Assembly (NCBI GenBank): GCA_039810885.1 | Contig: JBDHXV010000007.1 | Span: 1,695 to 65,694 of the forward strand | Source of the DNA: Chitinophagales bacterium | GTDB lineage: Bacteria > Bacteroidota > Bacteroidia > Chitinophagales > UBA10324 | DNA length: 64,000 nucleotides | Reading direction: 5' to 3' | Part shown: positions 1-64,000 of the stretch, piece after piece | Numbering within the stretch: position 1 is the first letter of the stretch | How the letters are laid out: every line of letters starts with the position of its first letter | Notes under the pieces: generated by a model | The model's input: the letters and a program-made list of their open reading frames with translations, nothing else | Database searches by the model: none | Told to the model about the DNA's origin: nothing | Program-made: the position numbers and the translations under genes

Positions 1-604
1 ACCACATTACTGCATTATATCCATAGGGTGCTCCCATTATGGGCCCCCAGCCGGTTTGTCCGCTTCCTTTCCCTTGATGATAGGGACTTGTTCTGTTACA
101 AGAAGCATCATATTTTCCATGATGACTGAGCCATAAAGTATGACCAATCTCATGTGCTGCAGCATCCGCCACATACTCAGGCCAGGAGGCCAAATTATTT
201 ACAAATACCCATGCGGGCTCATAAGCCGGCATTCCGAAACCCCCTATAAAAGATACTCCGCCGGCTGAACCGTACCACGATGACGAAGTGGTTAAAACCA
301 CTCGAAGCCTCTTTGCAGGAGCTGCTGCCTGAAAAACCGAAAGGGCTGTAGTAATATTTAAATCAAATGGGCGATACTTTTCTGCAACACGATTAAAAAC
401 TTCAATTATCTGTACATTATTAAAACCACTCGATGCCGCATCAATTGTAGAAGCGTACCAGTTTGTATTATTAATAACTTCTCCATCAAAATCTAAGTAC
501 ACAACGAATTGGCTCGATGGTAAGCTGCTCAGTGACGGTACTTGTGCAAAGAGAAGCAGGTTATTTAGTAAAAAAGCAACCAGTAGTATGGTAAATCTCT
601 TCAT
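1..604 (-). CDS. Secreted zinc metalloprotease, metzincin/reprolysin-like; N-terminal part only, 3' end lies beyond the window edge
   Basis: Own minus-strand translation from the ATG at 602-604 gives MKRFTILLVAFLLNNLLLFAQ (signal peptide) and later AAAHEIGHTLWLSHH (HExxHxxxxxH zinc site). The frame is open to position 1. It is missing from the ORF track because it is truncated. Confidence 0.7.
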   Translation of the reverse strand, partial: MKRFTILLVAFLLNNLLLFAQVPSLSSLPSSQFVVYLDFDGEVINNTNWYASTIDAASSGFNNVQIIEVFNRVAEKYRPFDLNITTALSVFQAAAPAKRLRVVLTTSSSWYGSAGGVSFIGGFGMPAYEPAWVFVNNLASWPEYVADAAAHEIGHTLWLSHHGKYDASCNRTSPYHQGKGSGQTGWGPIMGAPYGYNAVMW

Positions 605-642
605 GTTGTTGTTAAGGCTTTTGGAAGATGAGTAATGAAGAA

Positions 643-1095
643 TTATTCGACGACAATATTTTCAGTATCGGTCTTTGTAAAAACAAACTCCCGTTCATTG
701 AACGAGGTCAGTTGATAAGCGTCAGAGTATGCATGATTCACAATATGAGCGCGGTATAACACCTTGCCGTTCTTATATGTTTTATTCACATTAAATAAAG
801 TGCCCTTAGGTAAATTATTTATGACATAAGCAATCGTTTCACTACCATCCTCCCATTGTTGGCGTTTTACAAATGTCAATTCCATTTGTGTCCTATCATC
901 CAACGATATGTGCATATTTGTTTGTGATTTTTCTTGCAACATCTGATTCATTTCCGCAGTAGATAGTCGGAAAGATATAGGCCAGGATTGCAGCATCTTG
1001 GGCAGTTCTTTTTGGCGAAATACAGATGGCTGTGCAACGACAGAAAGCGAACACACAGCGATTAAAACGGATACAACAAGGATGCGCTTTTTCAT
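643..1095 (-). CDS. Hypothetical secreted protein (150 aa)
   Basis: ORF with an N-terminal signal peptide (MKKRILVVSVLIAVCSLSVVAQP). It lies directly upstream of the metalloprotease on the same strand. I recognise no family. Confidence 0.5.
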   Translation of the reverse strand: MKKRILVVSVLIAVCSLSVVAQPSVFRQKELPKMLQSWPISFRLSTAEMNQMLQEKSQTNMHISLDDRTQMELTFVKRQQWEDGSETIAYVINNLPKGTLFNVNKTYKNGKVLYRAHIVNHAYSDAYQLTSFNEREFVFTKTDTENIVVE

Positions 1096-1292
1096 TTTAG
1101 CTTTTTATGTTTATTCGATGAGGTTGTGTAATTGTGCGATGAAATTGTGTTTTTCGCCGTTCAAATATTCTTTTTATTTTAAAATGGCGTTAGTTTATTT
1201 GTCCACATCTTATGCACACTATCTATAATCGGCATAAAACAGAACTGCAAATGATGCTTTTACTAACTTCACCCGCCATTTGATTTTTTTAT

Positions 1293-2636
1293 ATGAAACA
1301 TCTTCTGATAACCGCTTCATTCGCAACAGTACTATTATACAGTGCCTGCACCTCTAATCATAAATTAACGGATAAAAACAACGTTATGAACAAAATATAT
1401 AGGCAGCCTACAAACATCGAGCGTATAGTGATGTATCAGGTGTTCGTGCGCAACTTTTCTAAAGAAGGTTCTTTTAATGCCCTTACTCATCGCCTAAATG
1501 ACTTAAAGGCTTTAGGTGTAAACACTCTATGGCTTATGCCAATTCAACCTACCGGATTAAAGCAGCACAAGGGTACTTATGGCTCTCCCTATGCGATTAA
1601 AGACTATACGGCAGTGCATCCCGACTATGGCACTAAAGAAGATTTTAAAAAACTGGTCGATTCGTGTCATTCTTTGGGTTTAAATATTATCATTGACTTA
1701 GTAGCCAATCACACATCGTGGGATTGTAAGTGGATCACTGAACATCCGGATTGGTACATACACGACAGCAACGGTCACATTGTATCACCCGTGCCCGACT
1801 GGACAGATGTAGCCGATTTAAATTATGATAACTCTGCAATGCGCACAGAGATGATTAAAGACATGAAGTATTGGGTTGAGGAGTTTGACATAGATGGCTA
1901 TCGTTGTGATGTTGCCGAAATGGTTCCAAATGATTTTTGGAAATCGGCCATTGATAGTTTGAAAAAGATTAAGCCTGTGATTATGCTTGCCGAAGGAGCA
2001 AAGCCTGACTTATATGAGGCCGGCTTTCAAATAACCTACGGGTGGGACTTTTATCACAACCTTAAACAGGTTTTTAATAATAAAGCGGGGCTGGCAAAAC
2101 TAGACTCTGTATTAGCCAAAGAAAAAGTTCAATATCCGACCCACTTTAAACAACTGCGATTTATCACCAATCATGACGAGAACAGTTGGGATAACGTGCC
2201 CCAAAATTTGTTTGTTAATCTCGATGGGACAAAGGCGGCTTTTGTTATTTCTGCCTGCATACCGGGTGTTCCTTTAGTATATAATGGTCAGGAAGTGGGG
2301 TATCCAGAAAAAATAAACTTATTTGAGAAGTATTCAATAGATTATAGTGCGAATCCTGAATTAACTAAATTTTATGTTGACATACTCCATCTTAAAGAGC
2401 ATCCTGCGCTATTTGAGAATAGCATTACAAGGATAGATATCAAAAACAATGATGTTTATGCATTTGTTAGTGAGGGGCATGGGCAGAGGGTACTTGTTGT
2501 TGTCAATGTGCGAAATAGACCATCCGCTTTCCACATCTCCAAAGAATTTACTCCTTTAAAAAATCTGTTTGGATACAACATAAGCGATCAAACACAAGTT
2601 TTGCCCACCTTTGCTTACAGCATTTCTCAACTTTAA
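1293..2636 (+). CDS. Alpha-amylase family glycoside hydrolase (GH13), lipoprotein-type signal
   Basis: All four GH13 conserved regions are present: DLVANHTS, DGYRCDVAEM, MLAEG and FITNHDEN. The N-terminus LLYSAC looks like a lipobox. Confidence 0.9.
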   Translation: MKHLLITASFATVLLYSACTSNHKLTDKNNVMNKIYRQPTNIERIVMYQVFVRNFSKEGSFNALTHRLNDLKALGVNTLWLMPIQPTGLKQHKGTYGSPYAIKDYTAVHPDYGTKEDFKKLVDSCHSLGLNIIIDLVANHTSWDCKWITEHPDWYIHDSNGHIVSPVPDWTDVADLNYDNSAMRTEMIKDMKYWVEEFDIDGYRCDVAEMVPNDFWKSAIDSLKKIKPVIMLAEGAKPDLYEAGFQITYGWDFYHNLKQVFNNKAGLAKLDSVLAKEKVQYPTHFKQLRFITNHDENSWDNVPQNLFVNLDGTKAAFVISACIPGVPLVYNGQEVGYPEKINLFEKYSIDYSANPELTKFYVDILHLKEHPALFENSITRIDIKNNDVYAFVSEGHGQRVLVVVNVRNRPSAFHISKEFTPLKNLFGYNISDQTQVLPTFAYSISQL

Positions 2637-5076
2637 TTCTCGTTTTGTGAATAAAAATCTTCTTCGACATGACCCCGCAATAAAATCCGTGGGAAGTATA
2701 GCGAATGCTACCACTATAGAAAACGGATATCTTTTCGCTTGCGAAAATGCCCTGGTTAAACTTGAACTATTTAATGCCGGCACCGTTCGGGTTAATACGA
2801 TTCGTGCGAATAAAGAATTTGAGAAATTTTCTTACGTCGTTAACGGCACTCCTATTTATACTCCCCATGAATACTTTGAAGAGAGCGATTATATATTAAT
2901 TCAAACAGCAAAGATTAAAATTCGAATTAACAAGAATCCGTTACGTGTACAATTCTTAACTCTTCAAGGACAAATTATTAATCAAGATCATCCATCGTTC
3001 GGAACAAGTTGGATTGGGAGCGAAATTGCTTCTTACAAGAGCATTCAACCAAATGAAATTTTTGTCGGTTTGGGAGAAAAGACCGGCAATCTAAATCGGC
3101 GCGGAAGCTATTACACGCATTGGAACACAGACTACTTCGCCTACCCTACTAACGGCGACCCGCTTTATGTTTCTACTCCCTTTTTTATTGGCATACATGG
3201 TGGACTTTGTTACGGGCTTTTTTACAATAACTCTTATAATTCCAAAATGGACTTTGGTGCCAGTAACGACCGCTTCACCTCGTTTAGTGCTGCTGATGGT
3301 GAGATGGATTACTATTTTTTTTATGATGACACAATCTCCGGCATCCTAAGTCAATACACCTCACTTACCGGACACATGCACCTGCCTCCTCTGTGGTCTT
3401 TAGGATTTCAGCAGTGCCGCTACAGTTATTATCCCGATAAAGAAGTGTTAAATGTGGCGCGCACATTTAGAGAAAAAGACATACCCGCCGATGTCATATA
3501 CTTAGATATCCATTATATGGACAAGTATAAGGTCTTTACATGGCATCCCGAACATTTTGCCAATCCAGATGAAATGATTGAACAATTGAGTGAGATAGGA
3601 TTTCATACAGTATTAATTTTAGATCCCGGAGTTAAGATTGAAAGCGGATATACTATTTACGAAGAGGGAATAGAAAAAAATCTTTTTCTCAAATATCCCG
3701 ATGGCGATTTATATCGCGGAGATGTTTGGCCGGGAAAGTGCCACTTTCCTGACTTTTCTAATCCCGAAACCCGACTATGGTGGGGAGAAAAATATGCTCC
3801 CTTAATACAATCCGGCATTGAGGGCTTTTGGAATGATATGAATGAGCCTGCAACATGGGGAAAGAGTATTCCCGACATGGTAGAGTTTAACTATGAGGGT
3901 ATCGGAGCAACACACCGCAAGGCACATAATCTTTACGGATTATTGATGGCGCGCAGCACGTATGAGGGTACCAAAGAGCGGTTAATGGGTAAACGTCCTT
4001 TTGTACTCACACGCAGCGGATTTAGTGGCATTCAACGATATGCGGCCGTATGGACAGGAGATAATATAGCCTCTGACGAGCACATGTTTTGCGGGGTGCG
4101 CTTGGTTAATAGCCTGGGGTTAGCCGGTATTCCATTTGCAGGATATGATGTGGGCGGATTTGCAGGTGAAGCCAGCCCCGAGCTTTTTGCAAGATGGATT
4201 GCTCTGGGAGCATTTTCGCCATTTTTTCGCTGCCACAGCATGATTAATAGTCGAGACGCGGAGCCTTGGTCCTTCGGCGAAGAAGTAGAAGAAATATCTC
4301 GAAACTATATCAAGCTGCGATACCGACTCCTTCCTTATATCTATTCTACATTTTATGAGGCTTCACAAAGTGGGGTGCCCGTGCAACGCAGCCTTGTTCT
4401 AAATTATATGAACGATGCTCGCATTTATTCAACTGACTATCAAAACGAATACTTGTTTGGCTCCTCTTTTCTGATTGCACCCATCTCGTCAACACAAGTA
4501 TTATCTAAGATATATTTACCCGAAGGATTTTGGTATGATTTCTTTACAGATAAAGCCCACGATGGCAATAGTGAAATCATAATTGATACACCCAAAGGCA
4601 GCCTGCCGGTACTGGTAAAGGGTGGCTCCATTATACCCATGCAATCTGCCGTTGCACATACAGGTGTTGAAGGAGATGATACAATGGAAATTCATCTATA
4701 CAATGGAGTACTGAAAAATTCTTTTACTTATTATGAAGATGACGGCTCAACATTCGCTTATGAGGAGCTTCAATATTATTTGAGAGAAATAATTTTAGAT
4801 TCAGAGATCAAACAACTTTCATTAAAGGCCAAGAGTGGGCAATACCATAGCAGATTTAAGAGTGCCCGCATTTATTTTCATGGATTTAAGATGGAGAGGC
4901 CCATTCAGAAAAATGGCCTTGCATTAACTTTACGATATACTGATTATCGTTTTGTTTTACCTCTTTCCAACTTTGACCCTTGGGATAAAGAGCAAGACGC
5001 AAGCAAAATGATAAGGGATTTGCCCTATGTGCAGATCGCTCTGAGCGATGAGGAGATTATTCTGTGTTGGAGGTAA
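2611..5076 (+). CDS. GH31 alpha-glucosidase
   Basis: Contains the WNDMNEP nucleophile motif and the AAVWTGDN acid/base motif. The frame has no ATG for more than 200 codons, so the start must be TTG at 2611 or GTG at 2647. The exact start is uncertain. Confidence 0.88.
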   Translation: MLTAFLNFNSRFVNKNLLRHDPAIKSVGSIANATTIENGYLFACENALVKLELFNAGTVRVNTIRANKEFEKFSYVVNGTPIYTPHEYFEESDYILIQTAKIKIRINKNPLRVQFLTLQGQIINQDHPSFGTSWIGSEIASYKSIQPNEIFVGLGEKTGNLNRRGSYYTHWNTDYFAYPTNGDPLYVSTPFFIGIHGGLCYGLFYNNSYNSKMDFGASNDRFTSFSAADGEMDYYFFYDDTISGILSQYTSLTGHMHLPPLWSLGFQQCRYSYYPDKEVLNVARTFREKDIPADVIYLDIHYMDKYKVFTWHPEHFANPDEMIEQLSEIGFHTVLILDPGVKIESGYTIYEEGIEKNLFLKYPDGDLYRGDVWPGKCHFPDFSNPETRLWWGEKYAPLIQSGIEGFWNDMNEPATWGKSIPDMVEFNYEGIGATHRKAHNLYGLLMARSTYEGTKERLMGKRPFVLTRSGFSGIQRYAAVWTGDNIASDEHMFCGVRLVNSLGLAGIPFAGYDVGGFAGEASPELFARWIALGAFSPFFRCHSMINSRDAEPWSFGEEVEEISRNYIKLRYRLLPYIYSTFYEASQSGVPVQRSLVLNYMNDARIYSTDYQNEYLFGSSFLIAPISSTQVLSKIYLPEGFWYDFFTDKAHDGNSEIIIDTPKGSLPVLVKGGSIIPMQSAVAHTGVEGDDTMEIHLYNGVLKNSFTYYEDDGSTFAYEELQYYLREIILDSEIKQLSLKAKSGQYHSRFKSARIYFHGFKMERPIQKNGLALTLRYTDYRFVLPLSNFDPWDKEQDASKMIRDLPYVQIALSDEEIILCWR

Positions 5077-5266
5077 TAACTCATTTTTGTTTTAATAGGA
5101 ATTGAATGAGAAATATCAATGAGACATTGATTTTAATAAAAAATGGCACTACGCAGTATTATCCTTATCAGATCTGTTGCTTAAATCAAAACCTTATTTC
5201 TCAGGCTTAACATTAATTTTACTAAGTCTGTTTATAGATTGATTGAAACGGACCTAATATTTTACA

Positions 5267-6043
5267 ATGAACGATTTAGAAAAATATTTTCGAGAGAAGA
5301 ATAAACGCCTTATTCACAAATGGTCTCATTATTTTGATATTTATGAGAGGCACTTCAGCCGATTTAGAAATAAAGAGATCGTCGTTCTTGAAATCGGTAT
5401 TTCGCAGGGCGGAAGCCTGCAAATGTGGAAAGACTATTTTGGTCCTAAGGCACGGATTTATGGCATTGACATAGATCCACGATGTAAAGATTTAGAAGAA
5501 GAAAATATCAATATATTCATTGGCTCTCAGTCCGATCGTGATTTTTTGCGACAGGTTAAAAAGCAAATACCTCAAATTGATATTCTTATTGATGACGGAG
5601 GGCACACAATGAGGCAACAAATCGTCACGTTTGAAGAAATGTTTGATGCCGTTAAAGAGAGCGGGGTATATCTGTGTGAAGACACACACACCTCTTACTG
5701 GCTCGAGTATGGCGGCGGTTACAAACGGCATGGTACATTTATAGAATATACAAAGAATTTTATTGATTACATCAACGCCTATCACTCGGAGCAAAAGTTA
5801 TTTAAGCCCAATAGTTTTACCCGCTCAGTAGATTCTGTGCATTATTATGATAGCATCGTCGTAATTGAGAAAAGAAAAAGAGACAAGCCGCTAAATGAAA
5901 TGGCGGGCACAATATCGTTTCCTCGTCATTTACCGCCTGAAGGCCGCTATAATATATACAAGACACTTGTCAGAGAGAAAAGTCTCATAGCAATCAATAA
6001 ATTTTTACGTTTCTTCCGCTTCGGCGGTTTTATCTTGAGATAA
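5267..6043 (+). CDS. Class I SAM-dependent methyltransferase (CmcI/TylF-like)
   Basis: Contains VVLEIGISQGGS (motif I) and the ILIDDGGH pattern typical of the CmcI-type O-methyltransferase fold. Confidence 0.65.
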   Translation: MNDLEKYFREKNKRLIHKWSHYFDIYERHFSRFRNKEIVVLEIGISQGGSLQMWKDYFGPKARIYGIDIDPRCKDLEEENINIFIGSQSDRDFLRQVKKQIPQIDILIDDGGHTMRQQIVTFEEMFDAVKESGVYLCEDTHTSYWLEYGGGYKRHGTFIEYTKNFIDYINAYHSEQKLFKPNSFTRSVDSVHYYDSIVVIEKRKRDKPLNEMAGTISFPRHLPPEGRYNIYKTLVREKSLIAINKFLRFFRFGGFILR

Positions 6044-6411
6044 TACCAGTTGGTCGTAAAGTGGCTAGAATGTAATTTCATTACCGCTGCTGTTCGGCAT
6101 AATTTAAAATATAAATACAGAATTTTGGGGTGCTGCATCTGAAGCGACAAATTCCTTTTTAAGGTTAATAATGTCAATATAAATAAGTATGATAGGAGTT
6201 TGATACAATATCTAAATAAATAATGTGCTGGCTCATGAATATGTAGCATAATATCCAAATTAATTATTGGCAAGGTGGCACTTTACGTCTTATTGAATCT
6301 CTATCTGACCTCTTGTTAGAAAGAGGGCTTCGTATTAAATGCCGATTATTGTTACTCAGATACAGATTGCTCCATTAATAATAAATTTGATTCTCGTTAA
6401 CTGTATAAATA

Positions 6412-7056
6412 ATGGAAGAACAATGGCTTAAGCAGTGGAACAATCGGTTTAGCAAAGAAGATTATGCATACGGAGAGCTACCTAATGAATTTTTAAAAGA
6501 GCAGTTGAAAAAATTTATACCCGGTGAAATTCTGTTCGGTGCTGAAGGAGAGGGTCGAAATTCAGTTTACGCTGCCCGTTTCGGTTGGAATGTCTGTGCT
6601 TTCGACATCAGTATCGAAGGAAAGAAAAAAGCACTTCGTCTTGCTGAAAAAAACAACGTGGTTATAGATTACCGTATAGGCGCTTTGCCTGAATTAGGTT
6701 TTAAAAACGAACAGTTTGATGTGGTAGCACTAATTTATGCCCACTTCCCACCAAATATTCGCGCCGAGTATCACCACTTACTCAATTCATACTTACGAGA
6801 AGGTGGACACATTCTCTTTGAAGCATTTGGTAAAAACCACCTCGAGTACAGGCGCCGTAATGAGAAAGTTGGGGGGCCTTCAGATTATAACATGCTTTTT
6901 TCAAAAGAAGAATTGACTACCGCATTCAATAACTTTGACATCATTAAGTTAGAAGAAAAGGTTGTTGAATTAAACGAAGGGACATATCATGTCGGCTTAG
7001 GTTCCGTTATTCGGTTTGTAGGAAAAAAAACGAGGCCACCCTCAGTTCAAAAATAA
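6412..7056 (+). CDS. Class I SAM-dependent methyltransferase (TehB/TPMT-like size)
   Basis: Contains the Rossmann motif I-like stretch GAEGEGRNSVYAARFGWNVCAFDIS. Length is 214 aa. Confidence 0.7.
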   Translation: MEEQWLKQWNNRFSKEDYAYGELPNEFLKEQLKKFIPGEILFGAEGEGRNSVYAARFGWNVCAFDISIEGKKKALRLAEKNNVVIDYRIGALPELGFKNEQFDVVALIYAHFPPNIRAEYHHLLNSYLREGGHILFEAFGKNHLEYRRRNEKVGGPSDYNMLFSKEELTTAFNNFDIIKLEEKVVELNEGTYHVGLGSVIRFVGKKTRPPSVQK

Positions 7057-7069
7057 TTCGTGCGATTTT

Positions 7070-7612
7070 ATGAAATCCTTCTTTTTGCTTTGTCTCTGCT
7101 TTTTTGTTTTCTCTGTTTGTTTTGGTCAGGCGCATCAGAAGATTAGACTTCTGTATAGCAGCGCCGATATTACAAATATTGCTGATGACACTATACAAGT
7201 AAAAAGAATTCGTGTGGCGTTGCACTCGAACTCAATTATCGTTCGTCTGACAAATAAAACACGGCTCGCATTCCCTACCGATAGAATTTGGGGATACCGC
7301 GAAAAAGGTAATGTCATATATCGCTACTACCAAGGTGAGTTTTACAGAGTAATGCAAGTAGATACACTAGTTGTTTATGCTAAATGGGTATCTGGCTATA
7401 AGTCGGGGCACTATAATTATTATTTAAGCATTGGCTTAAATCAAGAATTGCATCGCTTAGATATGAAAAATTTAAAAAATCTCTTTGCCGGTAATCTCTG
7501 TTTTCTACAAAAGATGCGTTATGAATTAAAATGGTATCAGGATTATTCCTCCTATGATTATTCAAATAAATCCTATAGAGTTATTGAATTCTTTAAAGAC
7601 TGCATCAATTGA
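7070..7612 (+). CDS. Hypothetical secreted protein (180 aa)
   Basis: Signal peptide MKSFFLLCLCFFVFSVCFGQA. I recognise no family. Confidence 0.5.
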   Translation: MKSFFLLCLCFFVFSVCFGQAHQKIRLLYSSADITNIADDTIQVKRIRVALHSNSIIVRLTNKTRLAFPTDRIWGYREKGNVIYRYYQGEFYRVMQVDTLVVYAKWVSGYKSGHYNYYLSIGLNQELHRLDMKNLKNLFAGNLCFLQKMRYELKWYQDYSSYDYSNKSYRVIEFFKDCIN

Positions 7613-7629
7613 TTGTGGCTTAACAGAAG

Positions 7630-10506
7630 TTACAGTTTGCGTTTGATTTCAACTTCTTCATAACCTTCAATGACGTCTCCAACTTTAAGATCGTTGTAGT
7701 TTTTAATAGTTATACCGCACTCCATACCCGCACTTACATCTTTAACATCATCTTTAAATCGCTTTAATGAGCTTAACTCACCGGTGTAAATCACAATGCC
7801 TTCGCGAATCAGATGTATCTTAGTGTTGCGCGTAATCTTTCCGTCTGTAACAAAGCATCCGGCAACGGCCCCCACCTTACTTATTTTAAACACATCACGA
7901 ACTTCAATATTGCATACAATCTTCTCTTCAATCTTTGGTTCAAGCATACCCTCCATAGCGCCTTTGATTTCTTCGATGGCATCATAAATGATAGAGTATA
8001 GGCGAATTTCAATATTTTCTTTTTCTGCAAGCTTCCTTGCTCCAACAGATGGGCGCACCTGAAAGCCAACGATGATGGCATCTGATGCAGATGCTAGCAA
8101 TACATCACTTTCGGTAATTTGTCCTACACCTCGAAAGACAATACGTACTTGTATTTCTAGAGTAGATAATTTTAACAGTGAATCTGATAATGCTTCTACA
8201 GATCCATCGAAATCGGCTTTTACAATTACATTTAACTCTTTAAAGTTGCCCAGTGCTAACCGGCGTCCAATTTCATCGAGTGTTATATGCTTTTTCGTTC
8301 GAATTCCTTGTTCACGAACGATCTGTGCGCGCTTGGTTGCCATTTGCTTGGCTTCCTGTTCATCATCATATCCTTTGAATTTCTCTCCGGCCTGAGGTGC
8401 CCCATCGAGTCCAAGAATCAACACCGGAGTAGAGGGTCCCGCCTCTTGCAAGCGGGTTCCACGCTCGTTAAACATAGCTTTTATTCGACCAAAATTGCTG
8501 CCTGCCACAATGATATCTCCGGCATGCAGCGTCCCTTCTTGTACTAATATGGTTGCGATATATCCACGACCCTTATCGAGGGTTGCCTCAATAACAGATC
8601 CCGTAGGCAACTTATCCGGATTGGCCTTAAGATTTAAGATTTCTGCTTCAAGCAGAATTTTCTCTAAAAGTAAATCCACGTTCGTTCCGTTCTTAGCAGA
8701 AATTTCTTGTGTTTGGAACTTTCCACCCCATTCTTCTACCAATATATTCATAGAAGCCAGTTGTTCGCGTATTTTTTCTGCATTTGCTCCGGGCTTGTCC
8801 ATTTTGTTAAAAGCAAACACAATAGGCACTCCGGCTGCTTGCGCATGGCTGATAGCTTCTTTTGTCTGTGGCATAACACTGTCGTCTGCAGCAATTACAA
8901 TCACAGCGATATCCGTAATCTTAGCTCCACGAGCACGCATAGCGGTAAATGCTTCGTGACCCGGTGTATCCAAGAATGTAATTTTCTTATCGCCTTTCGT
9001 CACTTCATAAGCGCCTATATGTTGTGTTATTCCACCTACTTCTCCCGCAACTACATTTGCTTCGCGGATATAGTCCAGTAACGATGTTTTACCATGATCA
9101 ACGTGACCCATAATTGTAACAATTGGTGCGCGTGGCTTTAGGCTCTCTTCATCATCCTCTAAGTCTTCTGCCTCCAAGTCTGCCTGCTCCTCAATAGTTA
9201 TAAATGAAATTTCTTTGCCAAATTCATGAGAAACTAATTCAATAATTTCTGCATCTAGCCTTTGATTGATAGAGGCAATAATGCCTAGACTCATACAAGT
9301 CTTTATTACATCAACTACTGTAACCCCAAGCAAGCTGGCTAACTCAGACGCGCTGATGAACTCCGTCACCTGTATCACCGATTTTTCATTGTCTGAAATG
9401 GATTCCTTTTCTGCTTCTGCTTCCTTACGTTTTAAACGACGATAGTCTGCTTTTGTAGGCTTGCCCTTGGGGCCGCTTCCAAGTCGCGCCATTGTTTCTT
9501 TAATCTTATCCTGTATTTCTTTTTCTGAAACTTCCGGTGTGTCCGTCCTATCATGCCTACCCTTGCTAACTTGGTCGCGACGCTGATTGGAGTCGCGCCT
9601 TTGTGTCTGCTCTCGCTTAAGGTTATTGGGAGCAGTTGGTTTCTGTTGTGCGCTGCTATATATCCTTTTGCGCTGGCGCTTCTTTTCTTGCTGTGCTTCT
9701 TTTTGTTGCGCTTGCGCTTGAGCCACCGCCTTCTCTTTATCTTCAATTGCTTTAAGGTCAATCTTACCTAAGACTTTGGGTCCGCTGAGCACCTCGTATT
9801 CTGTCTTTTTATTAACTTCTTGTGGTGCCGGTGGCTCCGTTTCTGTTATTAAAGGTGCGGCAACTTCTTCTTTGGGCGATACCTCTTTTACTTCTTTGGC
9901 AGGCTCCGGCTTTGCTTCAATTTCATCTGATTTTGTCTTCTTACGACCCTTGGTTTTAGGTGGTTCGATCTTTTCTTCTTTAGGCGCTTCTTCTTTTACT
10001 CTCGCTTTTTGCTCCAAATCGATTTTGCCAACTACTTTGGGGCCTTCTAAGGTGGGTGCTTTTAACTTTTTATTTTCTATTTCTACTTCTTCGGGAGCTT
10101 CTTCTTTCTGTTGCTTCTCCTTTGGAGCTTCTTCTATAGGAGGCGGCTGTATCGTCTTTGTTTCTTTAACGGGTTCCTGTTTTGCTAAAGACTCTTTTGG
10201 AGTTACATTTTTAATGAGAATCTCTTTTTCCTCGCGCTTGGTTGAGATAGTCTTTTTAGGCTCTTCATCGGGAGGAGAGGCCACTGTCCGTCCCAGGCTT
10301 ATTTTGTCAGCCTTTTGTTTTGCTGCTTTGTCTTGAGAAAATTCTGCCAACAACACGCTATACATTTCTGATGAAATTTTAGATGTTGGTTTATTCTCCA
10401 CCTTAAAGCCCTTTGAGTTAAGAAACTCAACGACATGGGCTACCCCAATATTCAGTTCTTTGGCTACTGCTAAAATTCGTTTTTCTGTTGGTGCTGTTTC
10501 TGACAT
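7630..10506 (-). CDS. infB: Translation initiation factor IF-2
   Basis: Contains the GTPase G1 motif [12 protein letters not shown] plus DTPGHEAF and NKMD, with a long K/E/P-rich N-terminal region. Located downstream of nusA. Confidence 0.97.
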
Positions 10507-10525
10507 TCTGGGGTTAAGTTATGGA

Positions 10526-11770
10526 TTATCCTTCTTTCTCAAACTCTGATTTAAGTATGCGCACAATTTCTTTTACGGTTTCTTCTTCAAGGTCGGCACG
10601 ACGAGCTATCTCTTCTTGACTCAATGCCAAGACATCTTTTGCCGTATCGCATCCGATGCCTTTGAGATTATTAATAATCCAATCATCAATCTCATCAGCA
10701 AATTCTTCTAAGTCAATATCGTAGTCTTCATCCTCATTATCACGGAAAATATCAATCTGATAACCCGTTAGCTGACTTGCAAGGCGAATATTGGCTCCAC
10801 CGCGACCAATAGCCAGCGATACCTGGTCAGGTTTTAAGAAAACCGATACTCGCTTGTTATCTTCATCTATTTCAATAGAAGAAATTTTTGCTGGGGTAAG
10901 GCTTCGTGAAATTAAGAGGCTTGTATTGTGTGTAAAGTTAATTACATCAATGTTTTCATTTTTCAACTCTCGTACTATGCCGTGTATTCTTGACCCTTTC
11001 ATGCCCACGCAGGCGCCTACCGGATCAATGCGATCATCATAAGATTCTACAGCTACTTTAGCTCGCTCTCCCGGTTCTCGGACTATCTTTTTAATTTGAA
11101 TAATGCCGTCAAAAATTTCCGGCACTTCATTTTCTAACAATTTTGCCAAAAAGCTTGGCGCCGTTCTAGATAGCACCACGATTGGCTGGTTGTTTTTCAT
11201 CTCTACTTTCTTAATTACGGCTCGCACATTGTCTCCCTTCTTAAAAATATCTGCTGAAATTTGTTCGCTTTTGGGTAGTATCAACTCATTCCCGTCTTCA
11301 TCAAGAAGCAGCGTTTCTTTTTTCCACGTCTGATAAACCTCGGCAGTAATTATCTCTCCAATACGATCTTCATATTTCTTAAAAATCTCATCCTTTTCCA
11401 GTTCAGAAATTCTGGAAGCAAGAGTTTGGCGTGCTGTTAAAATTGCCCTGCGACCAAATGATTGTAGCGTAATTTCTTCTGCAATCTCTTCTCCTATACT
11501 ATAATCAGATTCTATTTTTTTTGCATCGGAAAGACTAATTTGTGTAACAGGGTCTTCAACCATACCATCTTCAACTACTGTGCGGCGGTGCCATATTTCC
11601 AAATCTCCCTTCTCGGTATTAACAATAACGTCAAAGCTCTCGTCAGACAAATATTTCTTACGAATCAGTGTACGGAAAACATCTTCCAGTACTTTCATCA
11701 TTGTCGGTCGGTCTATGTTTTTGAGATCTTTAAACTCGCTAAAGCTGTCAACTAATTCAGCGCTGTTCAT
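10526..11770 (-). CDS. nusA: Transcription termination/antitermination factor NusA
   Basis: Shows N-terminal, S1 and KH-domain sequence patterns (ACVGMKGSRI, IGRGGANIRLA). Sits in rimP-nusA-infB synteny. Confidence 0.95.
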   Translation of the reverse strand: MNSAELVDSFSEFKDLKNIDRPTMMKVLEDVFRTLIRKKYLSDESFDVIVNTEKGDLEIWHRRTVVEDGMVEDPVTQISLSDAKKIESDYSIGEEIAEEITLQSFGRRAILTARQTLASRISELEKDEIFKKYEDRIGEIITAEVYQTWKKETLLLDEDGNELILPKSEQISADIFKKGDNVRAVIKKVEMKNNQPIVVLSRTAPSFLAKLLENEVPEIFDGIIQIKKIVREPGERAKVAVESYDDRIDPVGACVGMKGSRIHGIVRELKNENIDVINFTHNTSLLISRSLTPAKISSIEIDEDNKRVSVFLKPDQVSLAIGRGGANIRLASQLTGYQIDIFRDNEDEDYDIDLEEFADEIDDWIINNLKGIGCDTAKDVLALSQEEIARRADLEEETVKEIVRILKSEFEKEG

Positions 11771-11786
11771 TTTGTATTATTGGGTT

Positions 11787-12248
11787 TTAATATTTTAGAA
11801 ATGGTTTTGTTGATTTAATTTCAGACAAGTTTAAAAGTACTTCTGCTAACGGGGCTTTCTTTTTATTTCTCACTTCTGTTTCGATGATTATCTTTTCCTT
11901 ATTCATAGATTTCAATATCCCGACATATTTGACCCCGCTGTATGTTATCACTTCCACCGGGCGATTCTGATATTGTTGATATTGCTCCGGAACTCGAAAG
12001 GGTTGGTCGGCTCCGGGTGAAGAAACTTCCAATGCATAGTGTTCAGAAAAGTCTGTTTGCTCGTTTAATGATTTTTCTAAAGCTCTACTAACAGCCACAC
12101 AGTCCTCTATGGTAACTGCTGGTATTTTATCTATAAATACGCGCACGGTTTCTGAACGCTCATTAATTTTGAGGTCAACAAGAAACAGATTATACTGTAT
12201 CAGTATCGGATTCAAATGTGCTCGTATTTGTTCGTTAATGTTATTCAT
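11787..12248 (-). CDS. rimP: Ribosome maturation factor RimP
   Basis: 153 aa with the LEVSSPG motif, immediately upstream of nusA. Confidence 0.85.
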   Translation of the reverse strand: MNNINEQIRAHLNPILIQYNLFLVDLKINERSETVRVFIDKIPAVTIEDCVAVSRALEKSLNEQTDFSEHYALEVSSPGADQPFRVPEQYQQYQNRPVEVITYSGVKYVGILKSMNKEKIIIETEVRNKKKAPLAEVLLNLSEIKSTKPFLKY

Positions 12249-12256
12249 TTATGGGT

Positions 12257-12282
12257 AATAGAAAAGGGGACTTTCGGTCCCC
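12257..12282 (-). terminator. Intrinsic-terminator-like hairpin in the rimP-nusA-infB leader (candidate attenuator)
   Basis: The minus strand reads GGGGAC-CGAAA-GUCCCC followed by UUUUCUAUU. The element ends 8 nt before the rimP ATG and lies downstream of a TACATTTG -7 box. Confidence 0.5.
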
Positions 12283-12301
12283 TCACTCGTTTTTTCCGTT
12301 G

Positions 12302-12309
12302 CAAATGTA
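12302..12309 (-). promoter_or_regulatory. Candidate Bacteroidota -7 promoter box (TACATTTG) for rimP-nusA-infB
   Basis: Exact match to TAnnTTTG on the minus strand, 53 nt upstream of the rimP ATG. Confidence 0.4.
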
Positions 12310-12365
12310 CGTGTTTAAGTAGAAATAAGGAAATGCTGATTTTTTGAGGTTTTAGTCTTTGGTTA

Positions 12366-12400
12366 TTAGTTTTTGATCTTAGTTTTTGATCTTAGTTTTT
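12366..12400. repeat. Short tandem repeat, 13-bp unit TTAGTTTTTGATC x about 2.7
   Basis: Read directly as ttagtttttgatc ttagtttttgatc ttagttttt. It spans the stop codon of the adjacent T9SS C-terminal-domain fragment. Confidence 0.85.
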
Positions 12401-12508
12401 AGTTATTATCAACTTCTTCCTTTCCACCACTCTTTCATTTTGCAGTTTTATGAAATAGACGCCGTTGCCGAGGTTGGTGGTGCGGAGTCTCACCCTAAAA
12501 CAGCTTGC
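12392..12508 (-). pseudogene. Fossil 3' fragment of a T9SS C-terminal sorting domain (Por secretion tail)
   Basis: Own minus-strand translation gives ASCFRVRLRTTNLGNGVYFIKLQNERVVERKKLIITKN*. This matches the terminal strands of T9SS sorting domains (G-x-Y-F-hydrophobic-K ... KKLII). The fragment is bounded upstream by an in-frame stop and has no start codon. It looks locally GC-richer than its surroundings. Confidence 0.5.
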
Positions 12509-12623
12509 CTAAAAAGTAACCATACATTGCTCACGTATTAACCCTTAAATTAATTTTTAAAATCGGTTTTTGTGACCAATACGCCAATTAATATAATCAT
12601 TGACAAAATAATCCTTGCCAATT

Positions 12624-12643
12624 AAACTAACGGGCGTTAGTTT
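12624..12643 (+). promoter_or_regulatory. Perfect inverted repeat AAACTAAC-GGGC-GTTAGTTT, candidate TetR operator
   Basis: Two 8-bp arms with a 4-bp spacer, 20 nt upstream of the TetR ATG. The right arm overlaps a TAGTTTTG -7 box. Confidence 0.55.
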
Positions 12644-12645
12644 TG
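12638..12645 (+). promoter_or_regulatory. Candidate -7 promoter box (TAGTTTTG) for the TetR-paaABCD string
   Basis: Exact TAnnTTTG match, with a TTG at 12615-12617 about 20 nt upstream and 17 nt to the ATG at 12663. Confidence 0.45.
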
Positions 12646-12662
12646 TTTTCCAGTTTGTTGCC

Positions 12663-13241
12663 ATGCCAGTTAAGACAAAACGCAAAGAGCATATTGATGC
12701 CGCAGCTCGTAACCTGTTCAGGGAGCGGGGCTACCGCGCCACTTCCATGCGCGACATAGCGCAAACGGTAGGCATCGAAGCAGCCAGTTTATATAACCAC
12801 ATAGATTCTAAAGAATCCATGCTCCAACATATCTGTTTCAATATGGCGGAAAAGTTTTTGGCCATTATGTGCGAAGTGAAGTCCCTAAAAGCCAACCCTG
12901 AGCTGCAATTAAAAGAAGCCGTGCGCAGGCACGTTGAAATAATTATTTCTCACACAGCCGAGTCGGCTGTATTTGTACACGAATGGAAACACCTGAGCGA
13001 GCCACATCTTACCTCTTTCAAAAAAATGCGCGACACCTACGAGCATTTTTATCGCGATATTATCCGATGCGGGGGTCAGAGCGGCTTATTCAAAGACATA
13101 CAGGAGAATTTTGCAGTAATGGTCTTATTTTCGGCCGTCAACAGATTGTACGATTATTACAAACCCGATGGCAAACTAAACCCTACCCAGATTGCAGAAT
13201 CCATAACAGACATTTTTTTAAACGGAATAAAAAACAAATAA
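12663..13241 (+). CDS. TetR/AcrR family transcriptional regulator (PaaR-like by context)
   Basis: Contains the Tet[38 protein letters not shown] prefer the ATG at 12663 over the track's TTG at 12615, because the predicted promoter and operator lie inside the longer ORF. Confidence 0.85.
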
Positions 13242-13245
13242 TCTT

Positions 13246-14238
13246 ATGTACGGAGGCGGATACATTTTTACGGAACCCACAGAAAAAGAGCTAAAAGAAC
13301 ATTTAGACGATCCTGTAAAACTACAAGAGTTTGAAGCTCGTATTGATGCCGGCGAAAAAATTGAGCCACATGATTGGATGCCCTATGAATATCGCAGACA
13401 ACTTATTCGCCTTATTGAACAGCATGCGCATTCAGAGGTAATTGGCGCACTACCCGAAGGCACATGGATTACCCGTGCACCGGGGTTCCGCCGTAAGTTG
13501 GTACTTATTGCAAAAGTCCAAGACGAAATGGGTCATGCGCAGTTATTATATGCCGCCGCCGAAACTCTTGGCAAACCTCGTGAGGCTATGATTAATGACC
13601 TGCTAAGCGGTAAGTCAAAATATTCTAATGTTTTTAACTACCCTGCAAAAACCTGGGCAGACATTGCCGTTATCGGCTTTTTAATTGATGCGGGTGCCAT
13701 CGTTAATCAGGTAGCTAACTCCAAAGGGTCTTATGGCCCCTATTGCAGAGCGTTAGAGCGTATATGTTTTGAAGAATCATTTCATTTAAAGCAGGGATAT
13801 GATGCATTTATTGCCTTAGCTACGGGTACAAAGGCTCAGAAAGAAATGCTTCAAGATGCTCTCAACAGATGGTGGAAGCCTATTATGCACTTTTTTGGAC
13901 CACCGGACAAAAATTCGGTACACACGCAAAAGTTAATGCGTTGGAAGGTTAAGATGGCTACTAATGATGAGATGCGAAATCAATTTCTTGATACTTATGT
14001 ACCTAAGATTTTAGAGCTTGGTATCACAATACCCGACCCAAATCTCAAAAAGATTGAAAGTACCGGACTTTGGACTTTCTCAGACCCCGATTGGGATGAA
14101 TTTAGGAGGGTAATTAATGGTGATGGCCCATGCAACAAAGAGCGCTTGGCTGTTAGAAAGTATGCTGAAGAATCTAATCGTTGGGTTCGAAGTGCTTTAT
14201 TAAAACCAACCATGAAAAAAACCTTGCCCTATGCATAA
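13246..14238 (+). CDS. paaA: 1,2-phenylacetyl-CoA epoxidase subunit A
   Basis: Di-iron carboxylate patterns ([17 protein letters not shown]), 330 aa, followed by paaB, paaC and paaD. Confidence 0.9.
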
Positions 14239-14608
14239 TAACAGCTTAGATCCTCGAATCCAAAGAATTGATTTGGATAAAAATCCAGATAATGTTGCAC
14301 TCAATACGATGGAAAATTGGGAAACTTATGAAGTGTTCCACCAAAGAAAACGTGGTGAACAACATATTCATGTGGGCATAGTGCATGCTGCAGATCCTGA
14401 AATGGCACTAGTCTTTGCAAAGGAAATTTATGGCCGTCGTTTACAATGTGCCAATATGTGGGTTACCAAATCATCCAACATATACTCCTTTCGCTACGAA
14501 GATGAAGACATGTTTGGAACCACAGCCGATAAAGATTACCGCGGCGCCGGTGATTTTAAAGTTCGGGATAAGATAAATAAATTCAAAAAAGAAAATACTT
14601 TAAAATAA
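14231..14608 (+). CDS. paaB: 1,2-phenylacetyl-CoA epoxidase subunit B
   Basis: Small protein between paaA and paaC containing WEVF-type [17 protein letters not shown]. Overlaps paaA by 8 nt. Confidence 0.8.
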
Positions 14609-15363
14609 TGGAAGTTGTAAAAGATCTAATACTGCGGATAGCTGATGATGCACTAATGATCGGGCATAGAAACAGTGAGTGGACGGGCATAGGCCCTATT
14701 CTTGAAGAAGATATTGCTTTTTCATCTATGGCGCAAGATAAAATCGGTCACTCACAGGCTCTATATAACATACTGCACGAAGAATTCCAGATGAATGATC
14801 CCGATCATTTAGCATTTAGAAGGAATGTAAAAGATTTTCGGTCTTGCCATTTGGTGGATCTTCCCATAGGTGATTATGCTTTTACGTTGGTTCGTCATTT
14901 CTTTTTCGACCACGCAGAGGCATTACGCTATGAGGCACTTTGTTCATCTTCTTTTACACCATTAGCAAAGTTGGCCCTAAAGTTTAAAGGAGAAATAAAA
15001 TACCACACTCTTCATGCCGATATCTGGATGAAAAGCTTGACTTTAAACGGCAGCGAAGAGAGCAAAGCAAGAATACAATCTGCGGTAAATGAATTATATC
15101 CTTATGCATTAGGCTTATTTGAACCCGGAATAAACGAGCAACAACTTATTGATTCAAAAGTTTTTATAGGTGAAGCTGCTTTATACAATTTATGGATTCA
15201 AAAAGTTAAAGATTCTTTTACGCAATTTAATTTAATAATACCAAACGTAGCCGATAATAAAATACAATACGGTGGGCGCAAGGGGCTTCACTCACAATAT
15301 CTATCTGAGTTGGTAAACGAAATGACAGAGGTTATACGAACAGATTACGAAGCAGAATGGTAA
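14608..15363 (+). CDS. paaC: 1,2-phenylacetyl-CoA epoxidase subunit C
   Basis: 251 aa with a ferritin-like fold pattern (LRIADDALMIGHRNSEW, QDKIGHSQALY). Overlaps paaB by 1 nt. Confidence 0.85.
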   Translation: MEVVKDLILRIADDALMIGHRNSEWTGIGPILEEDIAFSSMAQDKIGHSQALYNILHEEFQMNDPDHLAFRRNVKDFRSCHLVDLPIGDYAFTLVRHFFFDHAEALRYEALCSSSFTPLAKLALKFKGEIKYHTLHADIWMKSLTLNGSEESKARIQSAVNELYPYALGLFEPGINEQQLIDSKVFIGEAALYNLWIQKVKDSFTQFNLIIPNVADNKIQYGGRKGLHSQYLSELVNEMTEVIRTDYEAEW

Positions 15364-15854
15364 ATGAAAAAATCATAGACCGTGAGTTTGTTATGAACAT
15401 ACTCTCAAAGGTTATGGACCCTGAGATACCTGTTATTTCTGTTGTGGATATGGGTATGATCACTGATGTGATAATTAATGGTGAGCAAGTTACCGTCAAA
15501 ATGATACCTACATTTACTGCTTGTCCTGCCATAAAGCTAATGCAACAAAATATATATGATAATCTGTTAAAATCCGGTCTTTCACAAGTTGAAGTACTCA
15601 TTGATAAGGAAATTCGGTGGAACTCGGATCGAGTAAGTGAAAAAGGGAAAAAACTATTAGAAGAATTTAAATTAGGCACGCCGGCTACGCATCACGGCAA
15701 TGTAACCGAAGAGATGATCAGCAAATCCAAGTGCCCCTATTGTGGAAGTGAAAACACAACAATGAACTCGTTATTCGGTTCCACGCTCTGCCGTTCAACA
15801 CACTATTGCTTTGATTGCAAGATGAAATTTGAACGATTCAAGCCAATAGCATAA
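15357..15854 (+). CDS. paaD: Phenylacetate-CoA oxygenase subunit PaaD (DUF59 domain plus C-terminal Cys cluster)
   Basis: DUF59-like VMDPEIPVISVVDMGMI and a C-terminal CPYCGS...CFDC motif. Confidence 0.85.
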   Translation: MVNEKIIDREFVMNILSKVMDPEIPVISVVDMGMITDVIINGEQVTVKMIPTFTACPAIKLMQQNIYDNLLKSGLSQVEVLIDKEIRWNSDRVSEKGKKLLEEFKLGTPATHHGNVTEEMISKSKCPYCGSENTTMNSLFGSTLCRSTHYCFDCKMKFERFKPIA

Positions 15855-15864
15855 ACTCTGATGA

Positions 15865-16449
15865 ATGAAAATAGGACTGTTTTTTGGATCGTTTAACCCA
15901 ATTCATAACGGTCATTTAATTATTGGAAATCAAATATTAAATAATACAGATTGCAAACAAGTATGGTTTGTTGTGTCTCCGCATAATCCTCTAAAGAAGA
16001 AAGATTCTCTTTTAAACCAGTATGATCGCCTGCACATGATTAACCTTGCAATTGAAAATAATCATGGCTTTAAAGCATCCGATGTTGAATTTAAACTACC
16101 ATTACCCTCTTATACTGTAAATACATTGCAGTATTTAACCGAAAAATACCCCCAACACGAATTTGCAATAATTATGGGCTCTGATAATTTAAATACGCTA
16201 CACAAATGGAAGAATTATGAAACATTATTAAAATATTATCCCATTTATGTTTACAAACGTGACAATACTACTGAAGAATATAACACATACAAATCTGTTC
16301 ACATACTCGATTTTCCTTATTTGAACATCTCTTCCACATATATTCGAAATTTAATTAAACAGAATAAGTCCATACGTTACCTTGTTCCGGATATTGTAGA
16401 GGAATACATTTTAAATAATCGTTATTATATCTCTGAAACTGAATGTTAA
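15865..16449 (+). CDS. nadD: Nicotinate-nucleotide adenylyltransferase
   Basis: Contains GSFNPIHNGH (HxGH) and the ISSTYIR motif. Confidence 0.9.
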   Translation: MKIGLFFGSFNPIHNGHLIIGNQILNNTDCKQVWFVVSPHNPLKKKDSLLNQYDRLHMINLAIENNHGFKASDVEFKLPLPSYTVNTLQYLTEKYPQHEFAIIMGSDNLNTLHKWKNYETLLKYYPIYVYKRDNTTEEYNTYKSVHILDFPYLNISSTYIRNLIKQNKSIRYLVPDIVEEYILNNRYYISETEC

Positions 16450-16721
16450 TATTCCGTGGATTAATGGTATAAAATGTTAATTACCCCTTTTATATTGTTT
16501 AATTAAAAAGATAATAAATTAAGTCAAGCTAATAGATGTTAGTAAATGAAAAGATATCTTATGGTTTTAATCAATGTAATTGATCTCAATGTTGAAAATA
16601 ATTTAAAAAATATTTTCACATATAGCCCTATCAACATTGAATTGATAAATGTTAATTATTTAATTCTCAATAAACTAAGATGTTAATTAGTGTTAACTTA
16701 AATGTTTAATAATGTTAATTA
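16443..16721 (+). promoter_or_regulatory. Cluster of repeated ATGTTAAT(TA) motifs in the nadD-nadA intergenic region
   Basis: The exact 10-mer ATGTTAATTA occurs at 16474, 16649, 16680 and 16712. TGTTAA also occurs at 16444 and 16691, and TGTTTA at 16703. From 16681 to 16718 the repeats are spaced 10-12 bp apart. Confidence 0.5.
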
Positions 16722-16825
16722 TTAATAAAGAAAGAAAATTGGTTCTAAGTTTTAAACAAATAAACAGCGTTAATAAGAGATCATAATTTTACTTTTTTAA
16801 AAACATACTAAATTAATATTGTGAA

Positions 16826-17809
16826 ATGAATCAAACAGATAATATACTTAGTAAGGGTTATGTAGATGTTGAACCTGACATAGATTTAGACTTATTTGAA
16901 GAAATAAAAAAGTTAAAAGAGGAGAAAAATGCAGTAATACTGGCTCATTATTATCAAGAAGCGGATATTCAAGATATTGCAGATTTTATTGGAGATAGCC
17001 TGCAATTAAGTCAAGAGGCAGAAAAAACAAAGGCAGATATTATATTGTTTGCAGGGGTTCATTTCATGGCAGAAACAGCTAAAATTCTCAACCCACAAAA
17101 AAAAGTATTAATCCCTGATTTAAATGCCGGATGCTCCTTAGCAGATTCTTGTCCGCCAGATTCTTTTAAAAAATTTAAAGAAGAGCATCCGGACCATATC
17201 GTTGTTTCATACATTAATTGTTCTGCGGAGATAAAAGCCTTAACAGATGTAATTTGTACAAGCAGTAATGCAAAAAAGATTATTGAATCATTTCCAATAG
17301 AACAAAAAATAATATTTGCTCCAGATAAGAATCTAGGCGCTTATATATCTAAAACAACAGGGAGAAACTTAGTTTTGTGGAATGGAGCTTGTCAAGTTCA
17401 CGAAATATTTTCATTAGACAAATTGCTACAGCTAAAAAGACAATATCCTCAAGCAGAAATTATTGCCCATCCAGAGTGCGAACCGCAAATATTGGAATAC
17501 TCGGACTTTATAGGATCAACCTCTGCTTTGTTAAATTATGTAGCAAAAACACCAACAAAAGAGTTTATAGTACTGACAGAAACAGGCATTTTACATCAGA
17601 TGCTAAAAAAAGCACCGGATAAAATTTTAATACCAGCACCACCAGACAATAGTTGTGCGTGTAATGAATGCCCATTTATGAAGAAAAATACACTGCAAAA
17701 AGTATATACTTGTTTAAAGTATGAGTTACCTGAAATAAATATTCCGGAAGATATTAGAAAACAAGCATACAAATCCATAAAAAGAATGTTAGATCTTTCG
17801 GTTAATTAG
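16826..17809 (+). CDS. nadA: Quinolinate synthase
   Basis: 327 aa with typical NadA blocks ([26 protein letters not shown]). Confidence 0.93.
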
Positions 17810-19669
17810 CTAACGACCAATGCTTACCATCAAAATACTAATATCAGACGGATTTACACCACTGATTCTGCTAGCCTGACCTAATGTTTTGGGTCGTATT
17901 GCGCTAAGTTTCTCAGTTGCTTCTGTTGACAATGAATGAATTTTTGAGTAGTCTATATTTTCATGTAAGACAACATTTTCTAATCTTTTTAATTTCTCAA
18001 CTGTTTCACGTTCTTTTAGGATATACCCACCGTATTTTATTTGAATTTCCGTTTTTAATAGCTCAACATCAGTATATTTAGATAATTCATTTTGCATACC
18101 AGCAGCAATTAATAAACCCTTAATATCTGTATTTGGTCTGCTAAGAAGTTTTGATAAATAGTTTTTTTCATTAATTGGAGTTGAATTTACCGACAGCAGA
18201 TAATTATTTAATTCTTCAGAATATTCATTTGACGAATTAAGTTTTAAAATTAAATTATTTATTGATATCTCATTGTGTTTCAATTTGTTATATATATTTT
18301 CCTCAATCAATCCCAAACTAAAAGCATAAGGCATTAATCGTTCATCAGCATTATCTTGCCTCAATAAAATTCTATATTCTGCTCTTGATGTAAACATTCT
18401 GTAAGGCTCGTTAACTCCCTTATTTATTAAATCATCAATTAATACACCGATATAAGCCTCGTCTCTTTTTAAAATAAGCTCATCGCGTTCTTTAATCTTT
18501 AGAGAGGCATTTATTCCCGCCATCAAACCTTGGCAAGCGGCTTCTTCATATCCAGTCGTGCCATTTATTTGTCCTGCAAAATAAAGATTCTCAATTTGCT
18601 GTGTTTCTAAAGTTAATTTAAGTTGTTCTGGAGGAAAATAATCATACTCAATTGCATACCCCGGTCGAAACATCTTTATATTTTCAAACCCTCTAATTTT
18701 TAACAGAGCTTTCAATTGAACATCCTCCGGTAAAGAACTTGAAAAACCATTAACATAAACCTCAATAGCATTCCAGCCTTCAGGTTCCACAAAGAGTTGA
18801 TGTCGTTCCTTATCAGAAAAGCGGTTGATTTTATCTTCAATACTAGGACAATACCTCGGCCCAACACCTTCAATTCTACCATTAAACATAGGCGATTTAT
18901 CAAATCCTGTTTTTAAAATGTCATGTACTTCTTTATTTGTGTAAGTAATATGACAACTTCTCTGTTTAACTAGCTTATTTGGTTCTCGATATGAGAAACA
19001 CTCGGGGTTTTCATCGCCCGGTTGTTCATCTAAAACCGAATAATTTATTGTTCTTCCGTCTAAACGAGCGGGAGTTCCTGTTTTCATCCTGCCACTATTA
19101 AAGCCAAGTTCCCTTAATTGTTCCGTTATTCCGGTTGACTTATTTTCAGCAATTCTACCACCTCCGAACTGCTTTTCGCCAATGTGAATAATGCCGTTTA
19201 AAAATGTTCCATTTGTTAGAATTACAGATTTTGCATAAATATTAGAGCCTACAACAGTCTTTACACCAATAACGCATTTATTTTTTACGATAATGCCGGA
19301 AACCATATCTTGCCAAAAATCAATATTAGGTTCTTGTTCTAGCAAGTTGCGCCACGCTAAAGAAAATAACATTCTGTCATTTTGTGTACGAGGGCTCCAC
19401 ATAGCCGGGCCCTTAGATCGGTTCAACATCCTAAACTGAATAGCAGATTTGTCGGATATAATAGCAGATGCGCCCCCGAGCGCATCAATTTCTCGAACAA
19501 TTTGACCTTTTGCAATACCGCCCATAGCCGGATTGCAACTCATTTGTGCAATAGTCTGCAGATTCATAGTAATTAACAACACCTTCATACCCATTTTGGC
19601 TGAAATGTATGCCGCCTCACAACCGGCGTGACCGGCACCAACAATGATCACATCATAATTATTAAACAT
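17810..19669 (-). CDS. mnmG: tRNA uridine 5-carboxymethylaminomethyl modification enzyme MnmG (GidA)
   Basis: FAD motif [13 protein letters not shown], 619 aa, full-length GidA pattern. Confidence 0.97.
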
Positions 19670-19673
19670 TGTG

Positions 19674-19681
19674 CAAAAATA
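19674..19681 (-). promoter_or_regulatory. Candidate -7 box (TATTTTTG) 4 nt upstream of the mnmG ATG
   Basis: Exact TAnnTTTG match on the minus strand. It implies a leaderless or near-leaderless mnmG transcript. Confidence 0.35.
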
Positions 19682-19697
19682 GAGGTAAGAAAAAAAG

Positions 19698-19721
19698 AAA
19701 TTGTTTCACGTGAAACAATTT
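19698..19721. promoter_or_regulatory. 24-bp perfect palindrome AAATTGTTTCAC|GTGAAACAATTT
   Basis: Read directly. On the minus strand it is followed by CTTTTTTTCTT, so it could be the ybeY-operon terminator and/or a dimeric regulator site at about -33 of the mnmG promoter. Confidence 0.6.
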
Positions 19722-19736
19722 ATATTAATCTATGGG

Positions 19737-19752
19737 TGTTTCACGTGAAACA
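19737..19752. promoter_or_regulatory. 16-bp perfect palindrome TGTTTCAC|GTGAAACA, second copy of the same core
   Basis: Read directly. Its centre is 35 bp from the first copy, it starts 2 nt after the ybeY stop codon, and it has no U-tract. Confidence 0.6.
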
Positions 19753-19753
19753 A

Positions 19754-20173
19754 CTAGTTCAACTCAATATTTAAATAGAAGTTCTCCTTTTGCCGCATTT
19801 GTTTAATGTCGTTCTTACTTTTATCCTTATAGCCGCATAGATGCAATATGCCATGTATTATAACGCGGTGCAACTCATTATGGAAAGGAACTTTAAAAAT
19901 CTTAGCATTATCTGAAACTCTATCAACTGAAATTAATAAATCACCGCTGATTACCTCATTGTTGCTATAATCAAATGTTATTATATCAGTATAATAGTTG
20001 TGCTTGAGGTGTTTTTTGTTATATTGAATGAGTTCTTTGTCGCTCATTAATACGACCGCTAAATTTCCAATCACCCGTTGTTCTATGTAAGCTAGTATTC
20101 TAATTCTGTCCAGGAGCTCTCTTTTCTTCTTAATACCCCTTAATTCATTGTTTAAGAAAAAGGATATAGGCAT
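19754..20173 (-). CDS. ybeY: rRNA maturation RNase YbeY
   Basis: Contains the zinc motif HGILHLCGYKD. Length is 139 aa. Confidence 0.9.
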   Translation of the reverse strand: MPISFFLNNELRGIKKKRELLDRIRILAYIEQRVIGNLAVVLMSDKELIQYNKKHLKHNYYTDIITFDYSNNEVISGDLLISVDRVSDNAKIFKVPFHNELHRVIIHGILHLCGYKDKSKNDIKQMRQKENFYLNIELN

Positions 20174-20586
20174 TAGTTGAAATAAAATATCAACCGCAAT
20201 GTGGAACCATTATTCAGAAATTCAACCTTATCCGCAAGGCTTTTTATTAAGAAGAGACCCCGACCGGTAATTTTCTCTAGATTATCCGGTGAAGTGGGGT
20301 CTGGTAAGTTATTATAGTCAAAGCCACTTCCACAGTCTGATACAATTGCAATTAATTGTTGTGTTGAATATTCAATGTCAAGAGTTACATTTTTGTTTAT
20401 GTCATTACCATTTCCATAAATAATCGCATTTTTTACGGCTTCTATAATTGAAACAAAAAGGTTAGCCCTAAATTCTTCTTTTAAATCCAATTCATTTCCA
20501 ATCTTGTCTAGTAATATTTCTACTAATACAATATTTGAAATATCAGAAGGAATTAACTTTTTGACTTTTTTTATTTCATCTATCAT
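20173..20586 (-). CDS. Small HATPase-fold protein, RsbW/SpoIIAB-like anti-sigma factor/serine kinase family
   Basis: Contains an N-box-like EAVKNAIIYGN, then DCGSGF and GRGLFLIKSLADKV. Its stop overlaps the ybeY start (TAATG). Confidence 0.65.
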   Translation of the reverse strand: MIDEIKKVKKLIPSDISNIVLVEILLDKIGNELDLKEEFRANLFVSIIEAVKNAIIYGNGNDINKNVTLDIEYSTQQLIAIVSDCGSGFDYNNLPDPTSPDNLEKITGRGLFLIKSLADKVEFLNNGSTLRLIFYFN

Positions 20587-20597
20587 ATACTTAGTTT

Positions 20598-23500
20598 CTA
20601 GTTTGGTATTCTATTAAAATATTCTTCTGTTAAGGATTTATAAAATGGTTTTAATCCGGGAGGCAAAGTACGATATAATTCAGTTTCTGTTTGACGCTTT
20701 TTAATATATTCTTGCAGCGATGGCGGTAGAATAGGGGTTAAATCTTTAGCCGTCTCCGACTTTCTTTTATCATCGGTATCTCTTTCTCGTTCTGACTTTT
20801 CGGCATCAAGTAATTTGGTTAATATTTCTTGTTGTCTTTTTAGCGTTTCAGTTGTAATGACCTTGTTTGCCAAATCGCGTTCTGTCTTATCCATCAAATC
20901 TTGTATTTGGTTTAGATTACCCAACCCGCTTTTTCCATCTTTATTATACTGCTCATTGAGTTGGCGGAGGGCATCTCTTATAGCAGATTGTTGGGCAGCC
21001 ATTTTTGCCAATTGCTCGCTCATACCGGAACCGTTTTGTTGCCCCGGTTTTTGCCCTTGCTTCATTTGCCCTTGCATTTCGGTTAGCTTATCATTAAGTT
21101 GTTTTTGCATCTGGGACATATTCGCAAGCGAGGGCTTTCCCTTGCCACCAGGCTTATTACACGATTGGTTCCCCTGCATCTTGGCATTCATCTCTTGTTG
21201 CATTTGTTTTAAACTTTCATCAAACATAAGTGCCAGGTTATTTAATGAAGTCATTATAAATTGTTGATTTGAGGCAGCTTGTGAGGAATATCGTTCTACT
21301 AAATTACTAAGTGCTTTTTCATTGTTAGTGTTGATAACATCTAATTGCTCATCAACATAGCTTTTAATGCTATACTGTCTTTTAGCTAAGCTCTGAATGC
21401 TGTCTTCTATCATTTTAATATCTTCTTTTACTCTGTTTTGATCTTTTATGAGTTGTACATATGAAGTTGATGTTGTGCTCACTTTCTTCATTTTCTTTAT
21501 AATTTCTTCTTGCTTAAAAGAAATACGAATAATGTTTTCTAAAATTTGCCGAATAGACTTCATATCTTCTTCCATCTGTTCTTTTTGCGCATTCTCCATA
21601 AAGTTCTCCATCGATTCAGCCATTTCTTTCATGTTTTTAGATGCATTCTTTTGATTATCAGTAGCTTTTGAATTGTTTCCTTTGTTGATTTCTTTAAGGC
21701 TCTTTTCTAAATTATTTGTTGTATTGTCAGATTTTTCATTCATATCCGGGAGATTCATCGGGTTTTCTAAATCGTTATTTAAGTCACCCAAATCTTTCAG
21801 ATCCTTCTTAATTTCTTCAAATTGTTTATTAATTTCTTCTTGTTTTTTACTCGTTTCTTCTTTGTTTTTTCCGAGTTGTGTTTCTTTTGATAACTCTTCT
21901 TGTTTATTTGCCAATTCTTTAAGGTTATCTTTTATGTCGTTAAACTTTTGTTCGAACTCTAGTTGTTTGAAGAGTGATAATAGCCGGTCTAGTTGTTTTT
22001 CAAGCTGTTCATTTTGCTTTTCGTTTGATTTTAATTGATCCAAGGTTGATTCTTTATTCATTTTCTCCATTAGGTCTTGAATCTTTTTTATCAACTCTTG
22101 CATCTCCGGAGAAAGAACTTGTTGTGCTAATTCATTTAACTGCTTTTGTTTCTCGGTAATTTCCGGATTCATTTGTTTTAATTCATTCATCAGATTATTG
22201 TTGTTCTGATAATCTTTCTGCATTTCTTGCAGTTTGTTATATAAGTCTTTTTGATGATTTAATAAATCATTGATCTTCTTTTTGTCTTCCCAATCCATAT
22301 TTTTCTTTTGCAACAAGTCTTGTTGTGATTTCTGTATGTCTTTATTAATATTTTGAATCTGAGAAATAGATTTTTCTAAATTTTTTTTCAACTGTTGATT
22401 GTGTTGGTCTATTAACTCGTTTAAGTGATTTTCAGAAGGAATATCAAGAATATATATGCGAGACTTGGATGACTTAGCTCCGTGAATGGCATCGTTGTCC
22501 CAAACTTCGAAGTAATAACTAATTTGATCTCCAGGCTTTAAACCAAGCGAAGAAAAATTAAAATAATAAGTGAATAAATCATTTTTACCTTTGATAGTCG
22601 ATACAGGCAAAGTCTTTTCAATATTGCGTTCAGGATATTCTTCATTCTTAATCGAGTATTTAAATTTAAGATTAGTGAGTCCGTAATCATCCGAAACAGC
22701 ACCAGAGAAGTAGTGAAGTCGATTTGCAGTGGTATCTATTATTTCATCTACATCAATAGACGGATACTGATCTTGAATAACATGAATAGAGTAACTTATC
22801 GAGTCATAAATATTGCTCTTGCCGTTTCGTGTAACAATTGAGTAAGGCGTTTCATTTAAAGCTTTATAAGAGACAGTAAAGTCATTATTTGATTTTTGCT
22901 GAGAGCGAGTGATGTTTGAGGGAAACAAAAGACTTAACTCATCAGTATTGTTGGTATTGAAAAGCCATCTTATTACTGTTCCTTCAGGTACACTTAAATC
23001 TCCTGTGTTTTTTACAGATTCATTAGTGAGTTGGGTGTAGGGAGGATATTGTAAATCAACAGTAAATGAATTGATCGTGGGTTTTCTGAGTGTATTTAAC
23101 TCATATTGCGTACTAGTAAATCTAGACGTTTTAAATCTAAACACCTTATTATTCTGAACTTTTGCAAAAGTGTATTCAAATATATTTTTCCCTTTTTTAG
23201 ACATTTTAACGTCAGAGCGATCTGTAACAATAAATAGCTCATCGGGTATTTGATTGCCTGTAATTTTAAGTTGCAGTGTGTAATCATTATTTTGAATAAC
23301 TTCAAGCTTACCGCTTAAGAATTGTATATTAAATGGGAATTCTTTTTCAAAGTCCGTCTGGTATTGGACGATACGTCGGGTGCTGTCTTTAATTATGTGT
23401 GAATTAGTGATATAAATAATAAGAAATAACAATACAACAGGGGCCAAGTATCGGAAAATATAGGTGTTGTTAAGTTTGAGATTAATTGCGTTAGTGAATG

Positions 23501-23939
23501 ATATTGGCTGCAACAAGATTGTTTTCTGAAGTATGCCGGCTTCTATGAGAGCTATATTTTGCGTTTGGTCCATTTCTTTTAACTCTAGGACACTTAATAA
23601 TCTGTCCTCAATTTCATGAAAGTGCTTCCCAATAATAATTGCTGCGTCTTTTGACGAGATTACGGGACCAAGCTTAAAATATTTAATGAGAGGTATGACA
23701 ACCCAATAGCTTAGGGAGGAAACAGCAAGAGCAATAAATCCCCAAAAGATAAAACTTCGAACTATGCTCGGCAGATAAAAAAAGTATTCGGATATGGTAA
23801 CAAAAAGAAAAGCAAAAAGGAGCGCAGCCGCTGCGAGTATGCATCCGCGAATCATTTGGTTTAAATAATATTTCCTGATAAAAGCATCGATACGCTGCAA
23901 TAGAGGTTGCATAGCCGGAGATGCAGTATTTGTTTTCAT
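20598..23939 (-). CDS. Large membrane-anchored coiled-coil protein (1113 aa), possibly DUF4175-like; function unknown
   Basis: Has N-terminal hydrophobic helices, a central beta-rich region, and about 500 aa of K/E/Q/N-rich heptad-like sequence. The DUF assignment is from memory only. Confidence 0.55.
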   Translation of the reverse strand: MKTNTASPAMQPLLQRIDAFIRKYYLNQMIRGCILAAAALLFAFLFVTISEYFFYLPSIVRSFIFWGFIALAVSSLSYWVVIPLIKYFKLGPVISSKDAAIIIGKHFHEIEDRLLSVLELKEMDQTQNIALIEAGILQKTILLQPISFTNAINLKLNNTYIFRYLAPVVLLFLIIYITNSHIIKDSTRRIVQYQTDFEKEFPFNIQFLSGKLEVIQNNDYTLQLKITGNQIPDELFIVTDRSDVKMSKKGKNIFEYTFAKVQNNKVFRFKTSRFTSTQYELNTLRKPTINSFTVDLQYPPYTQLTNESVKNTGDLSVPEGTVIRWLFNTNNTDELSLLFPSNITRSQQKSNNDFTVSYKALNETPYSIVTRNGKSNIYDSISYSIHVIQDQYPSIDVDEIIDTTANRLHYFSGAVSDDYGLTNLKFKYSIKNEEYPERNIEKTLPVSTIKGKNDLFTYYFNFSSLGLKPGDQISYYFEVWDNDAIHGAKSSKSRIYILDIPSENHLNELIDQHNQQLKKNLEKSISQIQNINKDIQKSQQDLLQKKNMDWEDKKKINDLLNHQKDLYNKLQEMQKDYQNNNNLMNELKQMNPEITEKQKQLNELAQQVLSPEMQELIKKIQDLMEKMNKESTLDQLKSNEKQNEQLEKQLDRLLSLFKQLEFEQKFNDIKDNLKELANKQEELSKETQLGKNKEETSKKQEEINKQFEEIKKDLKDLGDLNNDLENPMNLPDMNEKSDNTTNNLEKSLKEINKGNNSKATDNQKNASKNMKEMAESMENFMENAQKEQMEEDMKSIRQILENIIRISFKQEEIIKKMKKVSTTSTSYVQLIKDQNRVKEDIKMIEDSIQSLAKRQYSIKSYVDEQLDVINTNNEKALSNLVERYSSQAASNQQFIMTSLNNLALMFDESLKQMQQEMNAKMQGNQSCNKPGGKGKPSLANMSQMQKQLNDKLTEMQGQMKQGQKPGQQNGSGMSEQLAKMAAQQSAIRDALRQLNEQYNKDGKSGLGNLNQIQDLMDKTERDLANKVITTETLKRQQEILTKLLDAEKSERERDTDDKRKSETAKDLTPILPPSLQEYIKKRQTETELYRTLPPGLKPFYKSLTEEYFNRIPN

Positions 23940-23947
23940 AATCTATT

Positions 23948-23955
23948 CAAAAATA
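23948..23955 (-). promoter_or_regulatory. Candidate -7 box (TATTTTTG) for the 1113-aa gene
   Basis: Exact TAnnTTTG match, 8 nt upstream of the ATG at 23939. Confidence 0.4.
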
Positions 23956-24007
23956 AAATTAAGAAAACGAAGGGTAGTGGAGAATAGTTTTTATGGAAGC
24001 AAAAAAA

Positions 24008-24772
24008 TTAAATGTCTAAGATAAGAGATACGGGGCAATGGTCGCTATGAACGACTTCAGATAAGATATTACAGGAGGTAATTTTTGATGTCAGTTTGTC
24101 GCTGACAGCTTGGTAATCAATGCGCCATCCTTTATTTTTTTTTCGAGCACCTGCTCTATAACTCCACCAAGTATAGTTATGCGGCTCGGGATGCTCATAT
24201 CGGAATCCATCGGTCCATCCACTATCAAAAAATCGTCCCAGCCACTCACGCTCATCGGGTAAAAATCCTGATGAGTTTTTATTACCTATTGGGTCATGAA
24301 TATCAATAGGTTTATGGCAAATATTAAAATCACCGGAAATAACAACTTGATTGTATTCTTTTATTAACTGTTTGGAGTAGGGAAGGACATCATTTAAGAA
24401 TTGATATTTGAATTTCTGACGCTCGTCTCCGCTTGACCCAGATGGAAAGTAGGCGCTGATAAATAATACATCTCTTATTACGGCCCCCAGCCAGCGGCCT
24501 TCATTATCATAATCCTCAATACCTATTTGGAATATTGCCTTGTCCTGTTTGTGTTTTGAAAGAAGAGCAACGCCGCTGTATCCTTTTTTTATTGCAGGAG
24601 CCAATAAAACATTGTAATCAAGAGATTCAAACAATTCTTTATTAAATTGATTTTCATCGGCTTTAATTTCTTGTAAACAGAGAATATCGGGACTTTCTTT
24701 AGATACCCACTCAATGAAACCTTTGTTGATTGCTGAGCGAATGCCGTTGATGTTATAGGTGATAATTTTCAT
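24008..24772 (-). CDS. xth: Exodeoxyribonuclease III
   Basis: Contains MKIITYNINGIRSA, LCLQE and a C-terminal SDHCPV. Length is 254 aa. Confidence 0.92.
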   Translation of the reverse strand: MKIITYNINGIRSAINKGFIEWVSKESPDILCLQEIKADENQFNKELFESLDYNVLLAPAIKKGYSGVALLSKHKQDKAIFQIGIEDYDNEGRWLGAVIRDVLFISAYFPSGSSGDERQKFKYQFLNDVLPYSKQLIKEYNQVVISGDFNICHKPIDIHDPIGNKNSSGFLPDEREWLGRFFDSGWTDGFRYEHPEPHNYTWWSYRAGARKKNKGWRIDYQAVSDKLTSKITSCNILSEVVHSDHCPVSLILDI

Positions 24773-25545
24773 TATTCTAAATGATTTGATTTTTTAAAAA
24801 TCATAACATCAGTTGAATATGTAATGTGAGCCGGTTTGCGATTTACAGTAGCAAATTCGATAATACTTAGTATAGGCAGTGATAAATTGGGCAGCCATTT
24901 AAATCGTGTCCAGATTGATAAGGCATAGGATGGATATCGGAATACACGATTTGATTTAACTAATTGAAAACCTGCATTTTTCATTAGGTCGATATATTCT
25001 TGCTTTATTCGCTGATGATGAATGCTATCAATAATAATACTTGCATTGCTTCTGATTTGCTCAAAGAGAAATACTTCGCCGTTATCTTCTAGGATTCGAT
25101 TAAACTCTTTGAAAATGATTGTCAATTCATCATTGCCGGTATGTTGAAGTACCCAATAAGTAAATATCTTAGAAAATCGTTTATTACCATATTGCATGGG
25201 ATAGTTTGTCAGTAAATCATATACTATATTTTTATTTTGATGATTTATGTTGTTCGCAACACCTATCATTTCAGTTGATTTATCAATACCCACTATTTCT
25301 TTTACAAATGGTGCAGCATAGCTTGTTAGCCGACCCACGCCGCATCCGAAATCAAGCACTACATCCGAATGATTGAATCTCAGATATTTTTTTAATGATT
25401 GTTTGGTAAAATAATTTCTAAAAATGTTTTGATGAACAGTTGCCGGGCTGGTGTTGGCATCTAATACGGCGTTTTCGTTATTATGCGACAAGGCACGGGC
25501 GTTAAACTCCGAGATTACTTTTTCTTTATCTATGTGACTATCCAT
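24772..25545 (-). CDS. Class I SAM-dependent methyltransferase
   Basis: Motif I is VVLDFGCGVGRLT. Overlaps xth by 1 nt. Confidence 0.8.
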   Translation of the reverse strand: MDSHIDKEKVISEFNARALSHNNENAVLDANTSPATVHQNIFRNYFTKQSLKKYLRFNHSDVVLDFGCGVGRLTSYAAPFVKEIVGIDKSTEMIGVANNINHQNKNIVYDLLTNYPMQYGNKRFSKIFTYWVLQHTGNDELTIIFKEFNRILEDNGEVFLFEQIRSNASIIIDSIHHQRIKQEYIDLMKNAGFQLVKSNRVFRYPSYALSIWTRFKWLPNLSLPILSIIEFATVNRKPAHITYSTDVMIFKKSNHLE

Positions 25546-25594
25546 TGCTACTAAGCTGTTTAGATGTGTAAATGTAACCCTTGTATAAACCTTA

Positions 25595-26605
25595 TTAAAG
25601 GCCTGATATTTTTTTTAATAAAGACCAGATTTTATATTGTATGGGATTAGAAATAATATCAATTCTTGCTGAAGGAAGTGCTGCAGTTCCAAAATCATTT
25701 TTAAATCTGGAAATACCATATATAAATTTATTATTGTTGTTATAAGTAGCGTTTTCCATAGCTACCTGTCCAAGCATGTATCTCTCATATCCTAATTGTT
25801 GATATTGCATAGCGATATTCCAGTGTAACAGATGCCCTGCGCCAAGTTGGTTTTTAATATTCCCGCCGAAAGAATACATTGCATATTTACCATACTGAAT
25901 AACAAAAGCAGCACTTAAAACTTGTTTATTATGTTTAGCAAAAAACAACTTAACGCAGTTGTGTTTGGATAGCAACTCAAACTTTTTCCGTACAAAGTCT
26001 GAATTTGGAGCGCTTTCAGATTGCTGTTTATAGGTTTCATTTACAAGAGATAAGAATGATTCAATATCGTTATTACTAATGATTTCAACACCTAATTTAA
26101 GAGCCTTATTGATATTGCGACGGTGAGACTCCTTTATCCTTTTCCATAAATCCTCTTTACTAATTGTTAAGTCAAAGTATGCGACTTTAAATAAGCGAGT
26201 TTGGCGGGGATTTGATTTCTCGTATAAAGCAATATTTTCTATGCCGCCGTTATAACCGGAGGAATAGATATAAACTATTTTTTGAGTTTTGATATAGTCT
26301 TCGATAGCATCGTTTAAATAATGCATTGCGTCAGAGTTTCCGGGCAATGTAATTGCTTCTCCAAGCATACTTAAAGATGAACTTATCTTTTTATAAATCG
26401 GTAATTTCTTGCTGATATATTCAAAAGCCTTAATTCCAGCAATCAGGGTACCATCCTTGTATAGTTGAAAATAAACAGGGATTTGATTAAATAATACACT
26501 TGTGCCATCATAATAACTTGTTTGCAAGCAGTTACTGTTAAGCAGGCAGAGCGCATTCCACTCTTCAATATGTAGTGGGGTATGATAGGTGATTTTAGTT
26601 TCCAC
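25595..26605 (-). CDS. FemAB-family / GNAT-fold (Acetyltransf_6-like) aminoacyl- or acyl-transferase
   Basis: 336 aa. The patterns ESHRRNINKALKLGVEI and HLLHWNIAMQYQQLGYERYMLG resemble FemABX/BioF2-like transferases. Assignment is by pattern only. Confidence 0.55.
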   Translation of the reverse strand: METKITYHTPLHIEEWNALCLLNSNCLQTSYYDGTSVLFNQIPVYFQLYKDGTLIAGIKAFEYISKKLPIYKKISSSLSMLGEAITLPGNSDAMHYLNDAIEDYIKTQKIVYIYSSGYNGGIENIALYEKSNPRQTRLFKVAYFDLTISKEDLWKRIKESHRRNINKALKLGVEIISNNDIESFLSLVNETYKQQSESAPNSDFVRKKFELLSKHNCVKLFFAKHNKQVLSAAFVIQYGKYAMYSFGGNIKNQLGAGHLLHWNIAMQYQQLGYERYMLGQVAMENATYNNNNKFIYGISRFKNDFGTAALPSARIDIISNPIQYKIWSLLKKISGL

Positions 26606-26608
26606 CGA

Positions 26609-29563
26609 TTAAGCAAATAATATTTTATAAAAATCAAAGAGAAGATTTGATGCTTGCTTTACATCTGTTACCGGGGCAATAGGGGTGCTCAACACATTCC
26701 GGAGGTTGTTGGCGGAGACTATTTTGTTGTAAGTAATTAAGTAATCTATGCGATTTAACTTTTTTGAATCTAAATTTGACAGTTGCTCATGTTGATTTGA
26801 AGTCTGGATAAGAAGAGGCTGATATATAATTCGAACACTTGGGTTAAGTTTTTTTATTTCTAAAGCGATAATCAGTGTTTTTTTATTCACGCAGTGGATC
26901 GCCTCAAACCCATAGCGTGCAATTATATCGGAGATACGCTTTATATTTCTTGATGTATGGTCGGTGCCCGGATAGTTTAGAGGCAGTTTCTTAAAAAGTA
27001 ATCCTTCAGAAGTTTTGCCATAGTCTAACTTTCTATCATACAATCCGATTGCTGTTATGGAATAATAATTTGCAAGACCTTCAAATAAATCGGTAATTAA
27101 AGAATTGAAATATTCAAATTGGTCTAATAAGACGACAACACTTTTTCTTCTTTTTATTTGATACGGAGATTCAGAAGGGAGGTTAAGTGCTCTTTTTACG
27201 ACACGAACTAATGGTTTATATTTTCGAGCAACATCAATTATATTGGGGTAGTCGGTGTGGCTCTTGGGTGTGGCATTCATTATATCCAAGAATTGTTGTT
27301 CCGTCAATCCAAATTTTTTAATAATAAATATCTTATCCTCTCGGAGTAGGTTTTCATCAATAATAGGTTGAGCCAAGAGTTCGTAAGCCTCTTCTTTTGT
27401 CATTTGGCCGCTACATATTAATGTTGAATAATGAGAATAACGTTTATCTATATGGAATTTATTAGGTAAGATATAGGATTGATAGAAGCGAGTAATTATA
27501 GACTCATAATGCTTGCCTCCATAATCTCGCCACCCCAACTCATCGGCAAGGATTTTTTTCGCTTCTTTCTTAATGTAATTCACATGATCAAGAAGCTTTA
27601 TGGTTTTAATGCGGTAAACTTTATTATAAAGGATTGTTTTAAAAAAGCCTAAGCGAGGAAAGGTCTTTAGGGGGATGGTACCAAATCTATTATGGATCGC
27701 CTTAATGTTTATCGTATCCGACTTTAAATAGTTCCAAGATTCGGGCAACATTCCTTCTGTTACCTGACTCTCGCCACTTAGTATATATTTTATACCATGC
27801 TTGGCGGCTTCATTAAAAAGTGCTGCAAAGATGGCATGGTCTGAGGGGGCTTCTAAGTCAACGACAGAAGCCTTGAGATAACTTAATTGTAAGTCTCTAA
27901 ACTCGTCCCATTTAATTACGTGAGTATATAAATCGATACCCAACTTGGTCACAATGTTTTCAATATTCTTTACAGCTAATTCGGTATTCCATCCGTTATC
28001 AAGGTGCACAGCCAGAGGTCTAAGTCCGGCCTTAACAGTAAGATAAGCTACATAAGAACTGTCAACTCCACCGCTTAATCCTATAATGCAATCATATTTT
28101 TTCCCCTTCCCTTCGCTCTTAATTTTTTCAATTAAGTTATTAAAGCGCTTATTTCTCTCATTGTCAGTAACTAGATTGTCATAATTGATTTTATCGTACA
28201 ACACACAATGATTGCATAGTCCATCTTCATTAAAATAAATATCGGGGTCTGCAAAATTGTTGAATACACAACGAACACATTCTCGATAGTTGTTATGCTT
28301 ATGTATGGGTTCGGGAAGGCGGAACTGAATGCCCGTTAATGGTTTAAAATCTGTAAAGTGTTGTAAAGAGATTTTATGATATAAACTTATGAGATGATAC
28401 TTTTCGGTATCCCAGCTCAATTTATGCTTACTCTTAATTATGTTTTCCTTATAGTAGCTATAGTTGTTTAGTATAAGATTAAAGCCATCTAAAAAGGCTC
28501 CTTTTCTGTCGCCATTAATACAAGCACCTATTTTGTATAAGCTAATAATATTCTTATGCTCGGGTTGTGCAGCAGATAAAATAGGCAACTCAGACATTAC
28601 ATAATGAAACAACTTATTTTCTAAGCCAAGCCAGTAGGATAAGTATTTTTTATTCCATGTTGGAATTATGCCCACATCGCACGAGGCCAAAGTATTAACA
28701 ATCTTGGAGGAGTCAATTATGTCGTGGAAGAAAATATTTGTTAAGTTAGACTCGGCGACTAATTGTTTGAAATATTCTTTATGTCCGCCATCTTTACAAA
28801 ATATAACAAGAGCAATATTTTTTTGATTGCCCAAGTCGCTAATTGCTTGTTCAATGTTGCGGTTCTTTTTATAAATCAAAAAAGAAAACAGTACGACAAC
28901 CTTGTGATCTTTAGGAATGTTAAATTTTTTTCTTACGTAATCGTTCCGTTCAGTTATTTCTTCATATAGAACAAAGTTTCTTACAACAGTGACCGGGCTC
29001 TTTGCTTTCAGATATTTCTGAAGATCATCCGCAAGAGATTGATTGACTGTAATGATATGATCAATATACTTTTTATCATACCATTCACGAATAATTTCAA
29101 ACTTTCGGACAAGCTGTGATTTAATCATCACTATGGGAGACCAAGAAGAGTAGTGTAGTGGCCATTCATGAAACAACTCATGAGAGTCGTAGATTAAAAC
29201 AACTTCGGGCAGCTTTTTTTTAATAAGAACGCCCAGATGCAACATTTGCCAATCGTGACAATGAAGTATGTGCGGCTTATAGGAGGCAATAAGCGCTGCT
29301 AATTCTTTTAAATAACTAATGGATGTTTTAAAGTCGTGTATTTTTTTATCAAAAAGACGTTTGACTTTTATACCATTGATAGTTTCTTCCTTTGGGAGGG
29401 ATTGTTTATAAACAGCGAAGAGCGTAAGATCGTACCCGGCTTCTGCGATAGAAAATGCTTCGCGATATATCCGTTGATCATTCGTGAACTCATTATCACA
29501 TAACATGGCAACTCGAATATCAGAAACCGATTGAATGCTGTTGCCAATAATATTATCGGACAT
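26609..29563 (-). CDS. Tri-modular fusion protein: GT4-like glycosyltransferase (aa 1-400), WbuX-type PP-loop N-acetyl-sugar amidotransferase (aa about 425-790), and an extra GT4 N-terminal-half-like domain (aa about 805-984)
   Basis: The N-terminal module is a clear paralog of the 394-aa ORF at 30907-32091 (HILHCHDWQMLHLG vs DVLHCHDQYMLHVG; LSYWLGLENKLFHYVMSELPIL vs LSYWLALDNKLFTYIMSEIPIL). The middle module has CxxC...CxxC (aa 429-453) and the PP-loop SGGVDS (nt 28058-28075). The C-terminal module repeats the pattern EAIHC...LEIKKLNPSVRIIY. Confidence 0.75.
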   Translation of the reverse strand: MSDNIIGNSIQSVSDIRVAMLCDNEFTNDQRIYREAFSIAEAGYDLTLFAVYKQSLPKEETINGIKVKRLFDKKIHDFKTSISYLKELAALIASYKPHILHCHDWQMLHLGVLIKKKLPEVVLIYDSHELFHEWPLHYSSWSPIVMIKSQLVRKFEIIREWYDKKYIDHIITVNQSLADDLQKYLKAKSPVTVVRNFVLYEEITERNDYVRKKFNIPKDHKVVVLFSFLIYKKNRNIEQAISDLGNQKNIALVIFCKDGGHKEYFKQLVAESNLTNIFFHDIIDSSKIVNTLASCDVGIIPTWNKKYLSYWLGLENKLFHYVMSELPILSAAQPEHKNIISLYKIGACINGDRKGAFLDGFNLILNNYSYYKENIIKSKHKLSWDTEKYHLISLYHKISLQHFTDFKPLTGIQFRLPEPIHKHNNYRECVRCVFNNFADPDIYFNEDGLCNHCVLYDKINYDNLVTDNERNKRFNNLIEKIKSEGKGKKYDCIIGLSGGVDSSYVAYLTVKAGLRPLAVHLDNGWNTELAVKNIENIVTKLGIDLYTHVIKWDEFRDLQLSYLKASVVDLEAPSDHAIFAALFNEAAKHGIKYILSGESQVTEGMLPESWNYLKSDTINIKAIHNRFGTIPLKTFPRLGFFKTILYNKVYRIKTIKLLDHVNYIKKEAKKILADELGWRDYGGKHYESIITRFYQSYILPNKFHIDKRYSHYSTLICSGQMTKEEAYELLAQPIIDENLLREDKIFIIKKFGLTEQQFLDIMNATPKSHTDYPNIIDVARKYKPLVRVVKRALNLPSESPYQIKRRKSVVVLLDQFEYFNSLITDLFEGLANYYSITAIGLYDRKLDYGKTSEGLLFKKLPLNYPGTDHTSRNIKRISDIIARYGFEAIHCVNKKTLIIALEIKKLNPSVRIIYQPLLIQTSNQHEQLSNLDSKKLNRIDYLITYNKIVSANNLRNVLSTPIAPVTDVKQASNLLFDFYKILFA

Positions 29564-30308
29564 TAGATTGTCTAAAATTTTCGTCGGGGAAATTAATTAA
29601 TATCGCATTTTTATTACCGCTAAACACAAATAAACTGCCTGCCGCCGCACCGGCAGCCCCCATTTTTAATACGGCTTTTATTTCGTTATAATCTTTGGCG
29701 CCACCGGAGATAATAACAGGCAGAGATGTAATTCGAAGTATCTCGGCTAATAAATCTAAATTATACCCCTGCTTCGTTCCTTCGCGATCAATATCCTGAA
29801 GGATTATTTCGCCAACACCCGCATCTTCGAGATATTTAACATGGTCTATTATGGTAGTGTTGAGTCGGTTAGATCCACTTTTTGTATAAACACCGGTTTT
29901 GCCAAACCAATTTTTCTTAACATCAACAAATGAGGCTATTGTGCTGGTGCCAAATGTTTTACAGGCTTGAATTAAGAATTCTCTGTTTTCTGTTGCGGTA
30001 TTGATGCACACTTTTTCAATTCCACAACGCAAAACAGATTCGATGTCGTTCATAGACGAGATGCCGCCACTATAACTTAAAGGCATAAAGGCTTCGCCGG
30101 CCATTTCAAATAAGAGGTTCAGGTTAATAGAGGTTCTTCTTTTTCCTGCATCAATATCAACGATCATCAATTCGTCTGCAAACTTTGAGTTAAATATTTT
30201 AACCGTGTTAATAGGATCACCAATATATATATCGTTCTTGAAGTTCTTTGTTTTTACAACACCACTATTGTGTAATAACAATACCGGAATAATTCGAGGG
30301 CGATACAC
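29553..30308 (-). CDS. HisF-like cyclase-fold subunit (WbuZ-type, polysaccharide-associated paralog of imidazole glycerol phosphate synthase)
   Basis: 251 aa, (beta/alpha)8 HisF pattern (RIIPVLLL, DELMIVDID, GGI, GAAGAAAGSLF). Adjacent to HisH-like and WbuX-like genes and not to other his genes. Confidence 0.85.
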   Translation of the reverse strand: MYRPRIIPVLLLHNSGVVKTKNFKNDIYIGDPINTVKIFNSKFADELMIVDIDAGKRRTSINLNLLFEMAGEAFMPLSYSGGISSMNDIESVLRCGIEKVCINTATENREFLIQACKTFGTSTIASFVDVKKNWFGKTGVYTKSGSNRLNTTIIDHVKYLEDAGVGEIILQDIDREGTKQGYNLDLLAEILRITSLPVIISGGAKDYNEIKAVLKMGAAGAAAGSLFVFSGNKNAILINFPDENFRQSNVR

Positions 30309-30910
30309 TATAGATTATGAATAAAATTAGTGAGCAATGCCATTCCAAAACGATGGCTTTTTTCAGGATGAAACTGAACACCGAAAATATTCTCTTTCTG
30401 AAAGCCGGAAACAAATTCATCGCCGTAGTTTGTAGTAAGCAGAGTGTCTATAGAATTGTTGAGCACAACATGATAAGAGTGTACAAAGTAAAATGAGCTT
30501 TCCTCATTTTGAATTATTTTATTATCCTTAGCAATGTGCACATCGTTCCATCCCATGTGGGGCACCCGTATAGATGTGTTTCTAAACCGAATGACTGAAG
30601 CATCTATCCACCCCAGCCCCGGCAATGTTCCCTCCTCACTGTGTTTGCACATTAATTGCATACCTAAACAAATACCAAGCACGGGGGTTTTCTTTATTAA
30701 CACCTTTTCGTTAAGTATGTCAAAAAGATGATTGTTGTGTATGAGTTTCATACCATGGTCGAAGGCTCCGACCCCGGGAAGAATTAAGTGTGAGGCTTCG
30801 CGAATGATGGAAGGATCATTGCTGATCTCAGACCGAAATCCTAAGTAAGAAAACATGTTTTGCACACTTTGGATATTTCCTAACCCGTAATTTACAATGA
30901 CAATACTCAC
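30308..30910 (-). CDS. HisH-like class I glutamine amidotransferase subunit (WbuY-type)
   Basis: Contains GICLGMQ (Cys nucleophile) and VQFHPEKS (His/Glu). Length is 200 aa. Overlaps the HisF-like gene by 1 nt. Confidence 0.88.
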   Translation of the reverse strand: MSIVIVNYGLGNIQSVQNMFSYLGFRSEISNDPSIIREASHLILPGVGAFDHGMKLIHNNHLFDILNEKVLIKKTPVLGICLGMQLMCKHSEEGTLPGLGWIDASVIRFRNTSIRVPHMGWNDVHIAKDNKIIQNEESSFYFVHSYHVVLNNSIDTLLTTNYGDEFVSGFQKENIFGVQFHPEKSHRFGMALLTNFIHNL

Positions 30911-32091
30911 GCGTTGTGGGTTGTTTTATTGTTGATGATGGTTTGATAAAGCGATAGAAGTTTCTTTTGCTCTACATCCCAGCACAATTCCTTTTTAGCG
31001 ATTCGGCAATTTTGCTTATACCGTTCTTTATTTGCAATAAGATTATGAATAGCCGATTGAATCGTATTAATTTTTTCAGGATTAATACACACCCCAACAT
31101 CATGGTTATTGATTACTTTCTCATATTCGGGTTGTGCCGTTCCAAGTATTGGAATTTCACTCATTATATAGGTAAACAACTTATTATCTAATGCAAGCCA
31201 ATATGACAGTTTCATTTTATACCAGGCCGTTACTAAGCCAATATCGCAACAGGAAATAGTCTCCTCAATAGTATTCACTGGGATTAAGTCGTGGAAGTAA
31301 ATATTCTTATATCCACACTTATCGACATAATTTTCAAACCAGATGCGGCGTTCGTTTCTTCTGGTTATAATAATAAGGTGCACATTAGGCATTTGACCAA
31401 TGGCATCAACAAAGTTTTCCATAAGATTGGTATATCTATAAACATTAACACCGATATACACGATAGCGCAATCATTCGCCGGAATATTGAATTTTTGTCT
31501 TAGGGTTTGATCTGTTTTATTGGGCAGTTCTTTGAAAGAGGGAATGTTGCGGGTAACTATAGGGTCACTTTTTAACTTAAAGTATTTTTTAAGAATTGCA
31601 GCAATCGAATCATTAACGGTAATCAAGTATTCAATTTTTTGCCCATTTCTTTTTTCACGGCGCATTTCATAATATCGAACGATATACGATTTGAGTTGAT
31701 TTATGATTGACTGATTAGAATAGTTTACGGGCCAAGAATGGAACAACTCGCGCGATTCATAAATAAGTATCGTGCCGGGGCACATAGATTTTACTATAGC
31801 ACCAACATGAAGCATATATTGATCGTGGCAGTGTAACACATCGAATTTTTCTTTTGCAATCTTCAAAGCAAATTCTTCTAATTTCCGTCTATTAGAAAAT
31901 GCCCAATAATCCGGAGGTATAACTCTTCGTATTGTTAAATTATCTTCTTTTGATTCTTGCAGAAGTTGGTCATCTGATAAGCAATAAAGAAAAAGTTCGA
32001 TTGGAAGGGATTTTAAGCTTTTTATTTCTAAAACCGCTCTTCTATCTGTTACTAAGGTGTTATCTAGGAGTACGGCTACTCTAAGTGCCAT
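30907..32091 (-). CDS. GT4-like glycosyltransferase, paralog of the N-terminal module of the 984-aa fusion
   Basis: Colinear similarity to aa 1-400 of the fusion is visible by eye along the whole length. Confidence 0.7.
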   Translation of the reverse strand: MALRVAVLLDNTLVTDRRAVLEIKSLKSLPIELFLYCLSDDQLLQESKEDNLTIRRVIPPDYWAFSNRRKLEEFALKIAKEKFDVLHCHDQYMLHVGAIVKSMCPGTILIYESRELFHSWPVNYSNQSIINQLKSYIVRYYEMRREKRNGQKIEYLITVNDSIAAILKKYFKLKSDPIVTRNIPSFKELPNKTDQTLRQKFNIPANDCAIVYIGVNVYRYTNLMENFVDAIGQMPNVHLIIITRRNERRIWFENYVDKCGYKNIYFHDLIPVNTIEETISCCDIGLVTAWYKMKLSYWLALDNKLFTYIMSEIPILGTAQPEYEKVINNHDVGVCINPEKINTIQSAIHNLIANKERYKQNCRIAKKELCWDVEQKKLLSLYQTIINNKTTHNA

Positions 32092-32107
32092 AAAAGGAAA
32101 AGTATTA

Positions 32108-32740
32108 TCAGTTAATAAACTTCAAAACCTCGAAAGCTTCAGCAAAGGTAGCTCCGGTCTGAACGCCCCGCGTTATGGCCAAGGCCCGTAAAAAATTCTC
32201 ACTGCAATAGGAGCGATGTGCCTGAGATTTATACGCATTAAGAGCCTCGACTTTTTTTGCCACGTGGCGTTCGTCAAGCTTAATAAAGAAATTTGTTTTA
32301 ATGGAAAGGTTGTTCCACGGGAGCTCGTATCCAATAATTGAAACATCCTTAAATGCGCGCAGGGTTTCATTGTGAATGACCTGGTGATCCTGATGAAGGT
32401 CGGTTGAGCAGGGAGTTAGTACGAGTGTAGGGCATATTTCTTTTTTCAAGCGCACCATATCTTCTAGAATCTCTTGTCGATTAGTATAAAATGTGCGCAC
32501 ATCATAATCAAACAAACGTAAGTTTTGAGGAGCAATACCAAGTAATTGGGTAGCAGCCTTAACTTCTTTTTCAAGCGTATCGGGAGCGAGGCCTTCGCCA
32601 AGAGATTTTCTACAGAGAGAAAATGCCACATAATAAACCACTTTTCCCTGCTCAACAAATTTTGAGATGCTTCCACCGCAACCAAGCTCCCCATCATCGG
32701 TATGTGGGGCCATTATTAAAATCTTTTCGTTATTAATCAT
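32108..32740 (-). CDS. PIG-L/LmbE family N-acetyl-sugar deacetylase
   Basis: Contains APHTDDGELGCGG (AHPDD-type motif) and a DLHQDH (HxDH) zinc motif. Length is 210 aa. Confidence 0.8.
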   Translation of the reverse strand: MINNEKILIMAPHTDDGELGCGGSISKFVEQGKVVYYVAFSLCRKSLGEGLAPDTLEKEVKAATQLLGIAPQNLRLFDYDVRTFYTNRQEILEDMVRLKKEICPTLVLTPCSTDLHQDHQVIHNETLRAFKDVSIIGYELPWNNLSIKTNFFIKLDERHVAKKVEALNAYKSQAHRSYCSENFLRALAITRGVQTGATFAEAFEVLKFIN

Positions 32741-33275
32741 TTGCTTCGTTATTGATTACATAGATATCATTCAGATTGCGACCGAGACCGTCATAATCCA
32801 AGCCGTAGCCAACAATAAAATCATTGGGTATTTCCATTCCAGAATAACGCACATTAATATTATGTTGAAGAGCGGCTGGTTTTACCAGCAGGGATGCAAT
32901 TTCTATAGATGCGGGATTCTGTGACTGTATAATTGGCAAGAACTCAAACAAGGTTTTTCCGGTATCAACAATATCTTCTAAGATAATGATGTGACGATTT
33001 TCCAAGGGAATATCTTGTCCGATTAAAGTGCGTACACGGCCGGTTGATTGCGTGCCTTGATAAGAGGCTAGCTTAACAAAAGTAATTTCACATTCAAGCC
33101 GGATATATTTCATTAGATCTGCGGCAAACATAAAAGAGCCATTTAGAATAGCCATAAACAGCGGAAACTTATTTATGTAGTCGTTATTAATGCTATCTGC
33201 AATATGCTTAATTCGTGTTTGTATTTGATCACCGGAGAGGTAGGGTTTAAAGGTTTTGTCGCGCAGAGTAATCAT
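32733..33275 (-). CDS. hpt: Hypoxanthine phosphoribosyltransferase
   Basis: PRPP-binding loop IILEDIVDTGKT. 180 aa. Its 3' end overlaps the PIG-L gene start by 8 nt. Confidence 0.9.
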   Translation of the reverse strand: MITLRDKTFKPYLSGDQIQTRIKHIADSINNDYINKFPLFMAILNGSFMFAADLMKYIRLECEITFVKLASYQGTQSTGRVRTLIGQDIPLENRHIIILEDIVDTGKTLFEFLPIIQSQNPASIEIASLLVKPAALQHNINVRYSGMEIPNDFIVGYGLDYDGLGRNLNDIYVINNEAND

Positions 33276-33293
33276 CCTGATTTATTAAGCGAA

Positions 33294-33301
33294 CAAAGGT
33301 A
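33294..33301 (-). promoter_or_regulatory. Candidate -7 box (TACCTTTG) upstream of hpt, the possible promoter of the hpt-to-xth string
   Basis: Exact TAnnTTTG match, 18 nt upstream of the hpt ATG. Confidence 0.4.
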
Positions 33302-33327
33302 GTGTAGAAGTGATTATGACATCACTC

Positions 33328-34635
33328 TTATTCACGAATTCGTATGCGCATGCCACTATGAATAATTTCAGAATATAGTTTGTTCATCTGCATTAGTTTT
33401 TCTACAGATAAGTTATAGGCTTTTGCAATGCTGTATAAGGTATCACCGGATTTAACGGTGTAATAATTAATTGCCTCATCAGGCATCGTTATCATAGATG
33501 AAAGGTTGTCGGGGGCCTTGTTGTCAGTATCATCGTTAAGTGTATCCTTTATAAGAGGTGGAGGGGTAGTGTTGGAGCTTAACGACATATTATTGTTGGT
33601 CGATTGTATTGTTGACATCGTCTTGGGTGCTTGAGGAGCATTGCCGGGATCAATAGGTGATATAGTCGTATTTCTAACCTTGGGGGTTGTTGTACGTCTG
33701 TTTCTAAGGTAAATTATTTCACCTATTTCGGGCTCTGTTCCGAGAATCATGTTATTAAGGCGGTATAGAAATTTCAATTTAATGCCATGAAGTTGGGAAA
33801 TAGCGTACATTGTTTCGCCTGCAACTACGGAATGGTATAAGTCATTTCCTGTTCGGCGCTTTGGTTGTAAGTATATTATACTGCCGTCTGCTGGACGAAT
33901 ATTTTTAATGAGATCATTGTATTTTAAGATACGCCTGATGCCTTGTTTGGATTTCTTTCCAATATCTTCTAAGGTCTCCCCGGGTAAGAGTTTAACAGTC
34001 CGAATATTATTGTGTAAATAAATTCGAGCAGCCCAATCTGTTTTGCTGCCTGAAACCGGAGGCTTGGTTATTAAATCTGCGACAATATCCGTTTTACTAT
34101 CCTGATAAGAAGGGTTGTCGTATTTATACAGCTCATACAGGTCAATATTTTTTATTAACAATTCAGGGTATTTAGGATTTGTGGCATAACCCGCCTGTTT
34201 TAATCCATAGGACCAGCTTTTATAGTCTGTGGGGGAATAGTTAAACAAAAAAGAATATCGTTCTCTATTCTTTAAGAATTCGGAATGATCTCGGAAAGAC
34301 TCTTCGGGAGTGTCATATTTCCTAAAACATTCATTTTTAGTATCATCGTCTTGAATTAATGTTTTTCCGTACCACGTATTATGACATTTAATTCCAAAGT
34401 GATTATTACCATTTACGGCAAGCGAACTTCTTCCGGCATTAGATTCCAGAATTCCCTGAGCTAAAGTAATACTTGCCGGTATGCCATACAGCTTCATCTC
34501 TTCCATTGCAATTGTTTTATACCGGGCTATATATTTTAACACGGCGTCACTTTGTTGCTCTTGAGCAAAAGAAGAAATTGCACTCAACCAACCAATCAAG
34601 TATAACCCTAAAATAATTTTCTTAATTATCGGCAT
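33328..34635 (-). CDS. Peptidoglycan hydrolase: GH73 glucosaminidase domain plus LysM repeats
   Basis: Contains the FlgJ/GH73-type AQGILESNAGRSSLAVNGNNHFGIKC and three LysM-like segments (e.g. YTVKSGDTLYSIAKAYNLSVEKLMQMN). Has a signal peptide. Confidence 0.8.
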   Translation of the reverse strand: MPIIKKIILGLYLIGWLSAISSFAQEQQSDAVLKYIARYKTIAMEEMKLYGIPASITLAQGILESNAGRSSLAVNGNNHFGIKCHNTWYGKTLIQDDDTKNECFRKYDTPEESFRDHSEFLKNRERYSFLFNYSPTDYKSWSYGLKQAGYATNPKYPELLIKNIDLYELYKYDNPSYQDSKTDIVADLITKPPVSGSKTDWAARIYLHNNIRTVKLLPGETLEDIGKKSKQGIRRILKYNDLIKNIRPADGSIIYLQPKRRTGNDLYHSVVAGETMYAISQLHGIKLKFLYRLNNMILGTEPEIGEIIYLRNRRTTTPKVRNTTISPIDPGNAPQAPKTMSTIQSTNNNMSLSSNTTPPPLIKDTLNDDTDNKAPDNLSSMITMPDEAINYYTVKSGDTLYSIAKAYNLSVEKLMQMNKLYSEIIHSGMRIRIRE

Positions 34636-34704
34636 ATAGCAAAGTTCATTTGCTTAACGTTGTATTATATTTTTTCATTTCACACCATCGGAGTCAACTG
34701 TATG

Positions 34705-35847
34705 TTATTTCGTAACAGATAAATGGGACTCGAGAATCTTAAAATAATATTTTTCATATTGAGGTAAGATGTTGTCTATGTCGAATCGCTTAGCTTGCTC
34801 ATAAGCATTATGCTTGAATGATTTCAATAGAACATCATCGGAGAGAATGCGAATAGCATTGGCCGCCATGTCGTTAGTGTCGCCAACATTACTCATAAAT
34901 CCGGTTTTGCCGTGGATGTTAACCTCAGGAATACCACCGGTATTAGTAGAGACTACCGGAACTCCACATGCCATTGCCTCTAATGCAGCAAGGCCAAAGC
35001 TCTCACTTTCTGAAGGCATCAAAAATAAATCACTAATGGCAAGCAGTTCTTCAACGGCTTCTTGTTTTCCAAGAAAGCGCACATCGTCATAAACATGTAA
35101 TTCGCGACAAAGTTGTTCGAGATATTGGCGATCGGGGCCATCGCCAATCAAGAGCAATTTTGAAGGAATGCGTTCGTGCACTTTTTGAAATATAAGAATC
35201 ACATCCTTGGTGCGCTTTACTTTGCGGAAGTTAGAAGTGTGTATCAGAATTTTTTCATCATTGGGAGTAATAGCCTTTTTAAAGTGCTCCTTTCGAACTT
35301 TTGTAAATCGTGCAGTGTCTATAAAATTGCTGATTACCTCAATTTCTTTATTGATTTTAAAATTTTGATGCGTATCGTTCCTTAAGCTATTTGAAACTGT
35401 TGTTACACCATCACTTTGATTAATAGAGAACTCAACAACCGGAGCATACGAAGCATCTTTCCCGACTAGCGTAATATCGGTGCCATGCAGTGTTGTAATA
35501 TAGGGTAGATAGGTGTTTTTTGTTTTTAAAATTTCTCGTGCCATAAATGCAGCAGAGGCATGCGGTATTGCATAATGTACGTGTAATAAGTCCAGTTTTT
35601 CATATAAAGCCACATCCACGATCTTACTGGCTAATGCACTTTCGTATGGTGCGTGCTCAAACAGAGGATAGTCGGCATAATTTACCTCGTGGTAATAAAT
35701 GTTTTCTATGAATGAATCGAGCCTTGCCGGCACCCTATAGGTAATAAAATGAACTTGATGGCCCTTGAGAGCTAATGCTTTGCCAAGTTCGGTTGCTATT
35801 ACACCGCTGCCGCCAAAAGTAGGATAGCAAACTATTCCTATTCGCAT
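34705..35847 (-). CDS. bshA: N-acetyl-alpha-D-glucosaminyl L-malate synthase (bacillithiol GT4) BshA
   Basis: The N-terminus MRIGIVCYPTFGGSGVIATELGKALALKGHQVHFIT closely follows the BshA signature. GT4 EX7E region ESFGLAALEAMACGVPV is present. Confidence 0.78.
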   Translation of the reverse strand: MRIGIVCYPTFGGSGVIATELGKALALKGHQVHFITYRVPARLDSFIENIYYHEVNYADYPLFEHAPYESALASKIVDVALYEKLDLLHVHYAIPHASAAFMAREILKTKNTYLPYITTLHGTDITLVGKDASYAPVVEFSINQSDGVTTVSNSLRNDTHQNFKINKEIEVISNFIDTARFTKVRKEHFKKAITPNDEKILIHTSNFRKVKRTKDVILIFQKVHERIPSKLLLIGDGPDRQYLEQLCRELHVYDDVRFLGKQEAVEELLAISDLFLMPSESESFGLAALEAMACGVPVVSTNTGGIPEVNIHGKTGFMSNVGDTNDMAANAIRILSDDVLLKSFKHNAYEQAKRFDIDNILPQYEKYYFKILESHLSVTK

Positions 35848-35912
35848 GACTAATGTGAGTTATTATTGTATGTGAAGTTAACAGTATGAGGCAAAAATTG
35901 GTTTTAAATAAT

Positions 35913-38879
35913 CTAAAAGTGCTTCTGCTTATCGGGCTGAGGCACCAATGCGGTGTAAATTATAGCATGAACTCTACCACGGATGTCGTAAGTATTAATT
36001 TTTTTATTGGAGTCATCGGGAAACGTGCGATTTGATAAAAAAATAAACGTCAAATCGTATTCAGGATCAGACCAGATACAAGTACCCGTGAACCCCTGGT
36101 GGCCAAAGGTTTTACCTGATGCTTTATCTGTACATGGACTTTTTTTATTTACATCTGTTTCATGTTTGTCAAACCCAAGCCCGCGCCGGCTGATATTTGA
36201 TTGTTTAGAAGTAAATAGAGACACGGTACTACTATCAAATATTCTTACCCCACCATAGGTACCTTTGTTTAAAAGAAGCTGATGAATTATTGCCAGTCCA
36301 TTAGCATCGGAGAATAATCCGGCATGACCGGCTACCCCTCCAAGCAACGCCGAGGCGGGATCATGTACAAAGCCCTGTAGTTTTTGTTTGCGAAAGTCCG
36401 AGTCGTAATTGGAGGGGACGATATTTTTTTTTTCTATCGTTTGAAGGGGTAAAAAAGTGGTTCGATAAATTCCGAGAGGAGCATAGATTTCACATTGTAC
36501 ATAATTATTCAATGTCGTATTGGTTACCGCTTCAACTACCCATCCTAATAAAATAAAATCGAGGTCGCTATACAAATATTCTTTTTTGGGAGTAACCGGG
36601 CTTTCTGCAATCATCTTTTTTATGGTATCTAAATAAGTATAATGCAGATATATATTTTCGGCCACTTGAATGTAGTGTTTTCTATCGCGAGTTGAGCTAA
36701 AGGCATCATCTATATTTTGAATAGATTTATAAAAAGGAATCCATGCCTTCAGCCCTGCTTGATGCAATAACAAATCCTTAAGAATAATATCGGCTTTATT
36801 CGTTCCGGCAAGCCAGGGCAGATATTTTTTTAAGGGGTCGTTCAATTTGATTTTCTTCTCCTCATACAATTTCATTATGGCAAGAGTTGTTGCAGCACTT
36901 TTGGTAATAGATGCTATATCATAAACAGATTCTTCACGTACGGAATCAATTTGGTCATACGTATAAAAGCCGAAAGAACCATTGTAAATAACGTGGTTTC
37001 CTTTTGCAACAAGCACACGACATCCGGGAAAAACTCGATCTCGTATAGCTACTTGTATAATGGAATCAATTCGATTTAACCTTCCCGGGATGATTTCATA
37101 ATCTATCGGGTCGGTATAGTTTAAGCGGATATCCGAAGTAAGTAGGCCGCTGCCCTCTTTAATCGAAGGTGTTACACTAACCGGGAGAATGCCTCGAGCG
37201 GATATGCCGCCAAATAATAGTTGTGCCGATAAATCCTGCACATCACTTTCTCCACTATAAGCCATTAACAGATAGGGGGAGTTTTCAAAATATTTTAATG
37301 AATAAGGACTACCGAACAATGTAACTATGGTCGGGCATTGTTTTTCAAGTTGAGCAACAAATATTTTTGCATTATCTGTAATACCATAGTAATTTTCATA
37401 CTTGCGATTCATTTGATGCATACCAATAAAAATCACATTGTACTTCCTCAACTGTTCTGCTAATTTTTGAAAATCTTCTTTGCTTGCATTTTTATCAATC
37501 ACAAATGATTTAACATCTGCATACCTCCTCAAACTCTTTTGAAAAACCGTTTCGTTGAAAGAGCCGATACTTACAGAAGCAAATCGAAAAGTATCTAAAC
37601 GCTGTTTGAATGGAATTAAATTATTTTGATTATGCACCAGAGTCAAGGCGGCCTGAGTAAGTTCGCGCTTGATATGTTCGGCTTCGGGGCTATTGATGTC
37701 AGTTTTTAAGTTTTTAAGTGCTACTACTTGCTTTTTATTTAACCCGAGCCAATACTTGCATGCTAAGATCTTCTTTACTCTTGCATCTATTTCTTCTTGT
37801 TTTATCAGACTATCTTTTACGGCCTTCTTAATTGCTACAATAGCTCCCGAAACATTTCCCGAGAATAACAACACATCATTTCCCGCTAAAAGTGCTCTTA
37901 CATCCACCTCTCCCGGTGCATATAAATCAGCAACACCCCTCATATTCAGGGCATCTGTAAAAACTAAGCCTTTGAATCCCAGTTTATCTTTAAGCAAATC
38001 ATTAATGATATTCGAGGAGAGCGTAGATACGCTGACAGAACTATCGAGGGCCGGAATGTTCAGGTGGGCAACCATAACGCTTCCTACACCATTATTAATT
38101 AATTGCTTGAATGGATATAATTCTAATGAATCGAGGCGGCTTGCAGACGCATTAATGACAGGCAAAGTCTTATGCGAATCTTTGTCGGTATCTCCATGCC
38201 CCGGAAAGTGCTTGGCACATGCCAAAACGCGCCCATCTTGTAACCCTTTAGCATAAGCCAATCCTTTGTTAGCCACATTAAATTTGTTTTCTCCAAAAGA
38301 GCGGTCTCCAATAACAGGGTTTAGAGAATTGTTATTAATATCAACAACGGGAGAGAAACTGATATGAACGCCCATGCGACGGCACTCTCTCGCTATCTCC
38401 AATCCCGCTTTATATATCAATTGATTGTTTTGAACAGCTCCCCACATTAGTTGCCTATGAAAATCAGGAGTAGAGTCAAGCCGCATGGATAGCCCCCATT
38501 CAGCATCTTGCGCAATCATTAATTGTACCGCAGATATAGATTGAAAGTAATTTGTAAGCAATACTTGTCGTGTAGGGCCGCCCTGCATAAAGATGAGTCC
38601 GCCGATATGATAATTTTTTATTAAGTATTCAATACGCTTTTTCTCGGCATCATCTTTATTGGAATAGGCCGCTACCATAAAAAGTTGCCCTAATCTCTCA
38701 TCTGGGGTCATTGCGTTAAATAATGAATCGGCCCAGCGAGCACTTTCTGTCGATAAAAATGGAGGATCAATTGGGGCTTGTTCCTGATTATGGGGAGGCA
38801 CGGATACAGTTACCTGCCCTGAGAGATAAACTATTAAAGTCAGCAGAAAAGTAATCCGTCGCATTGGATTGTAAAGCAC
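35913..38879 (-). CDS. GH3 (NagZ-like beta-N-acetylhexosaminidase) domain fused to a beta-lactamase-fold serine hydrolase
   Basis: The N-half has KHFPGHGDTDKDSHK. The C-half has an SxxK motif (ASITKSA) and class C/AmpH-like patterns. Has a signal peptide. Confidence 0.85.
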   Translation of the reverse strand: MLYNPMRRITFLLTLIVYLSGQVTVSVPPHNQEQAPIDPPFLSTESARWADSLFNAMTPDERLGQLFMVAAYSNKDDAEKKRIEYLIKNYHIGGLIFMQGGPTRQVLLTNYFQSISAVQLMIAQDAEWGLSMRLDSTPDFHRQLMWGAVQNNQLIYKAGLEIARECRRMGVHISFSPVVDINNNSLNPVIGDRSFGENKFNVANKGLAYAKGLQDGRVLACAKHFPGHGDTDKDSHKTLPVINASASRLDSLELYPFKQLINNGVGSVMVAHLNIPALDSSVSVSTLSSNIINDLLKDKLGFKGLVFTDALNMRGVADLYAPGEVDVRALLAGNDVLLFSGNVSGAIVAIKKAVKDSLIKQEEIDARVKKILACKYWLGLNKKQVVALKNLKTDINSPEAEHIKRELTQAALTLVHNQNNLIPFKQRLDTFRFASVSIGSFNETVFQKSLRRYADVKSFVIDKNASKEDFQKLAEQLRKYNVIFIGMHQMNRKYENYYGITDNAKIFVAQLEKQCPTIVTLFGSPYSLKYFENSPYLLMAYSGESDVQDLSAQLLFGGISARGILPVSVTPSIKEGSGLLTSDIRLNYTDPIDYEIIPGRLNRIDSIIQVAIRDRVFPGCRVLVAKGNHVIYNGSFGFYTYDQIDSVREESVYDIASITKSAATTLAIMKLYEEKKIKLNDPLKKYLPWLAGTNKADIILKDLLLHQAGLKAWIPFYKSIQNIDDAFSSTRDRKHYIQVAENIYLHYTYLDTIKKMIAESPVTPKKEYLYSDLDFILLGWVVEAVTNTTLNNYVQCEIYAPLGIYRTTFLPLQTIEKKNIVPSNYDSDFRKQKLQGFVHDPASALLGGVAGHAGLFSDANGLAIIHQLLLNKGTYGGVRIFDSSTVSLFTSKQSNISRRGLGFDKHETDVNKKSPCTDKASGKTFGHQGFTGTCIWSDPEYDLTFIFLSNRTFPDDSNKKINTYDIRGRVHAIIYTALVPQPDKQKHF

Positions 38880-38985
38880 GTTAAACGCCTAATAAGTAAT
38901 CGATATTTTACGAAGCCTTTCTAACAAAAAATTGTTGGATGTACATAAAACCCTATAGGGAAGATACATTTTCTTGAAAGCCTAT

Positions 38986-38993
38986 TACTTTTG
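38986..38993 (+). promoter_or_regulatory. Candidate -7 box (TACTTTTG) for queA
   Basis: Exact TAnnTTTG match, 7 nt upstream of the ATG at 39001. Confidence 0.4.
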
Positions 38994-39000
38994 AACATCC

Positions 39001-40233
39001 ATGCAACGGATAGAAAAAATAAATATCAGCGATTATAATTATCCTTTGCCTAATGAACAAATAGCGTTGCAGCCATATAAAAATCGAGATGAATCTCAAT
39101 TATTGATATATAAGAATGGGAGTATTTATGATAGCACATTTAAAGATATAAGCACACAATTTGAAAAACCGGTTTTATTCGTACGCAACAACACCAAAGT
39201 GATACAGGCACGTATGTTTTTTAGTACTCAATCTAGCCATGTTATTGAGATATTTTTACTGGAGCCGGAAAATGAATCTATAGAAAAAGCGCTTCATCGA
39301 AGAGCTACGGAAGCAACGTTTAGATGCATGGTCGGCAATAAGCGTAAATGGAGTAATGGAGAGGTATTAGAGCTATGGAAAACGTGTAATGGAAAGCGGG
39401 TTCGATTACAAGCAGAGTATATCGAAGGTAGGGGCCTTGAACATATTATTGCTTTCAGGTGGGCACATGAGTTGGAAGTAAGGGAGCTTTTAGAATGCTT
39501 TGGATTAACGCCACTACCGCCTTATATTAAACGGCAGACAGAGTCTTATGATAAGGAATCGTATCAAACTATTTATTCTGACAGAGAAGGCTCGGTAGCA
39601 GCGCCTACGGCAGGCTTACATTTTACCGAGAGATTGATAGAAAAATTGAAGAACCAAGGGCACAACTTTTGCGATCTCACCTTGCATGTGGGAGCGGGAA
39701 CTTTTCAACCCATAAAAGGAGACAATGCCGCAGAGCATAAGATGCACGGAGAAGAGATTCATATTTCACTAAAATCCTTTAATCAGATTTATCACGCAGT
39801 GTTAAATAACATCCCGATTGTCGCGGTAGGTACCACTTCACTTCGTAGCTTAGAAACACTCTTCGGCTGGGGCGTTCAGGTTGCTTATCAGAAGATAAGT
39901 ATGCCACATTATTTTTCTCTATCGCAGTGGGAAGTTTATAATTATAAAAACTTTGAGCGCAGAGATAGCCTGCAAGCGCTTAAAGAGTATATTACAAAAG
40001 CCGGAGTGGACCAAATCAGCGGACGCACTCATCTTATGATCGTTCCCGGTCATGAATTTAAGCTTTGTGATGCCTTGATTACCAATTTTCATCAACCTAA
40101 GAGCACGCTGCTTTTATTGGTATCTGCTTTTGTTGGAGACGATTGGAAGAATATATACAAGCATGCGCTTGAACGCCGTTATCGTTTTTTGAGTTATGGC
40201 GATTGTTCTCTTCTTTGGCTTAAGGCGACATAA
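39001..40233 (+). CDS. queA: S-adenosylmethionine:tRNA ribosyltransferase-isomerase
   Basis: Contains LPPYI, VAAPTAGLHFT, TLHVGAGTF, VGTTSLRSLE, NFHQPKSTLLLLVSAF and FLSYGD. At 410 aa it is longer than the typical size of about 350 aa. Confidence 0.9.
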   Translation: MQRIEKINISDYNYPLPNEQIALQPYKNRDESQLLIYKNGSIYDSTFKDISTQFEKPVLFVRNNTKVIQARMFFSTQSSHVIEIFLLEPENESIEKALHRRATEATFRCMVGNKRKWSNGEVLELWKTCNGKRVRLQAEYIEGRGLEHIIAFRWAHELEVRELLECFGLTPLPPYIKRQTESYDKESYQTIYSDREGSVAAPTAGLHFTERLIEKLKNQGHNFCDLTLHVGAGTFQPIKGDNAAEHKMHGEEIHISLKSFNQIYHAVLNNIPIVAVGTTSLRSLETLFGWGVQVAYQKISMPHYFSLSQWEVYNYKNFERRDSLQALKEYITKAGVDQISGRTHLMIVPGHEFKLCDALITNFHQPKSTLLLLVSAFVGDDWKNIYKHALERRYRFLSYGDCSLLWLKAT

Positions 40234-40258
40234 TTCATTGAAGCCGGAGTAATAAGAT

Positions 40259-40266
40259 TAAATTTG
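40259..40266 (+). promoter_or_regulatory. Candidate -7 box (TAAATTTG) for mutL
   Basis: Exact TAnnTTTG match, 26 nt upstream of the ATG at 40293. Confidence 0.4.
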
Positions 40267-40292
40267 CAGATTAACGATGTTGAACATTTACA

Positions 40293-42128
40293 ATGGAAGA
40301 TATTATTAAGTTGCTGCCTGAGATTATTGCGAATCAGATAGCTGCAGGAGAGGTGGTGCAACGTCCTGCAAGTGTCGTAAAGGAATTGCTGGAGAATGCG
40401 GTAGATGCAGGGGCAAGTAAAATACAATTGCTTGTAAAAGATGCCGGCAAGACCTGGATACAGGTTATAGATAACGGCTGTGGCATGTCAGATACAGATG
40501 CGCGAATGAGCTTTGAGCGTCATGCAACCTCTAAAATAAGAACCCCGGACGATTTGTTCCACATACGCACGATGGGCTTTCGTGGGGAGGCATTAGCATC
40601 TGTTGCGGCAGTGGCGCAAATAGAAATGCGCACTCGAAAAGAAGAGAATAAAATCGGAACCAACATTCTTATTGAAGGAGGGACTTTCGTTTCACAAGAG
40701 GCCGCTTCTTGTGCTGCGGGGACATCTATTACCATTAAAAATTTATTTTTTAACGTTCCGGCACGACGTAACTTCTTAAAAAGTAATACTGCCGAAACGC
40801 GACACATTGTTGATGAGTTTCAACGCGTTGCCTTGTCTCATCCACACATTGCATTTACGTTTCATTTAAATGGAGCCGAGTTGTTTCATTTAAAGGAGGG
40901 AAATCTAAGGCAACGTGTGGTGGCGATTTTCGGCAATCCGTATAACGAGCGGTTAGTGCCGATTGAAGAAAACACACCCGTGTTAAAAATATATGGGTTT
41001 ATTGGAAAGCCGGACACAGCAAAGAAACTACGTGGAGAGCAATATATTTTTGTTAACAACCGCTTTATCAAGAGTCATTATTTACATCATGCTATTGTAA
41101 CAGCGTATGATGATCTGATTCCATCTGATGCTCACCCCCTTTACACGCTTTTTCTGGAAATTGACCCGGCACGAATTGATGTCAATGTGCATCCAACGAA
41201 ACAAGAGATAAAGTTTGACGATGAAAAGATTGTTTACACTTTTGTCCATACAGCAGTCAAGCACTCACTGGGAAAATATTCTGTAGCCCCCACACTGGAC
41301 TTTGAGCAGGAGACCGCTTTCAGTAACATGAATGAGTCTTTGCAACAACAACAGAATCCCCTTCTCGCAAATTCGGATAATGAGAATTTAACATCGGCTA
41401 ATCAGGCATCAGTAAAGCCTTCGTCAACCGGCTCCGCATATTGGAAAAATTTATACGAGGAGGTAAAGCAAAATAGACAATCGGTTTACACGATTCCGAG
41501 TAAATGGGAGCAACAAGAAGATAGAGCCTTGTTTGATCAAAAAGAATCTATAGACAATTCGCCGATAGCCTTTCAAATTCATAGCCGATATATACTTTCA
41601 CAAATTAAATCGGGATACATCCTTGCCGACCAACAGGCAACACATGAAAGAGTATTGTATGATAAATATCTGAAATGCCTGTGCAGACAGGGAAGCAACA
41701 CACAACAGCAATTATTCCCTGTTCAAATAACTTTAAATAAGTCGGATGCCCTTTTGTTGGAAACGCTTTTGCCGGAGTTAAAACAATTAGGCTTTGACAT
41801 ACATCCTTTTGGTGGAAGAACCTATGTGCTTCATGGCGCACCATCCGAAGTAATTAGTGGGCAAGAAACAGATTTACTTGAACAGATACTTGACAATTTT
41901 AAGCAAAGCGAACAAGAGTTAAAACATAACAAGGCAGAATCTCTTGCACAAGCTATGGCTAAGGCGAATTGTATTAAGCCAGGAAAGACATTGAGTGAGA
42001 AAGAATGCCGCTATTTGTTAGATGAATTATTCGCATGTGAGAATCCATATTATGCACCGGATGGTCGTCCTACATTTATTACCTATTCGTTAAAAGATTT
42101 AGAGAAACAATTTAATACCAAGCCTTAA
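40293..42128 (+). CDS. mutL: DNA mismatch repair protein MutL
   Basis: GHKL ATPase N-terminus (IAAGEVVQRPASVVKELLENAVDAG, DNGCGM, GFRGEAL). Length is 611 aa. Confidence 0.95.
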   Translation: MEDIIKLLPEIIANQIAAGEVVQRPASVVKELLENAVDAGASKIQLLVKDAGKTWIQVIDNGCGMSDTDARMSFERHATSKIRTPDDLFHIRTMGFRGEALASVAAVAQIEMRTRKEENKIGTNILIEGGTFVSQEAASCAAGTSITIKNLFFNVPARRNFLKSNTAETRHIVDEFQRVALSHPHIAFTFHLNGAELFHLKEGNLRQRVVAIFGNPYNERLVPIEENTPVLKIYGFIGKPDTAKKLRGEQYIFVNNRFIKSHYLHHAIVTAYDDLIPSDAHPLYTLFLEIDPARIDVNVHPTKQEIKFDDEKIVYTFVHTAVKHSLGKYSVAPTLDFEQETAFSNMNESLQQQQNPLLANSDNENLTSANQASVKPSSTGSAYWKNLYEEVKQNRQSVYTIPSKWEQQEDRALFDQKESIDNSPIAFQIHSRYILSQIKSGYILADQQATHERVLYDKYLKCLCRQGSNTQQQLFPVQITLNKSDALLLETLLPELKQLGFDIHPFGGRTYVLHGAPSEVISGQETDLLEQILDNFKQSEQELKHNKAESLAQAMAKANCIKPGKTLSEKECRYLLDELFACENPYYAPDGRPTFITYSLKDLEKQFNTKP

Positions 42129-42144
42129 GCTTTTATCAATCAAT

Positions 42145-42972
42145 ATGCAGCCATTCAGACCAGGACGATTTGAGATACTACCCCTTGTTGTAAAAAATTT
42201 ACTCATCATCAATGGGCTGATGTATTTAGCAACGGTTGTATTAGAGCAAAACTTTCATTACGATCTTACCGCACTTCTTGGTCTGCACTATTTTACTTCG
42301 CCACTGTTTAAGCCGTTTCAATTACTTACACACATGTTTATGCATGGCAGTTTCATGCATATATTCTCCAACATGTTTGCCTTATGGATGTTTGGCGCAA
42401 TAATTGAAAATGTATGGGGGCCAAAAAGGTTTTTGTTGTTCTATCTTGTGTGCGGGATTGGCGGAGCCTTAGCGCATCTCGGCTATACGGCATACGAGAT
42501 GCACGGATTGCAAATAGAAATAAACGATTATGTAAATCATGCAACAAAAGAAAATTTTGTTGCATTGTTTAAATCGCACCAAGAGTTATTGACTCCCGAG
42601 TTGACAGATAAAGCAAACGCATTGTTAAGTGAATGGTCTTCATTTGACAACAGTTCTATATTAGAGTCAAAAATATTGGCAAATGAATTGGCCATACAGT
42701 ATGCAAACATTCCGGTAGTTGGCGCATCGGGCGCAGTGTTTGGCGTATTGCTCGCTTTCGGGATGTTATTTCCTAACACTTATATCTATCTTTATTTTTT
42801 CATACCCATGAAGGCAAAGTATTTTGTTATTCTGTATGGCTTATTTGAACTGTATTCCGGTGTTAGTGGTACCGGCGGTGGAATTGCACACTTCGCACAC
42901 CTGGGCGGCATGCTGATCGGTTTCTTCTTAATTAAGTACTGGAATAAATCAAAACGACACGATTTTTATTAA
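42145..42972 (+). CDS. Rhomboid family intramembrane serine protease (copy 1, with about 70-aa soluble insert)
   Basis: Contains HMFMHGSFMHIFSNM, GASGAVFG (catalytic Ser) and AHLGG (catalytic His). Confidence 0.85.
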   Translation: MQPFRPGRFEILPLVVKNLLIINGLMYLATVVLEQNFHYDLTALLGLHYFTSPLFKPFQLLTHMFMHGSFMHIFSNMFALWMFGAIIENVWGPKRFLLFYLVCGIGGALAHLGYTAYEMHGLQIEINDYVNHATKENFVALFKSHQELLTPELTDKANALLSEWSSFDNSSILESKILANELAIQYANIPVVGASGAVFGVLLAFGMLFPNTYIYLYFFIPMKAKYFVILYGLFELYSGVSGTGGGIAHFAHLGGMLIGFFLIKYWNKSKRHDFY

Positions 42973-42985
42973 GTTATATTGGTAA

Positions 42986-43897
42986 ATGTCAACATCTCTT
43001 TGGTTCGATATCAAAACACAGTTCCTGCAATCTTCTTCGAGGTTAACACAACTTATTATTGCAAATGTTCTGGTATTCATACTGCTTGGAATGGTTCGTC
43101 TCATCTATTTCTTTACTAATGATTTAAGAACGTTTGATGGCATTACGGAATATGTGGGTTTGTCGCCGCATATCCCCACAGTCCTAAATCACCCGTGGAC
43201 ACTTGTAACTTATGCTTTTGTGCATTTCTCCTTTTTTCATCTGCTATTTAACATGTTAATATTGTATTGGGTGGGGATTATTTTGACCGATTTCCTTGGT
43301 GATAAAAAGTTGTGGCCACTTTATTTGATGGCTTCATGGTGTGGAGGGGTCTTGTATATAATAATCTATAATTTGTTTCCGGTATTTAAAGTATCAGCAT
43401 TTAGCCCTACGATGATTGGAGCATCGGCTGGAGTATTAGGCATTGTATTCGCCGCAGCCACATTAGTTCCGGATTATACAATATATCTCTTGCTACTTGG
43501 CCCGGTGCGATTAAAGTGGATTGCACTGACATTGATTCTTATTGATTTAATTGCCATTCCATTAGGAAATGCCGGAGGGCATATCGCCCATTTAGGTGGA
43601 GCAGTGTTTGGATATTTATTTATTAAATCACTTAATAACGGAACAGATTTGAGTTCGTGGTGGCCCCTTCTTATCGGAACGTTTCAACCTAAAAAAAGAA
43701 GCCGCCGTTATTTGAAAGCGGATCAAGGCGGAGCAACAAAACAAAATCAATATAATGTAAAATCAAGGGCAGAGCAATCGGCACAACAACGGGTGGACAT
43801 CATATTGGATAAAATAGCACAATCCGGGTATGAAAGTTTAACAAAGGAAGAGAAGACCTTTTTATTTAATTACAGTAACACGAATAAGAAAGAATGA
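42986..43897 (+). CDS. Rhomboid family intramembrane serine protease (copy 2, with basic C-terminal tail)
   Basis: Contains FVHFSFFHLLFNM, GASAGVLG and AHLGGAVFG. Confidence 0.85.
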   Translation: MSTSLWFDIKTQFLQSSSRLTQLIIANVLVFILLGMVRLIYFFTNDLRTFDGITEYVGLSPHIPTVLNHPWTLVTYAFVHFSFFHLLFNMLILYWVGIILTDFLGDKKLWPLYLMASWCGGVLYIIIYNLFPVFKVSAFSPTMIGASAGVLGIVFAAATLVPDYTIYLLLLGPVRLKWIALTLILIDLIAIPLGNAGGHIAHLGGAVFGYLFIKSLNNGTDLSSWWPLLIGTFQPKKRSRRYLKADQGGATKQNQYNVKSRAEQSAQQRVDIILDKIAQSGYESLTKEEKTFLFNYSNTNKKE

Positions 43898-45012
43898 TTC
43901 GTGTATTGAATTACCTCAAGCGATTTTTGATATTGCTTACCGTAATGTGGATTACCGCATTAACGGCATCTGTGCTGGCTCAATATATTAATCCGCACTC
44001 TTTTTGGTATTTTTCTCCGGCAGGCTGGTTATTTCCGATTTTGTTTGTCGTTAACTTTTTTTTGCTTGGTTTTTGGATTCTTGTTCGCATTAAATACAGC
44101 TTGCTCCCGTTATCGGCATTACTCATTTCCTTGCCTTTGGTGCGTGATTTCGTTTCATTTGGTTTTAATAAATACAAACCCAATAAAGAAACGGAACACA
44201 TTCGTATCATGTCTTATAATGTAAGAAATTTTGATTTATATAACTGGAGCCACAACGAGCAATCCCGCAAAGGAATGCTTGCCATCATTGATAATGAAGA
44301 CCCCAATATCGTCTGCTTTCAAGAGTATTATACACAAGATACCGGGTTTTACAACAACACAGATTTACTTAAAACCAAAATTGGATTTGAGCAAACCCAC
44401 GTTGAAATAAATTATACGTTATACAAAACGCACCACTGGGGAATTGCTACGTTTACTAACTACCCGATAATTAACAAAGGGGTAGTAAAGTTTGATACAA
44501 AAACAAAAAATATTGCGATATATACCGACATTGCCACTCCTCTGGATACAGTTCGTGTATTTAACGTACATCTACAATCTTATCGATTGGGCAAACAAGA
44601 TTTCGATTATATCGATCGGCTACAACAAGGGGTTTCTATAGATAAAGAATCAAATAAACGTATTATACAAAAACTTAGGATAGCGTTTAGCATGCGTGCA
44701 GAACAGGTAAGAGCGATAAAGGAGTATATTAACAATTCACCGTATAGAGTGATTGTATGTGGCGATTTCAACGATACGCCTATATCTTATGCTTATGATC
44801 AGCTTACAAAAAAGTTAGAAGACAGCTTTTTAGAAGCCGGGTGGGGTATTGGACACACCTATATTAATCCCATTCCCCTATTTCGAATTGATTTTATACT
44901 AAAGGATCCTGCTTTTGTAGCGTATGATTATCGAATTACACATAAAGACTTTTCAGACCATTATCCGATAACGGTATCATTAAGAAAATCTAATGTGGCC
45001 ACTGATGATTGA
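43894..45012 (+). CDS. Membrane-anchored endonuclease/exonuclease/phosphatase (EEP) family protein
   Basis: Has N-terminal hydrophobic helices followed by an EEP fold (MSYNVRNF, CFQE, GDFND, SDHYPI). Overlaps rhomboid 2 by 4 nt. Confidence 0.8.
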   Translation: MIRVLNYLKRFLILLTVMWITALTASVLAQYINPHSFWYFSPAGWLFPILFVVNFFLLGFWILVRIKYSLLPLSALLISLPLVRDFVSFGFNKYKPNKETEHIRIMSYNVRNFDLYNWSHNEQSRKGMLAIIDNEDPNIVCFQEYYTQDTGFYNNTDLLKTKIGFEQTHVEINYTLYKTHHWGIATFTNYPIINKGVVKFDTKTKNIAIYTDIATPLDTVRVFNVHLQSYRLGKQDFDYIDRLQQGVSIDKESNKRIIQKLRIAFSMRAEQVRAIKEYINNSPYRVIVCGDFNDTPISYAYDQLTKKLEDSFLEAGWGIGHTYINPIPLFRIDFILKDPAFVAYDYRITHKDFSDHYPITVSLRKSNVATDD

Positions 45013-45055
45013 AGATGTAATAAGAAACAATCATTGAGTCAAATTATAAAAATCA

Positions 45056-46969
45056 TTATGCCATTTTTTTTAAAATCACAGCACACAAGGGCGGCAGGGA
45101 TAGAACAATTGAATTTGATTTACCCTGATAAGCCGTTTCAGTACTCGCAAACACCTTCTTTTTAAGATAACCACCCCCCCCCAATTTTTTATTATCGCTA
45201 TTAAACACAACCCGCCAATGACCGGGCTCTTCTACTCCCATTCGATAATCTTCTCGAGGTACAGGGGTTAAGTTGAGAATAACCCAAACGGAATCAATGC
45301 ACTCAAGCCCTTTTCTGCGATAAGCTAAAGTGCCACGCTCCCAATCAATAGAGTCTATCCATTCAAATCCGGTATAATCAAACTGCTTCTCATGTAGGGC
45401 TTTCTCTTTTCGATAAAGTTTATTTAATCCCTTAACCGTCTTTTGAATACCCTTATGCTTCTCATCCTCTAACAAATGCCAATCAAGGCTATGTTCATGA
45501 TTCCACTCTGCAAATTGAGCAAAATCATTTCCCATAAACAAAAGTTTGGCTCCGGGATGTGTAAACATATAAGCATAAACCAAGCGAAGGTTGGCAAACT
45601 TCTGCCACTCGTCACCAGGCATTTTATTTATCATAGATCCCTTGCCGTGTACAACCTCATCATGTGAAAAGGGAAGCATAAAATTTTCTGTAAAGGCATA
45701 AGTTAAGCTAAAGGTTAACTGATCATGATGAAATTTCCGGTACACAGGGTCTATAGCAAAATATTTTAAGGTGTCGTGCATCCAACCCATCATCCACTTC
45801 ATTCCAAAGCCCAATCCGCCGCTATGCGTGGGATGAGATACTCCGTTAAATGTGGTGCTCTCCTCCGCAATGGTTTGCACTTCCGGATAATGAGCATAAA
45901 CCGTTTCGTTAAATTCCTTTAATAAAGAAATTGCTTCAAGGTTCTCTCTTCCACCGGATTCATTCGGAATCCATTCTCCTTCATTACGGGAGTAGTCGAG
46001 ATAGAGCATAGACGCAACTGCATCAACACGAAGCCCATCAGCATGGTAACGATCTAACCAAAACAACGCATTGCTGATGATAAAACTACGCACTTCAAAA
46101 CGCCCATAGTTAAAAATATAACTCTTCCAATCCGGATGAAATCCCTTGCGGGCATCCTGATGTTCATATAAATAAGTGCCATCAAAACGATACAGCCCGT
46201 GTGCATCGCCGGGATAATGCGATGGAACCCAGTCGAGAATAACACCGATGCCCGCTTGGTGCAAGGCATCAATCAAATACATGAAATCTTGCGGAGATCC
46301 AAAACGCGAAGAAGGAGCATAGTAGCCTGTAATCTGATAACCCCACGAGGGTGCATAAGGATGTTCCATCACCGGCATGAATTCCACATGTGTATATCCC
46401 ATTTCTTTAACATAGGTAGTAAGGGAATGTGCCAGATGCTTATAGTCAAGAAACTTCTCAGGATGATGAGGGCTGCGCCGCCAAGAGCCGAGATGAACCT
46501 CATAAACCGAAATTGGAGATTGCAGCGTGTTGCGATTTGCGCGCCTCTTCATCCAACGTGCATCGTCCCATTTATATTTTAGGTCCCAAACAATCGATGC
46601 CGTCATTGGCGGTTGCTCCCAGAAAAAGGCGTAAGGATCGCCCTTATCAATAAGTTCATTTTGAGATGTGCGAATAGAATATTTATAGATAGATCCATTC
46701 CCGAGATGTGGTATAAAACACTCCCAAATTCCACTGCCATCCGGTCGCAACGACATTTTATTGATTTGGCTGTTCCAACTATTAAAATTGCCGACTACCG
46801 AAACCTCTTGAGCATTAGGTGCCCATACAGCAAAGAACACGCCTTTGATGTTTTGATGTTCTACAAGGTGAGATCCCAATTTTTCATAAAGCCTATAATG
46901 TTTACCTACTTTAAATAATTCAATATCGAAAGAAGTAAGTAAACTAAATGAAGACTCTTTATCCACCAT
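45056..46969 (-). CDS. glgB: 1,4-alpha-glucan branching enzyme
   Basis: GH13_9 pattern (DWVPSH, GLRVDAVASM, IAEEST, SHDEVVHGK). Length is 637 aa. Confidence 0.95.
   Translation of the reverse strand: MVDKESSFSLLTSFDIELFKVGKHYRLYEKLGSHLVEHQNIKGVFFAVWAPNAQEVSVVGNFNSWNSQINKMSLRPDGSGIWECFIPHLGNGSIYKYSIRTSQNELIDKGDPYAFFWEQPPMTASIVWDLKYKWDDARWMKRRANRNTLQSPISVYEVHLGSWRRSPHHPEKFLDYKHLAHSLTTYVKEMGYTHVEFMPVMEHPYAPSWGYQITGYYAPSSRFGSPQDFMYLIDALHQAGIGVILDWVPSHYPGDAHGLYRFDGTYLYEHQDARKGFHPDWKSYIFNYGRFEVRSFIISNALFWLDRYHADGLRVDAVASMLYLDYSRNEGEWIPNESGGRENLEAISLLKEFNETVYAHYPEVQTIAEESTTFNGVSHPTHSGGLGFGMKWMMGWMHDTLKYFAIDPVYRKFHHDQLTFSLTYAFTENFMLPFSHDEVVHGKGSMINKMPGDEWQKFANLRLVYAYMFTHPGAKLLFMGNDFAQFAEWNHEHSLDWHLLEDEKHKGIQKTVKGLNKLYRKEKALHEKQFDYTGFEWIDSIDWERGTLAYRRKGLECIDSVWVILNLTPVPREDYRMGVEEPGHWRVVFNSDNKKLGGGGYLKKKVFASTETAYQGKSNSIVLSLPPLCAVILKKMA
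45174..45182 (-). repeat. Homopolymeric G9 tract (C9 on the plus strand) inside glgB
   Basis: Read directly as aaaaaattgggggggggtgg, encoding KKLGGGG near codon 597 of 637. Confidence 0.9.
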
Positions 46970-47210
46970 AGTGTTTTTCGGTATTGTTTCTCATCAGCAT
47001 TAATAATAACAGTAAGGCCTGGTTTTCGGTTTATTATTTTTAAAAATAAATAGTATGATTTGCTGCGTTTTCAAATGGAATTACAAAGTAAACCCCGGCT
47101 TGTCAAATCTTAAAATTTTTGCACCCTATTATTATATCTGAAAGCAGGAGTATAGTGCATTCTATATAAAAAGTTGACAGAGACAAAAAATTGCTTCCTA
47201 ATTTTATCGA

Positions 47211-49526
47211 ATGAGTTATTTAGAAACGCTCAACGAAGCACAGCGCAACGCCGTGATAAACACGGATGGACCGATTATAATAGTTGCCGGCCCCGGCTCA
47301 GGTAAAACCAGAGTGCTGACTTATCGAATAGCGTATTTATTACAATATAAACGAGATGCAAATGACCGCCCCATTGATTCGTTTAGTGTACTAGCCCTCA
47401 CATTCACTAATAAGGCGGCAAAGGAAATGCGAGAGCGTGTGGAACACGTGGCCGGACTAGAAGCGCGCAATTTATATATCGGAACTTTTCACTCAGTATT
47501 TTCTCGCATTCTTCGATATGAAGCACAGCATATAGGCTATCCGCCTAATTTTTCTATTTACGATACGGACGATTCGCGTAATCTATTGAAATCAATTATC
47601 AAAGAATTAGCATTAAATACAACCTATTATAAGCCCAATGTAGTTCATAACAGAATATCGGTAGCAAAAAACAGCTTAATGTCTCCCGAAGAATATGCAA
47701 TGAACTTTAATCTACGTAACGAAGATGAGACTTCAGGAAAACCGAGGATGGCAGAAGTTTATAAAATATACAATGAACGATTATTCAGAGCCGGCGCCAT
47801 GGATTTCGATGATCTGCTAATGAAGATGTACGAACTATTGAATAAAGTGCCACAAGTGTTGCATCGCTATCAAAATCGGTTCAAATACATTCTTATTGAT
47901 GAGTTTCAAGACACAAATTTTGCACAATATGAGATTGTGAAAAAGTTGGCCGCCGTTCATGAAAACATTACGGTTGTTGGAGATGATGCACAAAGTATCT
48001 ATTCTTTTAGAGGGGCAACCATTGCGAATATTCTAAATTTTCGTAAAGACTTCCCCGACACAAAAGAGTACAAATTGGAGCAGAATTATCGCAGTACACA
48101 ACATATAGTAAAGGCAGCAAATACGATCATCGCAAAGAATCGAAATCAAATACCTAAACAAATCTGGACAGAAAACCCCGGCGGCGATAAGATTAAGGTG
48201 TACAAGGCACTATCGGATAATGATGAAGGAAAGATAGTTGCAGATTTGATTTTTGAAGAACGGATGCGCTCACAAAGACGCAATCGCGACTTTGCGATTC
48301 TTTACCGAACCAATGCACAGTCGAGAGCCTTTGAAGAGGCCTTACGCAGATTAAATATTCCTTATATAGTCTATGGTGGGCTTAGTTTCTATCAGCGCAA
48401 AGAAGTAAAAGATTTACTGGCTTACTTGAGGCTTGCCGTAAATCATTATGACGAAGAGGCGTTAAAAAGAATTATAAATTATCCCACACGTGGTATTGGA
48501 CAGAGCACATTAGACAGAGCCGCACTTGCCGCTAAAGAACACAACATTCGTTTGTGGGACGTATTGGAAAACGCCGGAACGTACATGCCCGATAATCGAT
48601 CGGCCCATGCGGTAAGAGATTTTGTGACAATGATTAAAACCTTTGCGTTAGAGTTACAAACTAAAAACGCATTTGACCTCGCCACACACATTGCAAGAGT
48701 TTCGGGATTGCATCAGGAGTTGCATAACGATAAAACAGTGGAAGGATTGAGTCGTTATGAGAACTTGCAGGAATTATTAAACGGAATCAGAGAATTCTCT
48801 GAAATGGAACAACCCGAAATAACGCCCGATGGTGAAGTGCTGGAAAGCATACAAACAGATAAATCTTTAGGACGATGGTTGCAAGAGATAACGCTCTTAA
48901 CGGATGCCGATAAAAATGATGGCGATGATGATAAGGTGAAACTGATGACTATTCATGCGGCAAAAGGCCTTGAATTCCCGCTCGTCTTTGTTGTTGGATT
49001 AGAAGAAAATTTATTTCCGAGTATGATGAGCCTTGATAGCAGGGATGATTTAGAAGAAGAGCGTCGTTTGTTTTACGTGGCAATAACACGTGCAAAAGAC
49101 AAGTTACAGTTGTCATTTGCTGTTTCAAGATTTAAATATGGCAACCTGATCTACTGTGAACCAAGTCGCTTTTTAAGAGAAATAAATCCGGATAACTTGG
49201 AATTTACCTTTTCACAATTATCGGAAACACGCCCTATACGAAAAGAAACACCTGTACGCAGCAGCATGAGCGCAATACCAAGAGAAACTATAAACACAAC
49301 ACACAAGCCAACAGATAACTTCGTTCCTGATGATGCTGCAACTATTCAATCGGGTATGGACGTGGAGCACCAGCGATTTGGCTTTGGTAAGGTTATGATG
49401 ATTGAAGGAGGAGCGTCTGATCGAATGGCAACTATCTTTTTTAAAAATGGTATCGGTAACAAAAAACTGATGCTTCGCTTTGCCAAATTGCGCATTGTAA
49501 ACAGAAATACCTTCTCATTGAATTAA
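47211..49526 (+). CDS. uvrD: ATP-dependent DNA helicase, UvrD/PcrA/Rep family
   Basis: Contains Walker A AGPGSGKT, DEFQDTN, QNYRST, and the C-terminal VAITRAK motif. Confidence 0.9.
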   Translation: MSYLETLNEAQRNAVINTDGPIIIVAGPGSGKTRVLTYRIAYLLQYKRDANDRPIDSFSVLALTFTNKAAKEMRERVEHVAGLEARNLYIGTFHSVFSRILRYEAQHIGYPPNFSIYDTDDSRNLLKSIIKELALNTTYYKPNVVHNRISVAKNSLMSPEEYAMNFNLRNEDETSGKPRMAEVYKIYNERLFRAGAMDFDDLLMKMYELLNKVPQVLHRYQNRFKYILIDEFQDTNFAQYEIVKKLAAVHENITVVGDDAQSIYSFRGATIANILNFRKDFPDTKEYKLEQNYRSTQHIVKAANTIIAKNRNQIPKQIWTENPGGDKIKVYKALSDNDEGKIVADLIFEERMRSQRRNRDFAILYRTNAQSRAFEEALRRLNIPYIVYGGLSFYQRKEVKDLLAYLRLAVNHYDEEALKRIINYPTRGIGQSTLDRAALAAKEHNIRLWDVLENAGTYMPDNRSAHAVRDFVTMIKTFALELQTKNAFDLATHIARVSGLHQELHNDKTVEGLSRYENLQELLNGIREFSEMEQPEITPDGEVLESIQTDKSLGRWLQEITLLTDADKNDGDDDKVKLMTIHAAKGLEFPLVFVVGLEENLFPSMMSLDSRDDLEEERRLFYVAITRAKDKLQLSFAVSRFKYGNLIYCEPSRFLREINPDNLEFTFSQLSETRPIRKETPVRSSMSAIPRETINTTHKPTDNFVPDDAATIQSGMDVEHQRFGFGKVMMIEGGASDRMATIFFKNGIGNKKLMLRFAKLRIVNRNTFSLN

Positions 49527-49555
49527 TCGTTGATGTATAGAGCCCCTTTTATGTA

Positions 49556-50251
49556 ATGAAAAAGTATTTTGCCGTTGTTGGGTTCTTGTTTGTTTTTATA
49601 GTGACTCCTCGGGAGAGTTTTTCACAACGTTTTGTTGTTGTATCGGGTGTTGTCGTGGATTCGTTGACGCAACAAGCCATGGACAAAGCCACATTAATTC
49701 GATTAAGCGACAATAGAACTTTTATCACAGATAAGAGTGGATCGTTTGAAATTAGATGTACAGAGAATGATGCTATCCGTATTTCCTATGTAGGCTACTT
49801 TACGATGCGTCTTGTTGTACGAAATATTCCCGACTCGATAATAGGATTAAAAAAGTTTACACGCATAGACATGCGACATGATATGAGCCAATTGCCGCTT
49901 ATTGTAATCAATGAGAATCCGCTAATGAAGAATAAGAAAGAAGACTCCATATACTATAAACATGCCTTGAAGCCTATGGAGGCCAGTGTCATGAATCCCA
50001 TCTCTTTCTTATATGCACAGTTCAGTAAGAGCGAAAAGGAAAAAGAGCGACTTAGTGAAATTCTTCAACAGAAATACCTTGATGACGTGTTAAACTATCG
50101 CCTACCCAGACAACTGTTATTGAATATTACGGGAGATAAAACTTTTACTATAGATAAACTAAAAGAACGTTGTAAGCCCAGCGACTTTTTTATCCTAAAT
50201 GCTTCTGATTATGAGTTGTATCAATGGGTAGAGCATTGTTTCTCGTACTAA
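49556..50251 (+). CDS. Hypothetical secreted protein with carboxypeptidase-regulatory-like N-terminal domain
   Basis: Signal peptide, then VSGVVVDSLTQQAMDKATLI...SGSFEI...ISYVGY, typical of the CarboxypepD_reg fold. Confidence 0.5.
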   Translation: MKKYFAVVGFLFVFIVTPRESFSQRFVVVSGVVVDSLTQQAMDKATLIRLSDNRTFITDKSGSFEIRCTENDAIRISYVGYFTMRLVVRNIPDSIIGLKKFTRIDMRHDMSQLPLIVINENPLMKNKKEDSIYYKHALKPMEASVMNPISFLYAQFSKSEKEKERLSEILQQKYLDDVLNYRLPRQLLLNITGDKTFTIDKLKERCKPSDFFILNASDYELYQWVEHCFSY

Positions 50252-50258
50252 GTATAAA

Positions 50259-51143
50259 TTACGAGCTCCTTCTCGAATCGCTTCCCCAGTTTAATTTGGT
50301 TGAGAGGGTTTGTAAAAAGCTATGATCGGGCAATCGAACAAGATTTAATACGTGGGGGCATTTCTTTATTGCAAGCAAGTAGGAAGAATCAATAGTTTCG
50401 ATGCGGGAATCAAGCGTGCACAGATAGTTTAGATTTCTACCTTCTACTTCAAAGGAAATTACAGAGTTATCTGGAACGATAAACGGACGCACATTTAGGT
50501 TATGAGGAGATATAGGTGTAATTACAAAATCGCTTGATGCGGGGGCAATAATCGGGCCGCCACAACTGAGCGAATATCCGGTAGAACCGGTTGCGGTAGA
50601 AACGATTAAACCATCTGCCCAATAGGAATTTAAAAACTCGCCATTTAAATAAGCATGAATCGTCAACATAGAAGAAGTATCCTTCTTAACTATTGTAAAC
50701 TCGTTTAACGCATAGTTCAGGTCACCAAATAGGGGCGGTGTAGATTCCAATAAAACCATTGTGCGCTTATCAATACTGAACGTACCATTATACAAGCAGT
50801 CGAGTGCATCATTAATCTCATTCTTACCCACATTAGCTAAAAACCCAAGTCGCCCGAGGTTAACACCCATCACGGGTATGTTATAGTGTCGAACGTAGGT
50901 TGCTGCATCAAGTAAAGTTCCGTCCCCGCCAAGGCTGATAAAGTAATTTGCTGTGTTGCTAATTTCTTCATGCATATTGAATAATAAAAACTCAGAGGGG
51001 ATTTCTATATACTGTTTCAGCTCATTGTAATAGCGTTCATGTATTTGTACATTAATTTTTCTATTGCGTAAAGCAAAAAGAAACTTTTGTACAAATGCTA
51101 CATCACGCACATGAATGGTTCTGCTATAGAGCGCAATATTCAT
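50259..51143 (-). CDS. nadK: NAD(+) kinase
   Basis: Contains the GGDGTLL motif and the ATGSTGYSLSCGGP block. Confidence 0.9.
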   Translation of the reverse strand: MNIALYSRTIHVRDVAFVQKFLFALRNRKINVQIHERYYNELKQYIEIPSEFLLFNMHEEISNTANYFISLGGDGTLLDAATYVRHYNIPVMGVNLGRLGFLANVGKNEINDALDCLYNGTFSIDKRTMVLLESTPPLFGDLNYALNEFTIVKKDTSSMLTIHAYLNGEFLNSYWADGLIVSTATGSTGYSLSCGGPIIAPASSDFVITPISPHNLNVRPFIVPDNSVISFEVEGRNLNYLCTLDSRIETIDSSYLLAIKKCPHVLNLVRLPDHSFLQTLSTKLNWGSDSRRSS

Positions 51144-51148
51144 AGAGT

Positions 51149-52591
51149 TTAAAATAACCCGGAAAGGTGTAAATATAGACCTTTTTCAAAGCGATGATTG
51201 ACGTTGTATTCTATACGCAAGCCCAAATCATATCCCGTGGTGATATCAATGCCTAATCCCGCACTACGCAACAAAGTGTTCGCAAGCGGATTGTCTGTAC
51301 GGCGTGTTTGATCTATGGCATACCCCGTTTCTATTAAAAATTTAGGATAGATATATATGGGGATATAAGAATTTAACTTTTGAAATGGAGTAATTAAGGG
51401 AAGCCTGAACCACCACAACTGGTATTTCAATTGTGTTTTAAGTATTCCATAAGACTGTGCATCTATCACGTAGTATTCGTATCCGGCAACATAATCATTC
51501 TTGTATCCCAACCCACGTTGATTATAATAGGGTTGAAAAACAGGAAAAGAAATCTTTGAACGAAATATCGCAGAAGCGTACCACTTCTTATGGAGGAACA
51601 TATATTTAGCATAAACGAGATAGAACGCAGTTATATCCGCATTACTTAGGAGACGCCCAGTGCCTGTTTTGTTTATGGTAAACTCAACGTAAGAACCTTT
51701 TAATGGATAAGTTGCCCAATCACGGTGATCATTAATAATAGAGTAGCGAATTGCAAGATATTGTTGTGTTTTGGATGAATCAAAATAAAACGAGTTTAAC
51801 CTATATATCGTATCACTGATGGATGCATGATTATATCCAAGAGAAAAAATTTGTCTTAAATGAATATGAGGCTTAAAAGTAAAATCAACATCAGCACCCC
51901 AACTGTTTCGTAGATATTGGTTGTCTTCCCAAAAAAATTGCTCGTTATTTTCGCTGTTGTAATACTGTAAGGTTCTGTTTCGAGTGGCATAAGCCCGAGC
52001 TTTAAGCCCGAAGTTCATCTGCTTATTAATGAAAGGCATACTATATCCGACTTCAACACGCTGCGCAAACCCTCCAAGTAGAGTAATAAAAAGATCCTCA
52101 TCGCGCCCTCGAACATTTTGTTGTAAGAAATGACCGCCATATTGCACGCGCCGCAAGTCGGCTTTATGCGTTACCCACCAAGTATTAAAATTTCTATCAT
52201 AAATATCAAACGATGCCATAGGAAGGGTGTACCAGCGCTCTTTTACCGTGATATAAACATCGATATCATTTTTATACCAATTCTTTATATTGAACTGCAC
52301 ATCAATAAAAAGTTGAAGGTTATTTAGATTGCTCTTATTCTCTTCAAATATTGAGTTGAGTAGTTTTAATGAAATTGAATCTCCCGGGGCAAACGTTAAA
52401 TGACGCAGGATAATGAAATCTTTCGTCCTTTTATTCCCTTCAATTACGATGTTGCGTATATAAAGAGATATTGGCTTATACATTACGGTGCTGTCCATGC
52501 TCTGGGCAAGAGCATTTTTTGAAATCCAACAAGCGATTATAAAAATTACACCTGATAGAGATAACGTGAGTCGAGAAGTGGCCCTAAACAT
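51149..52591 (-). CDS. BamA/TamA-like outer-membrane beta-barrel protein with one POTRA-like domain
   Basis: Has a signal peptide and the POTRA-like NIVIEGNKRTKDFIILRHLTFAPGDSI. The remainder is aromatic-rich with alternating residues and ends in ...LSGLF (C-terminal Phe). Confidence 0.55.
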   Translation of the reverse strand: MFRATSRLTLSLSGVIFIIACWISKNALAQSMDSTVMYKPISLYIRNIVIEGNKRTKDFIILRHLTFAPGDSISLKLLNSIFEENKSNLNNLQLFIDVQFNIKNWYKNDIDVYITVKERWYTLPMASFDIYDRNFNTWWVTHKADLRRVQYGGHFLQQNVRGRDEDLFITLLGGFAQRVEVGYSMPFINKQMNFGLKARAYATRNRTLQYYNSENNEQFFWEDNQYLRNSWGADVDFTFKPHIHLRQIFSLGYNHASISDTIYRLNSFYFDSSKTQQYLAIRYSIINDHRDWATYPLKGSYVEFTINKTGTGRLLSNADITAFYLVYAKYMFLHKKWYASAIFRSKISFPVFQPYYNQRGLGYKNDYVAGYEYYVIDAQSYGILKTQLKYQLWWFRLPLITPFQKLNSYIPIYIYPKFLIETGYAIDQTRRTDNPLANTLLRSAGLGIDITTGYDLGLRIEYNVNHRFEKGLYLHLSGLF

Positions 52592-53246
52592 TTAAATAGG
52601 TCATCAATGCATCGTAGCGATCTTTCAAGTCGTCATAAAATTCGGGCTCTTGATACGAATCGCTGATTTTATATTTATAACGCTCCAAGGTTTGAATAAC
52701 GGGTTGAACGTTAGGGATATTGATTTTAATGGTGAGTCGTATTACGCTGCTATCGCTATTGGTGGAAGCAAAAGCACAAAGTATTTTTGCCTGATTGCTT
52801 TCAACATGCCGTGAAACGTCAGATAAAGAATAATCATTTACGGGAATTTCTAATTCTATGATTCCTCCGGGTTCGCAAATGTCGGTATGTGTTGTTAAGT
52901 AGGATAGCAGGCTGTCTGATGATATACTCCCCATATAATTGTTGTCTTTATCAACAATAGGAATAATGCGAAGTTTCAAGGTCGTCGCCACTTTCAAAAC
53001 CTCAAACACATGCTCATAATCGTGAATAAAAGGCGTGAGTAGTTTAAGCTTTAATGCGCCTAAGGCACTCTCCTGTTTATTTACATTTAATAACTCTTCC
53101 TCGAATACTAATCCAAGCAGTTGTCTTCCATTAAGAACAGGCAACTGCGTAAGATGATATTCGTTCATAATCTTCAACGCAGTAGCACACGTGTCGGATG
53201 GCTTTATGGTTGGAATAGAATGTACGATTAATTCAGAGGCTTTCAT
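52584..53246 (-). CDS. CBS domain-containing protein
   Basis: Two CBS-like repeats (LTQLPVLNGRQLLGLV; IIPIVDKDNNYMGSIS). Confidence 0.7.
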   Translation of the reverse strand: MKASELIVHSIPTIKPSDTCATALKIMNEYHLTQLPVLNGRQLLGLVFEEELLNVNKQESALGALKLKLLTPFIHDYEHVFEVLKVATTLKLRIIPIVDKDNNYMGSISSDSLLSYLTTHTDICEPGGIIELEIPVNDYSLSDVSRHVESNQAKILCAFASTNSDSSVIRLTIKINIPNVQPVIQTLERYKYKISDSYQEPEFYDDLKDRYDALMTYLNV

Positions 53247-53251
53247 TAAAC

Positions 53252-54019
53252 TTAATACTGAAACGCAGTTTTGTCTAGAAAGTTTTGCAACAGACGGTTA
53301 AATTCTTCGGGCTTTTCCATCATAGGAGCATGCCCGCACTCTTCCATCCAAACCAACGTAGAGTTTTTTATGAGTTTATGAAAGTCTTCCGCAACAAATG
53401 GCGGAGTTATCTTGTCTTCTTTACCCCAGATTAAAAGCACAGGGCAGTCAATTTGAGGTAATCGGTCGGCAAGGTTTTCGCGCATGGCTGATTTTGCCGT
53501 ACTGATTACGCGCAGCACTTTGTTTCTGTTGTTAACAATGTCAAAAACTTCATCTACCAACTCCTTTGTAGCAGTCTCCGGCTTATAAAAAGTATATTCT
53601 GTACGTTGTTTTATATATTCATAATCTCCGCGCTTGGGAAATGAACCTCCAAATGCACGCTCAAATAACCCACTGCTGCCGGTAAGCACCATCGCTTTCA
53701 CCTTTTCCGGATTTTCTAAACAATAGATTTGAGCTACGTGGCCGCCAAGCGAGTTGCCTATGATAATCATATTGTCTAACTGCTTGTGTTCAACAAAACG
53801 ACGAACAAATTTTACCAAGCCACCAACAGTTGATTCTAACAATCCCAGTTCAAAGATGGGTAATAAGGGAATAATGACGCGATAGTTGGATTTAAAGTCA
53901 TTCAATATATATTGATAGTTACTTAATGCACCAAATAAGCCGTGTAACAGCAAAAGAGGTTCTCCTTTTCCTTCATCAATAAACTTAAATTCTTTTTCTT
54001 GCTTGATATCAAACTGCAT
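53252..54019 (-). CDS. Alpha/beta hydrolase
   Basis: Contains HG oxyanion LLLLHGLFG, nucleophile elbow GNSLGG and C-terminal CGHAPMME. Confidence 0.8.
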   Translation of the reverse strand: MQFDIKQEKEFKFIDEGKGEPLLLLHGLFGALSNYQYILNDFKSNYRVIIPLLPIFELGLLESTVGGLVKFVRRFVEHKQLDNMIIIGNSLGGHVAQIYCLENPEKVKAMVLTGSSGLFERAFGGSFPKRGDYEYIKQRTEYTFYKPETATKELVDEVFDIVNNRNKVLRVISTAKSAMRENLADRLPQIDCPVLLIWGKEDKITPPFVAEDFHKLIKNSTLVWMEECGHAPMMEKPEEFNRLLQNFLDKTAFQY

Positions 54020-54060
54020 GTTAAGGTCTCGTTGTGGCTAAAATAAAGCAATTATTCTTT

Positions 54061-54645
54061 TTACGAGTTATTAAATGTGGTCAAGTAGTTTAGGGTATTG
54101 TTTAATAATTGCATTCCTGCAATGGTTAGTACGCTTTCCGGATGAAACTGAAAGCCGATTATAGGATAGTTGCTATGTTCAAAACACATCAACTCGCTCT
54201 CTTTCGTATAGGCCAAAACATTAATAGTTTCAGGAAGGTCAGCCAATACCAGAGAGTGGTAACGCATGGCTTCAAAAGGCAACTTTATATCTTTAAAGAT
54301 AGGGTGGCAATGATAATAGACGGCAGAAGTTTTTCCGTGCATAGGCTTGAGTGCATGCACGAGGCGGGCCCCAAAAAAACTTCCCAGAGCTTGATGGCCT
54401 AAGCAGATCCCAAGCATAGGCTTAGTCGTGTAATGTTGTTGAATAATAGACAATAAGTTGCCGGCTTCGGCGGGAGTTCTTGGCCCCGGTGAAAAAACGA
54501 TAATATCCTTCTGAGCAAACCATTTCTCTGTACCATTGCACTCATCGTTGCGAACGATCTGAATACGATGACCTAAGCGGGCGAAGCAATCATAAAGATT
54601 GTATGTGAACGAGTCGTAATTATCAACCAATAAAATATTCCTCAC
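54061..54645 (-). CDS. pabA: Anthranilate/aminodeoxychorismate synthase glutamine amidotransferase component II
   Basis: Contains GICLGHQ and FQFHPES. Length is 194 aa. TrpG and PabA cannot be distinguished from sequence alone. Confidence 0.8.
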   Translation of the reverse strand: MRNILLVDNYDSFTYNLYDCFARLGHRIQIVRNDECNGTEKWFAQKDIIVFSPGPRTPAEAGNLLSIIQQHYTTKPMLGICLGHQALGSFFGARLVHALKPMHGKTSAVYYHCHPIFKDIKLPFEAMRYHSLVLADLPETINVLAYTKESELMCFEHSNYPIIGFQFHPESVLTIAGMQLLNNTLNYLTTFNNS

Positions 54646-55193
54646 TTGAGCAACTCCGGAATATCGGGCAGGTTAAGGTGATTAAAATATTTTTTTAAAT
54701 CGCTTAATAAGCCTTTTAAGGCAGGCAAGTTGTGATCAATGAAGTTAAAAAATCCAGGAGCGATCGGCTCGGCCAGGCTATACAACTTCGAGCTTGCTTT
54801 AACATCGGGATTAATTAATCCCGCCTGATTAACCAGCCATAAGGCTACGCTGGCCAGCAATAAGAATAGCGTTCCTTTAAATAACGCGCCCGCTATTTTG
54901 TTAATAATGCCTAGTTGAGCTACTGAAATTATTTTGTCAATGAGCTTCGCAAATAAAATAACGAGAATTACTACCCCTGTAAATAACAAGGCAAAAGAAA
55001 CCAGCGGTATGTAGGGGGAGGTAGAATCAAGTGCCGAACGAAGCCATTCAGAACATAGTGCCGAAAGTTTCAGTGCGACAAACAACCCGATTATCCAAGC
55101 AATACCCGAGAATAATGTGAGAATAAATCCTCGCATAAATCCGCGATAACAACCAAACCCGACAACGGCCAAAAGGAATAAGTCGATAACCAC
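54642..55193 (-). CDS. cvpA: CvpA family membrane protein
   Basis: Four hydrophobic helices, 183 aa, CvpA-like N-terminus (DLFLLAVVGFGCYRGFMRGF). Confidence 0.65.
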   Translation of the reverse strand: MVIDLFLLAVVGFGCYRGFMRGFILTLFSGIAWIIGLFVALKLSALCSEWLRSALDSTSPYIPLVSFALLFTGVVILVILFAKLIDKIISVAQLGIINKIAGALFKGTLFLLLASVALWLVNQAGLINPDVKASSKLYSLAEPIAPGFFNFIDHNLPALKGLLSDLKKYFNHLNLPDIPELLK

Positions 55194-55648
55194 TATGAGC
55201 CACTCAATAATTCCTTCACCATAGCGGAAATGCTCTTTCCATCGGCCTTACCGGCTAGCGATTTTGTAGCTACTCCCATAACCTTACCCATATCTGAAGG
55301 AGCGGCAGCGCCAACTTGTGCGATGATTTCGCTCAGCGCATTGCGAAGTTCTTCAACACTCATTTGTGCGGGCAAGAATTTTTCAATGACGGCAATTTCC
55401 TCCTTCTCTTTTTGCGCCAAATCGACACGATTCTCTTTCTCAAATATTTCTAATGCATCCTTACGCTGCTTCACGAGCTTTTGAAGAAGCTTGAGTTCGC
55501 CATCCGCATCGATTTCTCCATTGGCCCCCTTCTCCGTTTTGGCAATAATAATAGCAGCTTTTATAGCGCGAACTCCGCGTAAAGTTGCTTCATCTTTGTT
55601 TTTCATGGCCTCTTTCATTAAGCCCATGATTTGTTGTTCTAATGACAT
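55193..55648 (-). CDS. GatB/YqeY domain-containing protein
   Basis: 151 aa with the typical YqeY pattern (MKEAMKNKDEATLRGVRAIKAAI ... KQRKDALEIF). Confidence 0.8.
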   Translation of the reverse strand: MSLEQQIMGLMKEAMKNKDEATLRGVRAIKAAIIIAKTEKGANGEIDADGELKLLQKLVKQRKDALEIFEKENRVDLAQKEKEEIAVIEKFLPAQMSVEELRNALSEIIAQVGAAAPSDMGKVMGVATKSLAGKADGKSISAMVKELLSGS

Positions 55649-55667
55649 GCGATGTTACATTTAAGTG

Positions 55668-55675
55668 CAAATCTA
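55668..55675 (-). promoter_or_regulatory. Candidate -7 box (TAGATTTG) for the yqeY-cvpA-pabA string
   Basis: Exact TAnnTTTG match, 19 nt upstream of the ATG at 55648. Confidence 0.35.
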
Positions 55676-55712
55676 AAGGCAATAAAAAACAAAATTCGAA
55701 TTGCTTTTTATA

Positions 55713-57854
55713 TCACCAGAGAATGGTCATTTCATTAAATAAGTAAGAGGCCTTTCCCAGTTCATCAATAATATATAACATATAGCGGGTGTCTAATGAA
55801 ATATTGCGACAGCGTGCCGGGTCAAAATAAATATCGCTCATGGTTCCTTCCCATACGCGATCAAAGTTGATACCGACTAGCTCACCCCGTGCATTTAGAA
55901 CCGGGCTTCCGCTGTTCCCTCCCGTTGTGTGATTAGAGGCTATAAAACAAGTATGCAGATTGCCATCCTTATCGCCGTATTTACCAAACTTTTTTTCAGT
56001 TAACATTTTCTCATAGTCCGGAAGTAGAACATAATCATCAGCCGACACGGTATAATATTTTTCGAGAATGCCTTCACTTGTCGAATACCAGTTATATGTA
56101 ACAGCATCATAAGGATTGTAAGACTTTACATTTCCATAAGCAATGCGAAGTGTACTGTTGGCATCGGGGAAGAATTTCTTCTCGGGGAATAGGTGCATTT
56201 GTTCATTCATATATTCCCGATTCAACTCAATAAGAGGTGTGTTAAATTGTTGATATTTATTTACAATGAGTTTGTAATAATTGCGCACAGCTATTGCTAA
56301 TAAGTAAAGAGGGTCTTGTTCTAATTGTTTTTTCGATTTCCGGTTAAGATTTTCAATCCACGTAATTAGGGACTTTTCATTGTTAAGGAAAGAAGAGGGA
56401 TAAGTGGATAGAGCATAAAGATGAATATCGTTTTTGTGCTTTTTTATAGCATCTTCAATAAAGGGAATGCGTAATGAGGCGGGCGTATTTTCCCAATATA
56501 AGGGGATGAGCGCCTCAAATACAGCGGCGTCCGCTTGTTGGTTATAGTCTTTAAAAAAGCCACGGATGTTTTTTTTCCATTCTTCTTTTTTCTCTGCACT
56601 AATAATAAAATTGTTTGCCGAGGCCTGTTGTAAAATATCATTCAACACATAAGCTATTTTGAAAATTTCAGGAGCCATTAATGCCTCAGAAGTATAATCC
56701 AGTATGGGCTGATAAATATGCAATGAATCATAGAATACGTTCATCAACTTTAAAGTCTCTGTTGCATTAAACTCATCGGTGCTGCGTTTCGATATTTCTT
56801 GCTCATAATCTTTCTTAAGTTGTACAACATTACATTCCTGCAGCCCCTTCATTTCTCCCTGCCACTTCTTCCACGCATTACTTACTCCGTTATACTTCGC
56901 TTGATATTGTAATCGAATTGTATCATTTTTCTTCATGAATTGTTGCCAAATATTCAAGCGCATAGTGCGCACCTGCACACGTATAGGATCAGCTACATTC
57001 GCAACTAAGTCAACCGCAAAGGAGGAAAAGTATTGTTGAGTTCGCCCGGGAAAACCATATACCATTGTAAAATCATCTTCTTTAATTCCTCGTGCAGATA
57101 CAGGTAGAAAATATTTAGGCTGGTAGGGGATGTTATCGGGGCTATACTCAGCAGGCTCATTATTATCTTTAGCATAAATGCGGAACAATGAAAAATCTCC
57201 GGTGTGCCGAGGCCAAATCCAGTTGTCGGTGTCGCCGCCATAATTGCCTATACTTATGGGCGGAACTCCCACAAGGCGTATATCTTTGAACTCTTCGGTA
57301 ACGAATAAAAAGTATTGATTGCCATTGTAGAAAGGAACAACATAAGCCCCGTAAGTCGTGCCGCGGATTGCTTCTCCGATTAGAATATTACTGATGCTGT
57401 CCACTATCCGTGTACGGGCGATCTCATCGTGCAAATCACTTGCGAGTGGAATAATCTGAGCACTAACATCTTCTATACTAACGATAAATGTTACAGAAAG
57501 TCCCTTGCAGGGCAGTTCTTCATCTTTACTCTTAGCCCAAAAACCATTTTTGAGATAGTTATTTTCTATAGTGCTTAGGCGTTGAACGTTCCCTAGTCCA
57601 CAATGGTGATTCGTCACTAATAAACCATCTTTGCCAATAACTTCGCCCGTACAACCACCGCCGAATATGACTATAGCATCTTTTATAGAGGGCCGCTCCT
57701 GATTGTAAAGAGTTGTTTTATCAAGCTGAAACCCCTTACTGCGCATATCGTTTATCGTTGCTTCATCTATCAAATTAGGTTGCCACATTCCTTGCGCAAG
57801 TAATGATGCAGCGTATAAAATATTCAGTATCGAAACAAAGAAAAACTTTTCCAT
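55713..57854 (-). CDS. S46 family dipeptidyl-peptidase (DPP7/DPP11-like)
   Basis: Contains LVTNHHCG (His) and the TGGNSGSPVLN Ser motif. Length is 713 aa. Has a signal peptide. Confidence 0.9.
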   Translation of the reverse strand: MEKFFFVSILNILYAASLLAQGMWQPNLIDEATINDMRSKGFQLDKTTLYNQERPSIKDAIVIFGGGCTGEVIGKDGLLVTNHHCGLGNVQRLSTIENNYLKNGFWAKSKDEELPCKGLSVTFIVSIEDVSAQIIPLASDLHDEIARTRIVDSISNILIGEAIRGTTYGAYVVPFYNGNQYFLFVTEEFKDIRLVGVPPISIGNYGGDTDNWIWPRHTGDFSLFRIYAKDNNEPAEYSPDNIPYQPKYFLPVSARGIKEDDFTMVYGFPGRTQQYFSSFAVDLVANVADPIRVQVRTMRLNIWQQFMKKNDTIRLQYQAKYNGVSNAWKKWQGEMKGLQECNVVQLKKDYEQEISKRSTDEFNATETLKLMNVFYDSLHIYQPILDYTSEALMAPEIFKIAYVLNDILQQASANNFIISAEKKEEWKKNIRGFFKDYNQQADAAVFEALIPLYWENTPASLRIPFIEDAIKKHKNDIHLYALSTYPSSFLNNEKSLITWIENLNRKSKKQLEQDPLYLLAIAVRNYYKLIVNKYQQFNTPLIELNREYMNEQMHLFPEKKFFPDANSTLRIAYGNVKSYNPYDAVTYNWYSTSEGILEKYYTVSADDYVLLPDYEKMLTEKKFGKYGDKDGNLHTCFIASNHTTGGNSGSPVLNARGELVGINFDRVWEGTMSDIYFDPARCRNISLDTRYMLYIIDELGKASYLFNEMTILW

Positions 57855-57906
57855 AAGAAGAAACGTGTGCGGCTAAAAATATCAAAAACCACACGACATC
57901 GTCTTC

Positions 57907-58713
57907 CTATGGTTTTACAAACTTGATGATATCATTTCCACACTGCAACAGATATATACCTCTTTCCAAATGATAGCAAGGTATATTAAGGCTAATTTCT
58001 CCAGGCGCAAGAGTGCTTCCATAAGCGAGTTGTCCGCTAACGGTATATAAATTTACACTTCGTACGGCATTAGCCGGATTAATGCTAAGAATTAAATGAC
58101 CATTATCTTGTGATAGAATTCTTAATGTGCTATTTTCTTTAATGGAAGAAATGCCAACGCCCTGTGATGAGTTGAGAGGCAACTTAAATGCATATACATT
58201 GTCGCCCACAACTTGATCATCATTATTTGCCGCTAAGCCGGCTACACAAAACTTTACCGGTCCGGCATCTGTAGCGGGAGCCGTCCAATTAAATGTCCAA
58301 ATGTTTGTATCATCCGCATTCTTATGACCGATATAGGTGATTCCGCCAATCGTTTGGATGCTGGTTGTTGTTGAATTAATGACTGCCAAAGTGCCAACTG
58401 CATTATTGTTGGCATCCACAACCGCCGCTTCAAATCCAAACCGATATTTAGTAGAATCGTTTACCGAAACGCTAACGGTATATTGTGTGCCGGGAGTGTA
58501 TTCCGTTCCGTTGCCGTCATACATTATACTTACAGAACCGGGCCCCGTGTTGGGTTGTGAGTTATGACAAGAAGACACCCCACACCCACCGCCGCCGGGT
58601 ATATAACAGGCGTCGGGTGGCGGTGTGGTAGAATAGGTTAGAGACTCGGTAGTAGATAATAGCACTGCTAGGAATGTAATACTGACGATGGAAGCAAGAG
58701 TAATTATTTTCAT
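57907..58713 (-). CDS. T9SS-secreted protein with Reeler/DOMON-like domain and C-terminal sorting domain
   Basis: Signal peptide present. WTFNWTAPATDAGPVKFCVAG resembles the Reeler-type W-x-AP...G-x-V-x-F block. The C-terminal approximately 75 aa (LYTVSGQL...GIYLLQCGNDIIKFVKP) is T9SS sorting-domain-like. Confidence 0.6.
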   Translation of the reverse strand: MKIITLASIVSITFLAVLLSTTESLTYSTTPPPDACYIPGGGGCGVSSCHNSQPNTGPGSVSIMYDGNGTEYTPGTQYTVSVSVNDSTKYRFGFEAAVVDANNNAVGTLAVINSTTTSIQTIGGITYIGHKNADDTNIWTFNWTAPATDAGPVKFCVAGLAANNDDQVVGDNVYAFKLPLNSSQGVGISSIKENSTLRILSQDNGHLILSINPANAVRSVNLYTVSGQLAYGSTLAPGEISLNIPCYHLERGIYLLQCGNDIIKFVKP

Positions 58714-58898
58714 AAGTTTTAGAAAAATAAAGGTAAAAAGTTATTATTAAGATTAATTATTTTTTCAATGAACATGTGCCCTCCACTTATTTGTTTCTTT
58801 ATAAAAGAAGACGACATTTACTATTATACAAACATTAAGCCTTTTTGATTAATTATTAAAAAGAATTTCGTGTAGAGTGCATGTATTTGATGCTTTTA

Positions 58899-58906
58899 TA
58901 TATTTG
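58899..58906 (+). promoter_or_regulatory. Candidate -7 box (TATATTTG) for the DUF4290 gene
   Basis: Exact TAnnTTTG match, 10 nt upstream of the ATG at 58917. It lies inside the longer track ORF (58881), which supports the shorter start. Confidence 0.4.
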
Positions 58907-58916
58907 TAGCATAATA

Positions 58917-59573
58917 ATGGAATACAATACCACGAGGCCTCAACTGCGGTATACCGAGTACGGCCGTATCATCAAAAGTTACGTGGATCACATTCTCACT
59001 ATTCAAGATCGCGAAAAGCGCACCCGCGCTGCCCGAACGGTAATTGATATGATGATGATGGCAAATCCGCAGTTTAAGAATATTGAAGAGTACAAACACA
59101 AGCTTTGGGATCATCTTTATATTATGAGTGATTTCAAACTGGATGTCGATGCACCTTATCCGGCTCCTCCACCCGAGGCCGCAGACTTTAAGCGACCGGA
59201 GCACATGCATTATCCCGATGGTAAAATCAAGAACCAAACATTTGGCAAAAACTTCGAGCGATTTATTGAGCGCGCAATTGTATGCGATGATCCGGAAAAA
59301 CTAAAAGGATATGCGGAAACTGCAGCTTATTACATCAAGTTGGCTTACCTCAACTGGAACAACGAACACGTTACAGATGAATCAGTGAAATCGGATTTAT
59401 ATAATTTAAGCAATGGTAAACTAAGCGTAGATGAAACATATAACCTTGATAATGTGAAAGGCGGCACGGCGTATCAGCAAAATTATGCCTTAGACAAGAA
59501 GAAAAATAAAAAGCATAAAAAGCAATTTTTTCGCGGTAACAGTGGCGGAAAAAAATTTTTTAAGAAGAGATAA
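58917..59573 (+). CDS. DUF4290 domain-containing protein
   Basis: MEYNTTRPQLRYTEYGRIIKSYVDH...KHKLWDHLYIMSDFKLDVD matches my memory of the Bacteroidota DUF4290 family, which typically precedes murA. Confidence 0.7.
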   Translation: MEYNTTRPQLRYTEYGRIIKSYVDHILTIQDREKRTRAARTVIDMMMMANPQFKNIEEYKHKLWDHLYIMSDFKLDVDAPYPAPPPEAADFKRPEHMHYPDGKIKNQTFGKNFERFIERAIVCDDPEKLKGYAETAAYYIKLAYLNWNNEHVTDESVKSDLYNLSNGKLSVDETYNLDNVKGGTAYQQNYALDKKKNKKHKKQFFRGNSGGKKFFKKR

Positions 59574-59771
59574 CAAAACGCAACACACTCAATTTTGCTA
59601 ATCCGGATTTTAGCAAACAAGGGCTGATATAATCTGGCCATAAGCGAGGTAATACAGCAGATTAACGGATTAAACTATACATCCCACACGCTCACTGTTA
59701 ATCATCATCTCATTTAGAGAATTACGTGCCTCGACTTGCCTTTATTTTAGCAACGCTACAAAAAAGCGTTA

Positions 59772-61085
59772 ATGGCTATGGCTGATATATTTGAAGTAAC
59801 GGGAGGAAAAAAACTAAAAGGAGAAATTGTTCCACAAGGGGCTAAAAATGAAGCATTACAAATACTTTGTGCCACTCTTTTAACAGAGAGAGAAGTTGTC
59901 ATTCATAACATACCGGATATTCTGGATGTGAATATGCTCATAACTCTTATTGCTGACTTTGGAGTAGAAGTAAAAAAGTTAGCCCACGGGTCCTATTCAT
60001 TTAAGGCCGACAATGTTAACCTTGACTACCTTTATTCTGAAGATTACCGATTTAAAGCCGCTCGGTTGCGCGGTTCTATCATGATGATAGGGCCTCTATT
60101 GGCTCGATTCAAAAGAGCCTTTATTCCTAAACCGGGGGGAGACAAAATTGGTCGCAGACGATTAGATACCCACTTCCTTGGATTTGAAAAACTCGGTGCT
60201 CAGTTTAAGTTTAATAACAATGACAATAGCTTCAGCATAGATGCATCTGAACTAAGAGGAACCTATATGCTTCTTGATGAAGCATCTGTCACGGGAACAG
60301 CCAACATAGTTATGGCAGCAGTACTCGCCAAAGGCACAACAACTATTTTTAACGCTGCATGTGAGCCGTATCTGCAACAATTATGTAAAATGCTTGTACG
60401 TATGGGGGCTAGGATAGAAGGAATCGGCTCCAACTTGCTGACTATTCATGGTGTGGACTCTCTGAGTGGAACGGAACACACTTTGTTGAGCGATATGATA
60501 GAAGTGGGCAGCTTCATTGGAATGGCTGCCATGACACAAAGTGAAATCACCATAAAAAATGCACAGCCACACGAGCTTGGAATAATCCCCGACAACTTTC
60601 GTAAACTCGGCATTCAACTTGATATACAAGGAGATGATATTATTGTACCCTATCAAAGGCATTATGAAATCCAAACATTCATTGACGGTTCGGTATTGAC
60701 TATTGCAGATGCTATTTGGCCGGGGCTGACCCCCGATTTGTTATCTGTTATTCTTGTAACCGCAACACAAGCGAAAGGCACAGTTCTAATTCATCAGAAA
60801 ATGTTTGAAAGTCGTCTTTTCTTTGTGGATAAACTGATTGATATGGGGGCTCAAATTATATTGTGCGACCCTCACAGAGCCGCAGTCATCGGCATCAACA
60901 GAGCCTATAAACTTCGTGGTATAAAAATGACTTCTCCGGATATACGTGCAGGCGTTGCACTACTTATTGCTGCAATGAGTGCAGAAGGAGTTAGCACCAT
61001 TAACAATATTAATCAAATTGACCGCGGATATCAAAACATTGAACAACGATTAAATGCATTAGGGGCAGATATAAGCCGGAAGTAA
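59772..61085 (+). CDS. murA: UDP-N-acetylglucosamine 1-carboxyvinyltransferase
   Basis: 437 aa with MurA blocks (GAKNEAL, PGGDKIGRRRLDTH, DRGY). Confidence 0.95.
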   Translation: MAMADIFEVTGGKKLKGEIVPQGAKNEALQILCATLLTEREVVIHNIPDILDVNMLITLIADFGVEVKKLAHGSYSFKADNVNLDYLYSEDYRFKAARLRGSIMMIGPLLARFKRAFIPKPGGDKIGRRRLDTHFLGFEKLGAQFKFNNNDNSFSIDASELRGTYMLLDEASVTGTANIVMAAVLAKGTTTIFNAACEPYLQQLCKMLVRMGARIEGIGSNLLTIHGVDSLSGTEHTLLSDMIEVGSFIGMAAMTQSEITIKNAQPHELGIIPDNFRKLGIQLDIQGDDIIVPYQRHYEIQTFIDGSVLTIADAIWPGLTPDLLSVILVTATQAKGTVLIHQKMFESRLFFVDKLIDMGAQIILCDPHRAAVIGINRAYKLRGIKMTSPDIRAGVALLIAAMSAEGVSTINNINQIDRGYQNIEQRLNALGADISRK

Positions 61086-61118
61086 CGTAGGTCACAATTC
61101 AAATGTATTATGGCATGA

Positions 61119-61126
61119 TATATTTG
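61119..61126 (+). promoter_or_regulatory. Candidate -7 box (TATATTTG) for the thioredoxin-like gene
   Basis: Exact TAnnTTTG match, 5 nt upstream of the ATG at 61132. Confidence 0.4.
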
Positions 61127-61131
61127 CATTT

Positions 61132-61746
61132 ATGATTCAGACACGAACATTCTCTGCGGCTTTTTTCAAAGCATTACCTAATTATACACAATATCGTGCA
61201 CTTGCAGATAAGCTGATTGCAGAAAATAAGACGACCGGAAATAATCAATCCGAAGAATATCTTCAATATACGCGCTTAAACATTAAGCGGATGGAGCGTA
61301 TTGAAAAAACAATGGAACTGTTGCCGGAAGTGAAAGAAGCATTACCCCGAATTAAACAAAAACAAATTTGGGTAATTATCGGCGAAGCTTGGTGCGGCGA
61401 CTGTGCTCAAAATATGCCTTACTTAGCTGCAATGGCCAATGCATCAAACGGACAAATTGATTTACGCGTGGCACTGCGTGACGATAATCCTGAATTTATG
61501 GATGCTCATTTAACAAATGGTGCACGATCAGTTCCTAAATTAATTGCCTTGGACACTCAAACTCTGGCAGAACTCTTTGAATGGGGCTCTCGCCCGGCAG
61601 CGGCACAAGAAATATTAAAACAATATAAAGCGAACAAAGACACGATGACACATGATGACTTTGAAAAGCAACTTCATACATGGTATGCACAAAATAAAGG
61701 GGCAGATATTCAACGTGAATTAATCAAACTGGCCACTAGTATCTAA
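61132..61746 (+). CDS. Thioredoxin-fold family protein
   Basis: Active-site-like EAWCGDCAQ (CxxC). Length is 204 aa. Confidence 0.7.
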   Translation: MIQTRTFSAAFFKALPNYTQYRALADKLIAENKTTGNNQSEEYLQYTRLNIKRMERIEKTMELLPEVKEALPRIKQKQIWVIIGEAWCGDCAQNMPYLAAMANASNGQIDLRVALRDDNPEFMDAHLTNGARSVPKLIALDTQTLAELFEWGSRPAAAQEILKQYKANKDTMTHDDFEKQLHTWYAQNKGADIQRELIKLATSI

Positions 61747-61903
61747 TATATATACATAACTCCGACTTAAAAGGGGGCCAACTCAGAATTGCACTTGCGT
61801 TAGGCATAAGAGTTTTTATAAGGCAAGCTTTAATCACAATCTTGAAAAAGAATTGAACGATAGTTCTCGGCCATCTATTATTTGGTATAGTCATTTTAGC
61901 GAC

Positions 61904-61911
61904 TATATTTG
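61904..61911 (+). promoter_or_regulatory. Candidate -7 box (TATATTTG) for the large surface-protein gene
   Basis: Exact TAnnTTTG match, 37 nt upstream of the ATG at 61949. Confidence 0.35.
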
Positions 61912-61948
61912 AACAACTCCCAACCCGAATTAAGTAATAAATATTAGA

Positions 61949-64000
61949 ATGATGCAACTAAAAATATTTCGGCTAATTGTAATTCTTTTTACCGTATTAT
62001 TTATTAATAAAGCGAGTATAGCACAGATTATTGGAGATTATCGCAGCAAGCAAACCGGTAACTGGAATGATTTTAATACATGGGAGCGCTATGATGGAAG
62101 TGCATGGGTGGCAGCTTTAAGCGGCCAAACTCCCGGAGTTGCACCTGCCTGCAATGTTTTAATCCGCAATCTGCATCTGCTTACCTTAAATGCAACACCA
62201 GTCAATAGTTTAAATAGCCTTACCATTGGTGAGGGAGCCGGTGGCATTTTAGAGTATTATAATAGTTCTACCACCGTAACACTTACTATTGACGGTATTT
62301 TTAATATGAAATCGGGTTCTATATTTCGCAGTTATGCGACTCCAACAGTGAACGGTACACACATGTTAAAGATTGGTGGAGACTTTATTAATAATGGAGC
62401 AATTACATTAAGGCAAACATCTGGCATTTATACCGCTGCAGTTAATGTTTCTTTCAACGGGGCATCAGATATAAAATATTACGGTAATGGAAGTGCATTA
62501 TTTAATAACCTTATTCAAGACAATACGTTTTTACCATCGGGCGTAAGTATAAATAACACTATTACTGTTGCCGGCAAGCTTTCTATAAGTGCAGGTAATA
62601 TCTTAACGCTTAATGCAGTAACTGTTAATTTAAAAGGAACACTTACCGCTCTGGAAATTTTTGGCACACTACTCGATGCAGGAAATTCGACATTAATTGT
62701 TAATGGAACAGCGGCACAACAACTAAGCGTTAACGATTTTGAATTAAGCAATCTAACTATTGACAACACGGCAGGAGTAAGCCTTAGTGGCGGCGGCAAT
62801 GCGATGATCACCGGCACCTTAACATTAATTTCAGGAGTATTAAATATAGGGTCTTCTGATTTGATGCTTTATGGCAATCTTAGCATCAACAGTGGGAGCC
62901 TTTCGGGAACGAACACGTTATCCGGAATAACAGTTGGAGAAAAAGTACCCAACACGCAAGCAACGCTAACGCTACCGGCTATTGGTGGCACAGGATTGAA
63001 AAACCTAACAGTGAGAAGAAGCAATGGTGTTATTCTGGGAGCACCACTTACGCTTGGAAGTGGAGGCATACTTACCTTGGAGCGAGGTATAGTTAATACA
63101 ACGGCAACTAATTTATTGACGATTACAAATGCCACAGTTACGGGATCGAACTTATCTATTACCGTAACAAGCCCTGCGGGAAACTCGTGGGTACGGGGGC
63201 CTATACGAAGACAACATAATTTCTCGTCAGCATCTGTTTATACTTTTCCTGTTGGAGATGGAAATTATCAGGGAATGACAGTGGCGTTTAATGCAGCAGT
63301 CAACAGCAACAGCCTTACCGCAGAAGTGACTGATGGCAGTAGCGGAGGTAATGCAGGAACAGGGATGGGAGGAGCGCTATTCAATCGTTACTGGAAAATG
63401 AATTCAGGAAGTTCTATTGCGGCAGCGGCAACGATAAAAATATATGATTTAGAAAATGCTTACACAGGATCTGTTATTGGGTATGCTGCAACCCAGACGG
63501 GAACATATAACAGCATAGGTGGTACAACAAGTCAAAATATAGTTACATCTACAACCTATGCAGTTCCAAACCCGATTAGTGCAGCCTATTTTACTATGAC
63601 GGTAGCTCCGGTTTTAACCTCAGGGATATACAGCCTACCGGGGACAGTCAATGCAAGCACAGTAAGCAACCTATCTCAATTAGCAGCACTGTTAAATACC
63701 GGAAGTTTTGTTATTAACGACACCACTATTTTTGAATTTGACGCTACATATCCGACTGCCATTGAAACCTTCCCGATTTTGTTTAATCGTTTTTATGGAA
63801 AAGGTCAGGTTATCATCAGACCAGCCTCATCAGTTGCTACGACATTAGAAACAAAAGGGGATGCCGGCTCAAGTAATGCACTAATCTCTTTCAATGGCAC
63901 TCAAAATCTAATTTGGGATGGGGTGCCGGGCGGGGCATCTGTAAGCAATACTCTTGCAGACATAAAATGGATTGTACGTAATACGCGAACCTTAGCAACA
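61949..64000 (+). CDS. Large secreted repeat protein (likely parallel beta-helix/adhesin-like); 5' part only, continues beyond the window
   Basis: Own translation gives MMQLKIFRLIVILFTVLFINKASIAQIIGDYRSKQTGNWNDFNTWERYDGSAWV. The frame stays open for 684 codons to the window end, with recurring G/T/N/L-rich approximately 25-aa segments (..TLNA.TVNL.GTLT..). It is absent from the ORF track because it is not closed. Confidence 0.75.
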   Translation, partial: MMQLKIFRLIVILFTVLFINKASIAQIIGDYRSKQTGNWNDFNTWERYDGSAWVAALSGQTPGVAPACNVLIRNLHLLTLNATPVNSLNSLTIGEGAGGILEYYNSSTTVTLTIDGIFNMKSGSIFRSYATPTVNGTHMLKIGGDFINNGAITLRQTSGIYTAAVNVSFNGASDIKYYGNGSALFNNLIQDNTFLPSGVSINNTITVAGKLSISAGNILTLNAVTVNLKGTLTALEIFGTLLDAGNSTLIVNGTAAQQLSVNDFELSNLTIDNTAGVSLSGGGNAMITGTLTLISGVLNIGSSDLMLYGNLSINSGSLSGTNTLSGITVGEKVPNTQATLTLPAIGGTGLKNLTVRRSNGVILGAPLTLGSGGILTLERGIVNTTATNLLTITNATVTGSNLSITVTSPAGNSWVRGPIRRQHNFSSASVYTFPVGDGNYQGMTVAFNAAVNSNSLTAEVTDGSSGGNAGTGMGGALFNRYWKMNSGSSIAAAATIKIYDLENAYTGSVIGYAATQTGTYNSIGGTTSQNIVTSTTYAVPNPISAAYFTMTVAPVLTSGIYSLPGTVNASTVSNLSQLAALLNTGSFVINDTTIFEFDATYPTAIETFPILFNRFYGKGQVIIRPASSVATTLETKGDAGSSNALISFNGTQNLIWDGVPGGASVSNTLADIKWIVRNTRTLAT

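Follow-up and report, generated by a model that had tools for sequence, protein, structure and literature searches.

What does an N-acetyl sugar amidotransferase (NASAT) do when it is fused on both sides to glycosyltransferase (GT) sequences, and is the half-length GT at the end of such a fusion an addition or a remnant? NASATs make the positively charged acetamidino sugars of O-antigens, flagellin glycans and archaeal N-glycans. The fusion analysed here lies in a 64-kb stretch of DNA, referred to as the window, from a Chitinophagales-like Bacteroidota bacterium of activated sludge.

One reading frame and its modules

Positions 26609-29563 form, as a previous sequence-only reading had described, one uninterrupted ORF of 984 aa; it has an ATG start. 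That reading gave no strand; the gene lies on the minus strand, and a forward-strand gene at these coordinates was rejected since its translation is full of stop codons. The ORF shares 11 nt with the end of the upstream HisF2-like gene, and 3 nt separate it from the next gene. It comprises the following features.

26609..29563, minus strand: whole 984-aa ORF, TAA stop at 26609-26611 included; intact in independent assemblies
28364..29563, minus strand: module 1 (GT1), aa 1-400, complete GT4-like GT-B glycosyltransferase (Pfam/NCBIfam, 36% identity to the neighbouring ORF, AF2 and Foldseek)
28283..28363, minus strand: linker, aa 401-427, not conserved (8-27% identity among orthologues; pLDDT down to about 29)
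27275..28282, minus strand: module 2, aa 428-763, NASAT/WbuX-family PP-loop ATP pyrophosphatase (TIGR03573; PDB 8WEX)
28205..28279, minus strand: tetracysteine Zn-ribbon CxxC...G-x-CxxC, with C429, C432, G448, C450 and C453 (sequence; invariant in orthologues)
28058..28075, minus strand: PP-loop SGGVDS, aa 497-502 (sequence; S497, G498, G499, D501 and S502 invariant)
27164..27274, minus strand: inter-module connector, aa 764-800, with a predicted helix at 775-792 (alignment, AF2)
26612..27163, minus strand: module 3 (GT3 remnant), aa 801-984, N-terminal Rossmann domain and C-terminal helix only (orthologue alignment, BLASTP, AF2, Foldseek)
26615..26662, minus strand: terminal helix, aa 968-983, which aligns with the last helix of full-length GT3 (...LLNLYQNIFA)

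Four independent assemblies from wastewater and activated sludge contain the ORF intact, and at the contig level it is covered without any indel by contigs from four runs of different studies. Two contigs span it entirely, one of 147 kb (depth 68) and one of 25.6 kb; the latter is a strain variant with 15 substitutions, no stop codon and the frame kept, and the variant protein was seen on 12 contigs. Although contigs and not raw reads were mapped onto the region, the agreement of the four runs, the two spanning contigs, the frame kept in the variant and the fused layout of orthologues at 57-60% identity exclude at this level, and effectively refute, an assembly or frameshift artefact joining separate genes.

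Module 1 had been described as a full GT4-like module colinear with the neighbouring 394-aa ORF, and this was supported by 36% identity over aa 1-401 (E=7e-90). The Pfam models agreed in part: Glyco_transf_4 (PF13439) matches aa 37-198 with 61.8 bits (GA 28.5), whereas Glycos_transf_1 (PF00534, aa 211-372) reaches 19.3 bits, under its GA of 26.4, and PF13692 reaches 17.9 bits, under its GA of 27. Despite these C-terminal scores, the AF2 model and Foldseek recover a complete GT-B fold, with MshA (3c4q, TMt 0.70) and BshA (5d00, TMt 0.72) among the matches (range 0.69-0.72, E about 1e-12 to 1e-14) and scores nearly as good for sucrose-phosphate synthase, glycogen synthase and PimA. Among NCBIfam models the best subfamily match of the GT module is the 'WcaI family', and all named GT models score far below cut-off. 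The family motifs are intact (HCHD at 101-104, YDSHELFHEWP at 125-135, TWNKKYLSYWLGLENKLFHYVMSELPIL); at the region considered for the canonical GT4 EX7E catalytic motif, module 1 reads GLENKLFHYVMSELP. Module 1 thus resembles the retaining GT4 GT-B enzymes MshA, BshA and sucrose-phosphate synthase in its two predicted Rossmann domains and its Glyco_transf_4 N-domain match, but its family carries its own motifs (HCHD, YDSHELFHSWP, TWNKK.LSYW) and is a distinct GT4-like subfamily.

The assignment of module 2 to the WbuX-type amidotransferases held: it scores 281.3 bits with TIGR03573 (cut-off 203.2), and aa 428-763 correspond to model positions 3-344 of 344. The tetracysteine and the SGGVDS loop stand exactly where they had been placed, and correspond to the SGGxDS PP-loop and the Zn-binding CxxCxn[GN]xCxxC motif that define NASATs (PMC10607449). 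The match to PDB 8WEX is weak by sequence (E 4e-6 over about 80 residues); by Foldseek it is the top match of the whole model (E 4e-16, TMt 0.62-0.64, 17% identity). The pTM of the whole-protein AF2 model is 0.46, so the arrangement between domains is not confident. 8WEX, from LpNASAT, is the sole NASAT structure, and its paper gives no in-vitro amidination assay (PMC10607449).

Module 2 shares the PP-loop, the Zn motif, the fold and the TIGR03573 score with WbuX (E. coli O145), WbpG (P. aeruginosa O5), PseA and LpNASAT, but these characterised enzymes are single-domain proteins of about 370-470 aa, whereas module 2 sits between two GT-type modules. The statement that WbuX-type enzymes normally stand alone is therefore right for the characterised enzymes and fails in the databases, where about 60 of the best 150 50%-identity representatives are at least 580 aa long; among those sampled, 6/10 carry GT4/GT1 domains. 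Such GT-NASAT fusions are common in metagenomes, automatically named by NCBI and unstudied, and our literature search found no paper describing them.

Origin and fate of the third module

The similarity of module 3 to a GT N-half, recognised earlier from the pair EAIHC...KKLNPSVRIIY and HILHC...KKLPEVVLIY, was upheld: both segments are present, and BLASTP pairs aa 788-984 with residues 44-195 of module 1 (26% identity, pairwise E=5e-6) and module 3 with the neighbouring 394-aa ORF at E=2e-4. Tblastn of the 64-kb window confirmed three copies of the GT N-domain and found only two C-halves, with no translocated GT3 C-half that could complement in trans. Module 3 is homologous to a GT and is not a complete member of the family.

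Relatives were recovered by an alignment-based contig scan (a single-protein contig scan gave none). Two proteins, P0002 (1186 aa) and P0003 (1160 aa), have the order GT1-NASAT-GT3 (class A) with a complete GT3 and lie in fully syntenic loci. Permuted NASAT-GT3-GT1 proteins of about 1177-1178 aa occur in Chitinophagales MAGs, also with a complete third GT, and P0011 is a homologue of 1518 aa with a FemAB-like domain fused at the C-terminus of the multi-module enzyme. The P0010 cluster contains truncated orthologues of 1008 aa (NCBI MBU6205807.1, GDX48409.1 and others), for which the automatic NCBI name is 'N-acetyl sugar amidotransferase'. These homologues are uncharacterised; they have the modules and a seven-gene cassette in common with the window protein, which is the most divergent class A member (57-60% identity), and class A shares the flanking genes as well.

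Compared with P0002 and P0003, about 190 aa are missing from the window protein and from P0010, exactly the C-terminal Rossmann half, with the last helix still in place; the boundaries of the deletion differ slightly between the two. In GT-B enzymes this last helix packs back onto the N-domain. Over its whole length, the GT3 of P0002 shares 47-54% identity with the GT in the middle of the permuted proteins and only 36-37% with the paralogous C-halves of the window, and the full GT3 is therefore ancestral. Given the complete third GT of P0002, P0003 and the permuted forms, module 3 is not the 'extra' domain that it had been called. The alignments indicate that it is the remnant of a complete third GT after an in-frame, domain-precise deletion of the donor-binding half.

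The AF2 model of module 3 alone is well formed (pLDDT 75, pTM 0.77), and its best Foldseek match in the PDB is 6LDQ (E 5.8e-6, TM 0.62-0.67), the engineered A-domain of sucrose-phosphate synthase from Thermosynechococcus elongatus, consisting of residues 27-220 and 406-426 (PMC7264703). The engineered domain can fold and crystallise, and shows no activity, not even with the B-domain added in trans (PMC7264703). Module 3 is alike in that the GT-B N-domain is joined straight to the last helix and the B-domain is gone, but 6LDQ is a laboratory construct, whereas here evolution carried out the excision, apparently on two occasions, and did so at the end of an enzyme with several domains.

Analysis of the substitutions showed that module 3 is under relaxed evolution. 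Its motifs are degenerate (HCVN for HCHD, YQPLLIQTS for YDxHELFHSWP), and its identity falls to 27-33% where the other modules reach 61-70%; with the orthologous GT3 it is 30-33%. Between the two full-length orthologues these columns show 69% identity. Within the P0010 90% cluster, 9.8% of the columns are variable in module 3, 2.0% in module 1 and 1.5% in module 2. By these comparisons module 3 changes several-fold faster than modules 1 and 2; a relative-rate check showed the window lineage to be only slightly accelerated. In a neighbour-joining tree the two truncated proteins are not sisters, with 198/200 and 196/200 bootstraps against a clade of the window protein and P0010. A single shared ancestral deletion is thus unsupported, and loss of the donor half of GT3 probably happened twice independently.

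With the donor-binding C-terminal Rossmann domain excised in frame and the N-domain and terminal helix left, module 3 would have lost sugar transfer, and most likely it persists as a folded, weakly constrained structural appendage. Two other fates were considered, each of them unlikely. Module 3 might be a repurposed pseudo-glycosyltransferase that binds an acceptor glycan or lipid for the NASAT or module 1, or that mediates oligomerisation; the acceptor site of GT-B enzymes is normally in the N-domain. Two lineages with constrained modules about 60-68% identical both retain the frame, the Rossmann fold and a length of roughly 185-205 aa; 1008 aa are kept in 8/8 full-length members of the P0010 cluster, and a conserved patch survives (ARxGFEAxHC, K..LN, IDYLI). 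Since frame and fold persist across deep divergence, a specific function such as ligand binding may exist. Nevertheless, HCHD and YDxHELFHSWP are lost in both lineages, and differently in each; the substitution rate is several-fold above that of the other modules; and the 27.5% identity between the window and P0010 modules is below that of either to the intact orthologues (32-37%), which fits independent drift and not a shared new function.

The opposite fate, also improbable, is that of a functionless tail in the course of being lost, the third transferase step having become dispensable and further truncation being neutral or slightly harmful to folding. It agrees with the strongly accelerated divergence, the decayed motifs and the non-sister placement of the truncated proteins, which would mean that the same half was lost repeatedly and that selection for GT3 activity is weak in this clade. 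Such a tail should quickly acquire premature stops or indels, but none is present in the window strain, its variant or the eight P0010-cluster members, and module 3 is still predicted to fold.

The seven-gene cassette and the proposed function

The fusion belongs to a cassette with the conserved order PIG-L, GT (GT0), HisH, HisF2, fusion, FemAB-like and methyltransferase genes. Its neighbours in the window are listed below.

32108..32740, minus strand: PIG-L/LmbE-family de-N-acetylase, 210 aa, first cassette gene (profile matches, synteny)
30907..32091, minus strand: GT0, 394 aa, a stand-alone paralogue within the same GT family (Pfam, 36% identity to module 1)
30308..30910, minus strand: HisH-type class-I glutamine amidotransferase, 200 aa (TIGR01855 233 bits, cut-off 105)
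29553..30308, minus strand: HisF-like gene of the AglZ/HisF2/WbuZ type, 251 aa (NF038364, TIGR03572, Pfam His_biosynth E 6e-54)
25595..26605, minus strand: FemAB-like/Acetyltransf_6 protein, 336 aa (profile matches; fused in P0011)
24772..25545, minus strand: SAM-dependent methyltransferase, 257 aa, last cassette gene (Pfam, synteny)

The HisH gene, two positions upstream of the fusion, and the HisF2 gene overlap at their ends; the sequence-only reading had not mentioned this pair. The best matches of the 251-aa protein fall just below cut-off (NF038364, 298.8 bits against 310; TIGR03572, 232.4 against 299.7), with the true hisF model far behind (147 against 294.6). A PDB sequence search gave no match for the FemAB-like neighbour, and an Rfam search of the 64-kb window gave none either, leaving no rRNA to place the host taxonomically.

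AglX/AglY/AglZ is reportedly the archaeal acetamidino triad. As in the WbuX/WbuY/WbuZ and AglX/AglY/AglZ triads, the NASAT of the window stands beside a HisH-type glutaminase and a putative HisF2-type protein. Those systems, however, encode each of the three by its own gene within O-antigen, EPS or N-glycan loci, whereas here the NASAT is fused to GTs, in a cassette that further includes PIG-L, FemAB-like and methyltransferase genes. A Sphingomonas EPS cluster likewise has NASAT, HisH-type and HisF2-type proteins as separate genes (PMC11340318).

Our preferred reading, with a probability of about 0.7, is that the ORF encodes a cytoplasmic multi-enzyme for a modified amino-sugar glycan, combining GT1, the NASAT and a vestigial GT3 as structural appendage. 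Module 1 would act as an intact GT4-like GT-B glycosyltransferase. At the PP-loop of the NASAT, ATP cleavage into AMP and PPi would activate the N-acetyl carbonyl of a sugar, and ammonia would replace the carbonyl oxygen to give an acetamidino group. The ammonia would come from glutamine through the adjacent HisH glutaminase and its HisF2-type partner, as in the WbuXYZ/AglXYZ triads, and the fusion would work within the seven-gene cassette, including the FemAB-like acyl/aminoacyl transferase.

Channeling between amidination and transfer, proposed in the sequence-only reading, is a reasonable inference; the same modules have been fused repeatedly and in different orders. A stronger version, which we regard as doubtful, is that the NASAT and two GTs, joined once by the FemAB-like domain, form an assembly line in which the acetamidino group is made at or just before transfer, on an enzyme-bound intermediate and not in the free nucleotide-sugar pool; the gutted GT3 would then be a non-catalytic domain for acceptor holding or scaffolding.

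As for the product, the cassette contains no flippase, polymerase or priming transferase, so it might not be a polysaccharide. Rather unlikely is a soluble or lipid-linked small glycoconjugate made with the logic of mycothiol and bacillithiol: a GT4 enzyme would attach GlcNAc to a small acceptor, PIG-L would deacetylate it, the FemAB-like protein would re-acylate the amine and the methyltransferase would finish the product, with the NASAT amidinating a second N-acetyl group. MshA and BshA as best structural matches of module 1 favour this route, as do the cassette always starting with PIG-L and including FemAB-like and methyltransferase genes, and a bona fide bshA three genes upstream in the window (568 bits, cut-off 274). 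However, the other GT-B enzymes score nearly as well in Foldseek, and the PIG-L protein is far below the BshB cut-offs. Moreover, a Flavobacteriales locus (L029) has a simpler cassette among a DegT aminotransferase and further GTs, neighbours typical of polysaccharide loci, and an MBOAT gene follows the cassette in loci of the permuted class.

Significance of the fusion family

What is new is the recognition of module 3 as a remnant and not an addition, which makes the window protein a trimmed variant of an enzyme fusion already known to the databases. For annotation, a protein labelled 'N-acetyl sugar amidotransferase' may thus conceal two other modules, as here, where one of them is probably dead. 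The truncated module 3 is a natural experiment on GT-B modularity, in which the donor domain is taken out and the N-domain and closing helix are kept, the same layout that crystallographers had to engineer. If the assembly-line reading is correct, it would be a natural conversion of a GT-B enzyme to a pseudoenzyme by exact excision of the donor domain, twice independently.

The family also defines a conserved glycan cassette of seven genes, unstudied so far, in Bacteroidota from freshwater and wastewater. What NASATs act on, and at which stage, is poorly defined, and proteins that join the NASAT covalently to its partner GTs give a direct handle on the transfer step to which amidination is coupled. 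If the assembly-line reading were true, these proteins would offer a single-polypeptide system to settle at which stage NASATs act.

Reading frame and modules of the fusion protein

The fusion is encoded by 984 codons without interruption on the minus strand, from an ATG start to a TAA stop. It is part of a tightly packed minus-strand operon, in which it overlaps the end of the upstream gene by 11 nt and is separated from the next gene by 3 nt. A plus-strand reading of the same interval was rejected, being full of stops.

26609..29563, minus strand: the 984-aa fusion, with a GT4-like glycosyltransferase (module 1, aa 1-400), an N-acetyl sugar amidotransferase of the WbuX family (NASAT, aa 428-763) and a third module (aa 801-984)
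30907..32091, minus strand: the neighbouring stand-alone 394-aa glycosyltransferase (GT0)

Near-identical sequence was found in public runs from activated sludge, wastewater, wetland and soil. Integrity of the frame was judged on contigs from four runs of four studies, and neither an indel nor a joint was detected over positions 26400-29700, which include the module junctions that the sequence-only reading had placed near nt 28300 and 27150. The whole frame is spanned by a 147-kb contig (depth 68) and by a 25.6-kb contig, the latter a strain variant with 15 substitutions within the ORF, seven of them non-synonymous and none creating a stop, whose protein is recorded on 12 contigs. An assembly artefact is thus effectively excluded at the contig level, and the single uninterrupted frame claimed from the sequence stands.

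Pfam searches placed Glyco_transf_4 at aa 37-198 (61.8 bits, GA 28.5) and, below threshold, Glycos_transf_1 at aa 211-372; residues 1-401 are colinear with GT0 (36% identity, E 7e-90). In NCBIfam, the WbuX model TIGR03573 matched aa 428-763 over nearly its entire length, scoring 281.3 bits where the cut-off is 203.2. The LpNASAT structure paper (PMC10607449) gives two signatures of NASATs, the PP-loop SGGxDS and the Zn-binding motif CxxCxn[GN]xCxxC. Both are present, the former as SGGVDS at aa 497-502 (nt 28058-28075) and the latter as C429, C432, G448, C450 and C453. Residues 788-984 have no HMM match and align with the N-half of module 1 (26% identity, E 5e-6) and with GT0 (E 2e-4). For the full 984 residues, an AF2 model (mean pLDDT 79, pTM 0.46) had the Legionella NASAT 8WEX as its top PDB match (E 4e-16, TMt 0.62-0.64), followed by MshA and BshA, both of them GT4 enzymes (TMt 0.69-0.72). 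Since HMM, motif, alignment and fold matches agree with it, the earlier description of a full GT4-like module paralogous to GT0, joined to a WbuX-type PP-loop module, is correct.

Relatives and their architectures

A protein search recovered about 30 clusters of relatives. P0002 (1186 aa) and P0003 (1160 aa), which share 57-60% identity with the window protein, have the order GT1-NASAT-GT3 (class A) with a complete third glycosyltransferase, GT3. A circularly permuted form of about 1177 aa, NASAT-GT3-GT1, occurs in many Chitinophagales and Chitinophagaceae MAGs, and in P0011 (1518 aa) a FemAB-like domain is added at its end. P0010 (1008 aa) is truncated as the window protein is. P0010, P0002 and P0003 lie in loci with gene-by-gene synteny to the window and are true orthologues of the window protein; the shared order is bshA, LysM glucosaminidase, hpt, the cassette that holds the fusion gene, exonuclease III, a DUF4175 gene, ybeY, mnmG and nadA. 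The DUF4175 gene, whose position is conserved in all class-A syntenic loci, accounts for the strongly negative AT skew between 20 and 22 kb. In another region, at 8-12 kb, GC and AT skew are both strongly negative; it corresponds to infB and nusA on the minus strand and is ordinary.

20598-23939, minus strand: 1113-aa DUF4175 protein, with membrane segments at the N-terminus and a long low-complexity centre rich in K/E/Q/N
7630-11770, minus strand: infB (IF-2, 958 aa) and nusA

We also surveyed fusions among 1.84 billion 50%-identity representatives, examining the best 150 matches. About 60 of these, as counted from the match table, are at least 580 aa long with NASAT in one half. Of ten sampled, six carry GT4/GT1 domains on either side of NASAT, one an LPG_synthase_TM domain and three an unrecognised partner. 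Two-module proteins of the same glycosyltransferase family exist as GT-NASAT (P0035, P0048, P0161) and NASAT-GT (P0036). P0090 (701 aa) joins a NASAT to a transmembrane domain of the lysyl-phosphatidylglycerol-synthase type. The 1008-aa orthologues are already named 'N-acetyl sugar amidotransferase' by NCBI, and our literature search found no paper describing GT-NASAT fusions. The GT-NASAT fusion as such is already in databases, fairly common and uncharacterised. Only a Bacteroidota clade has the three-module form, and the gutted third module belongs to just two separate lineages, those of the window and of P0010.

Origin and state of the third module

A four-way alignment revealed that about 190 residues present in P0002 and P0003 are missing from the window protein and P0010, and that these residues make up precisely the donor-binding half of GT3, its C-terminal Rossmann domain. 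Both truncated proteins rejoin the alignment with the final helix (...DFYKILFA and ...LLTLYNNIF versus ...LLNLYQNIFA). The GT3 of P0002 is 47-54% identical over its whole length to the middle glycosyltransferase of the permuted proteins and only 36-37% identical to the paralogous C-halves of the window, so that the complete GT3 is ancestral and the N-half what was left of it. Module 3 is thus the remnant of a complete GT3: the homology to the N-half of module 1 noticed from the sequence holds, whereas its description as an extra, added half does not. The window indeed carries three copies of the glycosyltransferase N-half, as had been counted, and only two of the C-half; no stray GT3 C-half was found within the 64 kb.

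A neighbour-joining tree of 701 ungapped columns from module 1 and NASAT, for which the permuted proteins served as outgroup, gave the topology (window,(P0010,(P0002,P0003))) with bootstraps of 198/200 and 196/200; measured against the outgroup, the window lineage evolves just a little faster than the rest. In every cassette gene the window is at least as far from P0010 as from the full-length proteins, and the deletion boundaries differ by a few residues, P0010 keeping a ...LINWDKS... segment that the window protein lacks. Two independent, domain-precise deletions are the most parsimonious account, on a thin sampling and a simple NJ method.

The motifs HCHD and YDxHELFHSWP of the N-domain family are intact in module 1, GT0 and the full-length GT3s; module 3 has HCVN and YQPLLIQTS in the window protein, and HCFG and YDITGFNHNK in P0010.

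Divergence by module (module 1; NASAT; module 3)
Identity, window protein versus orthologues: 61-63%; 68-70%; 27-33%
Identity, P0002 versus P0003, same columns: 77%; 76%; 69%
Variable columns, eight 1008-aa members of the P0010 cluster: 2.0%; 1.5%; 9.8%

Since module 3 diverges strongly and yet full length is kept in all eight members of the P0010 cluster, constraint on the remnant is strongly relaxed but not obviously absent.

Modelled alone (pLDDT 75, pTM 0.77), module 3 shows the alternating strands and helices of a Rossmann pattern, with a long terminal helix closing it, and among PDB entries 6LDQ matches it best (E 5.8e-6, TM 0.62-0.67). This structure is an engineered 'A-domain' of a GT4 sucrose-phosphate synthase, in which residues 27-220 were joined to the last helix, 406-426, which belongs structurally to the N-domain; of three truncations made, it was the sole one crystallised, and A- and B-domains mixed in trans had no activity (PMC7264703). 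With 6LDQ as best match and an N-domain joined to the last helix in both, the excision is the same, made by evolution in the window and by engineering in 6LDQ. By analogy, module 3 should fold yet not catalyse transfer.

The cassette and its possible role

Directly upstream of the fusion gene lie a HisF-like gene and then a HisH gene (233 bits, cut-off 105). The former scores best with AglZ/HisF2 (298.8 bits) and WbuZ (232 bits), both just short of their cut-offs (310 and 299.7), against only 147 for true hisF. NASATs of the WbuXYZ and AglXYZ systems go with a glutaminase/partner pair, to which these two genes would correspond. A Sphingomonas EPS cluster has the same three genes, separate (PMC11340318).

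Mapping by tblastn over 80 related loci showed that Chitinophagales-type genomes conserve PIG-L, GT0, HisH, HisF2, the fusion in either order, a FemAB-like gene and a methyltransferase, and that Flavobacteriales and Bacteroidales MAGs have a simpler cassette of PIG-L, one glycosyltransferase, a WbqC-like gene (PF08889), a FemAB-like gene and a methyltransferase. The WbqC-like gene (L029, 11188-11844, plus strand; GT/FemAB-like gaps in L020-L031) fills the HisH/HisF2/NASAT slot, which hints at functionally alternative modifications. Second FemAB-like and methyltransferase pairs, or partial second cassettes, lie nearby in L010 (17512-21171) and L025 (3390-6356 and 9364-12901). Two MAG contigs with the cassette (L007, L014) are labelled 'uncultured Bifidobacteriaceae bacterium', labels that look wrong; L007 appears to share class-A flanking genes, since it is the 211,530-nt contig of P0003, and the P0003 locus (L003) shows synteny to the window.

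From family membership we infer a reaction chemistry in which module 1 would transfer a sugar, and NASAT would adenylate the amide oxygen of the sugar N-acetyl group and then substitute ammonia, drawn from glutamine and delivered by HisH/HisF2. The former third transferase would be catalytically dead, persisting as a folded appendage.

The product could be a small glycoconjugate, made by a pathway of mycothiol/bacillithiol type, with which the MshA/BshA-like fold, the PIG-L deacetylase and FemAB-like transferase of the cassette, and the absence from it of flippase and polymerase agree; polysaccharide-type neighbours in L029 and an MBOAT gene after the cassette in permuted-class loci speak against it. 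The MBOAT acyltransferase gene, found with a 382-aa protein lacking a Pfam match in L004 (15356-17928, plus strand) and also L005, suggests O-acylation of an exported product.

32108-32740, minus strand: PIG-L deacetylase
34705-35847, minus strand: bona fide bshA (TIGR03999, 568 bits, cut-off 274), three genes upstream of PIG-L
35913-38879, minus strand: 988-aa protein, a GH3 (NagZ-like) glycosidase domain fused to a beta-lactamase/PBP-like domain, conserved upstream of bshA in L002 and L003

PIG-L is 84-86% identical to its orthologues (L001-L003), against 48-70% for the other cassette genes, indicating much stronger constraint than on its neighbours; its score (67.8 versus 182.5) is far under the BshB1/BshB2 cut-offs. 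The bshA gene is also upstream of the cassette in class-A loci L001-L003 but not in permuted-class L004, and a link between bacillithiol synthesis and the cassette deacetylase is possible.

Overall, what had been observed in the sequence is confirmed, and its interpretation is supported in part; channeling, in which one polypeptide would amidate and transfer the sugar, may occur. NASAT and GT4-like transferases are known as kinds, and neither the fusion nor the remnant is a categorical novelty. In the remnant, nature offers a tidy case of a domain excised from a GT-B enzyme, and the recurrent, permuted NASAT-GT fusion could make the stage at which NASAT acts testable.
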